64,000 nt of DNA from a bacterium (lineage in GTDB: Bacteria; Pseudomonadota; Gammaproteobacteria; GCA-002705445; GCA-002716945). Positions 1 to 64,000 of this stretch are shown here, piece by piece. Under the pieces are notes generated by a model. The model did no database searches and was not told the DNA's origin. It worked only from the letters and a program-made list of their open reading frames with translations. Within the stretch, counting starts at the first letter, position 1. Each line of letters starts with the position of its first letter. The stretch lies in NCBI GenBank assembly GCA_029979505.1, contig JAPOHH010000006.1, positions 1,237 through 65,236 of the forward strand, read 5' to 3'. The position numbers and the translations under genes were made by a program.

Positions 1-1
1 T

Positions 2-373
2 ATTGATTATCAAGATGCTGTAATTGGACCTGTTACATACGATTTAGTATCACTACTTAAAGACTGTTATATCAATTGGAATGATGGATTAATCGAAGAC
101 ATGTTGGAAAGTTTTTTTAATAGAATGAAATCAAATGCGATAAATAATATTTCAGATTTCAGATACTGGTTTGAAATAACTGGATTGCAAAGACATATTA
201 AAGCTGTTGGTATATTTTCTAGATTAAATTACCGTGATGATAAAAATAGCTATTTAAAGGATATACCTAGAACATATACTTATATTGAAAAAGTGCTAGA
301 TAAATATGAAGAATTATCAGGACTAAATGAAATTTTTAGTGATTTAAAAGTTAGTAATAAGATTAATATATGA
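2..373 (+). CDS. amgK: Anomeric MurNAc/GlcNAc kinase AmgK (aminoglycoside phosphotransferase family), 5' truncated by window edge
   Basis: Frame is open from base 2: IDYQDAVIGPVTYDLVSLLKDCY and LQRHIKAVGIFSRL motifs; overlaps the start of murU. Confidence 0.85.
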   Translation: MDYQDAVIGPVTYDLVSLLKDCYINWNDGLIEDMLESFFNRMKSNAINNISDFRYWFEITGLQRHIKAVGIFSRLNYRDDKNSYLKDIPRTYTYIEKVLDKYEELSGLNEIFSDLKVSNKINI

Positions 374-1011
374 AAGCGATTATTTTATCCTCTGGTAAAG
401 GCAAAAGAATGATGCCGCTTACTAAAGACATACCTAAACCTATGTTAGAAATACATGGTGAAACGCTGCTTTTAAATAAAATAAAAATGTTAGAAAAGAT
501 ATCTATCGATAGTATCTTTGTGAATGTTGCTTATAAAAAAGAAATTATAAAACAATACATAACAAATCTTACTCAAGATATTAACATCGTAGATGAAGGA
601 AATGAGCCTCTAGGAACAGCTTCGGGTATTAGAAATATTACTCAAAATTTCAATAGTGAATCATTTATTGTTATCAACAGTGATGTCATAACTGATTTTA
701 ATCTCAAAATAATTAAAGACTTAGATTTAGGGCATAAACTAGCTCATATAGTGTTGGTTGAGACTCCTGATTATCTAGATGGTGATTTTGAAGTTGAAAA
801 TAATAATATTGTTAAAGGTATAAAATATACTTTCACAGGTATTGGTAAATATCATACGGAGCTTTTTAAAAAATATAATAATCAGGACTTAGGCGATATC
901 TTAAGAGCAGAGAAAGACATAGGATTTACTATTTATGATGGCCAATGGATGGATATAGGGACTCCTGAGCGTCTAGAAAAAGTCAGGCAACTAATACAAA
1001 GCCCCAAGTAA
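370..1011 (+). CDS. murU: MurNAc-alpha-1-phosphate uridylyltransferase MurU (NTP transferase)
   Basis: MKAIILSSGKGKRMMPLTKDIPKPML nucleotidyltransferase N-terminus, EPLGTASG, WMDIGTPERL; coupled to amgK. Confidence 0.85.
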   Translation: MKAIILSSGKGKRMMPLTKDIPKPMLEIHGETLLLNKIKMLEKISIDSIFVNVAYKKEIIKQYITNLTQDINIVDEGNEPLGTASGIRNITQNFNSESFIVINSDVITDFNLKIIKDLDLGHKLAHIVLVETPDYLDGDFEVENNNIVKGIKYTFTGIGKYHTELFKKYNNQDLGDILRAEKDIGFTIYDGQWMDIGTPERLEKVRQLIQSPK

Positions 1012-1909
1012 TTAAAAAGGCACCTACTACTCTTCTGTAAGCTAACGGATAATTGTAGGAAAGTTTCTCAAATAAAACGAATATTGTTAGCACAATTACC
1101 CAGAGTATATTCATTACACCTAATGCAAAGAGAGTAAGCATTAATGCCCAGCAGCATCCCACACAATAAAACCCATGTTTGTACCCAACAATAAATGCTC
1201 CTAGCTTACCATCTTGCCAATTGTTTGTTAGAAAACTCAAAGGTGACTGACAGACATTTAAGCAAGCATCTTTATATGGTGTAAATTGATAAATCCCTGC
1301 CATTATCAAGACAAATGCAGCCAAGTATGCGTGCATAGGTTCCATCATCATATTAAGGTAACCATTGGTATGAAGAAAATATTGTGGAAATGTAATAAAT
1401 AGACTAAACAAAATCCAACTAGACAGATAACCTGACAGGAGAATCATTGGAGATGCAGATTCCTGGCCTTGCATTTTCTTACGTGCATTAAGTGTCGTAT
1501 ATAACAATAACATTGGTAGAATTGATGGTGTCATCATGGCTATCATCATCACAGACCACATCATAAATAAAAGAAAGAAATCACTAAAGACCCACATATT
1601 ACCCATTGGGGGCATCCAAGTTAATACCTCTGTGATAATATTTGAATCTGTATTCATGGCCATAGGTTTATCCATGTTCATGGATTTATTCATATCGCTA
1701 TTATCTGTATTCATTTTATCTTTCTCCATATCCATGGAGTTTGAAGACATGTCCATACTCATAGTCGATGGATTATCTAAAAATGGAAGAGTGTTCATGT
1801 GCCATCCCATTCCCAGGATGTAAAGCCAAGAAAACAGTAAAACAAAAGTAACCCCAATATAAACAATCATTCGATCTTTAAGTGGGGCTTGCATAGTCTT
1901 GTCTATCAT
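983..1909 (-). CDS. DUF2182 family predicted metal-binding integral membrane protein with Met-rich loop
   Basis: MWSVMMIAMMTPS, YQFTPYKDACLNVCQSP, GFYCVGCCWALM, GVMNILW motifs; downstream of DUF1326 partner. Confidence 0.85.
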   Translation of the reverse strand: MIDKTMQAPLKDRMIVYIGVTFVLLFSWLYILGMGWHMNTLPFLDNPSTMSMDMSSNSMDMEKDKMNTDNSDMNKSMNMDKPMAMNTDSNIITEVLTWMPPMGNMWVFSDFFLLFMMWSVMMIAMMTPSILPMLLLYTTLNARKKMQGQESASPMILLSGYLSSWILFSLFITFPQYFLHTNGYLNMMMEPMHAYLAAFVLIMAGIYQFTPYKDACLNVCQSPLSFLTNNWQDGKLGAFIVGYKHGFYCVGCCWALMLTLFALGVMNILWVIVLTIFVLFEKLSYNYPLAYRRVVGAFLITWGFVLVA

Positions 1910-1917
1910 AGGTATCT

Positions 1918-1952
1918 CAAAAAAATATGGCCTGCAAGAATGCAGGCCATAT
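1918..1952 (-). terminator. Intrinsic terminator between DUF1326 and DUF2182 genes
   Basis: 12-bp stem ATATGGCCTGCA (1925-1936) / TGCAGGCCATAT (1941-1952), 4-nt loop, A-run at 1919-1925 gives a U-tract on the minus strand. Confidence 0.75.
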
Positions 1953-1967
1953 AATATATGCTCAAAA

Positions 1968-2747
1968 CTATACTTCTATAGCTTCTTGTTTGTTTGCACC
2001 ATCAAAGTAAACGAATGGTGAACTTAAGCCGTTTCCACCTTCCCATGAATGGCTAATTCCATGATCATTGTATGTAAGCTTTGAAGCTTTACTTACAGTA
2101 ATTGGGTAAGGGGGAGCAACCGCTAGAGGTGTGTCGTGTACTACGACTGGACGACCGCCCGCGCCTCCAAGTTGTTCCATTTTATTTTCAGCAATACCTT
2201 CTACAATCACATGTCTTGTAGGAGAATTTACCATATATGTAATTTTTGCTCTTTTAGTTGGAAGATATTCACGAGGAGCACCTTTCTCACCTTTACCTAA
2301 ACTAGCGATGACACCTAAGTGTCCGCCGTGGGCTCCGTGATAAGCTTCTCTTAATGCATTAAATTGTGCATTATTTGCTCTCTGGTCAATATACACTGCC
2401 ATCTCAAATTGTCCCTTTAAAAGATTCTCTGGTGCGTTCAACCACATAGATACATTCAAGCCGCTCACATCTACATTTCCAACGTGGCCTTTTTCAATAT
2501 TCCAAGTTAAGAAAGCTTTGCAGAAACCTTGCGTAGGATCTAAAAGAAGAAGACATGGACATATCGTATCACATGTACATGATTCAAAATATGTACCTTT
2601 CAAGTACATAGTATGATCAGCTTTAGCGGCTTTAGCATCATCAGAACCAAACATAGAACCAATGATAGGTGTAGCTGCAGCTACAGTGCCTAAACCTTTA
2701 AGGAAACCTCTCTTAGAATCTGAGACTTTTTTATTGTCTTTTTTCAT
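1968..2747 (-). CDS. DUF1326 family protein with N-terminal Tat-like signal peptide
   Basis: GTYFESCTCDTICPC and CKAFLTWNIEKG match DUF1326; N-terminus SKRGFLK plus hydrophobic stretch plus AKA cleavage site. Confidence 0.8.
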   Translation of the reverse strand: MKKDNKKVSDSKRGFLKGLGTVAAATPIIGSMFGSDDAKAAKADHTMYLKGTYFESCTCDTICPCLLLLDPTQGFCKAFLTWNIEKGHVGNVDVSGLNVSMWLNAPENLLKGQFEMAVYIDQRANNAQFNALREAYHGAHGGHLGVIASLGKGEKGAPREYLPTKRAKITYMVNSPTRHVIVEGIAENKMEQLGGAGGRPVVVHDTPLAVAPPYPITVSKASKLTYNDHGISHSWEGGNGLSSPFVYFDGANKQEAIEV

Positions 2748-2776
2748 ATTTTTTTTCCATTTAATTAAATGTGCAA

Positions 2777-2794
2777 TATAAGCAAATGCTAATA
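2777..2794. promoter_or_regulatory. Candidate operator, TATTAG-N6-CTAATA palindrome copy
   Basis: TATAAGCAAATGCTAATA, 30 nt upstream of DUF1326 start. Confidence 0.4.
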
Positions 2795-2994
2795 ATGCAT
2801 TACCCCTCTAATATTTTAGTCATAAATTTTGTTAATATCAAAATATATTATTAGTTACTTACCACATTTTAGATCTGTTATGGTAACAACGAGCTATTAC
2901 GAGTGATTAATATGCCATTAGAGGCATAAATATATATAAATGATGATTTGAATTATGATAAAGTAGAAGATGTAATTACGACTAAGGGGGTCAA

Positions 2995-3213
2995 ATGAGA
3001 CATTTTAAACTTCTATCTGTACTGTTACTTACAGGAATTATCACTGCATGCGGTGGTGGAACATCTGCTCCATCAGAATATATGGTGAAAGTTTACCCAA
3101 TTGAAAATGATTTCGATCGTTTCGAAGAAGTTGGTCCTGTATCATCTCGCGATGCATGTACAGCTAAGGCTATGGAAATGAAAGCAGCAGCTTACGAATG
3201 CCAGCCTAAATAA
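2995..3213 (+). CDS. Small predicted lipoprotein, unknown function
   Basis: Signal peptide ending in lipobox ITAC; SD-like AAGGGGG upstream; own terminator downstream. Confidence 0.7.
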   Translation: MRHFKLLSVLLLTGIITACGGGTSAPSEYMVKVYPIENDFDRFEEVGPVSSRDACTAKAMEMKAAAYECQPK

Positions 3214-3241
3214 ATATTTACGTTTTTTTACGTAAGATTAT

Positions 3242-3274
3242 AAACCGCTAAATTCTAGATTTAGCGGTTTTTTT
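3242..3274. terminator. Intrinsic terminator between convergent lipoprotein and dat genes, possibly bidirectional
   Basis: Stem AAACCGCTAAAT (3242-3253) / ATTTAGCGGTTT (3259-3270) followed by T-run. Confidence 0.8.
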
Positions 3275-4136
3275 ATGAGTAAAATTCTTTAATAAAATCC
3301 TGAGTATAATCATACATTTTCATGGAAATAGGCCCAGCCTCTTCCGAAACTATCATATTATCCAATTTGGTTATTGGAACAACAGGATTAGTTGAACTTG
3401 AGCAAAATATTTCATCAGAATCAAACAAGTCCTTTTCTGAAATTTCACATTCAGAAAATTCAAGATTATGTTTTTTAATTAAATCAGTTAGAAATTTTCG
3501 TGTAATGCCAGGCAGTAACTTATTGCTAAGTAGAGGTGTTTTTATAACGTTATCATTTACAATAAAAACATTACTCGCAGAACCTTCGGTAAGGTAACCG
3601 TCACGTATCAGTAAAGCTTCGTATGCTGCTTCGTTGTAGGCTTTGTTCTTAATCAATACATTAGCTAATAGTGAAGTAGACTTAATATTAGACCTGAGCC
3701 ATCTATAATCATTCTCTGTAATTGCGTGTTTACCTTTTTGAATATCTTGTTTACTGAAAGGAGTATAATTTTCTCCCATGATGAGTACGGTTGGCTTACA
3801 TGATTTAGTGTATATATGATTCCTAGCCTCATCTACACCTCTTGAGATATGAATGTAAATATAATGGTTCACATAATTATTCTTAATAATAAGTTCTTTT
3901 ATTATGTCTATTATTTTTATGTCTTCAATGATGGATGGATTAATATGAATTAAGTCCAAACTATTTTTTAATCTCTTAATATGGTTTTCGATATAAAAAA
4001 TATGCTGATTGTATACCGGAATTAGTTCATAAACACCATCACCGAACAAAAATCCCCTGTCTAATACAGAAAGCTTTGCTTTCTCTTTTTGAGTATAGTT
4101 TCCGTTTAAATAAACAGTTTCGTTCTGAGACATCAT
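3273..4136 (-). CDS. dat: D-amino acid aminotransferase (PLP class IV)
   Basis: SVLDRGFLFGDGVYE, RWLRSNIKSTSLL (PLP Lys), TEGSASNVF, LPGITR; directly downstream of dacA. Confidence 0.85.
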   Translation of the reverse strand: MMSQNETVYLNGNYTQKEKAKLSVLDRGFLFGDGVYELIPVYNQHIFYIENHIKRLKNSLDLIHINPSIIEDIKIIDIIKELIIKNNYVNHYIYIHISRGVDEARNHIYTKSCKPTVLIMGENYTPFSKQDIQKGKHAITENDYRWLRSNIKSTSLLANVLIKNKAYNEAAYEALLIRDGYLTEGSASNVFIVNDNVIKTPLLSNKLLPGITRKFLTDLIKKHNLEFSECEISEKDLFDSDEIFCSSSTNPVVPITKLDNMIVSEEAGPISMKMYDYTQDFIKEFYS

Positions 4137-5260
4137 AGATCCATTAATAAAGAATCTACTGTTCTTCTGTATAAAGACCCCTGGTTTATATTCTCAAGTG
4201 CAGACAACTCATAGGTTTGTATAATTTTGTCTTTAATTTTTACATGTAGAAATCCGATAGCTTCATTCTTTTTAATTGGTGCTGTTAACTTTCTATCTAT
4301 CACATATTGATATTTTAAGTTTTTCTTTTGGCGTCTTGGTATAGTTATTGACTTATCTTCATCGACGCCAAATTTGATTTCAGTTTTGTCCCCACCATAT
4401 ACATTGGCACTTGATATTGTCTCGTGTTTTTTAAATAGCTTATGAGTTTCAAAAAATCTAAAGCCATATTCTAGTAATGTCCGGCTTGATTGAATTCTTA
4501 CATCTGGATTAGGTGCCCCCATGACAACAGCAATTAATCTGCGGGAACCACGTTTTGCAGAACTAGCCAAACAATACCCTGCGGCTTTAGTAAACCCTGT
4601 TTTAATTCCATCAACATTATCATCAATGAACAAAAGTTTATTCCGTGAGTATTGTTTAATTTCATTAAAAGTATACGACTTGGTTGAATATAGTTTGTAT
4701 AAATTAGGAAAATTTATAATTAGTGATCTTGACAATTTTGCTATATCTTCTGCAGTCGTATAAAGACTGTCATTTGGAAGACCTGTTGCATTTGTATAAT
4801 TCGTGTTTTCGAGGCCTATATTTTCGGCAACCTGATTCATATAAGTTGCAAATGTCTTCTCATCGCCTGAGATATGTTCAGCAAGTGCTACGCTGGCATC
4901 GTTGCCTGATACAGTAATGACTCCTTGCAAGATGTCTCTTAACTTGATTTTTTTACCCACTTCTATAAACATTTTTGAACCGCCCGTCTTCCATGCTTTT
5001 TTGCTTACTAAAATATCTTCGTCTAAAGAAATATTTTTCTCATTAAGTTCTGTAAATGCAATATAAGCTGTCATCATCTTGGTGATACTTGCAGGGGGAA
5101 GTGTTAAATCCTTATTCGATGATGCTAATATCATTCCACTGTCAAAGTCCATTATTACATAAGACTTTACATTTAATTTCGGAGCAGGAGGGATAGGTGA
5201 TGCATATGCAATAGCTACAACCGACAGACTTAGTATAATTGAACTTAAATATTTAAACAT
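4133..5260 (-). CDS. dacA: D-alanyl-D-alanine carboxypeptidase (PBP5/6 family)
   Basis: PPASITKMM (SxxK), SGNDA (SxN), DGIKTGFT (KTG); signal peptide. Confidence 0.92.
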   Translation of the reverse strand: MFKYLSSIILSLSVVAIAYASPIPPAPKLNVKSYVIMDFDSGMILASSNKDLTLPPASITKMMTAYIAFTELNEKNISLDEDILVSKKAWKTGGSKMFIEVGKKIKLRDILQGVITVSGNDASVALAEHISGDEKTFATYMNQVAENIGLENTNYTNATGLPNDSLYTTAEDIAKLSRSLIINFPNLYKLYSTKSYTFNEIKQYSRNKLLFIDDNVDGIKTGFTKAAGYCLASSAKRGSRRLIAVVMGAPNPDVRIQSSRTLLEYGFRFFETHKLFKKHETISSANVYGGDKTEIKFGVDEDKSITIPRRQKKNLKYQYVIDRKLTAPIKKNEAIGFLHVKIKDKIIQTYELSALENINQGSLYRRTVDSLLMDL

Positions 5261-5291
5261 AGTATTTATATTATCATAACAAGTTGAAGTC

Positions 5292-6299
5292 TTATCTTAT
5301 TTTTATTTCCTCAGCTAATGTATGAACAGCCAAAGCATAGAGTCTGCTCCTATTATATCTAGTAATCGTATAAAAATTATTATGCCCAAAGCTATACACA
5401 TTCTCATTTCCCTCTATTCTTTTAATTACTGAAAGTTTTTCCTTAAAATCTATATCTTCTTCAGACTTGATATTATCTTTATATAAACTCTTATAAGTCA
5501 TATGTGGTTTATAAGTTCTCTTTGACAGTCTCTCAAGATATGATTGATTATTGTCCTTTGTTAAATCTGTTAGTATTTTTCCATTTCTTTTCCATCCATT
5601 TTTTTTAAGATAATTAGCCACACTTCCAATAACATCAGCATTAGAACCCCATAAATCTGCATACTTATCCCCATCAAAATCAATTGCATAATTTCTATAT
5701 GAGCTTGATATAAACTGTGGCTTTCCAAGTGCTCCAGCATAAGATCCTTTTATGACAGATGGGTCTAAATTATTTTCCCTACATAATAATAAAAAGTTCT
5801 CGAGCTCACTCTTATAAAATTCATGCCTTCTCCCTTTATTTGGACCCAGAGATAGAGATGCAAGTGTGTCGAAAGTTTTAAACTTACCTAAATTTTTACC
5901 ATATCTAGTTTCAATGCCAATGATTGCAGTAATAATTTCTTTTGGTATCCCAAAAACATCTGAAGCTTTATTTAAAAGCTTTAAATTTTCCGAAATGAAT
6001 AATCTACCATTCTCAATGTTTGATTTGTTTACAAAAAGCCCTTTATAATTGATGCATTGTTTTTCCTTAGATTCACATCCATTCCATGTGAGTCTACGTT
6101 CAGGGGCTTTTTTAAAGAACTTTTTTAGTTTTTTTTCTTCTTTTATCTGATTGAATAATTTTTGTAGTTTTTGCTTTTCAAAACTATGTTTATCATACAT
6201 CTCATCAATGAAATCATTTACTATCTTCGTGTTATATGAGCTGTTTGCAGTTACATGCAAACTTGCAAATATTGTAAAAAATATAATTACATACTTCAT
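5292..6299 (-). CDS. mltB: Lytic murein transglycosylase B
   Basis: AIIGIETRYG, GSYAGALGKPQFISSSY, NFYTITRYNRSRLYA; follows rodA. Confidence 0.9.
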   Translation of the reverse strand: MKYVIIFFTIFASLHVTANSSYNTKIVNDFIDEMYDKHSFEKQKLQKLFNQIKEEKKLKKFFKKAPERRLTWNGCESKEKQCINYKGLFVNKSNIENGRLFISENLKLLNKASDVFGIPKEIITAIIGIETRYGKNLGKFKTFDTLASLSLGPNKGRRHEFYKSELENFLLLCRENNLDPSVIKGSYAGALGKPQFISSSYRNYAIDFDGDKYADLWGSNADVIGSVANYLKKNGWKRNGKILTDLTKDNNQSYLERLSKRTYKPHMTYKSLYKDNIKSEEDIDFKEKLSVIKRIEGNENVYSFGHNNFYTITRYNRSRLYALAVHTLAEEIKIR

Positions 6300-7402
6300 T
6301 ACTTCCTCATTAATCTTTGGTGAGATTTAATTGACATTATAATTCCAAGTGCAGCAAATACGGTCAACATTGACGTACCACCATAGCTCATAAATGGTAG
6401 GGGCGCTCCAACTACCGGCAGAATACCAACAACCATACCTATATTTACGAGTACATATAAGAAAATAGTTAATATTAAAGTCCCAGATAATATTCTTGAG
6501 AAATTATCTGTTGCTTTGATAGATATACTCATACCTCTATAAACAGCTAAGACGTACAACAGGATTAATATAAAAACCCCTACAAACCCGAACTCTTCCC
6601 CAAAAGCAGAAAATATGAAGTCTGTATGATTTTCGGGGAGGAAGTCTAACTTGGATTGTGTACCATTATTATAGCCCTTTCCGAACATCCCTCCTGATCC
6701 AAGAGCAATTTTTGACTGAGCCAAATGATACCCTGAACCCAAAACGTCTTGGTTAGGACTAAAGAAAGATAATATCCTTGCTTTCTGGTAGTCGTACATA
6801 AATGACCAAAGAAGAGGTATTGCTCCTATTGCTAAAGCTGAACCCAAGAAGATATGAGACAGTTTGATGCCTGATAGTAAGATAGCAATTATGCCTGAAC
6901 TAGTAATTAAAATAGCTGTTCCTAAGTCTGGCTGTTTAGCTATTAGAATTGCAGGTACTATAATAATAATAACAGCAACTACAAGATTCTTGAATCTAGG
7001 AGGTAATGATTTATCTGAATAAAATGATGCAATCATAAGAGGTACAAAGAGTTTCATCAATTCAGATGGTTGAAACCTAAAAAAGTAAAAGTCTAGCCAA
7101 CGATCAGCAGATTTTCCCACTCCAAAAAATATTGTAAGAATTAATAAAAGTATACCGGTTGCATATAAAGCAGGAGAAAATAGTCTAAAGTTATCTGGAT
7201 GAATTTGAGCAAGAAATACCATTGCAGCCATACCAATTAAGACTCTGACGATTTGTTTGATGACTAAATTAACATCACCATTTGAAACACTATACAGAGT
7301 AATTAACCCTATAAAGACTATAGACATTACAAGGATGAATAGTTTTACATCCAATTTAAATAGCGATGAAAAACCACCAAATTGAGTTGAATCATACCTC
7401 AT
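6299..7402 (-). CDS. rodA: Rod shape-determining peptidoglycan polymerase RodA
   Basis: FQPSELMK, QPDLGT, GSGYHLAQSKIALGSGG, LPENHTDFIF, PFMSYGGTS. Confidence 0.95.
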   Translation of the reverse strand: MRYDSTQFGGFSSLFKLDVKLFILVMSIVFIGLITLYSVSNGDVNLVIKQIVRVLIGMAAMVFLAQIHPDNFRLFSPALYATGILLLILTIFFGVGKSADRWLDFYFFRFQPSELMKLFVPLMIASFYSDKSLPPRFKNLVVAVIIIIVPAILIAKQPDLGTAILITSSGIIAILLSGIKLSHIFLGSALAIGAIPLLWSFMYDYQKARILSFFSPNQDVLGSGYHLAQSKIALGSGGMFGKGYNNGTQSKLDFLPENHTDFIFSAFGEEFGFVGVFILILLYVLAVYRGMSISIKATDNFSRILSGTLILTIFLYVLVNIGMVVGILPVVGAPLPFMSYGGTSMLTVFAALGIIMSIKSHQRLMRK

Positions 7403-9294
7403 TGTATAGCTACTTGTCCTTTTGTATTTTTAAAATAGAAATTTATTATATCTCTGGCAATAGGAGCTGCAACAGCAGATCCGCTTCCTCCGTTATCAAC
7501 TATAACTGATACAACAATCTCAGGATCCTCAAAAGGGGCAAAACTTATGAATAAAGCATGATCCTGAAGAGATTCTTTTCCAGTTTTTCCTTTGTCTAAA
7601 TTATAAACTTGTGCAGTACCTGTTTTACCTGCATATTCCATCCCTTCAATTTTTTTTACATGAGAAGCCGTTCCAATTTTTTTATCGTTAATAACTCTCC
7701 ACATTGATTCATTCACAACATGCAAACTATCATGGTCAATATTAATTATATTTTTATTGTCATTATAATTATATTGTTCTATTTCTTTATTATTCATACT
7801 CATTAGAAATAAGTGGGGAGTGATGCTTTCGCCTCCGCTTGCTAATAACGCGGTTGCGTTAGCTAATTGTAATGGTGTAACAAGAAAATATCCCTGGCCA
7901 ATGCCTATGTTTAAAGTTTCCCCCGGATACCATGGTGCTTGTCTGTATTTGTTTTTCCATTCACGTGATGGGAGTAAGCCTTCTTTTTCTCCATACAAAT
8001 CAATAAAAGTTTTTTCACCAAAGCCAAATTTTTGTAATTTTTCATGCATAAAATCTATTCCTGATACTTTGGCAAGGTGATAGAAAAATACATCACATGA
8101 TCCAGCAACTGCTGAGGATAAATTTACATCTTTATGTCCATCTTTTTTCCAGCACTTAAATGGTCTTTTATAATTTTTTAATTTGTATGCTCCTGAACAA
8201 CCAATAAACTTTGACTTGTCAATTATGTTATCCTCTAATGCTACTAAACCAAAAAACGGTTTTAGTGTAGATCCTGGTGGATATTGACCTATAAGAGCTC
8301 TATTAAAAAGCGGCCTGGCTTTATCATTCAAGAGTTTTTTATAATCAGTTGATGATATTCCTCTTGCAAACAAATTATTATCATATCCTGGATGACTAAC
8401 GAATGTTAAAACATCTCCATTTTTTGGATTCATAACAATTATGCTGCCTTTTTTATCTTTTAATAACCCATAGGAAAAGTTTTGAAGTTTCACATCAACA
8501 GTAAGAAAAACATCTTGACCTTTCAGAGCAGGTTTTTTTTCTAAAACTCTGATAATTTCATTGTTTGCATTTGTTTCTAATTTTTCATATCCAGGAGATC
8601 CAGATAAAAGATTTTGATAAAATCTTTCAATACCAATTTTACCAACACTGGTCATACCATCTTTTAGTTCAATAACTGAATCAAAATCTTTATCAGATAA
8701 CTTGCCAGTATATCCAAGCAAATGAGATGTGGCCTCAGGATATATATATCTTCTATTTGATTTTATTATTAATTCCATCTCTGGGAGTAAATATTGATCA
8801 ACAGATAATTTTGTAAATTCCTCAATTGTAGTGTTCTTTTTTAAGGTTATTTCTTTTAATTTTTTGTTTGAAAATTGAGATTTTATTTGATTGATTTGCT
8901 TTGTATTTAATGTAAAAACCTTGTTAACATTCATTAAAAATTTTTCAGATGATTTAATATTTTCTTTCTTTGCAATAATATCAAATGTATCAAAGCTCTC
9001 TGCTAAAATGATGCCATTTCTATCATAGATATTTCCACGGATGGGTTCTATTGGTCTGATGCGTATTCTATTATCCTCTGCCTTTACAGTGTAAAGTTCA
9101 TGATTTGTAATTTGTATGTTATAGATATGACTTAAGTAAAACAGTGCAATGATTGATACGATTGCAACTGCGAATAATGCTCTAACTTTATGTGAGGCTC
9201 TGTCTTCAATGGGATTATTAATTTCTTCCCAGCCAGTTTTTTCTTCAAACCTTCTCTTTTTTCTGATAGTCTCATTTCGATACTTACTTACCAT
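7399..9294 (-). CDS. mrdA: Penicillin-binding protein 2
   Basis: N-terminal TM, PIRGNIYDRNG, YPPGSTLKPF (SxxK), SCD, AGKTGTAQV. Confidence 0.93.
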   Translation of the reverse strand: MVSKYRNETIRKKRRFEEKTGWEEINNPIEDRASHKVRALFAVAIVSIIALFYLSHIYNIQITNHELYTVKAEDNRIRIRPIEPIRGNIYDRNGIILAESFDTFDIIAKKENIKSSEKFLMNVNKVFTLNTKQINQIKSQFSNKKLKEITLKKNTTIEEFTKLSVDQYLLPEMELIIKSNRRYIYPEATSHLLGYTGKLSDKDFDSVIELKDGMTSVGKIGIERFYQNLLSGSPGYEKLETNANNEIIRVLEKKPALKGQDVFLTVDVKLQNFSYGLLKDKKGSIIVMNPKNGDVLTFVSHPGYDNNLFARGISSTDYKKLLNDKARPLFNRALIGQYPPGSTLKPFFGLVALEDNIIDKSKFIGCSGAYKLKNYKRPFKCWKKDGHKDVNLSSAVAGSCDVFFYHLAKVSGIDFMHEKLQKFGFGEKTFIDLYGEKEGLLPSREWKNKYRQAPWYPGETLNIGIGQGYFLVTPLQLANATALLASGGESITPHLFLMSMNNKEIEQYNYNDNKNIINIDHDSLHVVNESMWRVINDKKIGTASHVKKIEGMEYAGKTGTAQVYNLDKGKTGKESLQDHALFISFAPFEDPEIVVSVIVDNGGSGSAVAAPIARDIINFYFKNTKGQVAIQ

Positions 9295-9355
9295 ATATGT
9301 ATTATAAGTAAGAAAATTAAAAGAAAAACTAAAAATAGAGAAACGGTGATTTAAT

Positions 9356-11383
9356 ATGGATTTAATACCAATAATACTTGGATTTTTAGGTCTTCTAACG
9401 GCCTACATACTATACGCAGTAGTAAAGAAATACCCAGCTGGTGATAAAAATTTAACTGATATTTCGGATGAAATTCACTTAGGTGCAATGGCATTTATGA
9501 AGAAGGAATACTCTATTTTATTCATGTTTTCAATAATCTTGATATTTGGCATATATATAGGACTTGGTTTAGACAGCACAATTGCATTTATTGTTGGTGC
9601 TTTAAGTTCATCAATTACTGGGTTTATAGGTATGTACACTGCAACTAAAGCAAATGTTAGAACAGCAACTGCCGCACAAAATTCAGGTGTAAGTGATAGT
9701 CTATCGGTAGCTTTCTTTGGAGGCTCAATTATGGGACTAACAGTAGCAGCTATGGGACTACTTGGTCTTGGACTTCTATATATATTATATGGCTCTGATC
9801 CTGAAACTGCTTCTACCATACATGGCTTTGGTATGGGAGCATCTACAGTTGCATTATTTTCAAGAGTAGGTGGAGGTATCTTTACAAAATCAGCTGATGT
9901 TGGTGCTGATTTAGTAGGTAAAGTTGAAAAAAATATCCCGGAGGATGATCCTAGAAACCCTGGTGTTATTGCAGATAACGTAGGAGATAATGTTGGTGAT
10001 GTAGCCGGAATGGGTTCTGATATTTTCGAATCATATTGCGGTGCTATTATTGCAACAATAGCTATTGCATCAACAATGGTTCAGGCAGATTTAGTTCAGC
10101 TAGGAACAAGAGAAACGCTGATGTTTCTTCCCTTATCTCTAGCATCATTGGGATTGATATGCTCGATAATAGGTATTCTCATAATAAAGTCATTAGCTAC
10201 TAGACAAGGTAGTGATGAGACAAATATAGCAAATTCACTAAGAGGTGGAACTTTTGCTGCTGCAATTTCATTTATCATATTAGCTTACTTTCTGATTATT
10301 TCACTTGGTGTTACAGCAAATGCATTCTATGCAGTTTTATCCGGAACAGTTGGTGGAATTATAATTGGTCTAGTAACAGAATATTATACTGGTGGTGCAC
10401 CGGTTAGAAAAATTGCAGAACAAGGTCAAACCGGATCTGCAACTGTTATTACAACAGGCTTATCAATCGGCCTTCAATCTGTTGTGATTCCAATACTAAC
10501 TCTTGTTATTATTATTTTCTTATCAAATCATTTTGCTGGATTATATGGTGTTGGAATAGCTGCAGTAGGGATGTTGGCGACTGTAGGAATAACTATGGCT
10601 ATTGATGCCTATGGTCCTATCGCAGACAACGCAGGCGGAATAGCTGAAATGGGCGCACTTGGAGAAAATACTAGAAAAATCACTGACAGCCTTGATGAAG
10701 TAGGAAATACAACAGCTGCCATTGGAAAGGGTTTTGCTATAGGGGCAGCCGCACTAGCTGCTTTGGCTATAATAACTGCATTCGTTCAAGAGGTTAATCA
10801 TAGTCACACACTATCAGGAAAAGAACCAATAGAATTATTGCTCACTGATACAAATGTACTCATAGGCTTATTTATTGGGGGTATGATTCCATTTCTAGTA
10901 GGATCACTCACCATAACAGCTGTCGGCGATGCAGCGTACACAATGATCAATGAAATTAGAAGACAGTTTAGAGAAATTCCTGGCTTACTTGAAGGTACCG
11001 GTAAACCAGATAATCAAAAATGTGTAGAGATAGCTACAGAAGCTGCATTGAAAAAAATGGTACTTCCTGGAGCTATTGCTGTTTTCTCCCCAGTTATTGT
11101 AGGACTTGTGTTTGGTCCGGAAATGTTAGGAGGTCTTCTTGGTGGCGGACTAGTAAGCTGCATACTCCTAGCTCTTACAATGTCTAATGCCGGAGGTGCT
11201 TGGGACAATGCAAAAAAATACGTTGAGAAAGGTAATCATGGAGGTAAAGGATCTGATACACACAAAGCAACAGTAGTTGGAGATACAGTGGGTGATCCTT
11301 TAAAAGATACTTCAGGACCATCAATGAATATACTTATTAATGTTATGGCGATTGTAAGTCTTGTCATAGCGCCATTACTTTAA
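9356..11383 (+). CDS. hppA: Membrane-bound ion-translocating pyrophosphatase, K+-dependent type, probably Na+-pumping
   Basis: [44 protein letters not shown]; GNTTAA (Ala variant) and SDIFES. Confidence 0.93.
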
Positions 11384-11402
11384 ATAAAATAGGAGAACGA
11401 GA

Positions 11403-12047
11403 ATGAATGTACTTTTTTTAGGTGCGCCCGGATCAGGCAAAGGAACCCAATCAAAAAAAATTGAGACCGAGTTTAATATTCCTCAAATTTCAACAGGTGA
11501 TTTACTCCGAGCAGAGACAGCCTCGGGCTCCGACATGGGTGAAGAGTTAAAAAAAATAATGTCATCAGGAAAGTTTGTCAGCGATGAAGTTGTATTAGAA
11601 TTAGTTTCTAAAAAAATAACATCAGATGAATGTAAAAATGGCTTTATTTTAGATGGTTTCCCAAGAAATTTATCACAGGCATCTAGTCTAGATACGTTAT
11701 TAACTAATTTGAATGTTTCTCTAGAATATGTATTTTTAATAGATGTACCGACGGATCTTATAATAAAAAGATGTGTTGGAAGAGTCACATGTAACAAGTG
11801 CGGTAAAATAGAAAATGAATACTTCTCGGATATCAAAGAAGGTGATACATGTGAAGATGCGGGAGTTTATGTTAAAAGAGCTGACGATAATGAGGAAACT
11901 GTTACAAACAGACTAAAAGTATATGGCGAACAAACTGAGCCAATCATTAATTTTTATGAAGAAAAAGGGATATTACATAGAATTATAGGTGGTGAAGATG
12001 GTCCACAAAGATTAACTGACGAGATTATATCAATTATCAAAAGTTGA
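11403..12047 (+). CDS. adk: Adenylate kinase
   Basis: GAPGSGKGTQ P-loop, STGDLLR, DGFPR, KRADDNEE. Confidence 0.95.
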   Translation: MNVLFLGAPGSGKGTQSKKIETEFNIPQISTGDLLRAETASGSDMGEELKKIMSSGKFVSDEVVLELVSKKITSDECKNGFILDGFPRNLSQASSLDTLLTNLNVSLEYVFLIDVPTDLIIKRCVGRVTCNKCGKIENEYFSDIKEGDTCEDAGVYVKRADDNEETVTNRLKVYGEQTEPIINFYEEKGILHRIIGGEDGPQRLTDEIISIIKS

Positions 12048-12089
12048 ATATGTGACTGATGTAGTCAGAAGATGTTATAATTCAGCACA

Positions 12090-14783
12090 ATGAAGTTAAT
12101 CAGTTATCTTAAAGTACTACCTTTTTTAATTCTTGCACTAGCATCCATAAATACTAGTGCAAGCACAAATGGTTTTTTTAGTTCAATATCATCATATGTA
12201 GAAAAAACTCTCACTGAACACAGTGTAAAGCCATTTGTTATAGCTATCGAACAAGGCAAGCTAATAAGTGATGATAAGCTGAATAAAATCGACACAGGCT
12301 TGTCTAAAGAGCAAGTTCTATACCTACTTGGTAAACCATCTTTATCAAGTCCTTTTTTATCTGATCAGTGGAATTATCTATATTTTAACAACACAAATCA
12401 AAAAGAAGTAAGGAAACTTACTATTCATTTTAAAAATGAAAAGGTTTATGAAGTTCTAGTTCAAAATGAAATCTATAAAAAAGTTGGATTGAAAATTACT
12501 GAAGCACCATCACTAAACAATGGACCTATCTATGTGCAAGAGTTAAATGCTGAGGATGATATCAAACCTATAGTATTAACTGTAGAGAATAATATGACAT
12601 CAAAAAATGTAGCAGATGTCTGTAATGTTAATGATTTCCAAACATTTGCGGATGTAAGAACATTGTATGATAGTGATGATACAACGCTAGAAATAAGAGC
12701 TGATAATCAGAGTCAAATTGAAAGTGAATTTAAAGCAGAAGGAAATGCTGAAGCGGAAAGAGAAAAGGATCTCTTAAGAGCTGATACAATAATTTATAAT
12801 ACATCTAATAAAAATCTATCAGCATCTGGAAATGTAAAATATTTCGAACAAGACATATCAGTTTATTCAAAAAACGCAAACTACTTAAGCAGTAAAAATG
12901 AAATTAACTTTTCTAAGGCTAAATATTACTTATCTGATAAAAGTGGCTCGGGTAATGCGGATGATATTCTTATTAAAGGTAACAAAGATATAATTTTGAA
13001 AGATGGAACATTTACTTCATGTAGTATCGCTGATCCAGACTGGGAGCTTACATCAACAACTACAACACTGTACAATGATATAGACAGGGGTCATTCTTAT
13101 AATATGTTGCTTAAATATAAAAATGTTCCTGTATTCTACTCACCATTTATAAGTTTTCCGTTATCAGATGATAGACAATCCGGTATATTAACACCCTCTT
13201 TTGGATCCGCTGGAGATAGTGGAACATATTTTTCCGTTCCATATTATTTTAACCTTGCAAAAAATTATGACTTAACTGTTGAAGTAAAATCACTGAGTGA
13301 TCGTGGGATTTTTATTGATAATGAATTTAGATACCTAGGTTCCAAAGGCTCATCGCTGATCAATTTTACACATTTAGAAAATGATGATGAATTTGGTGAT
13401 GACAGATATTTATATTCACTGAATGATAAAAGGAGTTTAATAGATACCTTAAATAGATCAGGACAATCAACTAATGGAATGACATTGAATACTAATATTT
13501 CATATAGCCGAGTGTCAGATATAGATTATTTCGATGACTTTGGGAATTCTTTGAGTACGGCAAGTCAATCAAGCGTAAAAAGAGACCTAAGAATATTCGG
13601 AGCAAAATATCTAAATAATAACAAACTGAATTATGAAATATCTTCGGTTACATATCAGCCATCGCAATCGGGAGTTTCAGAACAGTATGAAACCAGTCCA
13701 TCAATACTGCTTAACTATAATAATATTGAGACTAATGAAAGATATATATATAGCATCAAAACCAGATTTGATGAATTTAAGCATAAAGATAATTCAAAAG
13801 TTGAGGGAAGTAGGTATGTACTTTATCCAAGTTTGCAAATGCCTATAATTAGAGAAGGTTGGGAGTTGCATCCTAAACTAGGAATTAGATATATTGATTA
13901 CAGTCTAAATAATAGCTCGAATAGTTCATCATCTAAAACTACACCAATTGCTAGTCTGAGAGGTAAATTATATTTTGATAAACAGATTGGAGACAGATTA
14001 TATACAATGGAACCAGAAGCATATCTATTATATGTTCCTGTGGGGAATCAAGACAATAATCCTATTTTTGATAGTGGACTAAAAGAATTTAAATATTCAC
14101 TATTTTCTGAGAATCAGTTTTACGGGGAAGACAGGCTTAACGATGCTAAACAATTAGCTTTAGCTTTAACGCACAGAATAATTGATGAAGACTCTGGTAA
14201 TGAACTTTTTACTGGTACAATCGGACAGATATTATACTTTGACGATCGAGATGTTCATTTAACATCTGGAACCAAAAAACACTCTGACGCATCAAATATA
14301 ATTGGTTTAGTTAGTGCACAAATTAGTGAAAAAAGTCTTCTATCACTTGGTTCTGTTTTTAATCCTCATGCCGGACATGGAATGAGGAGTGCATTTAGAT
14401 ACCGTTACAACAACAGCACAGGCTTTAGAAATAAAATCTTTAACGCTGATTATAGATTTATTAGAGGTGATGAAGAAGAAATAGATTTATCTGGTGTTTA
14501 TTCTTTTAATAGGAACTTATCGGTTGTTGGAAAATTTAATTATTCATTCTCAAATAATAGAGCCAATGCAGAAGATTTAATTGATACCATGTTTGGTATT
14601 GAAATGAATAGCTGCTGCTATGCTATGAAAATAGTTGCGAGAGACTACTGGACTGGTACAAAAAAAGATAATATTTTATATTTTGAATTTTTACCAAAAG
14701 GATTAACAACAACAAACAACAGCACAGCGTCGCTTCTCAGAGAGGGTATACCTGGCTATGAGGATAAAACCAAATATGAATAA
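12090..14783 (+). CDS. lptD: LPS assembly protein LptD carrying an extra N-terminal BamE/SmpA-like domain
   Basis: aa 47-122 resemble SmpA/OmlA; remainder LptD: FTSCS..W, RQSGILTP, PYYFNLAKNYD, terminal SCCY Cys pair; first gene before surA-pdxA-rsmA. Confidence 0.88.
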   Translation: MKLISYLKVLPFLILALASINTSASTNGFFSSISSYVEKTLTEHSVKPFVIAIEQGKLISDDKLNKIDTGLSKEQVLYLLGKPSLSSPFLSDQWNYLYFNNTNQKEVRKLTIHFKNEKVYEVLVQNEIYKKVGLKITEAPSLNNGPIYVQELNAEDDIKPIVLTVENNMTSKNVADVCNVNDFQTFADVRTLYDSDDTTLEIRADNQSQIESEFKAEGNAEAEREKDLLRADTIIYNTSNKNLSASGNVKYFEQDISVYSKNANYLSSKNEINFSKAKYYLSDKSGSGNADDILIKGNKDIILKDGTFTSCSIADPDWELTSTTTTLYNDIDRGHSYNMLLKYKNVPVFYSPFISFPLSDDRQSGILTPSFGSAGDSGTYFSVPYYFNLAKNYDLTVEVKSLSDRGIFIDNEFRYLGSKGSSLINFTHLENDDEFGDDRYLYSLNDKRSLIDTLNRSGQSTNGMTLNTNISYSRVSDIDYFDDFGNSLSTASQSSVKRDLRIFGAKYLNNNKLNYEISSVTYQPSQSGVSEQYETSPSILLNYNNIETNERYIYSIKTRFDEFKHKDNSKVEGSRYVLYPSLQMPIIREGWELHPKLGIRYIDYSLNNSSNSSSSKTTPIASLRGKLYFDKQIGDRLYTMEPEAYLLYVPVGNQDNNPIFDSGLKEFKYSLFSENQFYGEDRLNDAKQLALALTHRIIDEDSGNELFTGTIGQILYFDDRDVHLTSGTKKHSDASNIIGLVSAQISEKSLLSLGSVFNPHAGHGMRSAFRYRYNNSTGFRNKIFNADYRFIRGDEEEIDLSGVYSFNRNLSVVGKFNYSFSNNRANAEDLIDTMFGIEMNSCCYAMKIVARDYWTGTKKDNILYFEFLPKGLTTTNNSTASLLREGIPGYEDKTKYE

Positions 14784-15996
14784 AAGTGTGTTGGTAACAT
14801 TATTATTTATGCTTACTCTAAGCATTGAGTCTTTCTCATATGAGGATAAGATTATTGCAATTGTAAACGATAATGTAGTTCTTGAGTCAGAACTTGCTGA
14901 GAAGCTTGATTCCATAAATTCACAGAATATGAATAAACTACAGTTAACTAAACTAAGAAATGATGTATTAGGTAAATTGATAGAGGAATCTTTATTAGAA
15001 CAGGCTGCAAACAGATTAGGAATAAATATCTCAGATATAGATTTGAGAAATGCAGTAAAACAGATTGCTCAAAGTCAGAACTTAACAGTGCTTCAACTTA
15101 AAGATGCGGTGGAAGCACAAAATATAAGCTACCCAAAATATCTGGATAATCTTAGAAAAAAAATACAAATTCAAGAACTATTTAGAACTCAATTCACTAG
15201 CAGAGCATATATATCTGAAGAAGAACTAAAAAGTTACTTGAAGAATAATAATCGGACAAATGAGATAGATGCTAAAATCAACCTTACCGAATATCTCATA
15301 GAAGATGAAGATAATAGAATAGATTCTGCAAAGATAGATATTATTGTTAGAAGCCTAAAAGTTAATGGTTATGCAGATACTGAGAAAAGATATCCAAATT
15401 ATAAAATAGTTATTAATAATATGAAGGATGTTTTACTAAAAAATCTCCCTGATATATATCAAAGCAACTTAAAAATTCTAGATGCAAAAAAGTTTAGTAA
15501 TTTTTTTAGGACTGGAAAAGGATATGTCTTATTAAAGGTAGACAGTGATGATATTTTAGTAGAAGAATACAAAGTAAGTCATATATTATTGAAAACTAAT
15601 CCGATGGAAGATAATGAATATATAAAAAATAAACTCTATGAAATTAAGAATCAAGCAATAAAAAATAATGATTTCTCTGGTTATGCTAGAAAACACTCCC
15701 TGGATTCTGCTTCTGCGATAAAAGGCGGCTCATTGGGATGGATAGAAAAAAAATTAGTTGTACCAAAATTTGGATCTGTAATGGCGACTATAGCAATAGG
15801 AGAAATTAGCGAACCATTCAAAACTCAATATGGATGGCATATTTTGTATTTGGAAGACAAAAGAACTAGAAATATTACAGATAATTTAATTAGAAATAAA
15901 GCTGTTAGTGTACTTAAAGAAAGGAAGGTCAAAGTTGCAAAAAGGGAATGGTTGACAAAATTGAAAGATCAAGCATACATCGAAATTGTAGAATGA
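14776..15996 (+). CDS. surA: Periplasmic chaperone SurA
   Basis: DKIIAIVNDNVVLESEL N-domain; YKVSHILLK..FSGYARKHSLD..GGSLGW..PFKTQYGWHI parvulin domain; start placed at second Met. Confidence 0.88.
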   Translation: MNKSVLVTLLFMLTLSIESFSYEDKIIAIVNDNVVLESELAEKLDSINSQNMNKLQLTKLRNDVLGKLIEESLLEQAANRLGINISDIDLRNAVKQIAQSQNLTVLQLKDAVEAQNISYPKYLDNLRKKIQIQELFRTQFTSRAYISEEELKSYLKNNNRTNEIDAKINLTEYLIEDEDNRIDSAKIDIIVRSLKVNGYADTEKRYPNYKIVINNMKDVLLKNLPDIYQSNLKILDAKKFSNFFRTGKGYVLLKVDSDDILVEEYKVSHILLKTNPMEDNEYIKNKLYEIKNQAIKNNDFSGYARKHSLDSASAIKGGSLGWIEKKLVVPKFGSVMATIAIGEISEPFKTQYGWHILYLEDKRTRNITDNLIRNKAVSVLKERKVKVAKREWLTKLKDQAYIEIVE

Positions 15997-16973
15997 GTAA
16001 AAATATTGCAATCACACTTGGCGATCCTGGAGGTATTGGCCCCGACATAGCGGTTATGATGGCCGAAAAGCATATAAAGAGCCACCATATCATTTTAACA
16101 GATCCTAAACTGCTAATTGAAAGCTCTAAAAATCTTAATATAAAAATTACTATCAATGAACTTAAAGACATAAATGATAGCCCCTTAAGAAAGAAAGGTA
16201 TACTGAATGTCCTACCCATTAAGTTAATAAAAAAAAATAAACCAGGATATATGAATCCTGAGAATGCTCCTTTTGTCATAAATGCAATTGAAGAAGCAGC
16301 AAAAGGATGTTTGAATAAAAATTTTGGTGCTATGGTTACAGGTCCAATATCCAAGTACATTCTTAATAAAGGCGGATTCAAGATTTCCGGGCATACAGAG
16401 TTTCTTGCTAAGATATGTAAATCAAAATCAATAATGATGCTGATGAATGATAGATTGAAAGTAACTTTACAGACTATACATATTCCTCTTCATAAGGTTT
16501 CGAAGAATATCACTCAGAAAAATATTATCGAGAAAGTTACAATCATAAATGATGATATGAAAAATAAATTTGGATATAAAAAACCTAGAATACTAGTCTG
16601 TGGTCTGAATCCACATGCTGGTGAGGATGGCATTCTAGGCAATGAGGAGATTGATATTATCAAGCCTGCAGTGAAATTGTTAAGGAAGTCAGGAATTGAT
16701 ATTGACGGTCCTGTTCCTGCAGATACAGCTTTTATTGAAAAGTTTATTAGCCAATATGATGTAATACATACAATGTATCATGACCAGGGATTACCTGTAA
16801 TAAAATATGATGATTTTAGTAAAACTACAAATGTAACACTTGGTCTTCCTATTACACGAGTATCTGTTGATCACGGCACAGCTACAGAACTTGTTGGCAA
16901 AGGTACAGTCAATATTTCAAGCTTTGTTCAAGCACTTAAAGTTGCTAGAGATATTATAAAAAGTGCATCATAA
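15993..16973 (+). CDS. pdxA: 4-hydroxythreonine-4-phosphate dehydrogenase
   Basis: IAITLGDPGGIGPD, SGHTEFL, GLNPHAGE, MYHDQGL, RVSVDHGTA; start placed at ATG 15993. Confidence 0.93.
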   Translation: MSKNIAITLGDPGGIGPDIAVMMAEKHIKSHHIILTDPKLLIESSKNLNIKITINELKDINDSPLRKKGILNVLPIKLIKKNKPGYMNPENAPFVINAIEEAAKGCLNKNFGAMVTGPISKYILNKGGFKISGHTEFLAKICKSKSIMMLMNDRLKVTLQTIHIPLHKVSKNITQKNIIEKVTIINDDMKNKFGYKKPRILVCGLNPHAGEDGILGNEEIDIIKPAVKLLRKSGIDIDGPVPADTAFIEKFISQYDVIHTMYHDQGLPVIKYDDFSKTTNVTLGLPITRVSVDHGTATELVGKGTVNISSFVQALKVARDIIKSAS

Positions 16974-17727
16974 AAAGAAACTCGGCCAACACTTCTTGGT
17001 AGATCAGAACATAATAAATAAATTAGTAAAATATATTGCACCACATCAGAATGATATAGTTTTAGAAATAGGACCTGGTGATGGCGCATTGTCTAAAGCA
17101 ATTATTCCATTAATAAGAAAGTTTTATCTTATAGAAAAAGATAAGGACTTATTAAACGAACTTAATTTTCTTTTCGATGAAAACCCAAACGGAACAATTA
17201 TAAATTGTGATATTTTAGGATTTGACTTTTCATCTATACAGGAGAAGTTAAGGGTGATAGGTAATCTTCCTTACAACATATCAACAGAAATAATTTTCAT
17301 GATATGTAAAATTAGAAATATTACAGATATACATTTTATGTTACAAAAAGAAGTTGTAGACCGAATAATCTCAAATCCTAATACTAAAACTTATGGAAGA
17401 CTAAGTGTGATGACACAAGCCTACTTTTATACTACCAAGCTGTTTGATATTTCAGAAAATGTTTTTATGCCTAAGCCAAAAGTAAAATCATCATTCATAA
17501 GATTATTACCTAAAGAATTTATTTTTGATGATAATTATCATGAGAAAATATTTTATAATATTGTAAAAAAGGCTTTTGAAGGGAGAAGAAAAATGATTAG
17601 AAGCTCGCTTAATGAATATTTTAATGAAAAAGATTTTGATATTATCCAAATTGATGCTAAAAAAAGAGCAGAAAATCTTAATATTGATGATTATCTGCTT
17701 CTTAGTCGTTATGTTAATAAAAATTAG
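16963..17727 (+). CDS. rsmA: 16S rRNA m6,2A dimethyltransferase
   Basis: KKLGQHFL, EIGPGDG, GNLPYNIST, FMLQKEV, YGRLSV. Confidence 0.95.
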   Translation: MHHKKKLGQHFLVDQNIINKLVKYIAPHQNDIVLEIGPGDGALSKAIIPLIRKFYLIEKDKDLLNELNFLFDENPNGTIINCDILGFDFSSIQEKLRVIGNLPYNISTEIIFMICKIRNITDIHFMLQKEVVDRIISNPNTKTYGRLSVMTQAYFYTTKLFDISENVFMPKPKVKSSFIRLLPKEFIFDDNYHEKIFYNIVKKAFEGRRKMIRSSLNEYFNEKDFDIIQIDAKKRAENLNIDDYLLLSRYVNKN

Positions 17728-18379
17728 TACTTTTATATTATTCTATAATTTCTTATATCATTATTTTGATTTTTTTATGTGGTATCTTAGTGATAACCAG
17801 ATTCAAATTGAGTATGCATTCCAAAAAGGTTCATTAGCTTTTATAGCTATGTTGTTTTTTATAATCTTCACCCACATCGCTTTTTTCCCAAAACAACTTA
17901 TTGATGCTCCTAAAATAAAAACATTTCCTCCATTGATAATGCTTTTTTCAATGAATTTAGGATTTGGAATTGGAATATATAATCTGTATGTATCTCAATT
18001 ATATTCTCTTCCGAACTTTCTTGACTATTTAAGATCGAGAGAATTAGGCATAGCATTGATATTATCATCTTTTATGCTTATTTATTTTTCAGTTAAGCTA
18101 TTTAAACACCATCAAGAAGATCCAAATCCAACTAATAAATCAAATAAACTTATTACGAGTGGAATTTTCAAACATATTAGAAATCCAATGTATCTGTCAC
18201 TGATATGTTTTCAATTAGGTATAGGCGCTTTACTAAGCTTCATTCATATTAGCTTATTTTCAATAATAACATTCTGTATCTTACATTTTCATATAGTTAA
18301 AAATGAAGAAACTTATTTAAGAAAAAAATTTGGTGAGCACTATATTTTATATATGAAGAGTTCAAGAAGATGGATTTGA
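17711..18379 (+). CDS. Isoprenylcysteine carboxyl methyltransferase / PEMT-like membrane protein (start uncertain, 17711 or 17777)
   Basis: LITSGIFKHIRNPMY and [25 protein letters not shown]-terminal motifs; multiple TM segments. Confidence 0.75.
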   Translation: MLIKISTFILFYNFLYHYFDFFMWYLSDNQIQIEYAFQKGSLAFIAMLFFIIFTHIAFFPKQLIDAPKIKTFPPLIMLFSMNLGFGIGIYNLYVSQLYSLPNFLDYLRSRELGIALILSSFMLIYFSVKLFKHHQEDPNPTNKSNKLITSGIFKHIRNPMYLSLICFQLGIGALLSFIHISLFSIITFCILHFHIVKNEETYLRKKFGEHYILYMKSSRRWI

Positions 18380-20956
18380 TTGAAGCTGATTGTAATCTTG
18401 AGAAAATATAAGTTTTTCATCCTTGAAAGAAAAAACATAACTACATCCCTTAACAATCTCATCTGAGATAATAAATCTTGATAATTTATTTTCTATAAGT
18501 GTTTGAATCCTTCTTTTTATAGGTCTTGCACCGTATATATTATTGTCTCCGATTTTAGAAATATTATTTATAACTGATTGGTCAAATGTGATATGAATAT
18601 TTAATTCATTTCTTATTCTAGTAGAAAGCTCATGGAGTTGTCTTAGAGTTATTTTGTTTAGATCATCTTTTGACAATTGGTTAAAAGCAATTATATCATC
18701 TATTCTGTTTATAAATTCAGGTTTGAAACTAGCCTCTATAACATCTTTAATTTTGTCTTTGATATTAATTTTTGATTGAGTAAAGTGCTCTGCCCCAAGA
18801 TTAGATGTCATAATGATAATAGTATTTTTAAAATCAACTACTCTACCCTGTCCATCCGTTAATCGTCCATCATCAAACACTTGTAGAAGTATATTTAATA
18901 TCTCAGGATGAGCTTTTTCAATTTCATCGAGAAGTATTACAGAATAGGGTTTTCTTCTTATAATCTCTGTTAGTGCTCCACCTTGTTCATATCCAATATA
19001 GCCAGGAGGTGATCCAATGAGTCTTGAAACGTTATGTTTTTCTGAAAACTCTGACATATCAAATCTGACAAGAGAATCATGATTATCAAATAACGCTGAC
19101 GATAATTCTTTTGTAAGTTCTGTTTTTCCAACTCCAGTAGGACCTAGAAATAAAAATACGCCATTAGGTCTATGGGGATCTGATATTCCAGCACGCGATC
19201 TTCTAATTGCATTACTCACTGAACTCACAGCACTGTCTTGACCTATAATTGAAAGTGCTAATTTATTCTCAAGATTTAATAATTTTGTCTTCTCAGACAT
19301 CATCATTGTAGATACTGGAATACCTGTCCATCTTGAGACTACTGTAGCAACTATTTCTTCAGTAACTTTATTACGAAGCATATTCAAACTTTGATAATCA
19401 GTTTTATCTGAATCTTTAATTTTATTTTCTATTGTTGGTATTACTCCATGTTTTAGTTCTGCCATTTTCATTAAATCTGAGTTTCTTTTAGCTGTATCTA
19501 GTTCACGTCTAGCTATCTCTAGTTGAGTTTTTAATTCATTAGCAGTTGTAAGAATTTCCTTGTCTTTAGTCCAAACTTTCTCTAACTGTTGATATTTTGA
19601 TTCTAATTTTTCTAATTTGTCCTTTATTTTTTCTTTTGCTTCAGTCGCTTCATCAGCGTTTTTATCTAGAGCTTTTTCTTCTATTTTCAAAGTAATTATT
19701 TTTCTTTCTAGTTCATCTAAGTCTTCAGGTTTAGAATCAATTTCAATCCTAATTAAACTAGCTGCTTCATCAATAAGGTCAATTGCTTTATCTGGTAAGT
19801 TTCTGTCGGGAATATATTTAGTTGATAATCTTACTGCAGCGATAATTGATGAGTCTAAAATAGATACTCCATGATGAATTTCATACTTATCTTTTATTCC
19901 TCTCAAAATAGCAACTGTATCCTCTTCAGATGGTTGCTCGATTAAAACTTTTTGAAATCGTCTTTCTAGAGCAGGATCTTTTTCAATGTTTTCTCTAAAC
20001 TCATCAAGTGTAGTAGCTCCTATACAATGCAATTCACCTCGAGCTAATGCAGGTTTTAACATGTTTCCAGCATCCATAGACCCCTCAGCCTTACCTGCTC
20101 CAACCATAGTATGAATTTCATCAATAAATAATATATATTGATCATTATTTTGTTCAATTTCTTTGATTACAGTTTTTAACCTCTCTTCAAAGTCACCTCT
20201 AAATTTTGATCCTGCTAACATTGCAGCAAGATCTAATTGCATAATTGTCTTATTCTTCAAACCAGATGGAACTTCATTATTAATAATTCTTTGAGCTAAA
20301 CCCTCTATAATAGCTGTTTTACCAACTCCAGGATCACCTATAAGTATAGGATTATTCTTAGTTCTCCTTTGAAGTACTTGAATAGTTCTTCTAATTTCTG
20401 TGTCTCTTCCTATTACTGGATCAAGCTTGCCTTGATTTGCTCTTTCTGTGACATTAATTAAATATTCTGACAATGAATTTTTAATATCTTCAGATGATGA
20501 TGTATCAATTTTATTATTTTCTCTATCTAATGAAATTATTTTCTGTAACTCACTAATATCTACATCAAGCTTTTCATGAATAAAATTTGATTCATCTTTA
20601 TTTTCTAATATGGCTAATATGATTAAATCAGTTGCGACAAATTTGTCACCTAATTCATAGGCTTTATTTTGTGCGTTTTTTAATATATTTGACAAATTAA
20701 CTGTCAGTTCTGTTTTATCAATATTAGTGCTTGATGTAGGAAATAGTTTAATTTTATTTCTAATAGCTTTTTTTAGTTTATTCATATCCAAACCAAGTTT
20801 TACAAGTAGTGATTTTCCTAGACATGAAGTCTCAACAATTGATTCAAGAATATGAGCAGTATCAATATGTAAGTTTTTATTGTTTTGAACTTTTCCTTGA
20901 GAAATAGTAAATATTTCCCTAACTTTATCTGTAAAATTAATATTATTTATATCCAT
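18362..20956 (-). CDS. clpB: Chaperone/disaggregase ClpB
   Basis: Two AAA+ modules ([16 protein letters not shown]), LDPVIGRD, coiled-coil M domain, 864 aa. Confidence 0.95.
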
Positions 20957-21002
20957 GCAATAAATGTAAGGACTAATTTTAAAAAAACAAGATTAGGTAA
21001 TG

Positions 21003-21518
21003 TTAATGGCTGTGATTATGATCGTGATTGTGGTTATGATTATGATCTTTATGAGATGTTTCTTGTCTCATGTCAACTACTGTAAACTTGAGCATAAACC
21101 TTCTTTCCAGAGAATCTTGAGCAATCATAAGAATTTTCTCTCCTGCTTGCACGTCACGACGCGGGCCTATTAGCATTAAATGAGCCCCACCCGGCTTTAG
21201 TTCTACACTTGAGTTCGCTGGAACTAATATTTTCGACACTTGTTTCATTTTAGCAGAACCTGATTTAGTCTCAGTAATATGCATTTCTACGCTGTCATAA
21301 ACAGGACTAGTAAAATTATGGAATTCAACGTCTTTTTCAGAAGTGTTAGTAAATTTGACGTATCCTGCATTTACAGAAGCACTCGCAGGTGCAAGTGGTA
21401 TTGTAGCACCTATGATTTCAAGTTCGCCTTGTGTGTCTCGACTTGGATCAATGCCGCTCATGAATGCCATGGATGACAAACTAAAGCACAATAAAACTAG
21501 TAAGTTAACAAATCTCAT
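21003..21518 (-). CDS. Periplasmic copper chaperone PCu(A)C with His-rich tail
   Basis: EMH-x10-M..LKPGGAHLML Cu motif; signal peptide; C-terminal HKDHNHNHNHDHNHSH. Confidence 0.88.
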   Translation of the reverse strand: MRFVNLLVLLCFSLSSMAFMSGIDPSRDTQGELEIIGATIPLAPASASVNAGYVKFTNTSEKDVEFHNFTSPVYDSVEMHITETKSGSAKMKQVSKILVPANSSVELKPGGAHLMLIGPRRDVQAGEKILMIAQDSLERRFMLKFTVVDMRQETSHKDHNHNHNHDHNHSH

Positions 21519-21591
21519 CGAGATAGATTATTGCATATAAAATCACTAATTTCACTTGATATTTAATCAATATGAAATATATTTTTTTAGT

Positions 21592-21765
21592 ATGAATAAT
21601 CAATTATTAAAAATACTTGTTTGTCCCAAGTCGGGCGGAAAGCTAGAGTATAACGAAAATAATAATGAACTAGTATGCAAAGAATCTAATTTAGCCTATC
21701 CTATAGTAGATGGCATACCTATTATGCTCATAGACAAGGCAAGAAATATATCAAAAGAGGACTAA
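21592..21765 (+). CDS. Trm112/YcaR family protein
   Basis: LLKILVCPKSGGKL..LAYPIVDGIPIML; start at ATG 21592. Confidence 0.88.
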   Translation: MNNQLLKILVCPKSGGKLEYNENNNELVCKESNLAYPIVDGIPIMLIDKARNISKED

Positions 21766-21766
21766 C

Positions 21767-22237
21767 ATGGCACATGGCAAGATAAATACAAAAGTTAAAG
21801 ATATGGATATCGAGTGTACTGATGATAAAAAGAAAAAGTTATATGACTTTCTTGATAAAAAATTAGTTCTATATTTTTATCCGAAGGATATGACGCCTGG
21901 ATGTACTACCGAAAGTATTGAATTTAATGAAAACCTACAAAAAATTAAACGTCTTAAAGCAAACGTGGTTGGTGTGTCTAGAGACAAATTAAGTTCACAT
22001 GAGAAATTTATAAATAAACATAATTTCAAGTTTCCATTAATATCTGATACAGAAGAAAAATTATGTAATAGCTTAGATGTAATTAAAGAAAAAAGTTTAT
22101 ATGGAAGAAAATATATGGGCGTTGATAGATCAACATTTATAATAAATGAGGATGGAAAAATTTTACACTCTTGGCGAGCTGTTAAGGTTAAAGGTCATGT
22201 AGATGAAGTTATAGATAAACTTAAGGAGTTATCATGA
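21767..22237 (+). CDS. bcp: Peroxiredoxin Bcp/PrxQ
   Basis: LYFYPKDMTPGCTTE, GVDRSTFII, VKVKGHVDEV. Confidence 0.9.
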   Translation: MAHGKINTKVKDMDIECTDDKKKKLYDFLDKKLVLYFYPKDMTPGCTTESIEFNENLQKIKRLKANVVGVSRDKLSSHEKFINKHNFKFPLISDTEEKLCNSLDVIKEKSLYGRKYMGVDRSTFIINEDGKILHSWRAVKVKGHVDEVIDKLKELS

Positions 22238-22464
22238 AACTAGTTGCATTTTTACTATTCGTAATGATTGTCTTGACATTAATTAATGGTTTAGTATTCA
22301 TGAAAAAACTTATTAAATTACAGCAAGAAAATAATGAGCTGTTAAAAAAGATTGCAGAAAATAAAACAAGTGAAAATAAAGATGAGAATGTACCAATGCC
22401 ACATACAGAATTAGAGAAATATAAAACGCAGTTTATGCAAAATCCTTATCAACCACCTAAATAA
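22234..22464 (+). CDS. Small single-TM hypothetical protein
   Basis: Coupled by overlap to bcp and hinT; N-terminal hydrophobic helix. Confidence 0.6.
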   Translation: MKLVAFLLFVMIVLTLINGLVFMKKLIKLQQENNELLKKIAENKTSENKDENVPMPHTELEKYKTQFMQNPYQPPK

Positions 22465-22802
22465 TGTCTGGAACAATTTTTACAAAAATAATTAATAGAG
22501 AGATTCCATCTAATATAATTTTTGAAGATGAAATATGTATAATAATTGAGGATATAAGTCCTCAAGCACCTTTACATTACTTGGCGATACCAAAAAAAGA
22601 AATAATAGGTGTGTCAGATTTGAATGATAAAGATAACGTCATAATAAGTCATCTTTTGTTAACTATAAAAAAACAAATGCAGAGTATCAATGTGTCTGAT
22701 TATAGATTAGTCATTAACAATGGTAGTGAAGCTGGACAAACAGTCTTTCATCTTCATATTCACATTTTGGCTAATAGGACACTTGGTTGGCCCCCAGGGT
22801 AA
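22464..22802 (+). CDS. hinT: HIT family purine nucleoside phosphoramidase
   Basis: TIFTKII, PQAPLH, GQTVFHLHIHIL histidine triad, LGWPPG. Confidence 0.9.
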   Translation: MSGTIFTKIINREIPSNIIFEDEICIIIEDISPQAPLHYLAIPKKEIIGVSDLNDKDNVIISHLLLTIKKQMQSINVSDYRLVINNGSEAGQTVFHLHIHILANRTLGWPPG

Positions 22803-23567
22803 TTATTTTTTTTTGAAAAATGATAGAAATTTGTCTAAAGCATCCTGAAACGGGTTAACTCTAAGTTTTTCTGATTCTACGCTTATTTCATCTATACATT
22901 TAACTGATCTTGCAGGATAAGGTCCATGAGCTGTTTCTTGATAGAGCGCTATCAAATCAAATCCTTCCTCAAGGGTGTGGCCAATCTCAAAATTTTCATC
23001 TCTAGATTGAACCTGTCCTTTCATAAGAGTTGGAATCAGTGCTAGGTAAATAGGCTCACAGTTATTTTCTTTAGATCTCTTAACAATGTTATCATCGTGG
23101 ATAACTTTTGAATCTAATTCAATCATAGAGTAATCACACTCTGCGAAAAAGTCATCTAAGTCACTAGTTTCATGACCATTTTTAACTCTTACACAAATTT
23201 TTATACTATTATTTAATTTAGATTTAATACTTTTAAAAAAATCAATCCCATTAGAAATATCAAATGTCATTATTTCAGGTAAAACTTCATTACCAAAATT
23301 AATATAATCATCTGTAATTTTATCATCTGTGTCTAAGTAGACTGATGTAGACAAATTTCTTTTCTTAGACTGTTCTCTAAATAAATCTATTCTATTTTTT
23401 GCGACATCACTACCATCACTAAAAAGGACACGTGCTATGTCAACACCATCTGTCCACTGGCGAGCAATACCGGCCATTAACATAGTTATTAATTCTTTTT
23501 CATTATCAGTCGATGGACCAAGTGTCGCTATTATCAAACTAAGACGATGTCTATCTGAATTTGTCAT
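22803..23567 (-). CDS. Degenerate pyruvate-kinase-like protein (barrel domain only; B and C domains and catalytic residues missing)
   Basis: IIATLGPST, ARVLFSDG, VYLD and GFDLIALYQETAHGPYPARSV align by eye to PK IVATLGP, RLNFSHG and GTDAVMLSGETAxGxYPxEAV. Confidence 0.7.
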   Translation of the reverse strand: MTNSDRHRLSLIIATLGPSTDNEKELITMLMAGIARQWTDGVDIARVLFSDGSDVAKNRIDLFREQSKKRNLSTSVYLDTDDKITDDYINFGNEVLPEIMTFDISNGIDFFKSIKSKLNNSIKICVRVKNGHETSDLDDFFAECDYSMIELDSKVIHDDNIVKRSKENNCEPIYLALIPTLMKGQVQSRDENFEIGHTLEEGFDLIALYQETAHGPYPARSVKCIDEISVESEKLRVNPFQDALDKFLSFFKKK

Positions 23568-23612
23568 AAAGTAAGTATATCAGTAATGTCTGGTAAAATG
23601 ATATAATCAAGT

Positions 23613-24404
23613 ATGACTATTGAGACATTAACAACATTAAAAGTATCTTTTTTCGTACTTGGATTTATTATATTTCTTCTTATCGAAACATATCACCCAA
23701 ATAGAGAATGGAATACACCAAGATATAAAAGGTTATTATTTCATTCGGTTATAGCTGTTTTCAATACTGCGCTTATGCGAATACCAATTATTTTTATTTT
23801 AATGCCTGTATTAATTCTAATAACCGAGTCACAATATGGTTTGTTATTTATAATTACAGAACAAAATTCTATTAAATTTCTATTAAGCTTTATTATTTTA
23901 GACTTGTCATTATATTGGTGGCATAGATTAAATCATACAAACCAATTTCTCTGGAAGTTTCATTATGTTCATCATGTGGATACGCATATGGATGTTGGAA
24001 CATCGGTCCGTTTTCATATAGGAGAGTTAATATTATCTACTATATACAAAGCGGTAATAATATACATATTTGGTATTACACTGGCTGAATATCTTTTTTA
24101 TGAAATACTTTTAGTGCTATCGATTCAATTCCACCACAGTAATATATTGCTGCCTTCTAAAGTTGAAAAAGTACTGTCTAGAATTCTTGTGACACCTATA
24201 TATCATACCAATCATCATACAACTGCCCGTAGTTCAAGAGAGGCAAATTACTCAAGTATCCTGACAATTTGGGATAAATTATTTTTATCATATGTAGATG
24301 CGAAAGATGAAGAAAGATTACATATGGGTTTAGAAAACAGAGAAATAGAACTCAAATTAATCGAAAATATAATGTATCCCTTCAAAAAAAATGTTGACAG
24401 ATAA
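23613..24404 (+). CDS. Sterol desaturase / fatty acid hydroxylase family membrane di-iron enzyme
   Basis: His boxes YWWHRLNH, FHYVHH, FHHSN, HTNHH; NYSSILTIWDKLF. Confidence 0.85.
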   Translation: MTIETLTTLKVSFFVLGFIIFLLIETYHPNREWNTPRYKRLLFHSVIAVFNTALMRIPIIFILMPVLILITESQYGLLFIITEQNSIKFLLSFIILDLSLYWWHRLNHTNQFLWKFHYVHHVDTHMDVGTSVRFHIGELILSTIYKAVIIYIFGITLAEYLFYEILLVLSIQFHHSNILLPSKVEKVLSRILVTPIYHTNHHTTARSSREANYSSILTIWDKLFLSYVDAKDEERLHMGLENREIELKLIENIMYPFKKNVDR

Positions 24405-24425
24405 CAGACGGAGTGTTTGAATAGG

Positions 24426-24473
24426 TTACGCCTATTTGAAATCAGCTTGCAGGCGTAAAAGAGCTAAAGCGAT
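24426..24473 (+). ncRNA. SAM-II class riboswitch aptamer (upstream unit of tandem)
   Basis: P1 TTACGCCT/AGGCGTAA; L1 ATTTGAA; pseudoknot ATCAGCTTGC pairs with GC[T]AAAGCGAT; AUUUG..UUGC..GCUAAA signature. Confidence 0.8.
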
Positions 24474-24477
24474 CGGT

Positions 24478-24512
24478 AACCATCATTAGCTTTTGCGTGA
24501 TGGTTTTTTTTT
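24478..24512 (+). terminator. Riboswitch expression-platform terminator
   Basis: AACCATCA (24478-85) / TGATGGTT (24498-505) plus 9 T; TTAGCTTTTGCG (24486-97) is complementary to 24454-24467 of the aptamer (antiterminator). Confidence 0.8.
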
Positions 24513-24569
24513 GGCATTTGAACTCTAGATTGTGTGCCAATACTGATCAGTATAAACACTAAAGAGGAG
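24511..24569 (+). ncRNA. SAM-V class riboswitch aptamer overlapping the Shine-Dalgarno
   Basis: P1 TTGGCA/TGCCAA; TTTGAA loop; TTGTG pairs with CAC[T]AA; CTCT pairs with AGAG of SD GAGGAG (24564-69); inner hairpin TACT-gatc-AGTA. Confidence 0.82.
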
Positions 24570-24575
24570 AAATAA

Positions 24576-24938
24576 ATGAGTAATCATGAAACAAATATTG
24601 AACTTGATAATCCATTAAGTTCGGCAAAGATTGGTGCATATTCGGGATCAATTAAAGCTAAATTTTATAAATCAGGTAAAGTTTTTAAAGGTATACCCGC
24701 TGTTGATATCCACAGTGAACTTAGGTCTGTTTTATGTAATAGCAAAATTAAAATACAACCGTATAATGTTTCATATAAACATGGTCAATTACAGATTGAT
24801 TTACCTAGCAATATTAAAGGTAGTCTTGCTAACTTAATCATAGTAAAAACACTTACGACCGTTGGCTTAAGATATAAATGTATTAGTTGTAAGCTAGAAC
24901 TTGATAATATTACTAAAACTATATGTTTCCATTACTAA
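24576..24938 (+). CDS. Hypothetical protein (120 aa) under riboswitch control
   Basis: Strong SD GAGGAG 6 nt before ATG; ORF ends at terminator hairpin; no family recognised; contains CISC. Confidence 0.7.
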   Translation: MSNHETNIELDNPLSSAKIGAYSGSIKAKFYKSGKVFKGIPAVDIHSELRSVLCNSKIKIQPYNVSYKHGQLQIDLPSNIKGSLANLIIVKTLTTVGLRYKCISCKLELDNITKTICFHY

Positions 24939-24965
24939 AAAAACACCCCCTCAGTTGAGGGGGTG
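24938..24965. terminator. Intrinsic terminator between convergent genes (U-tract on minus strand, for the monooxygenase)
   Basis: CACCCCCTC-agtt-GAGGGGGTG (24944-24965) preceded by an A-run. Confidence 0.8.
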
Positions 24966-24999
24966 CATCAAGTCCTTTTGATCCTTGATATTTCCTATA

Positions 25000-26193
25000 T
25001 TAATTTTCTATTGGGAAAGAAAGTTCATCGTCCTTGAATGAAGTTCCTTCGTAACCAACTTCTTTGTTGATTCTATCAGAAATTGCTTTCTCTTCTGCAG
25101 TCGCAAATTTAGCATCCCATGTTGCTAGTCTTTTGCGCATGTACCAGTGCCATAGTGGTGGTACTAATGCAAGAGCGAAAATTGTAAAGTATCCCCAACC
25201 TGTGTTAGGTGCACCTACGTTTTCAAGTTCCCAGAAATGTGTTTCTCCACGGTCATGGTGGTCAGCTTGACGACCAATTTCGATGAAGAACCAGCTTGTA
25301 AATAATGTGTTGTTGTCCCAGTTATGACGATAGTCAATTGGTTGGTCTTTCACACGTACTAAACCGTAATGCTCTAGATAGTTCAATGCTTCAAGTTCGA
25401 AGTTTGAAATTACCCATACAGTAGCAAGTGCTGCTATACCAATCCATCCGCCAGCCATGAAGAATAATACAGCTGATGGTACTGACATCATATAACCACG
25501 AATCCAACGGTTTTGCCATGAAATGAAAGGTACTCCCATTCTTGAAAGTCTTTCTTTTTCCATGTTAAACACAAATTTTGATTGTCCTAGGTATGAAAGT
25601 AAATAATGACCATAAATAGTACGACCGCGTGGTGCAGTTGCAGGATCATCTTCACTTGCAAGCTCTAAGTGATGGTTGTATACGTGTGCGTAGCAGAAAT
25701 GTGCTGATCCTGAAAGACCCATTGTCATTCTTGAAATAATGAATGCAAAGCCTTTGCAATGTGATAGCTCATGTCCATAAATGATACCTATACCAGCAAA
25801 GATACCAGTTGAAAGCACAGCACCGATTAAATCTAATGAGGTAATTCCGCTGTATACAGGGATTAGATTAAACCATGTTGATGTTACTTCTACAGGTACT
25901 CCTGACATAAATCCGCTTATTCTCCATGCTAGTGCAAGTTGTAATAATACGAATACTGGTAACATTAGATACATTACCATGTTTTGGAATGTTGGAGATG
26001 CTTTAGTTGTGCCGTCATCTTTGTGCATTGCACTTGATGCTTGCTTACGTAATATAGTATCAACTACTACACCTACGCCTAAAAGCGCTACTCCGATCCA
26101 AGAAAGTAATCCACCTGCAAGTACACCAAAAAATGTTACCAAAATTAGTGATGGTGCAAGCAAATACTTAATGTTTGCAAATATTGTTGACAT
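25000..26193 (-). CDS. AlkB/XylM-type membrane di-iron monooxygenase
   Basis: YGHELSH, AHVYNHH, NYLEHYGL (HYG motif), ADHH, DPATAPRG; start set at ATG 26193 after SD GGAGG. Confidence 0.85.
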   Translation of the reverse strand: MSTIFANIKYLLAPSLILVTFFGVLAGGLLSWIGVALLGVGVVVDTILRKQASSAMHKDDGTTKASPTFQNMVMYLMLPVFVLLQLALAWRISGFMSGVPVEVTSTWFNLIPVYSGITSLDLIGAVLSTGIFAGIGIIYGHELSHCKGFAFIISRMTMGLSGSAHFCYAHVYNHHLELASEDDPATAPRGRTIYGHYLLSYLGQSKFVFNMEKERLSRMGVPFISWQNRWIRGYMMSVPSAVLFFMAGGWIGIAALATVWVISNFELEALNYLEHYGLVRVKDQPIDYRHNWDNNTLFTSWFFIEIGRQADHHDRGETHFWELENVGAPNTGWGYFTIFALALVPPLWHWYMRKRLATWDAKFATAEEKAISDRINKEVGYEGTSFKDDELSFPIEN

Positions 26194-26248
26194 TATTGCC
26201 TCCTTTGTCCGCATTTTGTCAATTTATTAGTAGATTAGTGTATTAATA

Positions 26249-26266
26249 TATAAGTTTTGTCTAATA
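26249..26266. promoter_or_regulatory. Candidate operator, TATTAG-N6-CTAATA palindrome copy
   Basis: TATAAGTTTTGTCTAATA, 56 nt upstream of monooxygenase start. Confidence 0.3.
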
Positions 26267-26360
26267 TATTTATACTTTGTCTACTTTCTGTCCATAACAA
26301 TATTATAGCAAAACAGTTATGTCAACATTATTTTTAAAATAATTTTAGTAATAGTAGGGT

Positions 26361-26606
26361 TTACTTTTTAGAGTATTTTTTCTTGAATTTAGCAACACGA
26401 CCCTCTTTTGTTTCTATTCTACCTTTGCCGGTATAAAAAGGATGTGATTCTGAGGATGTTTCTACTTTATAGACTGGATATTCGTTTCCGTCTTCATATT
26501 TCATCGTCTCAGTTGTTTTAACTGTGGATGAAAGTAAAAAACTTTTATTACAAGTTACATCATGAAATATAACTGGTTTGTAGTCTGGGTGTATATCTTT
26601 TTTCAT
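26361..26606 (-). CDS. rpmE2: 50S ribosomal protein L31 type B (zinc-independent)
   Basis: MKKDIHPDY, EDGNEYP, SSESHPFYTGK; lacks Zn-ribbon Cys pairs. Confidence 0.9.
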   Translation of the reverse strand: MKKDIHPDYKPVIFHDVTCNKSFLLSSTVKTTETMKYEDGNEYPVYKVETSSESHPFYTGKGRIETKEGRVAKFKKKYSKK

Positions 26607-26670
26607 AATCAGGTCTGTAATATATCACATTTTTTAAGAAAATTAAGAGCTATGTGCTATAAAATAGTTT

Positions 26671-27423
26671 ATGGATATAGCTCATATAACTGATCTTCAT
26701 ATTTCTAAAGATATTACTCAGAAAAAGCATAGCTGTGTGGCTTATCAGAGCTTAATTGATACTCTCTCAGCAATAGAATCTAACCATAAAAATATTAAAA
26801 ATCTTGTTATAACTGGCGATTTATCAAGCGATTATTCACTAGAATCTTATTTACACATAAAGAACTTATTAGGAAAGTATCCTTTTAAAGTATCTCTGCT
26901 GCCAGGTAATCATGATGACCTTAAAAAGATGGAGATGATATTAGATGAACAGATATCAATTGAAAATATAGATTTATCAGATATAAAGATATTGGCTTAC
27001 AACTTTGATACACATGTACCTGGTAGAGTTCATGGTAAACTTCAAGAATCTGATATAAAAAATCTAATGCAGGAATTAAACAATCTAAAAACGACTAATC
27101 AAATCATTTTATTTACTCACCATCCATTAGTACCAGTTGGTTCAAAATGGATTGACGAACATATTTGTGAAAATAGTGAATTTTTGATTGAAACGCTTCT
27201 ATCTTATAAAAAATTAAATTTTCAAATATTCTGCGGACACGTACATCAAGATTCTTATTTAAAAAAAAATAATATTGAATTTTATTCAACACCATCTACC
27301 TGCTATCAATTTAAACCATATTCAGATGAGTTTGATATAGATAAGAATGTATCTTATGGTTACCGTGTAATTTCTTTACAAGATACAGCGATAAATTCTA
27401 AAGTAATACGAGTTGTTAGGTAA
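26671..27423 (+). CDS. CpdA-like metallophosphoesterase (cAMP phosphodiesterase family)
   Basis: HITDLH, ITGDLS, LPGNHD, FTHHP, CGHVH, TPSTCYQF. Confidence 0.82.
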   Translation: MDIAHITDLHISKDITQKKHSCVAYQSLIDTLSAIESNHKNIKNLVITGDLSSDYSLESYLHIKNLLGKYPFKVSLLPGNHDDLKKMEMILDEQISIENIDLSDIKILAYNFDTHVPGRVHGKLQESDIKNLMQELNNLKTTNQIILFTHHPLVPVGSKWIDEHICENSEFLIETLLSYKKLNFQIFCGHVHQDSYLKKNNIEFYSTPSTCYQFKPYSDEFDIDKNVSYGYRVISLQDTAINSKVIRVVR

Positions 27424-27433
27424 TAAAAGCTTA

Positions 27434-27466
27434 AACAAGCACATTGAAGTATCGAATGTGCTTGTT
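27434..27466. terminator. Terminator-like hairpin between convergent cpdA-like and amtB genes
   Basis: 12-bp stem AACAAGCACATT / AATGTGCTTGTT. Confidence 0.65.
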
Positions 27467-27482
27467 ATTAAAATGAAGTAAT

Positions 27483-28778
27483 TTAATTATAGCTTGACTC
27501 TCCATGGTCTGATATATCAATACCTGTCTCTTCATTTTCAGAACTTACTCTTATATCACCAGTAAATATTTCTGCAATTTTAATTGCTACGATTGTAAAA
27601 ATACCACACCATATAATTGTAAATATAACTCCAAAAAGCTGAATCATAAATTGATCAGAAATGGAATTTTCTAGACCCAATCCACCGAATTGTGATGACG
27701 CAAATACAGCTGTAAGTAGTGTGCCTAAAATACCCCCAACTCCATGTACTGGGAATACATCCAATGAATCGTCAATCTTTAGTTTGTTTTTGATATATTG
27801 AGTTGCTTCATAACAGATTAAACCAGCGAGAATACCAATAGCTAGCGCTCCCATTGGACCAACAAACCCTGAAGCCGGTGTGATAGTACCAAGACCGGCG
27901 ACCATACCAGTAACAATTCCTAATACACTTGGTTTACCAACTTTGATCCATTCTCTAAACATCCAAGCGAGTGATCCAGAAGCGGCACCTATATGTGTTA
28001 CGAGCATAGCCATGCCTGCAGATTGATCTGCTGCTAGAGCTGAACCAGCATTAAATCCAAACCAGCCTACCCATAACATAGAAGCTCCAGCAACTGTCAT
28101 ACTTAAATTATGAGGTGGCATTGGTACTGATTGAAACCCATTTCTATTGCCTAGATAAATTGCAAGTATGAGTGCAGCAACACCAGCATTAATATGTACA
28201 ACTGTGCCACCAGCAAAATCCATCACACCCATTTCACCTAAAAATCCTCCGCCCCATACCATATGGCAAATTGGAGCATAAACTAATATCATCCAAATTA
28301 AACTGAAAAGAAACATTGAAGAAAATTTCATTCTTTCAGCGAAACCACCAACAATTAATGCAGGAGTAATGATTGCAAATGTAAGTTGAAACATTACAAA
28401 TACTGTTTCAGGTATATCCCCAGATAGTGAGTTTATTGATAGACCAGCTAAAAATGAATTGTTTAGCCCACCAATATATGAATTCATTGATCCGCCATCT
28501 CCAAATGCAAGACTGTACAAAAAAGCTACCCACATTACACTTACTAAACATGCCAAGCTAAAGCATTGCATCAAAACAGACAATACATTTTTACTACGTA
28601 CTAATCCACCATAAAAAAAAGCTAGACCCGGTAATGTCATAAATAAAACTAATGCTGTCGATGTGAGTATCCAAGCAGTATTTGCGTTAGATATAACTTC
28701 TTCAGCATACACATTTTGGGATTGTAAAGTTATACCCAAAAACACCACGGCATAAAAAAATATATTCTTAATATTCAT
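27483..28778 (-). CDS. amtB: Ammonium transporter
   Basis: LAFFYGGLVRSKN, DFAGGTVVH, WVGWFGFNAGS, DDSLDVFPVHG. Confidence 0.95.
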   Translation of the reverse strand: MNIKNIFFYAVVFLGITLQSQNVYAEEVISNANTAWILTSTALVLFMTLPGLAFFYGGLVRSKNVLSVLMQCFSLACLVSVMWVAFLYSLAFGDGGSMNSYIGGLNNSFLAGLSINSLSGDIPETVFVMFQLTFAIITPALIVGGFAERMKFSSMFLFSLIWMILVYAPICHMVWGGGFLGEMGVMDFAGGTVVHINAGVAALILAIYLGNRNGFQSVPMPPHNLSMTVAGASMLWVGWFGFNAGSALAADQSAGMAMLVTHIGAASGSLAWMFREWIKVGKPSVLGIVTGMVAGLGTITPASGFVGPMGALAIGILAGLICYEATQYIKNKLKIDDSLDVFPVHGVGGILGTLLTAVFASSQFGGLGLENSISDQFMIQLFGVIFTIIWCGIFTIVAIKIAEIFTGDIRVSSENEETGIDISDHGESSYN

Positions 28779-28808
28779 TGAAATTTCCTCATTAGTTACA
28801 TATTTGGA

Positions 28809-28824
28809 TGCAATAATTGTGCCA
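28809..28824 (-). promoter_or_regulatory. Sigma-54 (-24/-12) promoter of amtB
   Basis: Minus strand TGGCAC-AATTA-TTGCA, exact consensus spacing, 31 nt upstream of the ATG. Confidence 0.8.
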
Positions 28825-28948
28825 AAATGGTGCTATTAAGTTAAATACGAAAATAGTTTGTAAATAATGACTATCTGCATTACTTTAATTTAGATTAGTT
28901 TTTATTTTTTTAAAAAAATGCATTAATTATAAACATAATGCACAAATT

Positions 28949-30058
28949 ATGAGCATAGATACTATAAAAACAGATATTTTAATCGTAGGTGCAGGACCTT
29001 CAGGGTGTATGCTTGCCAATACATTAATAGAAGCAGGTAAAGATGTCTTGCTGATTGACAAACATAATTTTCCCAGACATAAGCCTTGTGCAGGCGGTCT
29101 AACTCCCAAGACTGTAAATTTACTACCATTTAACATAAATCATCTCAAACAACATGATTCTGAAAAGATGCTTTTTAAATTCACTAATGGAAAGACTGTC
29201 GATCTAAATCATATTGAGGGTGCTTGTAAAATGGTTGTTCGAGAAGATTTTGATAATTATTTTTTTGATTATGTGACAAGTAAAGGTGCAAAATATTTGA
29301 ATAATAAAATTATAAGCGTAGATGATTTGAATAATAAAATTAACGTAAAAACTAATAAACAAGATATTAATTGTAATTTTTTAATAGGTGCTGATGGTGC
29401 TAACAGTACCGTGAGAAGATTGACAACTAATCTTAATTTTAAGAACCCAGTATTTGCATTTGAAGGACTTATTGATAAAAAGGCTTGTAAGGCTAATATA
29501 CCAACAAAGTTTGTATTTAATAAACTTGGCTATGGTTGGGTTTTCCCTAAAAATGATCATTATAATATAGGAATAGGCAACCTGGTTTATGATCCATCTC
29601 AACCAAAACCGAAAAAAAAAGATTTATTCAAATTTGCTCAAGAAGAACTAGGTACAGATGAAATACGGGATATTACTGGTTTCCCCATTGGTACCGAAGG
29701 CCTTGATTATATTCCGAGTTCAAAAAAAATATATTTAGTAGGAGATGCTGCTGGATTAGCAGAAACTTTATTAGGAGAAGGTATTTATAATGCTGTAGTA
29801 TCTGCAAAGTATCTTGGTGATGCAATCGTATCAAGCGCAACTCATGATGAGGTATTCAATAAATACACTAACTTTCTTGTTGGTATGAAAAAAGAATTAT
29901 CTCTATACAATCGTGGTTCAAAAATTCTATACAAAAAACAAAGACTAAGTTATTGGATGCTTAAATTATTCTTTGGGAAGAAATTCATGGACGGTTATTC
30001 AGAAGGTAAAACTTTATCTGAAATCATTAAAGGGAAATATCCTTTTCCATCTATCTAG
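28949..30058 (+). CDS. Geranylgeranyl reductase family FAD-dependent oxidoreductase
   Basis: VGAGPSG, PRHKPCAGG, GADGANS, GYGWVFP, VGDAAG..GEGIY. Confidence 0.85.
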   Translation: MSIDTIKTDILIVGAGPSGCMLANTLIEAGKDVLLIDKHNFPRHKPCAGGLTPKTVNLLPFNINHLKQHDSEKMLFKFTNGKTVDLNHIEGACKMVVREDFDNYFFDYVTSKGAKYLNNKIISVDDLNNKINVKTNKQDINCNFLIGADGANSTVRRLTTNLNFKNPVFAFEGLIDKKACKANIPTKFVFNKLGYGWVFPKNDHYNIGIGNLVYDPSQPKPKKKDLFKFAQEELGTDEIRDITGFPIGTEGLDYIPSSKKIYLVGDAAGLAETLLGEGIYNAVVSAKYLGDAIVSSATHDEVFNKYTNFLVGMKKELSLYNRGSKILYKKQRLSYWMLKLFFGKKFMDGYSEGKTLSEIIKGKYPFPSI

Positions 30059-31010
30059 TTCTAAGAGCACAAAACTTAGTCAAGCCTGCTAGCATGTTCT
30101 TAGCTAAACCTTCAAAATTGTCTAAAGACTTCATTGCTTTATTTGAATATTTATCAATCTGGCGCTGCGTGTAAATATCAGATTTATTTTTTTTAAAAAT
30201 CTCTAGTAATTTTTCTGATTCTGAAATGATTTTATTATTAAAAATATTTTTCAGAATTTCCTTATCTTGATTATTAGACGCATTAAAACTATGAATTAGT
30301 GGCAAGGTTGATTTGCCCTCAGATAAATCCTCAGCAATATTTTTACCAGTTTTATTCTGATCACCAAAATAATCCAGATAATCATTCCTGAGTTGATAGG
30401 CAATACCAAAATTTTTACCAAAACTACTTGCAGTATCTAAATGTTCTGCTCCTGCTAGTTCTGCGGCAACGAGTGCTGACGCCTCAAATAACTTGCCAGT
30501 TTTTAAGTATATTATGTCAAGATATTTTTTTTCATTATCCATTATTTTATCTTTTATCATTAATTGCATTACTTCGCCTTGTGAAATTTTATTAGTAGTT
30601 TCTGCAAGAATTTTATATATATTTTCCTCATTGACTTCGACAATTAATTCAAAAGCACGAGAATATAAAAAATCTCCAACTAATACTGCACTATCATTAC
30701 CCCATAGTTTATTGGCAGTTTTTATGTTGTGTCTGATATCTGATTGGTCCACTACATCATCATGAAGAAGTGTAGCAGCATGTATTAGCTCTAATATTGC
30801 TCCTGCTTGAAGAATATGCTTATCATTACCTAACATTCTAGACATCAAAATCAATATTATTGGTCTAATCCTTTTTCCTCCACTTTCTATCATGTGTTCC
30901 GAGAGCATATTTATCAGAGGGACATCGGTTTTAGTAGCATTTTTGAGAAAACGGTTTAGATTGTCTAAATCAGAGGCTAGGGATTTACTAATTTCATCAA
31001 AATCAAGCAT
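30051..31010 (-). CDS. ispB: Polyprenyl (octaprenyl) diphosphate synthase
   Basis: GGKRIRP, LLHDDVVD (FARM), VLVGDFL, KTG, second Asp-rich motif NDYLD; divergent from rplU; start set at ATG 31010. Confidence 0.88.
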   Translation of the reverse strand: MLDFDEISKSLASDLDNLNRFLKNATKTDVPLINMLSEHMIESGGKRIRPIILILMSRMLGNDKHILQAGAILELIHAATLLHDDVVDQSDIRHNIKTANKLWGNDSAVLVGDFLYSRAFELIVEVNEENIYKILAETTNKISQGEVMQLMIKDKIMDNEKKYLDIIYLKTGKLFEASALVAAELAGAEHLDTASSFGKNFGIAYQLRNDYLDYFGDQNKTGKNIAEDLSEGKSTLPLIHSFNASNNQDKEILKNIFNNKIISESEKLLEIFKKNKSDIYTQRQIDKYSNKAMKSLDNFEGLAKNMLAGLTKFCALRTR

Positions 31011-31105
31011 TGTCTCGAAATATATCATATTTAGATAACCTAAATACCCATAAAATGGTTTATTATTTAAAAAAATCAAGGTAGAATCACACAACTTAAA
31101 GCAAT

Positions 31106-31414
31106 ATGAACGCAATTATTAAACAAGGTGGACATCAATATAACGTAACTGAAGGTGACGTAATCCGCGTTGATTTAATTTCTAAGCCAGAAGGTACTGA
31201 AATTGAGCTTGATAATGTAATTATGGCATTCGATGATAAAGATTCTCTAATTGAAAAGAAGGCTCTTGAATCATTAAAAATTAAAGCAACTATTCAAAAA
31301 CACGGTAGATATCCTAAAATAAGAATAGTAAAATTTAAGAGAAGAAAACACTACATGAGAACGCAAGGTCACAGACAAGGTTTCTCAGAAATTAAAATAG
31401 AGTCGATTAAGTAA
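31106..31414 (+). CDS. rplU: 50S ribosomal protein L21
   Basis: [20 protein letters not shown]. Confidence 0.95.
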
Positions 31415-31415
31415 A

Positions 31416-31679
31416 ATGGCACATAAGAAAGCAGGTGGTAGTACAAAAAACGGTAGAGATTCTGAGTCTAAGAGACTTGGTGTCAAAAAATACGGCAGTG
31501 AATTTGTACATGCAGGCAACATTATTTTGAGACAAAGAGGAACGCCTGTTAAAGCTGGTGACAATGTTGGCTGTGGTAGAGACCATACTCTTTTTGCGAC
31601 TAGCGATGGTTATGTCCATTTCCATAAAAAAGGTCCTAACAAACATAAATTTGTTAGTGTTCTTCCAACAAAACACTAA
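31416..31679 (+). CDS. rpmA: 50S ribosomal protein L27
   Basis: [24 protein letters not shown]. Confidence 0.97.
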
Positions 31680-31691
31680 AAACTCCAGATC

Positions 31692-32708
31692 ATGAAATTC
31701 ATTGACGAGACTGTTATTACAGTTAGAGCCGGTAATGGCGGATCAGGCTGTCTCAGCTTTAGAAGGGAGAAATATATTCCATTTGGAGGTCCTGATGGTG
31801 GAGATGGAGGAGATGGTGGTTCTGTAATAATAAAAGGAACAGATACTCTTAATACACTTGCAGATTTTAGAAATAAAAGTTTATACAAAGCAGAAAATGG
31901 TAAATCTGGGGGTAGCAAAAATAAACATGGAAGAAATGGTGAAGATTTAATAATAAATCTTCCACTTGGATGTGTAATTTATGACAATGAAAGTGATGAG
32001 GAGTTATATGACCTTGATGATGAATCTAAGTCATTCACAATAGTTAAAGGTGGAGAACATGGCTATGGAAATGTTAGATTTAAAACATCTACTAATAGAG
32101 CACCTAGAAAGAAAACAAATGGCAAAGAGGGAGAATTTAAAGAGATAAAAATAATTCTGAAAGTTCTTGCTGATGTTGGACTCGTTGGCTTGCCAAATGC
32201 AGGTAAAAGTTCTTTTCTGAAGTCTGTAAGTATGGCCAAACCAAAAGTTGCAGATTATGAATTTACTACGTTAACACCTAATTTAGGTGTAGTGCTTTAT
32301 TCAGACTATGAAAAATTTGTTGTAGCAGATATTCCTGGAATTATTGAAGGCGCATCGAAAGGGGTTGGATTAGGAATAAGGTTTTTAAAACATATTAGTA
32401 GAACAAAAATGCTTTTGAATCTAATTGATTGTTCATTTAAAACATATGAAGATATTATTAAAGAAATCGATAAGATTAAAAATGAATTAAATAGTTTTGA
32501 TGAAGAATTAATAAAAAAAGATAAATGGATTGTTATAAATAAAATAGATCTTCTGGACGAAGAAAAGTTATCTGATCTTAAAAATAGATTTAAAGAAACT
32601 GATTTTCACGTTTACTTTATATCAACAGTTAATAAAGCAGGTATCAAAGAACTTACAGATAACATATATGAGTATTTAAAATATGAAAATAGAATTAAAG
32701 AAATCTAA
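31692..32708 (+). CDS. obgE: GTPase ObgE
   Basis: Gly-rich Obg domain GGPDGGDGGDGG, GLPNAGKS, DIPG, NKID. Confidence 0.96.
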   Translation: MKFIDETVITVRAGNGGSGCLSFRREKYIPFGGPDGGDGGDGGSVIIKGTDTLNTLADFRNKSLYKAENGKSGGSKNKHGRNGEDLIINLPLGCVIYDNESDEELYDLDDESKSFTIVKGGEHGYGNVRFKTSTNRAPRKKTNGKEGEFKEIKIILKVLADVGLVGLPNAGKSSFLKSVSMAKPKVADYEFTTLTPNLGVVLYSDYEKFVVADIPGIIEGASKGVGLGIRFLKHISRTKMLLNLIDCSFKTYEDIIKEIDKIKNELNSFDEELIKKDKWIVINKIDLLDEEKLSDLKNRFKETDFHVYFISTVNKAGIKELTDNIYEYLKYENRIKEI

Positions 32709-33792
32709 AAAAGTTATAGTTAAAATTGGTAGCTCAGTAATCAATAATTCTAATGAAGAAGATTACCTATCTGATATTTGTAATGAATTAAGTCGCCTAG
32801 CCAAGAAAGAAAAAGATATTGTTTTAGTAACTTCTGGTGCAATCAGTGAGGGTATGAAAATACTTAATATAAATGAAAAACCAAATGACATAAAAAAATT
32901 ACAGGCTCTTGCAGCAGTTGGGCAACAGAAGTTAATGCTTTCTTATGAGAAGATATTCTCTAATAATAATATTAATACAGCTCAGCTTCTAATTACTCAC
33001 AACGATATCAATGATCGTGTAAGTTACTTAAACATTAAAGGTACTATAGAAGAACTACTCTCAAATGAAATAATACCAATAATAAATGAAAATGACGTTG
33101 TATCTACAGAGGAGATAAAGTTAGGTGACAATGATAATCTAGCATCAATGATTGCAAATCTTATTAACGCAGACTTGTTAATTATACTCACAGACCAAGA
33201 TGGTATGTTTGATAAGAATCCAGATAATTTTGCAGATGCTAAATTAATTAAAAAATTAAATGTGAATGATCTTAAAAATTATGACTCTGACTTTAGTACT
33301 AATAGTGTTATTGGAACAGGTGGTTTTTCAACAAAAATTCAAGCTGTAAGAAGGGCAGCACTTTCCGGTACACTCACACTTATTGCAAATGGATTTCAGA
33401 AAGGAATTGTTCAAGATATATTCAATGAGAATAACTTTGGTACACTATTTATACCAGAAAAAAAAATAATCAGTTCAAAGAAACAATGGCTTGATACAAC
33501 AGAAAATGAAGGTTCAATAATAATTGATAATGGAGCTTGTAAAGCTTTAAGCAATAGTAATAGTCTACTTTTCGTAGGCATCATAGATATAATCGGATCG
33601 TTTGACAAAGGGGATGTGATAGACTGTTTAGATAAACATCATAATTGTGTAGCAAAGGGTATTGCCAATTACAGTTCTAATGAGATTCTTTTATTGAAGG
33701 GTAAAAGTTCTGTCGACATTAAATCCGAATATCATGATAAATATACTAAAGAAGTAATTCACGCGGATAACTTAATTTTTATAGAGACTTAA
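32683..33792 (+). CDS. proB: Glutamate 5-kinase with PUA domain
   Basis: VKIGSS, VTSGA, INENDVV, GDNDNL, GTGGFSTK. Confidence 0.93.
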   Translation: MKIELKKSKKVIVKIGSSVINNSNEEDYLSDICNELSRLAKKEKDIVLVTSGAISEGMKILNINEKPNDIKKLQALAAVGQQKLMLSYEKIFSNNNINTAQLLITHNDINDRVSYLNIKGTIEELLSNEIIPIINENDVVSTEEIKLGDNDNLASMIANLINADLLIILTDQDGMFDKNPDNFADAKLIKKLNVNDLKNYDSDFSTNSVIGTGGFSTKIQAVRRAALSGTLTLIANGFQKGIVQDIFNENNFGTLFIPEKKIISSKKQWLDTTENEGSIIIDNGACKALSNSNSLLFVGIIDIIGSFDKGDVIDCLDKHHNCVAKGIANYSSNEILLLKGKSSVDIKSEYHDKYTKEVIHADNLIFIET

Positions 33793-34039
33793 TCTTACTA
33801 TTTAATCTTGATTTATGCCTTGCAGCTTTGTTTTTATGAATAAGCCCTTTTGCAGCAAGTTTATCGATACATGACACTGCTGTAATATAATCTTTTTTTG
33901 ATTGCTCTGCATTTTTATCAGAAATTGAGCTAAGCACCTTTTTAATGCTTGTTCTAAATTCAGATTTTTTAGCGGCATTGCTTATTCTTGCTTTAGCAGC
34001 TTGTCGTACTCTTTTTCTAGCTTGTACTGTATTTGCCAA
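33779..34039 (-). CDS. rpsT: 30S ribosomal protein S20
   Basis: ANTVQARKRVRQ, KGLIHKNKAARHKSRL; TTG start at 34039 with SD GGAG. Confidence 0.95.
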   Translation of the reverse strand: MANTVQARKRVRQAAKARISNAAKKSEFRTSIKKVLSSISDKNAEQSKKDYITAVSCIDKLAAKGLIHKNKAARHKSRLNSKIKSL

Positions 34040-34119
34040 TGTAATTTTCTCCAATAATAGGTAAAATAAGTGAAGATTATCTCAGTCAAGTGAGCTACTG
34101 TCAATATAATACATCCTTT

Positions 34120-35688
34120 ATGGCAAAAGAATCAGAAAAAACAAGGTCAATCATAAAATCGTCTAGTCATTTTGGCTTGACTACTCTAATTTCGCGTATG
34201 AGTGGCTTTATAAGGGATGTTTTATTTGCAAGCTATTTTGGAGCAAATTCGAGTACTGATGCATTTTTTGTTGCATTTAAGATACCAAATTTTTTTCGTA
34301 GACTATTCGCTGAAGGAGCATTTTCTCAAGCATTTATTCCAGTATTACAAGAATATCGTATAAAAAAACAAAACTTGCTTATTAATTTTGTACAAAATGT
34401 CTTCGGGAATTTATTTTTTGTTTTGGTTATTATTACATCTCTAGGTATGTATTTTTCACATGAGTTAGCATACATTTTCGCTCCAGGTTTCGTGGGTGAC
34501 AATGAAAAAATAAACTTAACAGCAGAAATGCTTTTTATAACATTTCCTTACTTATTATTCATTTCCCTAACAGCAATGTGCGCAGGAATTTTCAATTCTT
34601 ATAATCGTTTCATTTTATCTGGCATAACACCTGTCTTTTTAAACTTAAGCTTAATTATTTTTACAATATTTTCTTCAACTTTATTTGTTATCCCTATATT
34701 GTCACTTTCATATGGCGTTCTCGTAGCAGGTATAGTTCAGTTATTAATACAACTCCCTTTAATGTATAAACTAGGATTTCTCAATATGCCGAAAATTAAT
34801 TTTTATAATCATGGATCTATAAAAATTATAAAATTAATGGGCCCAGCAATTCTTGGAACAGCTGCAGTACAAATAAACCTTTTAATAGATACAATTGTAG
34901 CGTCTTTATTAGTTACTGGAAGCATTAGTTGGCTATATTTTTCTGACAGGCTGATAGAGTTGCCTCTGGCAGTTTTCGGAATAGCTATATCAATTGTAAT
35001 ACTTCCTGTTTTATCTGAGCACTTTCAAAAAAATGAACCATGTGCATATTCAGCTACACTAACAAAGTCAATTAAATTAGCAACAGCAATTGCTATACCT
35101 TCTATGATTGGGCTAATAGTTCTCTCTGGTTCTATCGTGTCTTCATTATATATGTATGGAAGTTTTGATATGTTTGATGTTGGAATGACAGTTCTAAGTT
35201 TAATAACATATAGTCTTGGTTTACCCGCATTCTTCTTTTTGAAAATATTAGTTACAGCTTTTTATTCAAGACAAGATACTAAAACTCCTGTAATTTATTC
35301 ACTCATAGGTATAAGTGTAAACATTATCGCTAACCTTACAGTGCTCTATTATTATATGGAATCACCATTCGAAGGTGCTCATGCTTTAGTTGCATTGGCA
35401 ACATCATTATCTGCATGGCTACAAGTAGTATTGATGGTATTTAAACTTAGGAGAATTGAGATAATAAAAGATAATTTATTTTTAAATTTCTCTACGTTAA
35501 AAGTGATTATAGCGACATCATTTATGCTCGCAGTTTTATTTTTATATGGATACACCATGCCATTCGAAAATTATATAAGCTTTTATGATAGAATTTTCTA
35601 TCTAGTTTTAAATTTAATTATGGGTGCTGTAATTTATTTTTTATCACTAATTGCTATGGGTGTCACATTTAAAAGCTACAGAATATGA
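34120..35688 (+). CDS. murJ: Lipid II flippase MurJ
   Basis: SRMSGFIRD, KIPNFFRRLFAEGAFSQAFIP, YFSDRLIELP, AFYSRQDTKTP. Confidence 0.93.
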   Translation: MAKESEKTRSIIKSSSHFGLTTLISRMSGFIRDVLFASYFGANSSTDAFFVAFKIPNFFRRLFAEGAFSQAFIPVLQEYRIKKQNLLINFVQNVFGNLFFVLVIITSLGMYFSHELAYIFAPGFVGDNEKINLTAEMLFITFPYLLFISLTAMCAGIFNSYNRFILSGITPVFLNLSLIIFTIFSSTLFVIPILSLSYGVLVAGIVQLLIQLPLMYKLGFLNMPKINFYNHGSIKIIKLMGPAILGTAAVQINLLIDTIVASLLVTGSISWLYFSDRLIELPLAVFGIAISIVILPVLSEHFQKNEPCAYSATLTKSIKLATAIAIPSMIGLIVLSGSIVSSLYMYGSFDMFDVGMTVLSLITYSLGLPAFFFLKILVTAFYSRQDTKTPVIYSLIGISVNIIANLTVLYYYMESPFEGAHALVALATSLSAWLQVVLMVFKLRRIEIIKDNLFLNFSTLKVIIATSFMLAVLFLYGYTMPFENYISFYDRIFYLVLNLIMGAVIYFLSLIAMGVTFKSYRI

Positions 35689-36602
35689 ATATAAAAAATA
35701 AAATCGATGATCTATCTAGCGCTCCAAAAGTTGTAACAATCGGTAATTTTGATGGCGTGCATAAAGGACATCAATCTCTTATAAATAAAGCTTGCGATAT
35801 AGCATCTAAAAATGAGTTCGAATCTCTAGTATTTACTTTTGATATATTGCCTGAAGAAATATTTAACCATCATAAATTTCAAAGACTTTATAGCAATCCT
35901 CTTAAATATAAATATATAAACTCATTTGATATTGATACATTACTATCAATTGATTTCCATTTGATGAAAGATTTTTCAGCAACTTATTTTTGTGAGGAAA
36001 TTCTTCTTAAACAGCTAAATACAAAATATTTAGTTATAGGTGATAATTTTAAATTTGGTAAAGGTAGAAAAGGAAATATAGAAAAGCTTCGTGAGTATGA
36101 GCATTCAAATGATTTTCATCTAATTATCCCTAAATTAGAGCAATATGAAAATAAGAACATAAGCAGTACTAGAATTAGAAAACTAATAAATGATGGTAAG
36201 TTTATTGATGTTGAAAACTGTTTAGGAAGGAAATATATAATTGAGGGAACTGTAACTCATGGAGAAAAATTAGGCCGAAAGCTAGGTTACCCAACTGCGA
36301 ATATCTCTTTAGATTATGACTACCCACTAGATGGCATATATTTCTCTCAAGTTTCTCTAGATAACAAAAAATATTATGCATTATCATCTGTGGGGAATAA
36401 ACCTACATTTAATGGAACAAAAAAATTATTGGAAGTCTTCATATTAGATTTTAATGAAGATATTTACGGAAGCAAAATTGAAGTCTCATTCCTGGAGTTA
36501 ATGAGAAGACAAATTAAATTCTCTGATGAAGATGCTCTAATTAAACAAATGAATGAAGATCATAAATATGCAATAATCAATAGCAAAAATTATGGAATAT
36601 AA
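35685..36602 (+). CDS. ribF: Bifunctional riboflavin kinase / FAD synthetase
   Basis: IGNFDGVHKGH, GDNFKFG, ISSTRIR, GRKLGYPTAN, GNKPTF. Confidence 0.95.
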   Translation: MNIKNKIDDLSSAPKVVTIGNFDGVHKGHQSLINKACDIASKNEFESLVFTFDILPEEIFNHHKFQRLYSNPLKYKYINSFDIDTLLSIDFHLMKDFSATYFCEEILLKQLNTKYLVIGDNFKFGKGRKGNIEKLREYEHSNDFHLIIPKLEQYENKNISSTRIRKLINDGKFIDVENCLGRKYIIEGTVTHGEKLGRKLGYPTANISLDYDYPLDGIYFSQVSLDNKKYYALSSVGNKPTFNGTKKLLEVFILDFNEDIYGSKIEVSFLELMRRQIKFSDEDALIKQMNEDHKYAIINSKNYGI

Positions 36603-39369
36603 AGAGACATTAAACCTACCGAAAACTGATTTTCCTATGAAAGGGAATCTGCCACAAAGAGAACCTGAAATACTCAAGAAATGGAGTGAAATGTCAGTGT
36701 ATCAGAGAAATTTAGAGGAATCAGAAAACAAAAAATCGTACATATTACATGATGGTCCACCATATGCAAATGGTGATATTCATATAGGACATGCTGTAAA
36801 TAAGATTCTTAAAGATTTTATAATTAAATCCAAGATGATGTCTGGTTATCATGTTCCTTTTATTCCGGGATGGGACTGTCATGGTCTACCTATTGAATTA
36901 CAAGTTGAAAAGAAATTTGGTAAATCCAAATTTAGAGATAACCCAAAAGCTTTCATTGCAGCTTGTAGAGAATTTGCTGAAAAACAAATAAAAAAACAAA
37001 AAGAGGATTTTATCAGATTGGGAATATTTGGTTTGTGGGATAACCCATATACAAGTATGGATAAAGATATAGAATCAGAAATTGTAAGTAGTTTATCTAG
37101 AATGATTAAAAATGGACATATCTACTATGGTTCTAAGCCTGTACATTGGTGCATTGAGTCCTCCTCAGCATTAGCAGAGGCGGAAGTTGAATATAAAGAT
37201 ATTATATCTCATGCTGTTTGTGTTAATTTTAAAGTTCTCAACAAAAAAGATATATCAATATACAAAGAAATAGATAGTAATATTGATGTATACATCCCAA
37301 TATGGACTACCACTCCATGGACACTACCTGCAAATAGAGCTGTTGCATTAAGTTCTTCAATTGAATATTCGTTTGTGAGACTTGAGGATAAGTATCTCAT
37401 ATTAGCAAAAAATTTAATTACATCTGTTATGGATAAAGCAAGTATTACTAATTATGAAATAATATGTGACTTTAATAATGAAGATTTTTCAAAATTAAAT
37501 CTTCAACATCCATTTTATGATTTTAAAGTACCGGCAATAATTGCAGATCATGTTACAGATGAAAATGGAACAGGTGCAGTGCACATCGCACCTGGGCATG
37601 GCACAGATGACTATCTTGCAGGCTTAAAACACAATCTTGAAATTTATAATCCTGTAAATGACTACGGTATATTTCATGATTCATTACCTATTTTTGGTGG
37701 AAAGAAAATCAGAGACTGCAATGATGAAATAGTAGAACTACTAAAAGAAAATAATAGTTTATTATTTTCTGAAAAATACGAACATTCTTATCCTCACTGC
37801 TGGAGATATAAAACTCCGTTGATATTTAGAGCAACGCCACAATGGTTTATGAGTATGGATAATTCTGGTCTAAGAGATTCTATGAAGAATGGAATACCTA
37901 ACGTTAACTGGATGCCTTCTTGGGGACAAGATAGAATATTTAATATGATTGAAGGAAGGCCTGACTGGTGTTTATCGAGGCAGAGAAACTGGGGAGTGCC
38001 CTTACCTCTATTCCTTCATAAAGAAACTAATAAATTACATCCTGATACACAATTAATTCTGGATGAAGCATCAAAGATAATCAAAGAAGGTAACATAGAA
38101 GCTTGGATTGATTATGATAAAAAATTATTAGTTAAAGATATTGAAAGCTATAGCGAAGTAAAAGACACCTTAGATGTATGGTTTGATTCTGGCGTGACAC
38201 ATCAGTCAGTTCTTAAAAAAAGAGGCATAATGGAAACGGCTGATTTATATCTTGAGGGGTCAGATCAACATAGAGGATGGTTTCAATCATCTTTAATAAC
38301 ATCTCACGCTATGTATAAAAAATCACCATATAAAAATGTTCTGACGCATGGATTTGTTGTAGATAAGGATGGTCAGAAAATGTCTAAATCTATTGGTAAT
38401 ATAATCTCACCCCAAAAGATTATTAAAGATAAAGGTGCAGATATTTTAAGGCTTTGGGTTGCTATGACAGATTACTCAAAAGAAATGACAATTTCAGATG
38501 AAATTGTTAATAGAGTCTCTGAATCATATAGAAGAATAAGAAATACATCTAAGTTTCTTCTGTCAAATATAAGTGACTATGATGAAAAAGGAATTAGTTT
38601 TGATGATATGGTGCAAATCGATAAATGGATAATCCATAAAGCAAAAAAGCTCGATATACAAATACAAAATGATTATAAAGAATTCAAATTTCATAAATTG
38701 ATACAAGATATTTTAAACTTTTGCACCCTAGAGCTAGGAGGCTATTATCTTGATATTATCAAAGATAGACTATACACATCAAAAAGTGATGGCATACCAA
38801 GAAAATCAGCTCAAAAAACTTGTCACATACTAATGAGTTATCTGAATTCTTGGATTGCACCGATTCTGACATTTACAGCTGAAGAAATATATTCGAAGAT
38901 GCCTAATAGTAAAGATAGTATTTATCTCACAGAATGGTTTGATGTTGATCTTTGTCTAAAAAATCACGAAGTAGAAGTTTATGATAGTTTATATTCAATT
39001 AAACCACTTGTATCTAGAATGATTGAGGATGCTAGAAATAACAATACGGTTGGTTCTTCTCTTGAATGTAAATTAGATATACTTTGTAACGATCAACTAT
39101 ATACAAAATTGAACAGTATTTCTGATGAGTTAAAATTTGTATTTATTGTTTCAGAATGTACACTCAGATTAGGTAATGACAACGATAGCTACTCAATGGA
39201 TAAAGATTCATATAAACTATCAATATCCATATCAAAATCACAAAATGAAAAATGTGAAAGGTGCTGGCATTTAAATGAAACCGTAGGAACGATTGAAGAC
39301 CATCCCACAATATGTAAAAGATGTTCCGACAATGTGTATGGTGACGGAGAATGCAGAAAATTCGCATAA
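36592..39369 (+). CDS. ileS: Isoleucine-tRNA ligase
   Basis: HDGPPYANGDIHIGH, WTTTPWT, EGSDQHRGWF, KMSKS, C-terminal CERCW zinc finger. Confidence 0.97.
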   Translation: MEYKETLNLPKTDFPMKGNLPQREPEILKKWSEMSVYQRNLEESENKKSYILHDGPPYANGDIHIGHAVNKILKDFIIKSKMMSGYHVPFIPGWDCHGLPIELQVEKKFGKSKFRDNPKAFIAACREFAEKQIKKQKEDFIRLGIFGLWDNPYTSMDKDIESEIVSSLSRMIKNGHIYYGSKPVHWCIESSSALAEAEVEYKDIISHAVCVNFKVLNKKDISIYKEIDSNIDVYIPIWTTTPWTLPANRAVALSSSIEYSFVRLEDKYLILAKNLITSVMDKASITNYEIICDFNNEDFSKLNLQHPFYDFKVPAIIADHVTDENGTGAVHIAPGHGTDDYLAGLKHNLEIYNPVNDYGIFHDSLPIFGGKKIRDCNDEIVELLKENNSLLFSEKYEHSYPHCWRYKTPLIFRATPQWFMSMDNSGLRDSMKNGIPNVNWMPSWGQDRIFNMIEGRPDWCLSRQRNWGVPLPLFLHKETNKLHPDTQLILDEASKIIKEGNIEAWIDYDKKLLVKDIESYSEVKDTLDVWFDSGVTHQSVLKKRGIMETADLYLEGSDQHRGWFQSSLITSHAMYKKSPYKNVLTHGFVVDKDGQKMSKSIGNIISPQKIIKDKGADILRLWVAMTDYSKEMTISDEIVNRVSESYRRIRNTSKFLLSNISDYDEKGISFDDMVQIDKWIIHKAKKLDIQIQNDYKEFKFHKLIQDILNFCTLELGGYYLDIIKDRLYTSKSDGIPRKSAQKTCHILMSYLNSWIAPILTFTAEEIYSKMPNSKDSIYLTEWFDVDLCLKNHEVEVYDSLYSIKPLVSRMIEDARNNNTVGSSLECKLDILCNDQLYTKLNSISDELKFVFIVSECTLRLGNDNDSYSMDKDSYKLSISISKSQNEKCERCWHLNETVGTIEDHPTICKRCSDNVYGDGECRKFA

Positions 39370-39833
39370 GAGGTTTAATTGCTCTTTTCATTATTCTAGG
39401 AATATTTGTAGTTGATTATTTATCTAAACAGTATGCTCTGACATTAACCGGAACTCATACTATTAATTCATTTGTGACTTTTCAAACTTTAAACAATTAT
39501 GGTATTGCCTTTAGCTTATTTAATGACATTGAAGATAGTTATTTATGGCTATTATCGTCTCTGATATTTTTTATATTAATGTATATATGTATAGAGCTGT
39601 ACAAAAACCTGTCTAATGACTTTATATATATTATTTCTTTGTCTTTAATATTAGGTGGTGGTTGGGGGAATTTCTTCGATAGATTAGATAACTTTTCGGT
39701 CACAGATTTTATAATCATTCACTATGATGATATATACTTTCCAGCAATATTTAATATTGCTGATTTATCTATTTCTTTTGGTGCAATTTTCATGATTATT
39801 CACTTTTACAAAACTAGAAATGAACATAATTAA
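39351..39833 (+). CDS. lspA: Lipoprotein signal peptidase
   Basis: NYGIAFS, GGWGNFFDR, VTDFI, FNIAD. Confidence 0.9.
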   Translation: MQKIRIRGLIALFIILGIFVVDYLSKQYALTLTGTHTINSFVTFQTLNNYGIAFSLFNDIEDSYLWLLSSLIFFILMYICIELYKNLSNDFIYIISLSLILGGGWGNFFDRLDNFSVTDFIIIHYDDIYFPAIFNIADLSISFGAIFMIIHFYKTRNEHN

Positions 39834-40251
39834 GTATAACAGTAGAGTTATTTTAAATTATTCATTAAAAGGTAACGGAGTTTTATTTGAAACAACATTT
39901 GATAAATCACCTATAGAGATAATAATTGGACAATGTAACTTACCTCAAATAATAGAAGCGTCTTTATACAATATGAAATGTGGGGAAAAGAAAAAATATA
40001 AATTTGATTCTAAAGAGGTTTTTGGAATATTCGATGAAAAAAAAGTTACTAAGACATCTCTAAAAACTTTTAAGAATAATAAAAATATTAAACCAGGTGA
40101 CATTATAGAAACAATCGAAGATGGCAAATCCTATTTTATAACTGTGATAGAAGTACTAAATGATGAAATTATAATTGATATGAATCATCCTTTGTGTAAT
40201 AAAGATATTATATTCGAAGTAGAAATTTTAGAGATATTCAATGATTCTTAA
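39820..40251 (+). CDS. fkpB: FKBP-type PPIase SlpA/FkpB
   Basis: IDMNHPLCNKDIIFEVEI; position between lspA and ispH. Confidence 0.85.
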   Translation: MNIIKYNSRVILNYSLKGNGVLFETTFDKSPIEIIIGQCNLPQIIEASLYNMKCGEKKKYKFDSKEVFGIFDEKKVTKTSLKTFKNNKNIKPGDIIETIEDGKSYFITVIEVLNDEIIIDMNHPLCNKDIIFEVEILEIFNDS

Positions 40252-41188
40252 AAATTGTCAATTATTACTAACTGAACCTAGAGGTTTTTGTGCAGGTGTG
40301 GAACGAGCCATAGGTATAGTCAATAGAGCAATAGAAATGTTTGATGAAAAAATATATGTAAAACATGAGGTTGTGCACAATAAAAATGTGATAGAGGAAC
40401 TCACAAAAAAAGGTGTTGAGTTTATAGAGTCTATAGAGGAAATACCAGATAAATCTATACTGATATACAGTGCGCATGGTGTATCAAAAGAAGTAAGTGA
40501 TATTGCTCAAAGAAAAGATTTGAAAATTTTTGATGCTACTTGTCCTCTTGTAACTAAAGTACATATAGAAATACATAAATACGCGCTTACCAATACGGAT
40601 GTAATATTAATAGGCCATTATGGGCATCCTGAGGTTGAAGGTACTATGGGTCAATATAGCTCTCACAAAGGAAAAATTCATCTCATTGAAAATATTTATG
40701 ATGCAGAGAAATTAGACATAAAAAACGACAAGATAGCATACGTCACTCAAACAACCTTATCAGTAGATGATACGAAAAATATTATTAATTACATTCAAAC
40801 AAAGTATCCAAACATTATAGGCCCTAGAAAAGACGATATATGTTACGCTACGCAAAATAGACAAGAAGCTGTTAAAAGAATCTTAAATTATTGTGATTGT
40901 CTTATAGTAGTAGGATCACAAAATAGTTCGAATTCACAAAGACTTAAAGAGATTGCAATTCAAGATGGTAAGAGAGCTTACCTAATTGATCATGAAAGTC
41001 AGCTTGATATCTCATGTTTAAAAAATAGAAAGGTTATTGGTATAACTGCTGGAGCATCAGCACCTGAGCACACAGTACAATCAATAATCAAATATTTAGT
41101 TGCAGAGGGTGCAAAAATGTCAACCGAGCAAATAGAGTTCAAACAGGAGGCAGTGACTTTTTCTCTACCAAAATCACTCAGAAAGTAA
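40241..41188 (+). CDS. ispH: 4-hydroxy-3-methylbut-2-enyl diphosphate reductase
   Basis: PRGFCAGVERA, DATCPLVTKVH, ICYATQNRQ, SSNS, TAGASAPE. Confidence 0.96.
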   Translation: MILKNCQLLLTEPRGFCAGVERAIGIVNRAIEMFDEKIYVKHEVVHNKNVIEELTKKGVEFIESIEEIPDKSILIYSAHGVSKEVSDIAQRKDLKIFDATCPLVTKVHIEIHKYALTNTDVILIGHYGHPEVEGTMGQYSSHKGKIHLIENIYDAEKLDIKNDKIAYVTQTTLSVDDTKNIINYIQTKYPNIIGPRKDDICYATQNRQEAVKRILNYCDCLIVVGSQNSSNSQRLKEIAIQDGKRAYLIDHESQLDISCLKNRKVIGITAGASAPEHTVQSIIKYLVAEGAKMSTEQIEFKQEAVTFSLPKSLRK

Positions 41189-41191
41189 TTA

Positions 41192-41548
41192 TTAATTTAA
41201 CTCGTGAGTAGTATTACTATCTAAAGATTCATCTGGTTTTTTATAATCAGGGTCATTAGGGTTTATAAAAATAAACTGCTTATCATTACTATCTAGTTCA
41301 ACATAGTCAAGCTTAGTATTTTTAAGATTAATCATAGAATTTGGGTCAATTAGTATATTTATACCGTTTATCTTCAATTGTAAATCTTCTTCTTTAGATT
41401 GATCAAATCCCATAAGATAGTTAAACTTCCCATTATCATCTACACTTAGGGATATACGTAAAGGCCAATCTGAGCTTTCAGAAATTTCTGATGCTTTTTT
41501 AATTTGCTTCGCTGCTTGATCTGTTATTTCAAAAATTTGTTGTACCAT
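41192..41548 (-). CDS. dsrR: IscA/HesB-like protein DsrR (no Cys)
   Basis: IscA-like ITDQAAKQI..YLMGFD..FIFINPN without Fe-S Cys; last gene of dsr operon. Confidence 0.8.
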   Translation of the reverse strand: MVQQIFEITDQAAKQIKKASEISESSDWPLRISLSVDDNGKFNYLMGFDQSKEEDLQLKINGINILIDPNSMINLKNTKLDYVELDSNDKQFIFINPNDPDYKKPDESLDSNTTHELN

Positions 41549-42893
41549 TAACTTTCTCTACGAATTTAATAAAATACTCTACCCAATTAAACGCATCTGT
41601 TGATCTAAGATGAGAAAATGATGCGACAGTATTTTTATAGATTAAACCATCTACTTTTCCATTTATACCATAGCCTCTTTTTATATCAAATGCATAATTG
41701 TAATTCTTTTTTCCGTTTACTAAAGAGGAATAGTGAAATTCATGAGCATGTATCTTGCTATTTTTAATTCCCCATGGATGAGATTGAGGTTGTAATACAG
41801 TATAACCTCTACCAATCGGTTTATCATTCATATTAATATCAATATCAAATACATTACACATTTTATTCATATTATTTTCATATTTTAATCTTTTACACAG
41901 ATACATTAGTCCACCGCATTCTGCATAAACAGGTAAATTATCTTCAATTAGTTTTTTTATAAACTTTCTCATATTAATATTGGACTCGAGTTTCTTTGCT
42001 TCAGTTTCAGGAAAGCCTCCTCCTATAAATAGGGCATTAATTTTTGGCAAACTTTTATCTTTTATGAGATTGATGAATTTTACTTTGTGACCTAATGCAC
42101 GAATATTTTCGAGATCATCCTCATAATAGAAACCAAATGCAGAATCCTTAGCGACTCCAATCGTCATACTATGCTTGTTTTTTAATGGAATTTTATGTGG
42201 CGAAACTTTTATTGTTTCATTTTTATGTTTTGGATATATTTTTTTATAATCAATATTATTTTTAATCATTGTTGTAAGATTTCTAATTATTTTTCCTTTA
42301 TTAGGATGTTGGAATGCTGGTATTAATCCTAAATGTCTTTCATTAATCATGTTCTTAATTAGAGGTATTGACCCAATAATTTTAAGATTTGTATATTCTT
42401 TCACTGCTGATATAAGTTTTATTTCATGCCTAGATGTGGAAACATTATTAAGGATAATATTCTTAATTTTTAACTTTTCATCAAATTTACTATAACCTAA
42501 CAATAATGGAGCAATTCCACGCGTCATGCCGTTACAATCAATAACTAAAATTATTTCTACATTTAGTATCTTTGCCATTTCAGCATTACTATCTTGACCT
42601 GAAGTAGATACACCATCAAACAGCCCTTTTGTTCCTTCTATCAATGAAAAATCAATATTTCTTGATTTATTACGATAATTTAATAACAACTCTTTATTAT
42701 TCATTGTGTTGAAATCTAGATTATAACAAGGCGTTTTTGAAGCTGCTGCTAACCACGACGGATCTATAAAATCAGGACCTTTTTTAAATGTTTGTGTTGT
42801 ATATCCAAGTTCCCTGGCTAGTCCAGCTAAACCAATTGATACAATTGTTTTGCCAGATGACTTTTTTGTCGATGATATCAGAGTAGATTTCAT
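41529..42893 (-). CDS. dsrN: Siroheme amidase DsrN (CbiA-like)
   Basis: SSGKT, KKGPDFID, IEGTKGLFDG, YAECGGLMYL, HEFHYS; after dsrP. Confidence 0.88.
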   Translation of the reverse strand: MKSTLISSTKKSSGKTIVSIGLAGLARELGYTTQTFKKGPDFIDPSWLAAASKTPCYNLDFNTMNNKELLLNYRNKSRNIDFSLIEGTKGLFDGVSTSGQDSNAEMAKILNVEIILVIDCNGMTRGIAPLLLGYSKFDEKLKIKNIILNNVSTSRHEIKLISAVKEYTNLKIIGSIPLIKNMINERHLGLIPAFQHPNKGKIIRNLTTMIKNNIDYKKIYPKHKNETIKVSPHKIPLKNKHSMTIGVAKDSAFGFYYEDDLENIRALGHKVKFINLIKDKSLPKINALFIGGGFPETEAKKLESNINMRKFIKKLIEDNLPVYAECGGLMYLCKRLKYENNMNKMCNVFDIDINMNDKPIGRGYTVLQPQSHPWGIKNSKIHAHEFHYSSLVNGKKNYNYAFDIKRGYGINGKVDGLIYKNTVASFSHLRSTDAFNWVEYFIKFVEKVNGTTNF

Positions 42894-42907
42894 TTAAATA
42901 GTATGTG

Positions 42908-44080
42908 CTATTTTTTTGCAGGTATAAATTTCAAATTGGTTATTAATATTAGTATGATAATCAATGCTAGAGATGTACCACCAATACCAAGCCCAAACTC
43001 ATAAATAGATGGAGTATATCCATGTATATTATTATCAAAGAATGATGATTCAATAATAGTATGATCAGGAAATATATTGAGAGGAAATGCTTGGCCACCA
43101 ATAATAATAACTGCTACAGCAAAGAAGCCGCCTACTATTACCATTATAGATGTTAACGTTAAGGGGAAATCTCTATTGTCTTTATTAGTTAATTCAAAAA
43201 ACAGTGGAATTAATAAACCAAAACCAACCTGGCCTAACCAAAACATAGTTGTATAACCACCGCCATCGAGCAGTATAAATTTTTCTATAGCAATCTGCTT
43301 GGATATATATAAATTGGTTATATGGTATAAGATAAGAAAATAGATGTTAGCTAGTAAAAATATTATTATTAGTTTACGTATATTGACGGTAATTTCTGAC
43401 GGGATAGTTATGTTTTGCATTTTCGATATTATTCGTAATAATAAATAAAATACCGCTGTGCCATATAATAGTGACATTATTATAAATAAAGGAGCTAAAA
43501 CTGCTGTAGAATAAGCTTCCCTTGCAACAAGAAAACCAAATATTGATCCAGTACCTGTGGTCAATATAATTCTCCATCCAAAGGCAAGTTTACCAACTAC
43601 TGATGAAAATTTACTTACATTGAAGTCCAGCATAGTCCAAATATATATAGATAAGATTACAAAAAAACCTGAGTACAAAAAGATATTCCAAGCAAATATT
43701 GACTTAAAATTATAAGTTGTCATTGCAACTATTAACCTGTCTGGTCTTCCCAAATCAAGGACTAATATAATCAACCCAGAAACTAGAAAAGCTATTGCGA
43801 AAAGAGCAGACAATGGCGCTAGTGGCTTATATAGTTTTTTATCAAATGCAGACGACATAGATGCTATATTAAGAACACCGGATGCTATGACTATTAATGT
43901 TACTGCAAATATATGAGGTAAGCCCCATACAATCTGATTATTCATTCCGGTTACATAGTGACCTTCATGTTCCATGTAAGCTGATGATGCCAATCCAAGT
44001 AATACAAGAAATCCTAAAAAAAGGAAAGTTCCCCAATACAGATATCTACATGTTTTAAGTTTTTCTAGAGTATAGTTCAT
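42908..44080 (-). CDS. dsrP: NrfD/PsrC-type membrane subunit DsrP
   Basis: VTGMNNQIVWG, LDLGRPDRL, polytopic; after dsrO. Confidence 0.92.
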   Translation of the reverse strand: MNYTLEKLKTCRYLYWGTFLFLGFLVLLGLASSAYMEHEGHYVTGMNNQIVWGLPHIFAVTLIVIASGVLNIASMSSAFDKKLYKPLAPLSALFAIAFLVSGLIILVLDLGRPDRLIVAMTTYNFKSIFAWNIFLYSGFFVILSIYIWTMLDFNVSKFSSVVGKLAFGWRIILTTGTGSIFGFLVAREAYSTAVLAPLFIIMSLLYGTAVFYLLLRIISKMQNITIPSEITVNIRKLIIIFLLANIYFLILYHITNLYISKQIAIEKFILLDGGGYTTMFWLGQVGFGLLIPLFFELTNKDNRDFPLTLTSIMVIVGGFFAVAVIIIGGQAFPLNIFPDHTIIESSFFDNNIHGYTPSIYEFGLGIGGTSLALIIILILITNLKFIPAKK

Positions 44081-44805
44081 ATATTTGAATAAAAGACTTT
44101 TTGGTCAAGATTTAGATCGTTCCTAAGCCTTCTGGGATTATTAGAATTCATGGCTAATGATATTTTACTGTTTTTATCATTTAAATCTCCAAATGTAATA
44201 GCAGAGTGTCCTAAATTATTACAAGCATCCTCACACGCAGTTGTTTCTGATCCATGATCAATTCTGTTAACACATAAATTGCAACTCTCAACACAGCCCT
44301 TACCTCTAGGCGCATTTGTATTTTGTTGTGTTAGTGTTTCATGGACAAAAGAACGAGCCTTAAAAGGACAAGCCATCATACAATATCTGCAACCGATACA
44401 TGTATGTTGATTCACCATTACTATACCGTCTATTCTTTTAAATGAAGCACCTGTTGGACAAACATCGCAGCATGGTGGGTTTTCACAATGCTGACACATT
44501 AGAGGCATGGTGGTAATTTTATCAGTAGTGTTACTTTTGACTGTAACTTTTCGTATCCATTGTGAATCAGTTTCTGGTCTTCCAAAACCTGTTAAACCAT
44601 TTTCTTCATTACATGCATCTACACATGCAGTACATCCGTCTATACATTTTGATGTGTCTATGTGAATACCCCAACTTTGTTTATCTGATACTTTTTCTGC
44701 TAGTGGTTTTTTAGCATGTGCTTTATTCGAGATTATAGATGGCACGACAAAAGTTATAGCTAAAGCAGTAGCAGATTTCACAAGAAATTTTCTTCTATTT
44801 ATCAT
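44077..44805 (-). CDS. dsrO: Periplasmic ferredoxin DsrO
   Basis: Tat RRKFL; CIDGCTACVDAC, CQHCENPPCCDVCP, CIGCRYCMMACP. Confidence 0.93.
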   Translation of the reverse strand: MINRRKFLVKSATALAITFVVPSIISNKAHAKKPLAEKVSDKQSWGIHIDTSKCIDGCTACVDACNEENGLTGFGRPETDSQWIRKVTVKSNTTDKITTMPLMCQHCENPPCCDVCPTGASFKRIDGIVMVNQHTCIGCRYCMMACPFKARSFVHETLTQQNTNAPRGKGCVESCNLCVNRIDHGSETTACEDACNNLGHSAITFGDLNDKNSKISLAMNSNNPRRLRNDLNLDQKVFYSNI

Positions 44806-45247
44806 ATGTAATGTTATTAGCTAATTCATTTATTTCTTTAACAGAACTACTAGTTATATTTTTATGTTTAGGATAACGAGGTTCTGCAGCATGACATGAA
44901 AAACATGTGATATTTGTAGCTGTTTTTACATGGCATTCCTGGCAAAATTGTCCTTCAGCATTAATAGGTATTGCTTTACCTTGATTATCATATGAAACAT
45001 GACAATCTACACAATTTGCTAAACTATGCTGTTTTGTCCTTACACCATCTATTACAGTTTCATCTCTTTGATGCAGTAAGAACATATAATGCTCTTTTCG
45101 CATTAGATCAGTTGGTTCAACACATGCTTCTTGAGAATCTGCTTTAGACTTCCCTGGAGATACATGTGGATTACCATCATGCGCTTCTACGCCGAGTATA
45201 CCTGCCATTAAGATAAATATCAGAAAAGATATTTTGAGGTGTTTCAA
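44795..45247 (-). CDS. dsrJ: Triheme cytochrome c DsrJ
   Basis: CVDCH, CQECH, CFSCH; CVEP..MRKEH..LLHQRD. Confidence 0.9.
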   Translation of the reverse strand: MKHLKISFLIFILMAGILGVEAHDGNPHVSPGKSKADSQEACVEPTDLMRKEHYMFLLHQRDETVIDGVRTKQHSLANCVDCHVSYDNQGKAIPINAEGQFCQECHVKTATNITCFSCHAAEPRYPKHKNITSSSVKEINELANNITYDK

Positions 45248-45277
45248 TTATTTTCCCCTGATTAAAAGGCGAGTTTT

Positions 45278-47251
45278 TTATTCGCCGAGCCCCATTTTAA
45301 TATAACCAGTTGGACATACATCAGCACAAATATGACAGCCAATACATTTGTTGTAATCTGTATCTACATACCTGCCTAATGTTGCTTCGTCTTTTTTAAC
45401 TCTGAAGACAGCATCTTGTGGGCAGTAAATTACACAATTATCACATTCAAAACACATGCCACAACTCATACATCTAGAAGCCTCCTTAATTGCCTCTTCT
45501 TCTGTAAGTCCTATTATTCTATCTTTGTAATTATCAATGACCTCATCTCCACTAGGTACATCCTCTCCACGTTTAAGTCTATCTTCGTGTTTAAAATGAC
45601 CTAAGAATAATTCAGTTGATGGAATAATTTCTTGTGCAGAACGGTCTTCATAATTATGCAACACATTCTTGCTTGTATCTGAGCCTCTGTATAAATCAGG
45701 GTCTATAGGTGCTGTATAAGGCTCTGGCTCTAAATCAGTTTCTCTCAATTTATCTAGAAGATTAAAATGATGTACATCAACTTTTGGTCTCCTTTTAAAA
45801 TCATTATTTTCGAAATAGCTTTTGATTGTTTGCGAGACTATAGATCCTTGCCCTATCGCTGTTGTGAGTAAGTGTGGTCTGATAATATCACCTGCAACAA
45901 AATGACCTTCTTTTGTTTTATGTCTGTAATAATCGTCGACTTCAAAAAACCCTCTTTCATTACCAAGCTCATCTATACCTTCAATGTCAGGTGACTGACC
46001 AATAGCAGCTACAATCAAGTCAGCTTCAATTCTTTTCTCAGTCCCTTCTACAGGAACTGGAATATTATTTTCATCAAATGTGCATTCTGCAACAATCATC
46101 GCTACTGCTTTGTTATCGTCATTTTTTTCAATTTTAACTGGCATAACACCATTAAGAATTGTTACTCCTTCGTGCATAGCGTCATTTACCTCTTGCTCTG
46201 CAGCAGTCATTTCTTCTTTAGCAAACAATGATGTCAAGGTAACATCTGCACCTTCTTTCGCAGCAGATTCTGATACATCTTGAGCTACATAACCATGAAC
46301 AATGTTTTCTGGAGTATCTTGTTCATTCATTTTAGAGATGTGGCCTAGACGTCGTGCGACTGAGACTACATCAATAGATGTATCTCCACCTCCAACGCAA
46401 ATTACTTTTTTTGAACCCACCTTAAGTCTTCCATCACAAAATGCTTCAAGGAAGTCTACACCTGTTATGCAATTGGTAGCGTCACCACCTTCTACAGGTA
46501 TTGCTTTCCCGTTCCAGCATCCTATTGTCCAAAGAACTGCATCATGAGATTTCTCTATATCATCTAAAGGTAAATCTTTTCCAACACGCTTTCCTAATAC
46601 AACTTCGATATCTCCTAAATTTAAGATTCGTTCTATTTCTTTATCAAGTAAATCTCTAGGAGTTCTGTATCCAGGGATACCGTAGCGCATCATACCTCCA
46701 AGTTCTTTTCTTTCTTCAAAGACTGTTGAGGCGTAACCCATTTTTCTTAGTTGATAAGCTGCAGATAAACCTGCAGGTCCACCACCTATTATCGCTACTC
46801 TCTCTTTATTAAGTTTAGGTGCTTCATCAAATGAATAACCTTCTTCAATAGCTTTATCGCCTATGAATTGCTCAACGGCATTAATTCCTACATAATCATC
46901 AACTTCATTTCTATTACATCCACTCTGGCAAGGTGCGGGGCATACTCTACCCATTTGTGACGGAAACGGATTAGCTGTTGTAGATCTTCTAAATGCATAT
47001 TCTGACATTGACATGTCTTGTGGTGGTTGCTCTATACCTTTTATAATTTGAAGCCATCCTCGGATGTCTTCACCAGAAGGACAGCTACCTTGGCATGGTG
47101 GAGTTTTATGGACATAAGTCGGACATTTATGAGAATGGTCCTGCTCAAAGATTGCCTCTGAGAAATCACTATATGTATGATCTCCCTCATTATACCTTTT
47201 ATAGGTATTTTCCTCTTTCATCAAGTTGATTGTCTTTTCTAATTTAGTCAT
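45278..47251 (-). CDS. dsrL: Iron-sulfur flavoprotein DsrL
   Basis: PPCQGSCP, GGGPAG, GGGDT, C-terminal 2x[4Fe-4S] (CMSCGMCFECDNC; CIGCHICADVCP); TSLF where NADPH types have YRR suggests NADH type. Confidence 0.93.
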   Translation of the reverse strand: MTKLEKTINLMKEENTYKRYNEGDHTYSDFSEAIFEQDHSHKCPTYVHKTPPCQGSCPSGEDIRGWLQIIKGIEQPPQDMSMSEYAFRRSTTANPFPSQMGRVCPAPCQSGCNRNEVDDYVGINAVEQFIGDKAIEEGYSFDEAPKLNKERVAIIGGGPAGLSAAYQLRKMGYASTVFEERKELGGMMRYGIPGYRTPRDLLDKEIERILNLGDIEVVLGKRVGKDLPLDDIEKSHDAVLWTIGCWNGKAIPVEGGDATNCITGVDFLEAFCDGRLKVGSKKVICVGGGDTSIDVVSVARRLGHISKMNEQDTPENIVHGYVAQDVSESAAKEGADVTLTSLFAKEEMTAAEQEVNDAMHEGVTILNGVMPVKIEKNDDNKAVAMIVAECTFDENNIPVPVEGTEKRIEADLIVAAIGQSPDIEGIDELGNERGFFEVDDYYRHKTKEGHFVAGDIIRPHLLTTAIGQGSIVSQTIKSYFENNDFKRRPKVDVHHFNLLDKLRETDLEPEPYTAPIDPDLYRGSDTSKNVLHNYEDRSAQEIIPSTELFLGHFKHEDRLKRGEDVPSGDEVIDNYKDRIIGLTEEEAIKEASRCMSCGMCFECDNCVIYCPQDAVFRVKKDEATLGRYVDTDYNKCIGCHICADVCPTGYIKMGLGE

Positions 47252-47275
47252 TTAATTCATCACTTTATATAAGTT

Positions 47276-47293
47276 TATTATACTTTTCTAATA
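47276..47293. promoter_or_regulatory. Candidate operator, TATTAG-N6-CTAATA palindrome copy (internal dsr promoter region)
   Basis: TATTATACTTTTCTAATA, 25 nt upstream of dsrL in the 78-nt dsrK-dsrL gap. Confidence 0.5.
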
Positions 47294-47329
47294 CATCAAT
47301 TTTAAAAGTATAGCATAAGATTTTTTGAG

Positions 47330-48829
47330 CTAAACCTCTTTTTTGTTCATTATTATTGCATTACTTACTAGCTGATGAAGGCTAACAATTTGGTCTAATT
47401 CCAGATCATAGTATTGAAATACCTTACTAAATTGACTCTTACAAATTGCACATATAGCTGCCATGTGCGTGACGCCTTTCTCATCAATTAGTTGTTTTAA
47501 AGCTTCCATTCTAGGTAGTGCACCCTTTACTCTTAATTCCATCAAATCATCAGTCAGTAGGCCACCACCGCCACCACAGCAGTATGTTTTCTCTCTGATT
47601 GTCTCCTCATCCATATCGTAAAAGTTATTAACAACAGTTTTGATGATTTTTCTGGGTATAGTAAATTGTCCCCCCATTACTCCTCCCATATTTGAAGCAC
47701 GAGCAACATTACAAGAGTCATGATAAGTTAGTGTCATGTCATCATTTGCGCTTTTATCAAACTGTAGGACATTTTGATCAATTAATGAATTAGTGATTTC
47801 ACAGATATGTTGAGGCACTGGATACCTTGGATCTAGGAAATCGAAAGGACCAGCTAAAGTATTTAAAAAGCTATATGCTACTCTCCATGCATGACCACAC
47901 TCACCAAATACAATCCTTTTTACATTAAGCTCTAATGCTGCTTCTCTAATCCTCATAGCAAGTTTTTTCATGTTGTCGTAACTTCCTATAAACATTCCAA
48001 AATTTGCAGCTTCACTAGCATGCGAACTTAGCGTCCAGCTTATTCCTGCTTGGTGAAACACTTTCGCATAGCCTATAAGCCCGTCAACATGTGGTTCGGC
48101 AAAAAAATCTGCAGATGGAGTTACAAGAAGAACTTCTGAATCTTTTACATCTAATGGAAATTTAACATCAACTTCGATATCATCAAGAACATCCTCTTCT
48201 AAGCCTTCAAGTGTATCTGCAAGTGCAGGTTCTGGTAAACCGAGATTATTTCCAATTTTATGAACTTTACTAATTATTTCGTTACAATATTTTTGACCAA
48301 CACCAATAGAATCCATGACTTCTCTTGCTGCCATTGAAACCTCAGCAGTATCAATACCAATAGGACAAAAAACTGCGCACCTTCTGCATTGAGAGCATTG
48401 ATGATAGTAAGAATACCAGTCAGCTAGAACTTCTTTTGTTAAATCCTTTGCACCAACAAGTTTTGGAAAGTACTTTCCTGGTAATGTAAAATATCTTCTG
48501 TACACACTTCGCATTAGATTCTGTCTGCCTACAGGCATATTTTTTGGGTCTTTAGTTCCTTGGTAATAGTGACACTTATCTGTGCATGCGCCACACTGTA
48601 TACAAGAGTCTAAATAAACTCTAAGTGATCTGTATTTGCCTAACAAATCACCCATCTTATCGATAGCTTTTTCTTGCCAGTTATCTACTAATTCTCCAGG
48701 GTAACCAAGACTTGTCTGAAATTCCTCTTTTGATTTAAATGGAGACAGGTGTGCAGTAGCACTATTTTCCAATTTTGGAATAACAGGGAAAGTCCTTACT
48801 TCAGGTGTTTCAAATGTGTTTTTAGCCAT
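47330..48829 (-). CDS. dsrK: DsrK (HdrD-like)
   Basis: CIQCGACTDKC, CSQCRRCAVFCP, GECGH, YHDSC, CCGGGGG, CAIC. Confidence 0.95.
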   Translation of the reverse strand: MAKNTFETPEVRTFPVIPKLENSATAHLSPFKSKEEFQTSLGYPGELVDNWQEKAIDKMGDLLGKYRSLRVYLDSCIQCGACTDKCHYYQGTKDPKNMPVGRQNLMRSVYRRYFTLPGKYFPKLVGAKDLTKEVLADWYSYYHQCSQCRRCAVFCPIGIDTAEVSMAAREVMDSIGVGQKYCNEIISKVHKIGNNLGLPEPALADTLEGLEEDVLDDIEVDVKFPLDVKDSEVLLVTPSADFFAEPHVDGLIGYAKVFHQAGISWTLSSHASEAANFGMFIGSYDNMKKLAMRIREAALELNVKRIVFGECGHAWRVAYSFLNTLAGPFDFLDPRYPVPQHICEITNSLIDQNVLQFDKSANDDMTLTYHDSCNVARASNMGGVMGGQFTIPRKIIKTVVNNFYDMDEETIREKTYCCGGGGGLLTDDLMELRVKGALPRMEALKQLIDEKGVTHMAAICAICKSQFSKVFQYYDLELDQIVSLHQLVSNAIIMNKKEV

Positions 48830-49564
48830 TTATTTACTCTCCATTTTTTTGGCCCACTCTGCCACATGTCTTTTGCTTCTTGCATTATCAACCTGATTTC
48901 TTGTAGGGCTGAAGAACAATCCAGGTGCATGTAATAGTTTACTGTAAGGAAAGATTATCATTAATGCAATGACCAAAGATAGATGAATCAACAAAACTGT
49001 ATCACTTGGTAGTTCAGAAAAATTAAAGGATAACAATCCAGTAAAAAAAAGTTTAATTGCTAGGATATCTGATGGATACCATTTCATTAAAAGACCGGAA
49101 CCAGCTATTGCAATAATTAGAATCAGAATTAAATAATCAGATGGTGAAGAGATATACCTAACTCTATCAACGAATACACGTCTTGCAAATAAACCTAATA
49201 AGCCTGCCAACATAAGATATGCTGCATAATGCCCAGCAACTTGCACTAATTCAAAAGAAACCCAAAACCACACTGGGTCGGTAAAATATTTCAAATGTCT
49301 AAATGCAGCTAATAGAAGTGCTAGGTGGAAGATCCAACTAAAGAGCCATGTCCATTTAGTTGCAGAGAAAAGACTTTCAAAAAAAACAACTTCTCGAAAT
49401 ATTCTAATAGCCACACCTTTTTGAGTCATTGGTGCTGGTGGTGTAGGTATTTTTAGAGGTGCAGGTATGGTTGAGTACTCATATATTCTATAGGCCAACC
49501 CAATAAACAATATTGCAGCAGCGAAGTAGAACAACGCTGCATACAATATAGTTACAAATGACAT
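48830..49564 (-). CDS. dsrM: Membrane cytochrome b DsrM
   Basis: FHLAL, RHL, IHL, FPYSKLLHAPG. Confidence 0.92.
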   Translation of the reverse strand: MSFVTILYAALFYFAAAILFIGLAYRIYEYSTIPAPLKIPTPPAPMTQKGVAIRIFREVVFFESLFSATKWTWLFSWIFHLALLLAAFRHLKYFTDPVWFWVSFELVQVAGHYAAYLMLAGLLGLFARRVFVDRVRYISSPSDYLILILIIAIAGSGLLMKWYPSDILAIKLFFTGLLSFNFSELPSDTVLLIHLSLVIALMIIFPYSKLLHAPGLFFSPTRNQVDNARSKRHVAEWAKKMESK

Positions 49565-49591
49565 TGGCTATCCCTGACCTTGTGATTATTA

Positions 49592-49924
49592 TTATACGCA
49601 ACCAGTTGGTTTAGGAAGACCTGCAAATTTACATGCTTGTTTGCCTGGACCATATGGGAATAGTTCGTATAGATACTTACTGTTTCCTTTTTCTTTACCA
49701 AGTTTTTTACCAACAGCTTTTGTAAGCACTCTTACTGCTGGTGCTATTTGATATTCTTCGTAATATTCACGCAGGAAGTTAATTATTTCCCAGTGATCAT
49801 CACCTAGTTCAATGTCATCTTCCTTTGCCATTACTGTAGCAATATCTTTTTCCCAATCATTTAGATTGGACAGATATCCTTCTTCATCTACTTCTATTTG
49901 TCTGCCATTTACTTCTAATGCCAT
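49592..49924 (-). CDS. dsrC: DsrC with both C-terminal cysteines
   Basis: YELFPYGPGKQACKFAGLPKPTGCV. Confidence 0.96.
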   Translation of the reverse strand: MALEVNGRQIEVDEEGYLSNLNDWEKDIATVMAKEDDIELGDDHWEIINFLREYYEEYQIAPAVRVLTKAVGKKLGKEKGNSKYLYELFPYGPGKQACKFAGLPKPTGCV

Positions 49925-49944
49925 TTTCTTCTCCTAAATTAAGA

Positions 49945-50247
49945 TTAAAGCCAATTTTGTGTTTTTTCATTATCCGCTACTAATTTAACGAAACCTTTAT
50001 AATCCACTATTTCTATATTAGTAGTAAGATTAGAATTATCAAGTCCTCTTGCTTCTAAATCAGGTCCTAAAACATAGAACTTTATATCTCCCTGATGATC
50101 GTGTATATCTTTTTCAAACTGAGTACCTTTAGTGCAGGCATAAACAGCATCCTCAATAAAAAGTATAGATGCTCCTTTTTGAGCATATCGTAAACAGGTG
50201 GTTAAGCTGTCTTTTTCAAATGGTGATTTATTAATTGTATGTAACAT
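49945..50247 (-). CDS. dsrH: Sulfurtransferase subunit DsrH
   Basis: MLHTINKSPF, FIEDAVY, DLEARG. Confidence 0.93.
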   Translation of the reverse strand: MLHTINKSPFEKDSLTTCLRYAQKGASILFIEDAVYACTKGTQFEKDIHDHQGDIKFYVLGPDLEARGLDNSNLTTNIEIVDYKGFVKLVADNEKTQNWL

Positions 50248-50627
50248 TAGAAATTAAAAAATACCTCTGATTCATTGAATAAATTTTTTAAGTCTGATGC
50301 AGGCAATATTTCTACATCAACAGATAAGTCCTCTTCGCTTAGACCTCTTGCTTCTAAAGACTCTTTTTCAACATACAATTTCTCTACATCATACATATCA
50401 AGTGCGCCAAATGTCTTACTAAAGTTTTTAGTGGCAATTCCATCAGTATTTTGTCCTTTTTTTAGCTGATAAACACCATCATCTATAAATGCTAAAGCTA
50501 CATCTTGTTCAAAAGCAGCAGCAATTAGTACTACCTCTAAAGCTTCATGAGCATATATTGTTCCATGAGGAGCTTTCCTGTTTACGTAAATAAATTTTTT
50601 AATTATGCCTGATTCTTGTTCTTCCAT
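50247..50627 (-). CDS. dsrF: Sulfurtransferase subunit DsrF
   Basis: RKAPHGTIYAHEALE, FIDDGVYQL, SLEARGL; start set at 50627. Confidence 0.93.
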   Translation of the reverse strand: MEEQESGIIKKFIYVNRKAPHGTIYAHEALEVVLIAAAFEQDVALAFIDDGVYQLKKGQNTDGIATKNFSKTFGALDMYDVEKLYVEKESLEARGLSEEDLSVDVEILPASDLKNLFNESEVFFNF

Positions 50628-50628
50628 A

Positions 50629-51021
50629 TCAATCACCAAATGTAATCATGCGATCAGCTTGTATACCAGCCTCGATAAGTTGTCCTAAGCCTGAAATTCT
50701 AAATTTGTCCGCAATATTATTTGCATCTTTTTTATTACGTTCCATTTCACCTTGATCTACCATTCCGCGTCTTTGTGCAGCTGCTACACAAAGAACTAAG
50801 TCTAGGTTATGTTTTTCAGCTAATTCAGTCCATCTGTTTGGTATGTGACGGTCATCTTGAGGTGGAGTTGCTAGACGAGTTCCATTATTAACGCCATCAT
50901 GATAGAAGAATACACGATATATTTCATGTCCTTCAGCTATTGCAGCCTCTATAAATTTATAAGCTGAATCAGATGCTTGATGCTGATAGGGGCCTTCATT
51001 GATTAAAACTCCAAACTTCAT
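50629..51021 (-). CDS. dsrE: Sulfurtransferase subunit DsrE
   Basis: GPYQHQAS, FFYHDGV, active Cys in LCVAAAQRRG, SGLGQL. Confidence 0.95.
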   Translation of the reverse strand: MKFGVLINEGPYQHQASDSAYKFIEAAIAEGHEIYRVFFYHDGVNNGTRLATPPQDDRHIPNRWTELAEKHNLDLVLCVAAAQRRGMVDQGEMERNKKDANNIADKFRISGLGQLIEAGIQADRMITFGD

Positions 51022-51033
51022 AAACTGTTTGTA

Positions 51034-52119
51034 CTAAAAACGTACGTAAGCTGATGAGTTAAGTGTTTTTCTTCCACCGCGCCAGTTATCAATATGATAC
51101 TTAGTAAACGGTAGCTCTGTGAGTTCAAAGAATCTAGGCCATCCAATTCTCTCTATCCAATCGTTTATGCGCTCCCAGTCTCTGGCGTCTTCTTTGTATG
51201 CAGAAAGGATTCGCTTAACAATAGCTGTTGCTTCAGGCCATCTTGGTGGATTGTTAGGAATACCAGCAGCTACAAGTTTTTGAAATGATGGTTTGCTTCT
51301 TGCATTAGAGTGATTACCACCAACCCAAATAGCTAGTTTACTGTGCTCCGGATCATTAATTTGCATAGGAGGGCATGGTGGAAAACATGCGCCACAACAT
51401 ATACATTTTTTTTCATCAACTTCTAATGATGGTTTACCGTTAACCATAGCAGGTCGAATCGCAGCTACAGGACAACGAGCCACAACAGATGGTCTCTCAC
51501 ATACGTTTGATACTAAATCATGATTAATTTTGGGTGGTTTTGTATGTTGGATGTTAATAGCAATGTCACCTTGGCCACCGCAGTTAATTTGACAACAAGA
51601 TGTGGTTAAATGAACTCTATTTGGCATTTCATTGTTTCTAAACTCGTCGATAAGTTCATCCATCATTGCTTTTACTACACCAGATGCATCTGTACCTGGA
51701 ATATCACAATGCAGCCATCCTTGTGTATGAGATATCATTGCAACCGAATTCTTTGTGCCTCCTACGATAAAGCCTTCTTTCTCAAGCGCTTCAATCAAAG
51801 GCTCAACTTTAGATTTATCTTTTACCATGTATTCAATATTGCTTCTGATAGTAAATCGTACATAACCATCTGCATATTCGTCGCCTATGTCACATAGTGT
51901 TCTAAGTGTAAATACATCTAATATTCTTTGAGTACCTGCTCGAACAGTCCAAATTTCCTCACCACTGTTAGCGTAATGTACTAGTACACCTGGTCTTGGA
52001 TGTTCATGATATTTCCATTGACCAAAATTTTTACGCATCGTTGGATGCATATACTGAAATCCATCCGGTGCACCTGTTTCAATTGGTGTTCTCATTTCTT
52101 TTTTTGCATTTTCACTCAT
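51034..52119 (-). CDS. dsrB: Reverse dissimilatory sulfite reductase beta subunit
   Basis: HTQGWLHCDIPGTDASG, TSCCQINCG, CICCGAC, WERINDWIERIGW. Confidence 0.97.
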   Translation of the reverse strand: MSENAKKEMRTPIETGAPDGFQYMHPTMRKNFGQWKYHEHPRPGVLVHYANSGEEIWTVRAGTQRILDVFTLRTLCDIGDEYADGYVRFTIRSNIEYMVKDKSKVEPLIEALEKEGFIVGGTKNSVAMISHTQGWLHCDIPGTDASGVVKAMMDELIDEFRNNEMPNRVHLTTSCCQINCGGQGDIAINIQHTKPPKINHDLVSNVCERPSVVARCPVAAIRPAMVNGKPSLEVDEKKCICCGACFPPCPPMQINDPEHSKLAIWVGGNHSNARSKPSFQKLVAAGIPNNPPRWPEATAIVKRILSAYKEDARDWERINDWIERIGWPRFFELTELPFTKYHIDNWRGGRKTLNSSAYVRF

Positions 52120-53372
52120 TATGCTGAATCCTTTTTCTTATCGGCTTTTTCATACCATTTTACTGCTTCATCATCCCAGTCATCTGTTCTTACATAAGAA
52201 CTTTCCCTTGGATTAGCTACCATATTTGGATCTACATCTATGCCAATACCTTCAAGGAAATTAACTAGTCCAATCCTTTCAATCATTTCACCGCATCTTT
52301 CATGCTCTAATGCATTATCTGCCCAGAAATCTATAGTTTCCTCAGCGATTTCCACAAGTCTTTCCCAATCTTCCTCTTTTTCAAGTTTCATGAATGGAAC
52401 AATAACTGTACCCATTAAATCACCAATCTTAAGTGTCCTTTTTCCACCAATGAGAATAGTCACGCCTTTATCATCACCTGGATGAAGTGCTTTAGGAACA
52501 ACGTTCAGACAGTGCATACATTTAACACAATTTTGATTATCAATATCAATTGAATCATCATCGTTAAGTGATATGGCATTAGTAGGACATCTTGTAACAA
52601 TGTTATCAATAACATATTTACGACCTTTCATTTCTACATATTTTTTGAATTCTTCTTGATCAACCTTGATATTATCTCTCCATGTACCTATGACAGACAT
52701 ATCTGCTCTTTCAATAGAGTTCATGCAATCATTTGGACATCCTGATACTTTAAATTTGAATTTATATGGTAGTGCTGGTCTATGCATATCATCCATGAAG
52801 TTATTTACGAGCAATCTGTGCGCTTTATGTTCATTTACATTAGACATTTCACATCTACCTGCGCCGACACATGACATTGCAGTTCTAACACAAGGTCCGG
52901 CACCGCCTAAGTCCCAGCCTTTTTCATTGATATCATCAAAGAAGTGTTGTGTTGATTCTGTTGTAGATCCGATGAACATTATGTTACCTGTTTGCCCATG
53001 GAATGTTACTAGACCAGAGCCATGCTTTTCCCATGAATCAGCTAAGTCACGCAGTGATTCTGTTGTGTAATAGTTTCCAGCAGGTGGCTGCACTCTTAAT
53101 GTATGAAATTCTTTTGATTTAGGGAAAGCATCACCAACTTCAGAAAATCTAGGTATAATACCACCACCATAACCGTAGACACTGACAGTACCACCTTTCC
53201 AATATCCTTTACGCGTTTCATAAGAATGCTCAAGTTGACCTAAAAGGTCATTTGTCATTTCATTAATTCTTTTCTCAGGATGAGTATCTCTGAGTCTTTT
53301 TATTCCGCTGATGAAACTCGGCCATGGGCCATTCTCTAGCTCATCAATCATAGGTGTATCATGTTTTTTCAC
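52119..53372 (-). CDS. dsrA: Reverse dissimilatory sulfite reductase alpha subunit
   Basis: TPMIDELENGPWPSF, EFHTLRVQPP, CVRTAMSC..GCPNDC siroheme motif; GTG start. Confidence 0.97.
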   Translation of the reverse strand: MKKHDTPMIDELENGPWPSFISGIKRLRDTHPEKRINEMTNDLLGQLEHSYETRKGYWKGGTVSVYGYGGGIIPRFSEVGDAFPKSKEFHTLRVQPPAGNYYTTESLRDLADSWEKHGSGLVTFHGQTGNIMFIGSTTESTQHFFDDINEKGWDLGGAGPCVRTAMSCVGAGRCEMSNVNEHKAHRLLVNNFMDDMHRPALPYKFKFKVSGCPNDCMNSIERADMSVIGTWRDNIKVDQEEFKKYVEMKGRKYVIDNIVTRCPTNAISLNDDDSIDIDNQNCVKCMHCLNVVPKALHPGDDKGVTILIGGKRTLKIGDLMGTVIVPFMKLEKEEDWERLVEIAEETIDFWADNALEHERCGEMIERIGLVNFLEGIGIDVDPNMVANPRESSYVRTDDWDDEAVKWYEKADKKKDSA

Positions 53373-53415
53373 AATTTATCCCCTGAAATCCGTTGGTATA
53401 CAATGTATATTATTT

Positions 53416-53433
53416 TATCATTAGTTTCTAATA
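53416..53433. promoter_or_regulatory. Candidate operator, TATTAG-N6-CTAATA palindrome copy
   Basis: TATCATTAGTTTCTAATA in the divergent dsrA / tauD-like intergenic region, 44 nt upstream of dsrA. Confidence 0.45.
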
Positions 53434-53516
53434 TGTCCATGAGAAGTTAATATTGCACCGATATGAAATAAAAAACAAGTGTTAAAATTCACTATGAAAG
53501 TCCATTATATAGAATC

Positions 53517-54347
53517 ATGATATTAAGCGCAAAATCAAAGGATTTCATTGAATGGGCAGCTAATAAAGAGCTGAATATCCCTTTAAATATTAATGATTTG
53601 AAGGTTAATTTGCGTGATATTAACCATGTTTCAAAGACTGAAATATCTCAAATCAAAGAGAAGTTAACAAAATTCAATTGTTGTATATACATATCAGACA
53701 GTAATCTTAAGGAAGACGATAATATTATGAAATTTGCAATGTCTCTAGGTATGAGAACATTCGATTCTCATAATATAGACGATAGTAACATTAGCACGAT
53801 TTCAGCAGATAAAACTGAGAATAATATTAGATATATACCGTATACGAATAAAGCATTAAATTGGCACACAGATGGGTACTATGATAGTAAACCAATTTTT
53901 TCATGGTTACTTCACTGTGTCGAACCAGCATCATCAGGTGGAGAAAACTTCTTATTAGATCATGAGCTTGCAATCAGAGAATATATACTTAAGCATGATG
54001 ATATTTCATGCTTAATGAGTAATAACGCATTTTCTATTCCTAAAGATAAAGTTGCTGAACGGGAAGTTACTTCGAATTATGTTTGTGATGTAAATAATGA
54101 GTATAAAAAGTTACATATGAATTTCTCAATGAGAAAGGAAAATATTAAAATTAACAAGAATTCAAAATCTGCTGTGTCAAAATTGATAAAAATCATAAAA
54201 GAGGATTGTAAAAAATATCATTTAACCTATAAACTTTCGAAAAGTGAAGGTATTGTTAGTAATAATATATTACATGGAAGAAATTCATTTAAAGACGGTC
54301 CAACTATGAGAAAAATTCTTAGAATAAGATCCCACGAGAGATTGTAG
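53517..54347 (+). CDS. TauD/TfdA-like 2-oxoglutarate-Fe(II) dioxygenase family protein
   Basis: LNWHTDGYY (HxD), LLHC..GGEN, NNILHGR. Confidence 0.78.
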   Translation: MILSAKSKDFIEWAANKELNIPLNINDLKVNLRDINHVSKTEISQIKEKLTKFNCCIYISDSNLKEDDNIMKFAMSLGMRTFDSHNIDDSNISTISADKTENNIRYIPYTNKALNWHTDGYYDSKPIFSWLLHCVEPASSGGENFLLDHELAIREYILKHDDISCLMSNNAFSIPKDKVAEREVTSNYVCDVNNEYKKLHMNFSMRKENIKINKNSKSAVSKLIKIIKEDCKKYHLTYKLSKSEGIVSNNILHGRNSFKDGPTMRKILRIRSHERL

Positions 54348-54541
54348 TGTTATACCTGAGCGCAATATTAATAGAAAGAAAAGATGTAGAAACATTTGAA
54401 GATTTTCTTGAAGTGATCAAAGAGAAAGCTGCAAGTGGTGAGCGCTTCATCAGGTTTGACCTGAAACCTCCATTTCCAGATACACCATCAAATTGGGAAG
54501 ATCGCGTTGAAAGTGCATTTAGTGGTTATATAAAAAAATAA
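54347..54541 (+). CDS. Small conserved protein of sulfur oxidizers, unknown function
   Basis: DLKPPFPDTPSNWEDRVESAF motif recalled from dsr-associated small proteins; coupled to neighbours. Confidence 0.65.
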   Translation: MLYLSAILIERKDVETFEDFLEVIKEKAASGERFIRFDLKPPFPDTPSNWEDRVESAFSGYIKK

Positions 54542-54543
54542 CT

Positions 54544-55221
54544 ATGTGGCAGGAAAAGACAGAAAAAAAATCAATTGCAGAACAATCAGAAATGATTGAC
54601 CTTTCATTTTCAGTTAATTGCAAAGAACTTCCTTATGACCATGCATATGAACTTTCCTCTGAAATTATCAATCTTATACCTGATATTGTGAATGATAAAA
54701 GAAACGCAATTCAAACGCTTCATGGTCCAATGTCTGGTAATGGATGGGTAAGAGCAGATGGAGAAAATATTTTTTTATCAAAAAGAGCCAAGCTTTGTTT
54801 AAGAGTAAATAAATTACAAGTTGATAAAATACGAAACATAGAAGGTAAAAAAATTAAATTGTTCGGCAATGACCTTAGTATAGGTAAGTCGAAGACTAAA
54901 GTATTCTTAGTTGTTAGAGATCTGTTCTGTAGATTCGTCTCATGCCAGGAAGACCTACCTGAAGATATATTTTTAGAACAGGTTCAAAAAGAATTAGGAG
55001 CACATAATGTTCATATCAATAAAGCATTATGTGGACAATCTAAAAGAATCATATTTGGTGATGAAACTTTGCATACGAGGTCTTTAATGATAGCTGATTT
55101 GTCAAAAGAGGAGTCAATTAGGTTACAAGAAGAGGGTGTTGGTGGTCAAAGATTATATGGCTGTGGAATTTTTCTACCTCATAAATCAATAGACGCAGTT
55201 AGTAACTTCAAAGAGGACTAA
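54544..55221 (+). CDS. Stand-alone Cas6/Cmx6-like RAMP protein
   Basis: LPYDHAY N-terminal His motif; C-terminal Gly-rich loop GVGGQRLYGCGIFLP; no other cas genes or array in window. Confidence 0.75.
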   Translation: MWQEKTEKKSIAEQSEMIDLSFSVNCKELPYDHAYELSSEIINLIPDIVNDKRNAIQTLHGPMSGNGWVRADGENIFLSKRAKLCLRVNKLQVDKIRNIEGKKIKLFGNDLSIGKSKTKVFLVVRDLFCRFVSCQEDLPEDIFLEQVQKELGAHNVHINKALCGQSKRIIFGDETLHTRSLMIADLSKEESIRLQEEGVGGQRLYGCGIFLPHKSIDAVSNFKED

Positions 55222-55260
55222 TATTTACCTAATTACCAACTAGACTTATAGTTATTAGTA

Positions 55261-55278
55261 TATTAGAATTTTCCAATA
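55261..55278. promoter_or_regulatory. Candidate operator, TATTAG-N6-CTAATA palindrome copy
   Basis: TATTAGAATTTTCCAATA, 29 nt upstream of the DsrC paralog; 15/18 identical to the dsrL copy. Confidence 0.5.
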
Positions 55279-55306
55279 TTGATGAAATCTTTATGGAGTT
55301 TTATGT

Positions 55307-55645
55307 ATGAAAGTTGAAGTTAATGGAAATGAAGTCTCTACAACGGAAACTGGTTTTTTAGTTAATATTGAGGACTGGACTGAGGATGTTGCTCAGGTTA
55401 TAGCATCTCAAGAAGGTATAGTCCTTGAACAGAGGCACTGGGATGTAATTAATTATTTAAGAGATGAATTTATAAATAATAAAGAAAATCAACCAAATAC
55501 TAGAAATATGATTAAAGACATGGGAAAGTTATGGGGGGAAAAGATTGACTCAAAAACATTATTTGACTTATTCCCTGGTAATCCAAGTAAACAAGCTGGG
55601 AGAATAGGCGGTTTGCCTGAGAGTAGGAGAAAAGGTGGATACTAA
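55307..55645 (+). CDS. DsrC/TusE family paralog with no cysteine (RspA-type)
   Basis: TETGFLVNIEDW, HWDVINYLR, LFP..PSKQA..GGLP fold motifs; ends ESRRKGGY. Confidence 0.85.
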   Translation: MKVEVNGNEVSTTETGFLVNIEDWTEDVAQVIASQEGIVLEQRHWDVINYLRDEFINNKENQPNTRNMIKDMGKLWGEKIDSKTLFDLFPGNPSKQAGRIGGLPESRRKGGY

Positions 55646-55878
55646 TGACTGATGCTAAAAACGAAAAAGAATTGCAAGAAGAGAGAAAACAGATAATCAC
55701 TCGCCTCTTGGAAATACAAAAAAATTTTATGGAACTTGAAAGAGAGAAAGGTGTTACTGAAAAAGACATACACCATAATCCAAAAGGTGTAATCAAAGAA
55801 TATAAAGAAGAGCATGAAAAATTAGCGAACAGACTAGTAGATATTGCTCATCAAATTAAGGGGTCGATAAGAACATAA
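55645..55878 (+). CDS. Small hypothetical helical protein
   Basis: Coupled (TAATG overlap); LVDIAHQIKGS C-terminus. Confidence 0.65.
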   Translation: MTDAKNEKELQEERKQIITRLLEIQKNFMELEREKGVTEKDIHHNPKGVIKEYKEEHEKLANRLVDIAHQIKGSIRT

Positions 55879-56072
55879 TGAACCAAGAATATTTTGATAA
55901 AGTAACAGAATTGGAAAAAATGAATGCTAATGATCAATACGTTTTAGGATGGCAAGAGGGCTATCAAGGTGCACCTGAAGTCGAAGAACAACGTATAACA
56001 GACGCATATAGTGCAGGCTACGAAGACGGAAAAAATAATAATTTCGAAAACGTCGATAAATTCAAAGGCTAG
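55878..56072 (+). CDS. Probable Alvin_2107-family sulfur-oxidation protein
   Basis: YVLGWQEGY..EEQRITDAYSAGYEDG pattern recalled for this family; coupled to upstream gene. Confidence 0.6.
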   Translation: MNQEYFDKVTELEKMNANDQYVLGWQEGYQGAPEVEEQRITDAYSAGYEDGKNNNFENVDKFKG

Positions 56073-56073
56073 A

Positions 56074-56637
56074 TTAAGTCTTTGTAACAGAATCGTAAAC
56101 TTCTAATATCTTTTTTAATATTTCTACTGAATCAATATCAATAATTTGATCCATAACCCATTTATTAGTTTGACTATAGCCCATTACATCTTGACACTTT
56201 TTTGATAAGTGTCTGTAAAGCGAGTAGTTGCTTCCTTTTCTTGAAAATTCAAATTCTGAATATTCTGATGACCGTAAATTAAGTGTATTTATATATCCGC
56301 TCTTATAATCACCTGGTCCAAATAAGTCCTCGCAATTTTCTTGCATTATCCTCGAGGATTGTTTCCCTAGAGAGTTCATAACTTCTGATCGTAATTGATT
56401 ATCAGCATTATCTTCAAATAGTAATCTGTCAACTAAGTGAACTTGAAAGGACATGTACTCCACGATAATTGATACTCTTTGATGGTCATTTTTATATTCA
56501 AAATCTTCACCATGCAGTGTCTTTGCCTTATCTAAAGAAAGCCTCCAGGAAATATATGAAAGCGCACTTCCAAAGTCCTCTGGAGTTTTGCTTCTTTTTA
56601 CCGTTTTTGACCACTTGCTTTTAATTCTTATTGCCAT
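56074..56637 (-). CDS. Conserved hypothetical protein
   Basis: MAIRIKSKW start; long ORF filling the gap; start set at 56637. Confidence 0.65.
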   Translation of the reverse strand: MAIRIKSKWSKTVKRSKTPEDFGSALSYISWRLSLDKAKTLHGEDFEYKNDHQRVSIIVEYMSFQVHLVDRLLFEDNADNQLRSEVMNSLGKQSSRIMQENCEDLFGPGDYKSGYINTLNLRSSEYSEFEFSRKGSNYSLYRHLSKKCQDVMGYSQTNKWVMDQIIDIDSVEILKKILEVYDSVTKT

Positions 56638-56677
56638 AATATTCAGATGATAACATTTACAATGTAATATAAATAAT

Positions 56678-57277
56678 ATGAGTAATAAAATTAAAATAGA
56701 AAAAAGATTAATTGAAAGTGCACCCGGTAGTTTCATTTATGAATTTGACAATGAGATTTCTCCCCAAAAGTGTAATGAAATTATAGAAAGATTTGAGCAA
56801 TCTAAAGATGATCACTATAGAGGAAGAGTTGGACCAAATTTTGAACAAAATGATACAGTAAAAAAATCAACAGATATGGTAATTAGTGGAAAAGATTCAT
56901 GGAAAGATATAGATGAGCTATTTTTTGTAAGCTTGTCAAAGGCATTATCTAAAATGAAAAAAGAATTTGATTACTTTAACGGAAAATTTAAAGACATTGG
57001 ATACGCGATTCAAAGAACTGATGAAGGAGAATATTTTCATTGGCACATTGATACTGGAAGTCATCAAATGAGTGATAGACAACTTGTAGCTATATGGTAC
57101 CTGAACGATGTTGAAGGCCCTGGTGGTGAAACAGAGTTCCTACATCAAAAAGTTAAAATTAAACCACAACAAGGAAAGCTTATAATCTTTCCACCGTTTT
57201 GGACGCATGAGCATCGTGGTGTTACACTTAAACGAGGTTCGAAATATATCGCAACAACATGGATAGTCTTTAAATGA
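56678..57277 (+). CDS. 2OG-Fe(II) oxygenase (prolyl-4-hydroxylase-like)
   Basis: FHWHID (HxD), WYLND..GGET.F, FPPFWTHEHRG, KYIATTW. Confidence 0.88.
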   Translation: MSNKIKIEKRLIESAPGSFIYEFDNEISPQKCNEIIERFEQSKDDHYRGRVGPNFEQNDTVKKSTDMVISGKDSWKDIDELFFVSLSKALSKMKKEFDYFNGKFKDIGYAIQRTDEGEYFHWHIDTGSHQMSDRQLVAIWYLNDVEGPGGETEFLHQKVKIKPQQGKLIIFPPFWTHEHRGVTLKRGSKYIATTWIVFK

Positions 57278-58380
57278 ATGATAATAAATTAAATCCTCAA
57301 CAAAATATGAAATCAGTCATTCAGAGGATAGCTACTGGACCAGAGCTAAGTAAAAATATTTCAAGAGAAGAAGCTAAACAAACAATGCTAGATATTCTCA
57401 ATGGAGAAATTGATCCTATACAAGCAGCCATATTTTTAATCGCACTCCGAATGAAAAGAGAAACTATGGACGAAAATCTAGGTGTTCATGATGCAATTAT
57501 AGACACTACAAACACTGTTAATATTAATACTGATAGGCTTATAAATATTGCAGATCCATATGATGGCTTTTCTAGAAATCTACCCTCATCGTTATTTTTA
57601 CTACCTGTATTGTCAGAATTAGGATACCCGATATTATCCCATGGTGTTTTAACTGTAGGGCCAAAGTATGGATGCACTCATCACTTGACTCTAAAAGAGC
57701 TTGGGTACAACCCAATGAATACACAAGAAGAGATAGCACAACGCCTTGAGAATAAAGGAATAGGATGGGCCTATGCGGATCAGGCAGTATTCAATCCAAG
57801 GCTTCATGGTCTTATGGGATTAAGAGAAAAAATTATAAAAAGACCTGTAATCACAACTGTCGAAGTTTTAGTAAAGCCTATTCAGTCAAAAAATGATGCA
57901 TTTTTTACAGGTTTTGTTCATAAACCATATCCTCCAATTTATTTAGAATTATCAAGAAATGCTAAATTTAATTCATCAAGTGTAATCAGAGGTACTGAAG
58001 GTGGAATCATACCTTCACTGAGACAAACAGGAAAAGTTCATTTTTATGACTCTTCTTCAGATAATCAAATTTTTGAGATTAGACCAGAAGAACTGGATAT
58101 AGTCGAGCTATCGAGAGCCGTAGATTTACCCAATAATTTAAAGAAAAAAGAAACGACAGATAAGATTGAAACAAAAGTATCTGCTCTAGATGTTGCTAAG
58201 GCTTCTGCTAAACAGGGAATAGAGGCATTGACGGGTAAAAATGGAGCTATGAAATCATGCATACATCTTGGTGCTACAATTATTCTTCAAAGAATGACGG
58301 GTAATAATATCTCTGAATGCTCGAGGGAAGTACTTAAAGTATTAGATAGCGGGTCAGCTGCCAACAGGATGAAATTATGA
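57274..58380 (+). CDS. TrpD/YbiB-like (glycosyltransferase family 3 fold) protein; candidate DsrS
   Basis: ISREEAKQTM, AIFLIALRMKRET, SHG, GWAYADQ; lacks the TrpD GTGGD motif. Confidence 0.7.
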   Translation: MNDNKLNPQQNMKSVIQRIATGPELSKNISREEAKQTMLDILNGEIDPIQAAIFLIALRMKRETMDENLGVHDAIIDTTNTVNINTDRLINIADPYDGFSRNLPSSLFLLPVLSELGYPILSHGVLTVGPKYGCTHHLTLKELGYNPMNTQEEIAQRLENKGIGWAYADQAVFNPRLHGLMGLREKIIKRPVITTVEVLVKPIQSKNDAFFTGFVHKPYPPIYLELSRNAKFNSSSVIRGTEGGIIPSLRQTGKVHFYDSSSDNQIFEIRPEELDIVELSRAVDLPNNLKKKETTDKIETKVSALDVAKASAKQGIEALTGKNGAMKSCIHLGATIILQRMTGNNISECSREVLKVLDSGSAANRMKL

Positions 58381-58679
58381 TTATCACTTTATGTTCTAAA
58401 GATGATTTTAACGAGAATAATATGCTGGAAATTATTCATGAAAATCATTCTTACCTAGTGGCAAAAGTTAATGAAGACTACTTTGCTGTAGATAATATGT
58501 GCAGTCATGAGAATTCAGAACTAATTCTAGGGTGTCTTAAAGATAAAACTATAAAGTGTTCATTGCATGGCAGTTACTTTGATTTAGAAACAGGTAAAGC
58601 TCTTAACGAACCTGCAGATGAACCAATAAAGACCTACCCAACTATAATTAAAAATAATAACATTTGTATAGAAATATAA
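58377..58679 (+). CDS. Rieske [2Fe-2S] ferredoxin
   Basis: CSH..CSLHGSYFD Rieske ligands. Confidence 0.88.
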   Translation: MIITLCSKDDFNENNMLEIIHENHSYLVAKVNEDYFAVDNMCSHENSELILGCLKDKTIKCSLHGSYFDLETGKALNEPADEPIKTYPTIIKNNNICIEI

Positions 58680-59125
58680 TGTTTGCCGTATTAGACAAAA
58701 CTATTGATTGGAATTGTATTAGTACATGGAAACAATCTGCTTACAATACAATGTGGTGCTTGATAGGTTGTAGTATAGGTGATATGGGAACAATATATTA
58801 CTTTCAAGTTAATCAGATTCCCTGGAGTACACTGTCAATAATGTTACTAGCGATGACTAATGGAATTCTAACCAGTATTATTTTAGAAACAATAATTATG
58901 CTAAAGCAGATGGATCTGAAAAGTGCTTTCAGAACAGCTATTGGTATGAGTCTCATCTCTATGATTAGCATGGAGATAGCAATGAACCTAGTGGATTACT
59001 TAGTTACTGGTGGAGCTAAAATAAATCTAATGGTTATGCCTTTGATGTTGATTGCGGGTTTCCTGACACCATGGCCTTATAATTACTGGAGATTGAAAAA
59101 GTTTAATAAAGGTTGTTGTGCTTAA
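58679..59125 (+). CDS. DUF4396 family membrane protein
   Basis: NTMWCLIGCSIGD, SMISMEIAMNLVDY, AGFLTPWPYNYW; TAATG coupling. Confidence 0.8.
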   Translation: MFAVLDKTIDWNCISTWKQSAYNTMWCLIGCSIGDMGTIYYFQVNQIPWSTLSIMLLAMTNGILTSIILETIIMLKQMDLKSAFRTAIGMSLISMISMEIAMNLVDYLVTGGAKINLMVMPLMLIAGFLTPWPYNYWRLKKFNKGCCA

Positions 59126-59748
59126 TTCATGTGCGCTGTTAAAAGCTTAGTTACCGAGTGTTCAATATTAATTTTTAATCTTTCGTTTGTAGCGCGGAAA
59201 TAACTTTCAAAAAGAACAGTAGGTATAGCAACGGACAATCCTACGGCAGTAGTTAGTAAAGCTTCCCAGATACCTCCTGACAAAGTTGAAGGGTTAATAT
59301 TGTTTCCAGCCATCTCCATTTGTTGAAATGCATCAATCATCCCAAAAACTGTCCCAAGTAAACCCAACAATGGAGCTACCATTGCAATGACCTTGAGTGT
59401 ATCTAAATTTGAATCATAGTACTCCAAGCGCTCTTGGCTTAATCTTGATACTTCTTCTCTAAGGTATCTCTCTTTGTCACCATCAATGTTATTTTTAAGC
59501 AGGTGGTACATAGTGAAAGATACAACCTCTTTCTGAGGATGTGTGTCTTTAGATATGTTTGCATAGGCTTCCTCTTTATTATTATTTAGCCACATACTCA
59601 CACTAGAATCAGTCACATCCTTAGTAAAGAAATTTACTTTAAACAAGATATGTAATTTATAAATTACAATAGATAATACATATACGGAAAGTCCAAGTAA
59701 AATGTAGACTACAGGTCCGCCTTTAATTAGAAGTGAAGCAAATTCCAT
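59122..59748 (-). CDS. MotA/TolQ/ExbB proton channel family protein
   Basis: KGGPVV, APLLGLLGTVFGMI, SGGIWEALLTTAVGL; start set at 59748. Confidence 0.88.
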   Translation of the reverse strand: MEFASLLIKGGPVVYILLGLSVYVLSIVIYKLHILFKVNFFTKDVTDSSVSMWLNNNKEEAYANISKDTHPQKEVVSFTMYHLLKNNIDGDKERYLREEVSRLSQERLEYYDSNLDTLKVIAMVAPLLGLLGTVFGMIDAFQQMEMAGNNINPSTLSGGIWEALLTTAVGLSVAIPTVLFESYFRATNERLKINIEHSVTKLLTAHMN

Positions 59749-59767
59749 ATTTTTTATTACAGAAACA

Positions 59768-59799
59768 TAGTCTAACAGAGATTTCACTCTGTTAGACTA
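59768..59799 (-). terminator. Terminator-like hairpin after TonB-dependent receptor
   Basis: 13-bp stem TAGTCTAACAGAG / CTCTGTTAGACTA, 6-nt loop; weak U-tract. Confidence 0.6.
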
Positions 59800-59808
59800 A
59801 ATATTTAT

Positions 59809-61788
59809 TTAGAACTCATAATTTATAGAGCCAAATAAGCTTCTACCTGGCTCATCTGTTCTATCTGCAGCTGAATCTAAATTATTAGTGGTATTCAAAT
59901 GAGTCGCATATCTTTTATCAGTTATATTACTCATACCTACAGTAAAGCGAAGATTTGGTGAGGGTTCAAATCCTGCGAATATATCATAAACTGTATATCC
60001 ACCTGTGCCACCAGCAACATCTAAGACTTTTGAATCAAATCGATCCTGTGAATCAGCGAAATTAATCCTCAAACCATAATTACTTTTTGCTGATTTAATC
60101 TCAAAGGTTAAATCACCTGCTAGAGGCATAATCTGTGGCAGTGGTCTATTTTGTGTATCATCTTCACCTCGGGTGTAATTAAGATTCAATGTAGTATCAA
60201 TGCCTAACATCATACGGTGTGCAGTGATTTCATAGCCATATAATGTGGCATCAACGTTCTTGTATGTTCTTGTGCCCATAGCTGCATCAGCTACTCTATG
60301 AGTTGTGACATAATCATCTACATCATTATAAAAAACTGAGCCTGTAATATGATTTCCAAGGAACATACCTTCATGCCCTAGTTCTATAGTCATGTGACGC
60401 TCAGAAGATAAATGTGGGTTACCAACATGTCTCATCATTGCGCTGCTATTTTGTTTCGCATTAAAAAGCTCTGTGGCATCTGGCGCTCTTTCATTAATAC
60501 TTACATTAAGATATGAAGATCCACCAATAAGATTGCTGAACCTCAGGAAACCGCTTATATTATCAAAATCTCTTTTGGTTGCAGCTGCATAACCGCCATT
60601 GGCTGCTACTGCATATACAGTGTTTGCCGAATGTTGCATCATACCTCCCCCAGTATCAACATTAGCTCTTGTGGGGTCTAACTCTACTTGATCATATCTA
60701 AGTCCATAAGAAATATTATTCATATCTTTTTCGAAGAATAGTCCTAATTTTTCAGTTTCTACATCAGGCCATAAATATGTATTCAATGTACCACCCATAG
60801 TTTGTTCAGCATTTTTTGTATTATGCTCATAGTCCAAACCAGCTCTAATATTAGTACCGATAGTTCCAATAATCCTTCCGCCATATGTATCGGATGATGT
60901 CGGTGTGGCCATAGCCGTACCGCCACTTCTCAATGTTCTATTGTCCATAAGATGATCAATATCTGTATTAAACAATTCGAGATTCATATTCGAAAAAATA
61001 CCAATAGGTGTAACCCTATGATACTTAAACGTGTACATATCAGTATAACTGTAAACAATATCCATCATTAATCCTGGATATCCAACTTTATCTTGTCGGT
61101 TATTAGAATAATTTAACTCTATTTTAGAACCATCTGATAAAAGGGTACCGAGTATGATTGTGTAATCAGTTGTCGAATATTCAGTTAAGGGTTTAATTCC
61201 AGTGCCTGTTTCATAATTGCCAGCATTTGTAGCTGAACCGTTAAGTCTTAAATATGAAGATGATGATAATGGAAATATCATATTCCCGCTTGTTGTATAA
61301 GCACCTGCATTAGAATCAAAGTTCTGTCCAATTCTAAATTCAGGTTTAGTGACTGGGTTTGTGACACGTTTAAAACTTACTACACCTCCAGGACCTCCTG
61401 CTCCAAATAAGACAGATTGTGTCCCTTTTATAACTGTGACAGAGTCATAGTTATTAACATTAGCATAAGTACTAGCTGGATCCATTTTTGCAGAACAAGC
61501 CCCATAGACCATAGCGCCATCTAAAAATGTATTTAAACGTTGATCACTTTGTCCACGGATTACTGCATCAAGTCCATGTCCACCTCTTCTAATAGTATTT
61601 ACGCCATTAATATTTTTAAGCAAGTCACCGCCATCAACTGCATTTCTTGTGTCGACTTCTTCAATAGCCTCATTGCTTATAGTAGCTTTATCCATTACAG
61701 GACTACTTATTTGTATATCGGTTAATTCTTCAGCTGAAACATTCGTTATAAGTGTAATGCTGAAGACGAAAAATAATAATCTGTTCAT
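59809..61788 (-). CDS. TonB-dependent receptor, OprC/NosA-like copper type
   Basis: Plug GACSAKMDP (CxxxM Cu motif), Met-rich loops (GGGMMQH, SAMMRH), C-terminal EPGRSLFGSINYEF. Confidence 0.85.
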   Translation of the reverse strand: MNRLLFFVFSITLITNVSAEELTDIQISSPVMDKATISNEAIEEVDTRNAVDGGDLLKNINGVNTIRRGGHGLDAVIRGQSDQRLNTFLDGAMVYGACSAKMDPASTYANVNNYDSVTVIKGTQSVLFGAGGPGGVVSFKRVTNPVTKPEFRIGQNFDSNAGAYTTSGNMIFPLSSSSYLRLNGSATNAGNYETGTGIKPLTEYSTTDYTIILGTLLSDGSKIELNYSNNRQDKVGYPGLMMDIVYSYTDMYTFKYHRVTPIGIFSNMNLELFNTDIDHLMDNRTLRSGGTAMATPTSSDTYGGRIIGTIGTNIRAGLDYEHNTKNAEQTMGGTLNTYLWPDVETEKLGLFFEKDMNNISYGLRYDQVELDPTRANVDTGGGMMQHSANTVYAVAANGGYAAATKRDFDNISGFLRFSNLIGGSSYLNVSINERAPDATELFNAKQNSSAMMRHVGNPHLSSERHMTIELGHEGMFLGNHITGSVFYNDVDDYVTTHRVADAAMGTRTYKNVDATLYGYEITAHRMMLGIDTTLNLNYTRGEDDTQNRPLPQIMPLAGDLTFEIKSAKSNYGLRINFADSQDRFDSKVLDVAGGTGGYTVYDIFAGFEPSPNLRFTVGMSNITDKRYATHLNTTNNLDSAADRTDEPGRSLFGSINYEF

Positions 61789-61827
61789 TTTTCCTCCAGA
61801 TTAATCGTTAAATTAAAAAATAAATAA

Positions 61828-62238
61828 TTATACGATTGGAGGAGCTCTAACTTGATTTGTATATGGTGTTAACGATTTTACGTTAGGAGCGTAAAAAAAA
61901 TAGTTGATTGAAGGTTTTTGATTTAATACTAAAGTAATGTTTGATGGAGAGATAATTAAGTCTATTGAGGCTGTATCTACAGATTCACAACATACACAAT
62001 CAACTTGCATATCACTTAAAATAGCTGTGTTTATTTTATCTAGTAAATTAGATATCTTTTGAGCATGAGAGATTGATCCTGAATATTTGCTACCACATAG
62101 TTCGGCATGTAGATGCTCAAATCCATTTCCATCATTTACTTTATTGAGTCCAATAATCGTATAGCTATGCAGTGGTTGCAAAGCTACAAGAAGAACTAGA
62201 AATATTTTGAATAAGTTTTTAATTTTTAAATACCCCAA
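61828..62238 (-). CDS. DUF2946/CruR-like leader protein with CxxC and C-terminal RAPP
   Basis: Hydrophobic N-terminus, HLHAELC, CVCC, QVRAPPIV-stop; 39 nt upstream of receptor. Confidence 0.65.
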   Translation of the reverse strand: MGYLKIKNLFKIFLVLLVALQPLHSYTIIGLNKVNDGNGFEHLHAELCGSKYSGSISHAQKISNLLDKINTAILSDMQVDCVCCESVDTASIDLIISPSNITLVLNQKPSINYFFYAPNVKSLTPYTNQVRAPPIV

Positions 62239-62273
62239 AGATAAAGTATCAAATATTTAATTAATTTAAAAGA

Positions 62274-62388
62274 GAAGATACTCAGAATAGGGAAATAAGG
62301 AAGCTGAGTATCTTCGATCTAAAGCCTGGTCGCAGGGAATCCGACCAGGCTCATTCATATCATCGGAGAACGATATAAAATATTTTTT
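62274..62388 (+). ncRNA. Candidate small RNA: three tandem hairpins with GGA in or next to each loop (Csr/Rsm-like)
   Basis: Stems 62274-85/62304-15 (12 bp), 62323-32/62342-51 (10 bp), about 62358-65/62371-77; loops AGGGAA..AAGGAA, CAGGGAA, GGAG; T-run follows. Confidence 0.45.
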
Positions 62389-62390
62389 GC

Positions 62391-63998
62391 TTAAAAGTCT
62401 AGTGATATGCCTGCCATCACAGTCTGTGGTTTGTTAGCTCTAAAGCCATAGTTGTGTGCAGAAGCAATGTATTCTTTATCAAATAAATTATCAATGTTTA
62501 AGAATGCTCGTGCTCCTGTATAGCCCATTGAGTCTAGACTCATACCACTTCTAAAGTCATATATCCAAGCGCTTTCTGTTTTATCAGAGCTACTTGAACC
62601 TTTGTTATAGACTTCATCGTTGTATTTTGCAGATAACTGCATATCCCAGTTATTTGTCTCAGCACCAAGAGAAACATAATAGATCTCCTCTGGTGTGTAC
62701 GCTATTCTAGCTCCGTCCACAAACTCACCACTGTTCGTAGTTACATCATGTTCTGCTTCCTGAAGCGTTACAGATATAGCCATTGGATATCTGATCCCAG
62801 ACCCAGCAGCTTCAGCACCTTTCATTTGAGGAGCCGCAAATAAGTTGTTGACTCTGTATAAGAATTCAATACCTGTTACATGAGCTTCACCAGCACTTTT
62901 TGCGTCCTGAGATGCGTCAGCACAACCTGATGCAATATTACATGTCTCATTTAGGTTCTCATAATCTACATGGAATCCAATAATTTCCATTTGACTATTA
63001 GCACCCATTGAACGATAACCTATTTCATAATTGTCAGATTCTTCTGGTTTTGCTCCTCCATTACCTGAAGGCATATAACCTTGGCTATATCCTATAAATG
63101 CAGATGCACCATTGCCCATGTTATATACTGTACTTGCAGCAAGCATAGTTTCACTGTTTTCAGCTGTACGAGAGTCTCCTGCAACACTATAGTTGTATTC
63201 CCAGTATTCTACATCTTCATGTCTTAAACCAAGTGTTGTAACAAAGTTACCATGTGTAATGCGGTCTACAAGACTTACAGACACTGCAGACGCATAATCA
63301 TCATTAGCATTACCTGAGTTTACGTAATCAGATGATACCAATGACATAGTGTTATTTGATCCGAGTGTATAATACTCAGAAATACCACTATCTAGTCTGT
63401 CACGATAATCTCTGTGACTTCTAAGTCCAAATGTAATGTCATGTGCACCCATGATTGTATTAAGACGTAAGTCATAACCATACATACCATAGTCTCTATG
63501 TCCAAGTGAACGTTTGATTTTTTCGCCTGTAAGCATAGCTGCTTGATTAGTTACAATGTTACATGCTCTAACTAGTGTATTCGATGCATGGACACAATCA
63601 GTAGCCCAGTCAATTGCAGACAATTTTACAGTTGTCGCTCCATTTGAGTAATCTGAACCATCAGTAGCAACACTTATTTCACCAACTTTTTTCCAGTTAC
63701 GGCTGTATTTAGCTTTATATACTTTAGCGACCAAGTTTGTTGTTGGACTTATGTCCAGTCCATACGTAAAGATATATCTGTGATAATCATTATCCATTTT
63801 ATCTCTAGAAGAAATTGCATATCTTCTATATGGGTTAGCAAGAAAATCTGTTCTTGTTACACCAATGTATGATGCATGTGATGTTTCAGAAGTATTCTGA
63901 CTAGAAAATTCCATGAAAGAACTTGGCATGGTATATCTAATTTTGAATAAATCTGAATTTTTTCTAAAACCAGAATTAGTATCATTACCGGCACCTGC
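62391..63998 (-). CDS. TonB-dependent receptor (FecA-like), 5' end outside window
   Basis: Frame open to window edge; PEESDNYEIG, NIDNLFDKEY, terminal ISLDF barrel strand. Confidence 0.85.
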   Translation of the reverse strand, partial: AGAGNDTNSGFRKNSDLFKIRYTMPSSFMEFSSQNTSETSHASYIGVTRTDFLANPYRRYAISSRDKMDNDYHRYIFTYGLDISPTTNLVAKVYKAKYSRNWKKVGEISVATDGSDYSNGATTVKLSAIDWATDCVHASNTLVRACNIVTNQAAMLTGEKIKRSLGHRDYGMYGYDLRLNTIMGAHDITFGLRSHRDYRDRLDSGISEYYTLGSNNTMSLVSSDYVNSGNANDDYASAVSVSLVDRITHGNFVTTLGLRHEDVEYWEYNYSVAGDSRTAENSETMLAASTVYNMGNGASAFIGYSQGYMPSGNGGAKPEESDNYEIGYRSMGANSQMEIIGFHVDYENLNETCNIASGCADASQDAKSAGEAHVTGIEFLYRVNNLFAAPQMKGAEAAGSGIRYPMAISVTLQEAEHDVTTNSGEFVDGARIAYTPEEIYYVSLGAETNNWDMQLSAKYNDEVYNKGSSSSDKTESAWIYDFRSGMSLDSMGYTGARAFLNIDNLFDKEYIASAHNYGFRANKPQTVMAGISLDF

Positions 63999-64000
63999 AT

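Follow-up and report, generated by a model that had tools for sequence, protein, structure and literature searches.

What does a Cas6-like gene do among the sulfur-oxidation genes of a bacterium? The usual task of Cas6 is to cleave CRISPR RNA. The gene considered here lies in a 64-kb stretch of DNA (hereafter the window) from a tiny marine sulfur-oxidising genome, represented by a 917-kb assembly that is 90% complete. Its neighbours encode oxidative Dsr, the main bacterial route from stored sulfur to sulfite in oceans, sediments and symbioses; decades of work in Allochromatium vinosum have dealt with this gene set. We find that the product is a genuine protein of the Cas6/Cmx6 family, of the two-RRM (RAMP) type; it has left CRISPR-Cas and is now fixed as an accessory of sulfur oxidation through the oxidative Dsr (rDsrAB) system. 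The features of the locus are collected in Table 1.

Table 1 Features of the cas6-like locus, in window coordinates
Feature	Coordinates	Strand	Evidence
dsr operon: dsrABEFHCMK, dsrL-like, dsrJOP, dsrN-like, IscA-like dsrR	41192..53372	-	ORFs, family matches
dsrA promoter-like site TGGACA-16-TAAAAT, in the sole conserved block of the dsrA-dsrQ spacer	53412..53439	-	promoter scan
dsrQ, TauD-family Fe(II)/2-oxoglutarate dioxygenase-like, first operon gene	53517..54347	+	PF02668, E 3e-12
orf64a, 64-aa protein, directly 5' of the cas6-like gene	54347..54541	+	ORF, synteny
cas6-like gene, sulfur-type clade of the Cas6/Cmx6 family	54544..55221	+	PF09559, TIGR02807, AF2/Foldseek
D32-H33, start of helix 1; candidate catalytic or RNA-contact His	54637..54642	+	conservation
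NGWxR loop, N66-G67-W68-V69-R70, clade-specific	54739..54753	+	alignment of 238 sulfur-type sequences
Gly-rich loop GVGGQRLYGCGIF, residues 198-210	55135..55173	+	conserved in sulfur-type and CRISPR-linked sequences
Promoter-like TAGACT-17-TAGAAT overlapped by imperfect palindrome ATATTAGAATTTTCCAATAT, before dsrC'	55241..55279	+	promoter scan
dsrC', cysteine-free DsrC paralogue ending RKGGY	55307..55645	+	PF04358, E 2e-32
orf77 (no family) and Alvin_2107-family 'globule sulfur oxidation' protein	55645..56072	+	NF049856, 81 bits (cut-off 60)

The list of open reading frames places the gene, with its 225-aa product, exactly where an initial annotation of the sequence had it, and the resemblance to Cas6/Cmx6 claimed there held up. 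PF09559 (Cas6) matched over its full length (profile positions 1-191 of 191; E 3.2e-53; 181 bits, cut-off 26.7), the NCBIfam model TIGR02807 (cas6_cmx6) scored 119.8 bits with a curated cut-off of 98.85, and phmmer recovered 8fcj_B (E 5e-7). The HMM and Foldseek check against Cas6 that had been proposed found the RAMP fold: an AlphaFold (AF2) model (pLDDT 88.6, pTM 0.85) contained two tandem RRM/ferredoxin-like domains. Its best Foldseek matches were 8fcu_B/8fcj_B, the Cas6 of a type I-B CAST (E 3e-15, TM 0.76-0.80, rmsd 2.3 Å); P. furiosus Cas6 and Cas6e ranked next, and 40 or more further Cas6/Cas6e chains scored E ≤ 1e-3. The protein thus shares HMM family, two-RRM fold and Gly-rich loop with the Cas6/Cmx6 of type I-MYXAN (I-B-like) and type I-B CAST systems, whereas its identity to CRISPR-linked members is just 29-33%.

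Such a protein could be an ordinary Cas6 serving an array elsewhere, or the decaying leftover of a CRISPR-Cas system that has been lost, as the annotation pipeline's name for the family and the merely 90% completeness of the assembly might suggest. A k-mer scan of the 917-kb assembly, with the 21-repeat array beside the Cas6 of genome G057 as a positive control, found no CRISPR array. HMM searches of the same assembly found no Cas1, Cas5 or Cas7/DevR, and 17 type I-MYXAN Cas proteins (Cas3/8/7/5/4-1/2) gave no tblastn match in it better than E 0.2. The lack of repeats and cas genes first noted for the 64 kb therefore holds for the window and for the whole assembly, in which a cognate array or cas locus, initially named as counterevidence to a role outside immunity, was not found. 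Cas1 was also absent from all 37 genomes of the host's family, including 99-100% complete ones that carry the cas6-like gene. The gene is intact, single-copy, syntenic and strongly conserved in at least 587 genomes, and its products form a clade separate from the CRISPR-linked members. An ordinary or decaying Cas6 is thus extremely improbable, and we regard that reading as effectively refuted.

The link to dsr extends far beyond the window. Among 61 relatives, all 33 genomes with DsrB carried the cas6-like gene, and the seven family members without the gene all lacked DsrB. When the class was sampled at one genome per family (n = 151), 47 genomes had both proteins, 3 had only the Cas6-like protein, 1 had only DsrB and 100 had neither (Fisher p = 3e-34). 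Two of the three genomes with only the Cas6-like protein contain sulfur-type modules cut by contig ends, and the third contains a true type I-MYXAN locus. The two genes lay within about 6 kb of each other in 37 of the 47 family representatives having both, and a divergent dsrA was found at most 5 kb from the cas6-like gene in 53 of 60 species loci. In a phylogeny, the dsr-linked proteins formed one branch apart from CRISPR-linked Cmx6 (SH-like support 99), and at least 587 genomes carried the signature of this clade. The dsr-linked, array-less clade that the initial annotation had proposed to look for was therefore recovered, with strict DsrB co-occurrence and with adjacency across dozens of families. 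The same back-to-back arrangement with dsrAB in hundreds of sulfur oxidisers suggests that the Cas6-like protein was recruited to sulfur metabolism, and it very probably serves sulfur oxidation rather than immunity.

The gene's location among sulfur genes is likewise as first described, with dsr genes on the minus strand and DsrC-family and Alvin_2107-family genes on the plus strand; DsrB of the dsr operon scored 549.6 bits against TIGR02066. The GTG start of orf64a overlaps the dsrQ stop, and 2 nt separate the orf64a stop from the ATG of the cas6-like gene. Together, dsrQ, orf64a and the cas6-like gene are a translationally coupled operon, divergent from dsrA across a spacer of 144 nt in the window. 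dsrQ was present in 42 of 60 loci and orf64a was the immediate upstream neighbour of the cas6-like gene in 67 of 73; the minimal conserved unit is orf64a plus the cas6-like gene. The 64-aa protein had no Pfam, NCBIfam or PDB sequence match, and its AF2 model (pLDDT 88) had no fold match in the PDB. A helical protein encoded at some of these loci had no PDB sequence or Pfam match, and with no matches we dropped the idea that either protein is a homologue of known structures or of Cas subunits. A 290-aa protein (P0150) considered as a natural orf64a-Cas6-like fusion has an N-terminus unlike orf64a, and looks like the product of a mis-called start.

Downstream, dsrC' follows the cas6-like gene in 60 of 75 loci. 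Both canonical DsrC cysteines (CysA and CysB) are replaced in its product, which ends in RKGGY in 85 of 86 cases, whereas canonical DsrC has GCV or GCI at its C-terminus (60 of 60). The promoter and palindrome block before dsrC' is kept across the family's genera while its flanks diverge, and the genome has a single copy of it. The palindrome itself recurs at C14:20866, ahead of a CitE-like/sucC operon, in what looks to be an ordinary promoter. orf77 and the Alvin_2107-family gene are syntenic within the family and are also found at many distant loci.

The Gly-rich loop and the N-terminal DH motif singled out at the start are both present, at the positions given for the loop and as D32-H33 (Table 1). 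Loop residues G198, G200, G206, C207 and G208 are 89-99% conserved in 238 sulfur-type sequences; the glycines recur in all seven CRISPR-linked relatives and C207 in six. Residues H33, R87, R130, E140 and Q195 are, like the loop, conserved in the 238 sulfur-type representatives and common to all seven CRISPR-linked proteins. Judged from these alignments, the ancestral Cas6 core is kept in the sulfur-type clade under purifying selection. With the candidate His33 kept, the protein may also have endoribonuclease activity on a repeat hairpin. Of the sulfur-type sequences, 92% have His at this position, and the other 8% or so mostly have Tyr, with Asn or Cys in some; the equivalent residue is His in all seven CRISPR-linked Cmx6 proteins and Asn in 8fcj_B. 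Its replacement in the clade, together with the Asn in the type I-B CAST Cas6 structure, suggests that His33 may not be catalytic.

Around this shared core, the sulfur-type proteins differ from CRISPR-linked Cas6/Cmx6 in several respects. They stand without an array or cas partner, fixed beside dsrAB rather than cas3/cas8, and they carry an N-terminal W within an acidic MxWxE tail, the NGWxR loop and a PHK tail. All clade signature residues (W2, N66-G-W68, R81, R179 and P212-H-K214) are present in the window's protein. In the 238 sulfur-type sequences, N66, G67 and W68 of the NGWxR loop are 93-99% conserved and R70 is 88% conserved; the loop is invariant in a 78-sequence alignment (A2), absent from the CRISPR-linked relatives and located in a region of low pLDDT (55-79 over residues 61-80). 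The sulfur-type proteins have a median pI of 6.2 and a median net charge of -3, with a median of -4 in the acidic N-terminal extension, whereas the seven CRISPR-linked relatives are all basic (pI 9.3-9.6), a property of the members compared and not a formal criterion of the family. At pI 6.6, the window's protein is without the strongly basic character of those seven.

Our leading guess for the function, a tentative one, is RNA binding or processing by the Cas6-like protein together with the 64-aa orf64a product. The protein would recognise a specific RNA stem-loop and stay bound to it, and may cut it using the kept His33 region. With orf64a it would form a post-transcriptional device that tunes the expression or stability of Dsr-related transcripts by sulfur substrate. 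Contact with its new partners (orf64a, the optional helical protein and DsrC') would be made through the NGWxR loop and two tails, the acidic one at the N-terminus and PHK.

Searches for a target RNA found none in the locus or the genome (no conserved hairpin and no repeat-like RNA). With the repeats of two real Cmx6-linked arrays as the query, a solitary type I-MYXAN-like repeat hairpin (GCC-loop-GGC-TTRAGNAC type) was sought; none was present in the genome, and nothing systematic appeared in 90 or more loci. No non-coding 10-mers around the module were conserved across families, the top words falling within coding regions of genes that the window does not have. In long-spacer lineages, the dsrC' leaders aligned only at the promoter and Shine-Dalgarno site, with the rest variable and unstructured. 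Rfam had no match in the whole 64-kb window, and a terminator and hairpin scan of positions 47000-58500 found nothing associated with the dsrQ-orf64a-cas6-like operon. The missing RNA target, the near-neutral or acidic charge and a His33 that is not invariant speak against an RNA mechanism. So does the gene neighbourhood, in which every conserved neighbour encodes a sulfur-trafficking protein and none belongs to RNA metabolism.

The loss of strong positive charge in the clade leaves a non-RNA role as a serious rival. In the main rival to an RNA mechanism, which we consider rather unlikely, sulfur trafficking has taken over the Cas6 fold as a scaffold that binds proteins or ligands, and orf64a would be its co-subunit. 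Such an adaptor might hold the C-terminal arm of DsrC' or DsrC, or bridge DsrEFH and DsrAB. The shift from basic to near-neutral charge and the acidic N-terminal extension would suit it, as would the absence of an RNA motif at the loci or in the genome and the tight coupling, by translation and synteny, to orf64a, the helical protein and DsrC'. The low predicted confidence of the clade-specific NGWxR loop may reflect a partner-induced fit, of which it is typical, and the invariant RKGGY tail of DsrC' implies a specific docking partner. However, the residues shared with CRISPR-linked proteins (the helix 1 surface His, R87, R130, Q195 and the Gly-rich loop) are about 90% or more conserved, and it is difficult to see why so wide a clade would have retained them had RNA binding been abandoned. 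Moreover, about 20% of loci have no DsrC' next to the gene, those of Chromatiaceae such as Allochromatium among them.

An improbable third reading is that the Cas6-like protein, alone or with DsrC', regulates at the level of transcription by binding DNA or nascent RNA at the dsrA/dsrQ and dsrC' promoters. AT-rich palindromes (ATATT..AATAT or TAATATTA) overlap the dsrC' -10 box in 19 of 71 lineages, compared with 1.4 expected from shuffles. The operon responds to sulfur substrate in A. vinosum, and Grimm et al. reportedly found that DsrC of that species binds dsr promoter DNA. However, we know of no Cas6 that binds double-stranded DNA, and the palindrome would more readily suit an HTH protein, for example one of the DsrC family. 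As the palindrome is AT-rich and overlaps the -10 box, part of its enrichment may simply reflect the promoter.

Carried to its full extent, our preferred RNA-based reading is that a Cas6 endoribonuclease was exapted from CRISPR immunity for central energy metabolism and, with its 64-aa partner, binds and perhaps cleaves a specific RNA, giving post-transcriptional control of sulfur oxidation in most rDsr-type oxidisers, a possibility that we hold as doubtful. Among these oxidisers are streamlined lineages that abound in the sea, as well as A. vinosum, the genetic model.

In the literature that could be searched, the link between cas6-like genes and dsr was not described, and no paper we came across gives the conserved dsrQ-orf64a-cas6-like operon a role. 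Lenk et al. 2012 gave dsrQ its name, according to Loffler et al. 2020 (PMC7596348). The arrangement in the window, with a tauD-like dsrQ first and divergent from dsrA, is like that given there for aerobic chemotrophic sulfur oxidisers; that account names dsrQ alone, and the cas6-like gene, orf64a and the Cys-free DsrC' go unmentioned in it ('Cas6' occurs 0 times). Phototrophs such as Allochromatium have no dsrQ but keep orf64a, the gene for the helical protein and the cas6-like gene. The Allochromatium arrangement, with its helical protein of roughly 235 aa, is also without the adjacent DsrC'; in the window's family it is the helical protein that has been dropped. RAMP genes outside cas operons were described by Makarova et al. 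2006 (PMC1462988), who proposed no sulfur link or specific alternative context.

In A. vinosum DSM 180, Alvin_1248 ('Cas6-related'), Alvin_1249 and Alvin_1250 adjoin dsrA (Alvin_1251), according to PMC11267869. Table S2 of that paper, re-derived from Weissgerber 2013, lists the three genes as 12.5x, 6.3x and 17.7x up on elemental sulfur, per its text relative to sulfide-grown controls, and lists dsrA at 0.24x in the same comparison. The A. palmeri locus has the order orf64a, helical gene, cas6-like gene, the same as that of Alvin_1248-1250; the orthology of the cas6-like gene to Alvin_1248 is drawn from this locus and from annotation, not from the A. vinosum sequence. Since the orthologue Alvin_1248 adjoins dsrA in a genetically tractable organism, the proposed role is directly testable.

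Annotation pipelines label such genes 'type I-MYXAN CRISPR-associated Cas6/Cmx6', which inflates counts of CRISPR-Cas in sulfur oxidisers. Even genomes of about 0.9 Mb, stripped of nearly everything dispensable, have retained the operon. If RNA handling has been kept, the family would clearly exemplify the domestication of a CRISPR component for housekeeping regulation, and would reveal an unknown layer of control in the sulfur cycle. If RNA is not handled, it would be a RAMP fold doing something new.

The gene between the sulfur genes encodes a member of the Cas6 family. The initial annotation described an ORF with a Gly-rich segment (GVGGQRLYGCGIF, residues 198-210, nucleotides 55135-55173) and an N-terminal DH motif (D32-H33, within LPYDHAY), and all three are present. 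The protein covers the whole Pfam profile PF09559 'Cas6' (E = 3.2e-53, 181 bits) and exceeds the curated cut-off of NCBIfam TIGR02807 'type I-MYXAN Cas6/Cmx6' (119.8 versus 98.85 bits); its sole match in a PDB sequence search was 8fcj_B, the Cas6 of a type I-B CRISPR-associated transposon (E = 5e-7). An AlphaFold2 model based on an alignment of 78 orthologues (pLDDT 88.6, pTM 0.85) had the same transposon Cas6 as its top Foldseek matches (8fcu_B/8fcj_B; E = 3e-15, TM 0.76-0.80, r.m.s.d. 2.3 Å), followed by classical Pyrococcus Cas6 and Cas6e/Cse3. These matches establish, as far as computation allows, the proposed RAMP fold.

The protein lies outside any CRISPR-Cas system. In the assembly (917 kb, 15 contigs, G+C around 31%, estimated completeness 90%), a scan for spaced repeats found no CRISPR array, HMM searches of all six frames, in which controls gave matches, found no Cas1, Cas5 or Cas7/DevR, and tblastn with 17 Cas3/8/7/5/4-1/2 proteins from three genuine type I-MYXAN loci gave nothing better than E = 0.2. 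The absence of arrays and cas genes first reported for 64 kb thus extends to the whole assembly. Cas1 was found in 0 of 37 genomes of the window's family, and the Cas6-like gene in 30 of the 37, some 99-100% complete. The reading as an ordinary Cas6, or as one in decay, can for practical purposes be dismissed. Sulfur-type (dsr-linked) proteins exceed the TIGR02807 equivalog cut-off even in CRISPR-free genomes, and are therefore named 'type I-MYXAN CRISPR-associated protein Cas6/Cmx6' there (PGAP/RefSeq).

Features of the Cas6-like locus and its surroundings in the window
Feature	Position	Strand	Description
cas6-like	54544-55221	+	ORF, 225 aa
dsr operon	53372 down to 41192	-	oxidative, complete: dsrA, B, E, F, H, C, M, K, dsrL-like (NAD(P)-binding protein), J, O, P, dsrN-like (amidase), dsrR (IscA-like)
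Inverted repeat ATATTA-N16-TAATAT	53404-53435		dsrA-dsrQ spacer; dsrA promoter -10
dsrQ	53517-54347	+	TauD-family dioxygenase-like
orf64a	54347-54541	+	64 aa; GTG start overlaps dsrQ stop
Inverted repeat ATATTAGAATTTTCCAATAT	55259-55279		dsrC' promoter -10
dsrC'	55307-55645	+	DsrC family, without cysteines; then 77-aa ORF
Alvin_2107-family gene	3' of 77-aa ORF	+	'globule sulfur oxidation'
220-aa protein	56074-56736		no family
2OG-Fe(II) oxygenase	56678-57277
TrpD-like protein	57274-58380		368 aa
Rieske protein	58377-58679		small

As first described, sulfur genes surround the Cas6-like gene, with a complete oxidative dsr operon on the minus strand and dsrQ and the DsrC paralogue dsrC' on the plus strand. 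The plus-strand genes diverge from dsrA across a 144-nt dsrA-dsrQ spacer. Because orf64a overlaps dsrQ and the Cas6-like ATG comes 2 nt after the orf64a stop, the three genes form one translationally coupled operon, followed by an 85-nt spacer containing a promoter-like TAGACT-17-TAGAAT. At one locus elsewhere (L008, G005:C2) this spacer holds a run of Ns and then a second copy of the Cas6-like gene's end, probably a scaffolding artefact of that assembly. Among the weak matches of the TrpD-like protein, all below threshold, is the YbiB (TrpD2) DNA-binding family. Its gene keeps its synteny with the module within the window's family and in several distant genomes, and so do those of the tabulated oxygenase, Rieske and 220-aa proteins.

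Among 61 close relatives, the Cas6-like gene was present in 33 of 33 genomes with DsrB above cut-off and in 4 of 28 without. Three of these four are fragmentary genomes of the window's family with the gene at contig ends; the fourth, G057, has a genuine type I-MYXAN locus (WYL regulator, Cas6, Cas3, Cas8b, Cas5, Cas4/Cas1) with a 21-repeat array. DsrB is missing in all seven family members without the gene (G008, G012, G021, G024, G028, G035 and G036) and, as some of these are 89-92% complete, the entire dsr region and the accessory operon seem, within the family, to be either present or absent together. In a class-level sample of one genome per family (n = 151, each ≥90% complete), 47 had both genes, 3 the Cas6-like gene only, 1 DsrB only and 100 neither (Fisher P = 3e-34). 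Two of the three had a dsrQ-linked sulfur-type module running into a contig end, one retaining orf64a, and the third was G057; in 37 of the 47, the two genes lay around 6 kb apart or less on a single contig.

A pattern scan found the clade's C-terminal signature in at least 587 genomes. The sulfur-type signature was also present in all clusters covering those positions among the best 150 of 805 50%-identity clusters matching the query. We fetched 80 loci, including Chromatiaceae, Thiothrix, Cocleimonas, Marithrix, Parabeggiatoa, Sedimenticola, Thiogranum, Acidiferrobacterales and Thiosymbion, and limited each count to loci whose flank allowed the test. A divergent dsrA lay within 5 kb in 53 of 60, orf64a immediately upstream in 67 of 73 and dsrC' immediately downstream in 60 of 75; dsrQ was found in 42 of 60. 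Either orf64a abuts the Cas6-like gene (in the window's family and at about 30 loci besides) or a helical protein of about 235 residues and no known family lies between them (about 43 loci); both architectures keep orf64a and the Cas6-like gene, which therefore make up the invariant core. The proposed link to dsr is borne out by the class-level counts, and the oxidative Dsr system has this gene as a fixed accessory throughout a very large clade, including genomes of about 0.9-1.1 Mb.

Phylogeny also recovers this clade: in a tree of 148 sequences, the 141 sulfur-type proteins fall on one side of a single branch (SH-like support 99) and seven Cmx6 proteins linked to CRISPR on the other, namely that of G057 and those of six genes on cyanobacterial plasmids, annotated beside cas3. 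H33 is kept in 92% of 238 sulfur-type representatives and in 7 of 7 CRISPR-linked proteins; L37, P46, G67, R87, R130, E140, F143, G164 and Q195 are common to all or nearly all of the latter, and the G198xG200...G206-C-G208 loop and F210 are likewise shared. By contrast, W2 in an acidic N-terminal tail, the N66-G-W68-x-R70 loop (the model's sole internal low-confidence stretch), S79, R81, R179 and H213-K214 are specific to the sulfur clade. The seven CRISPR-linked proteins are strongly basic (pI 9.3-9.6, net charge +5 to +10), whereas sulfur-type proteins are near-neutral (median pI 6.2, 5-95% range 5.2-8.9; median net charge -3).

Conservation of the family-wide core, with the Gly-rich loop and a surface His where helix 1 begins at its N terminus, still exceeds 90% although the split from CRISPR lies far back. 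We therefore tentatively favour, at slightly under even odds, a protein that still recognizes a specific RNA, and may cleave it, in post-transcriptional control of Dsr-related transcripts. The lost positive charge, the new loops and a neighbourhood consisting wholly of proteins would instead suit a non-RNA adaptor, the main rival, which we hold to be somewhat less likely.

If an RNA is recognized, it may be defined by structure alone or sited elsewhere in the genome, either being compatible with our searches. Genuine Cmx6-linked array repeats comprise a short GC stem and then (C/G)TTRAG(A/C)AC; this type of hairpin was absent from the genome and did not recur in the loci. No non-coding words around the module were common to several families, Rfam gave no match in the window, and spacers 5' of dsrC' have only promoter and ribosome-binding elements in common. 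AT-rich inverted repeats lie over the -10 regions of the dsrC' and dsrA promoters, and related palindromes (ATATT..AATAT, CTAATATTAG) occur in 19 of 71 dsrC' spacers of other lineages versus 1.4 in shuffles, making them a candidate shared operator. Action of the Cas6-like protein itself at promoters is a possible but weak reading, which we consider improbable.

The partner proteins are also distinctive. orf64a is well conserved (ML.LSE...FFRMDVKPP(F/Y)PDTPE.WEDRLEAAF) and confidently modelled (pLDDT 88), and has no relative by sequence or fold in Pfam, NCBIfam or PDB. The helical protein, found in about half of the lineages (L022 8653-9360, L066 7256-7981 and about 43 other loci) and missing from the window's family, has an invariant C-terminal ...DDWW(F/V)DR... 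and no Pfam or PDB relative. In 85 of 86 loci the C terminus of dsrC' reads ...RKGGY, and both redox cysteines are missing; the canonical DsrC encoded last in dsrEFHC has a terminal ...CxxxxxxxxxxGC(V/I) in 60 of 60. An invariant tip on a flexible arm marks dsrC' as a specialized protein rather than a decayed copy; the conserved Gly-Gly-Tyr hints at a specific part in docking or modification. The cluster also contains two 2OG/Fe(II) oxygenase-like genes.

In Allochromatium vinosum, Alvin_1248 (annotated as 'Cas6-related'), Alvin_1249 and Alvin_1250 adjoin dsrA, and A. palmeri has an identical gene order (orf64a, helical gene, cas6-like). A second-hand re-calculation (Table S2, PMC11267869; column 'Elemental sulfur (Weissgerber et al., 2013)', described as elemental-sulfur cells versus sulfide-grown controls) gives 12.5-, 6.3- and 17.7-fold increases for the three genes (P 0.002-0.009) and 0.24 for dsrA; on pyrite the three are unchanged (0.9-1.1) and dsrA falls to 0.04. 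The operon is expressed, responsive to sulfur substrate and not simply tracking dsrAB, which is as much as second-hand values support.

Makarova et al. (2006, PMC1462988) noted that members of this Cas6 family are frequently found away from cas operons, Alvin_1248 already carries the label 'Cas6-related' in the annotated A. vinosum genome (PMC11267869), and the name dsrQ comes from Lenk et al., according to PMC7596348. Our literature searches found no paper linking a Cas6 homologue with dsr or proposing a function. To this the window adds a minimal two-gene core, a case in a streamlined genome and a family-level contingency table, together with the charge shift, the clade signature and the A. 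vinosum expression data.
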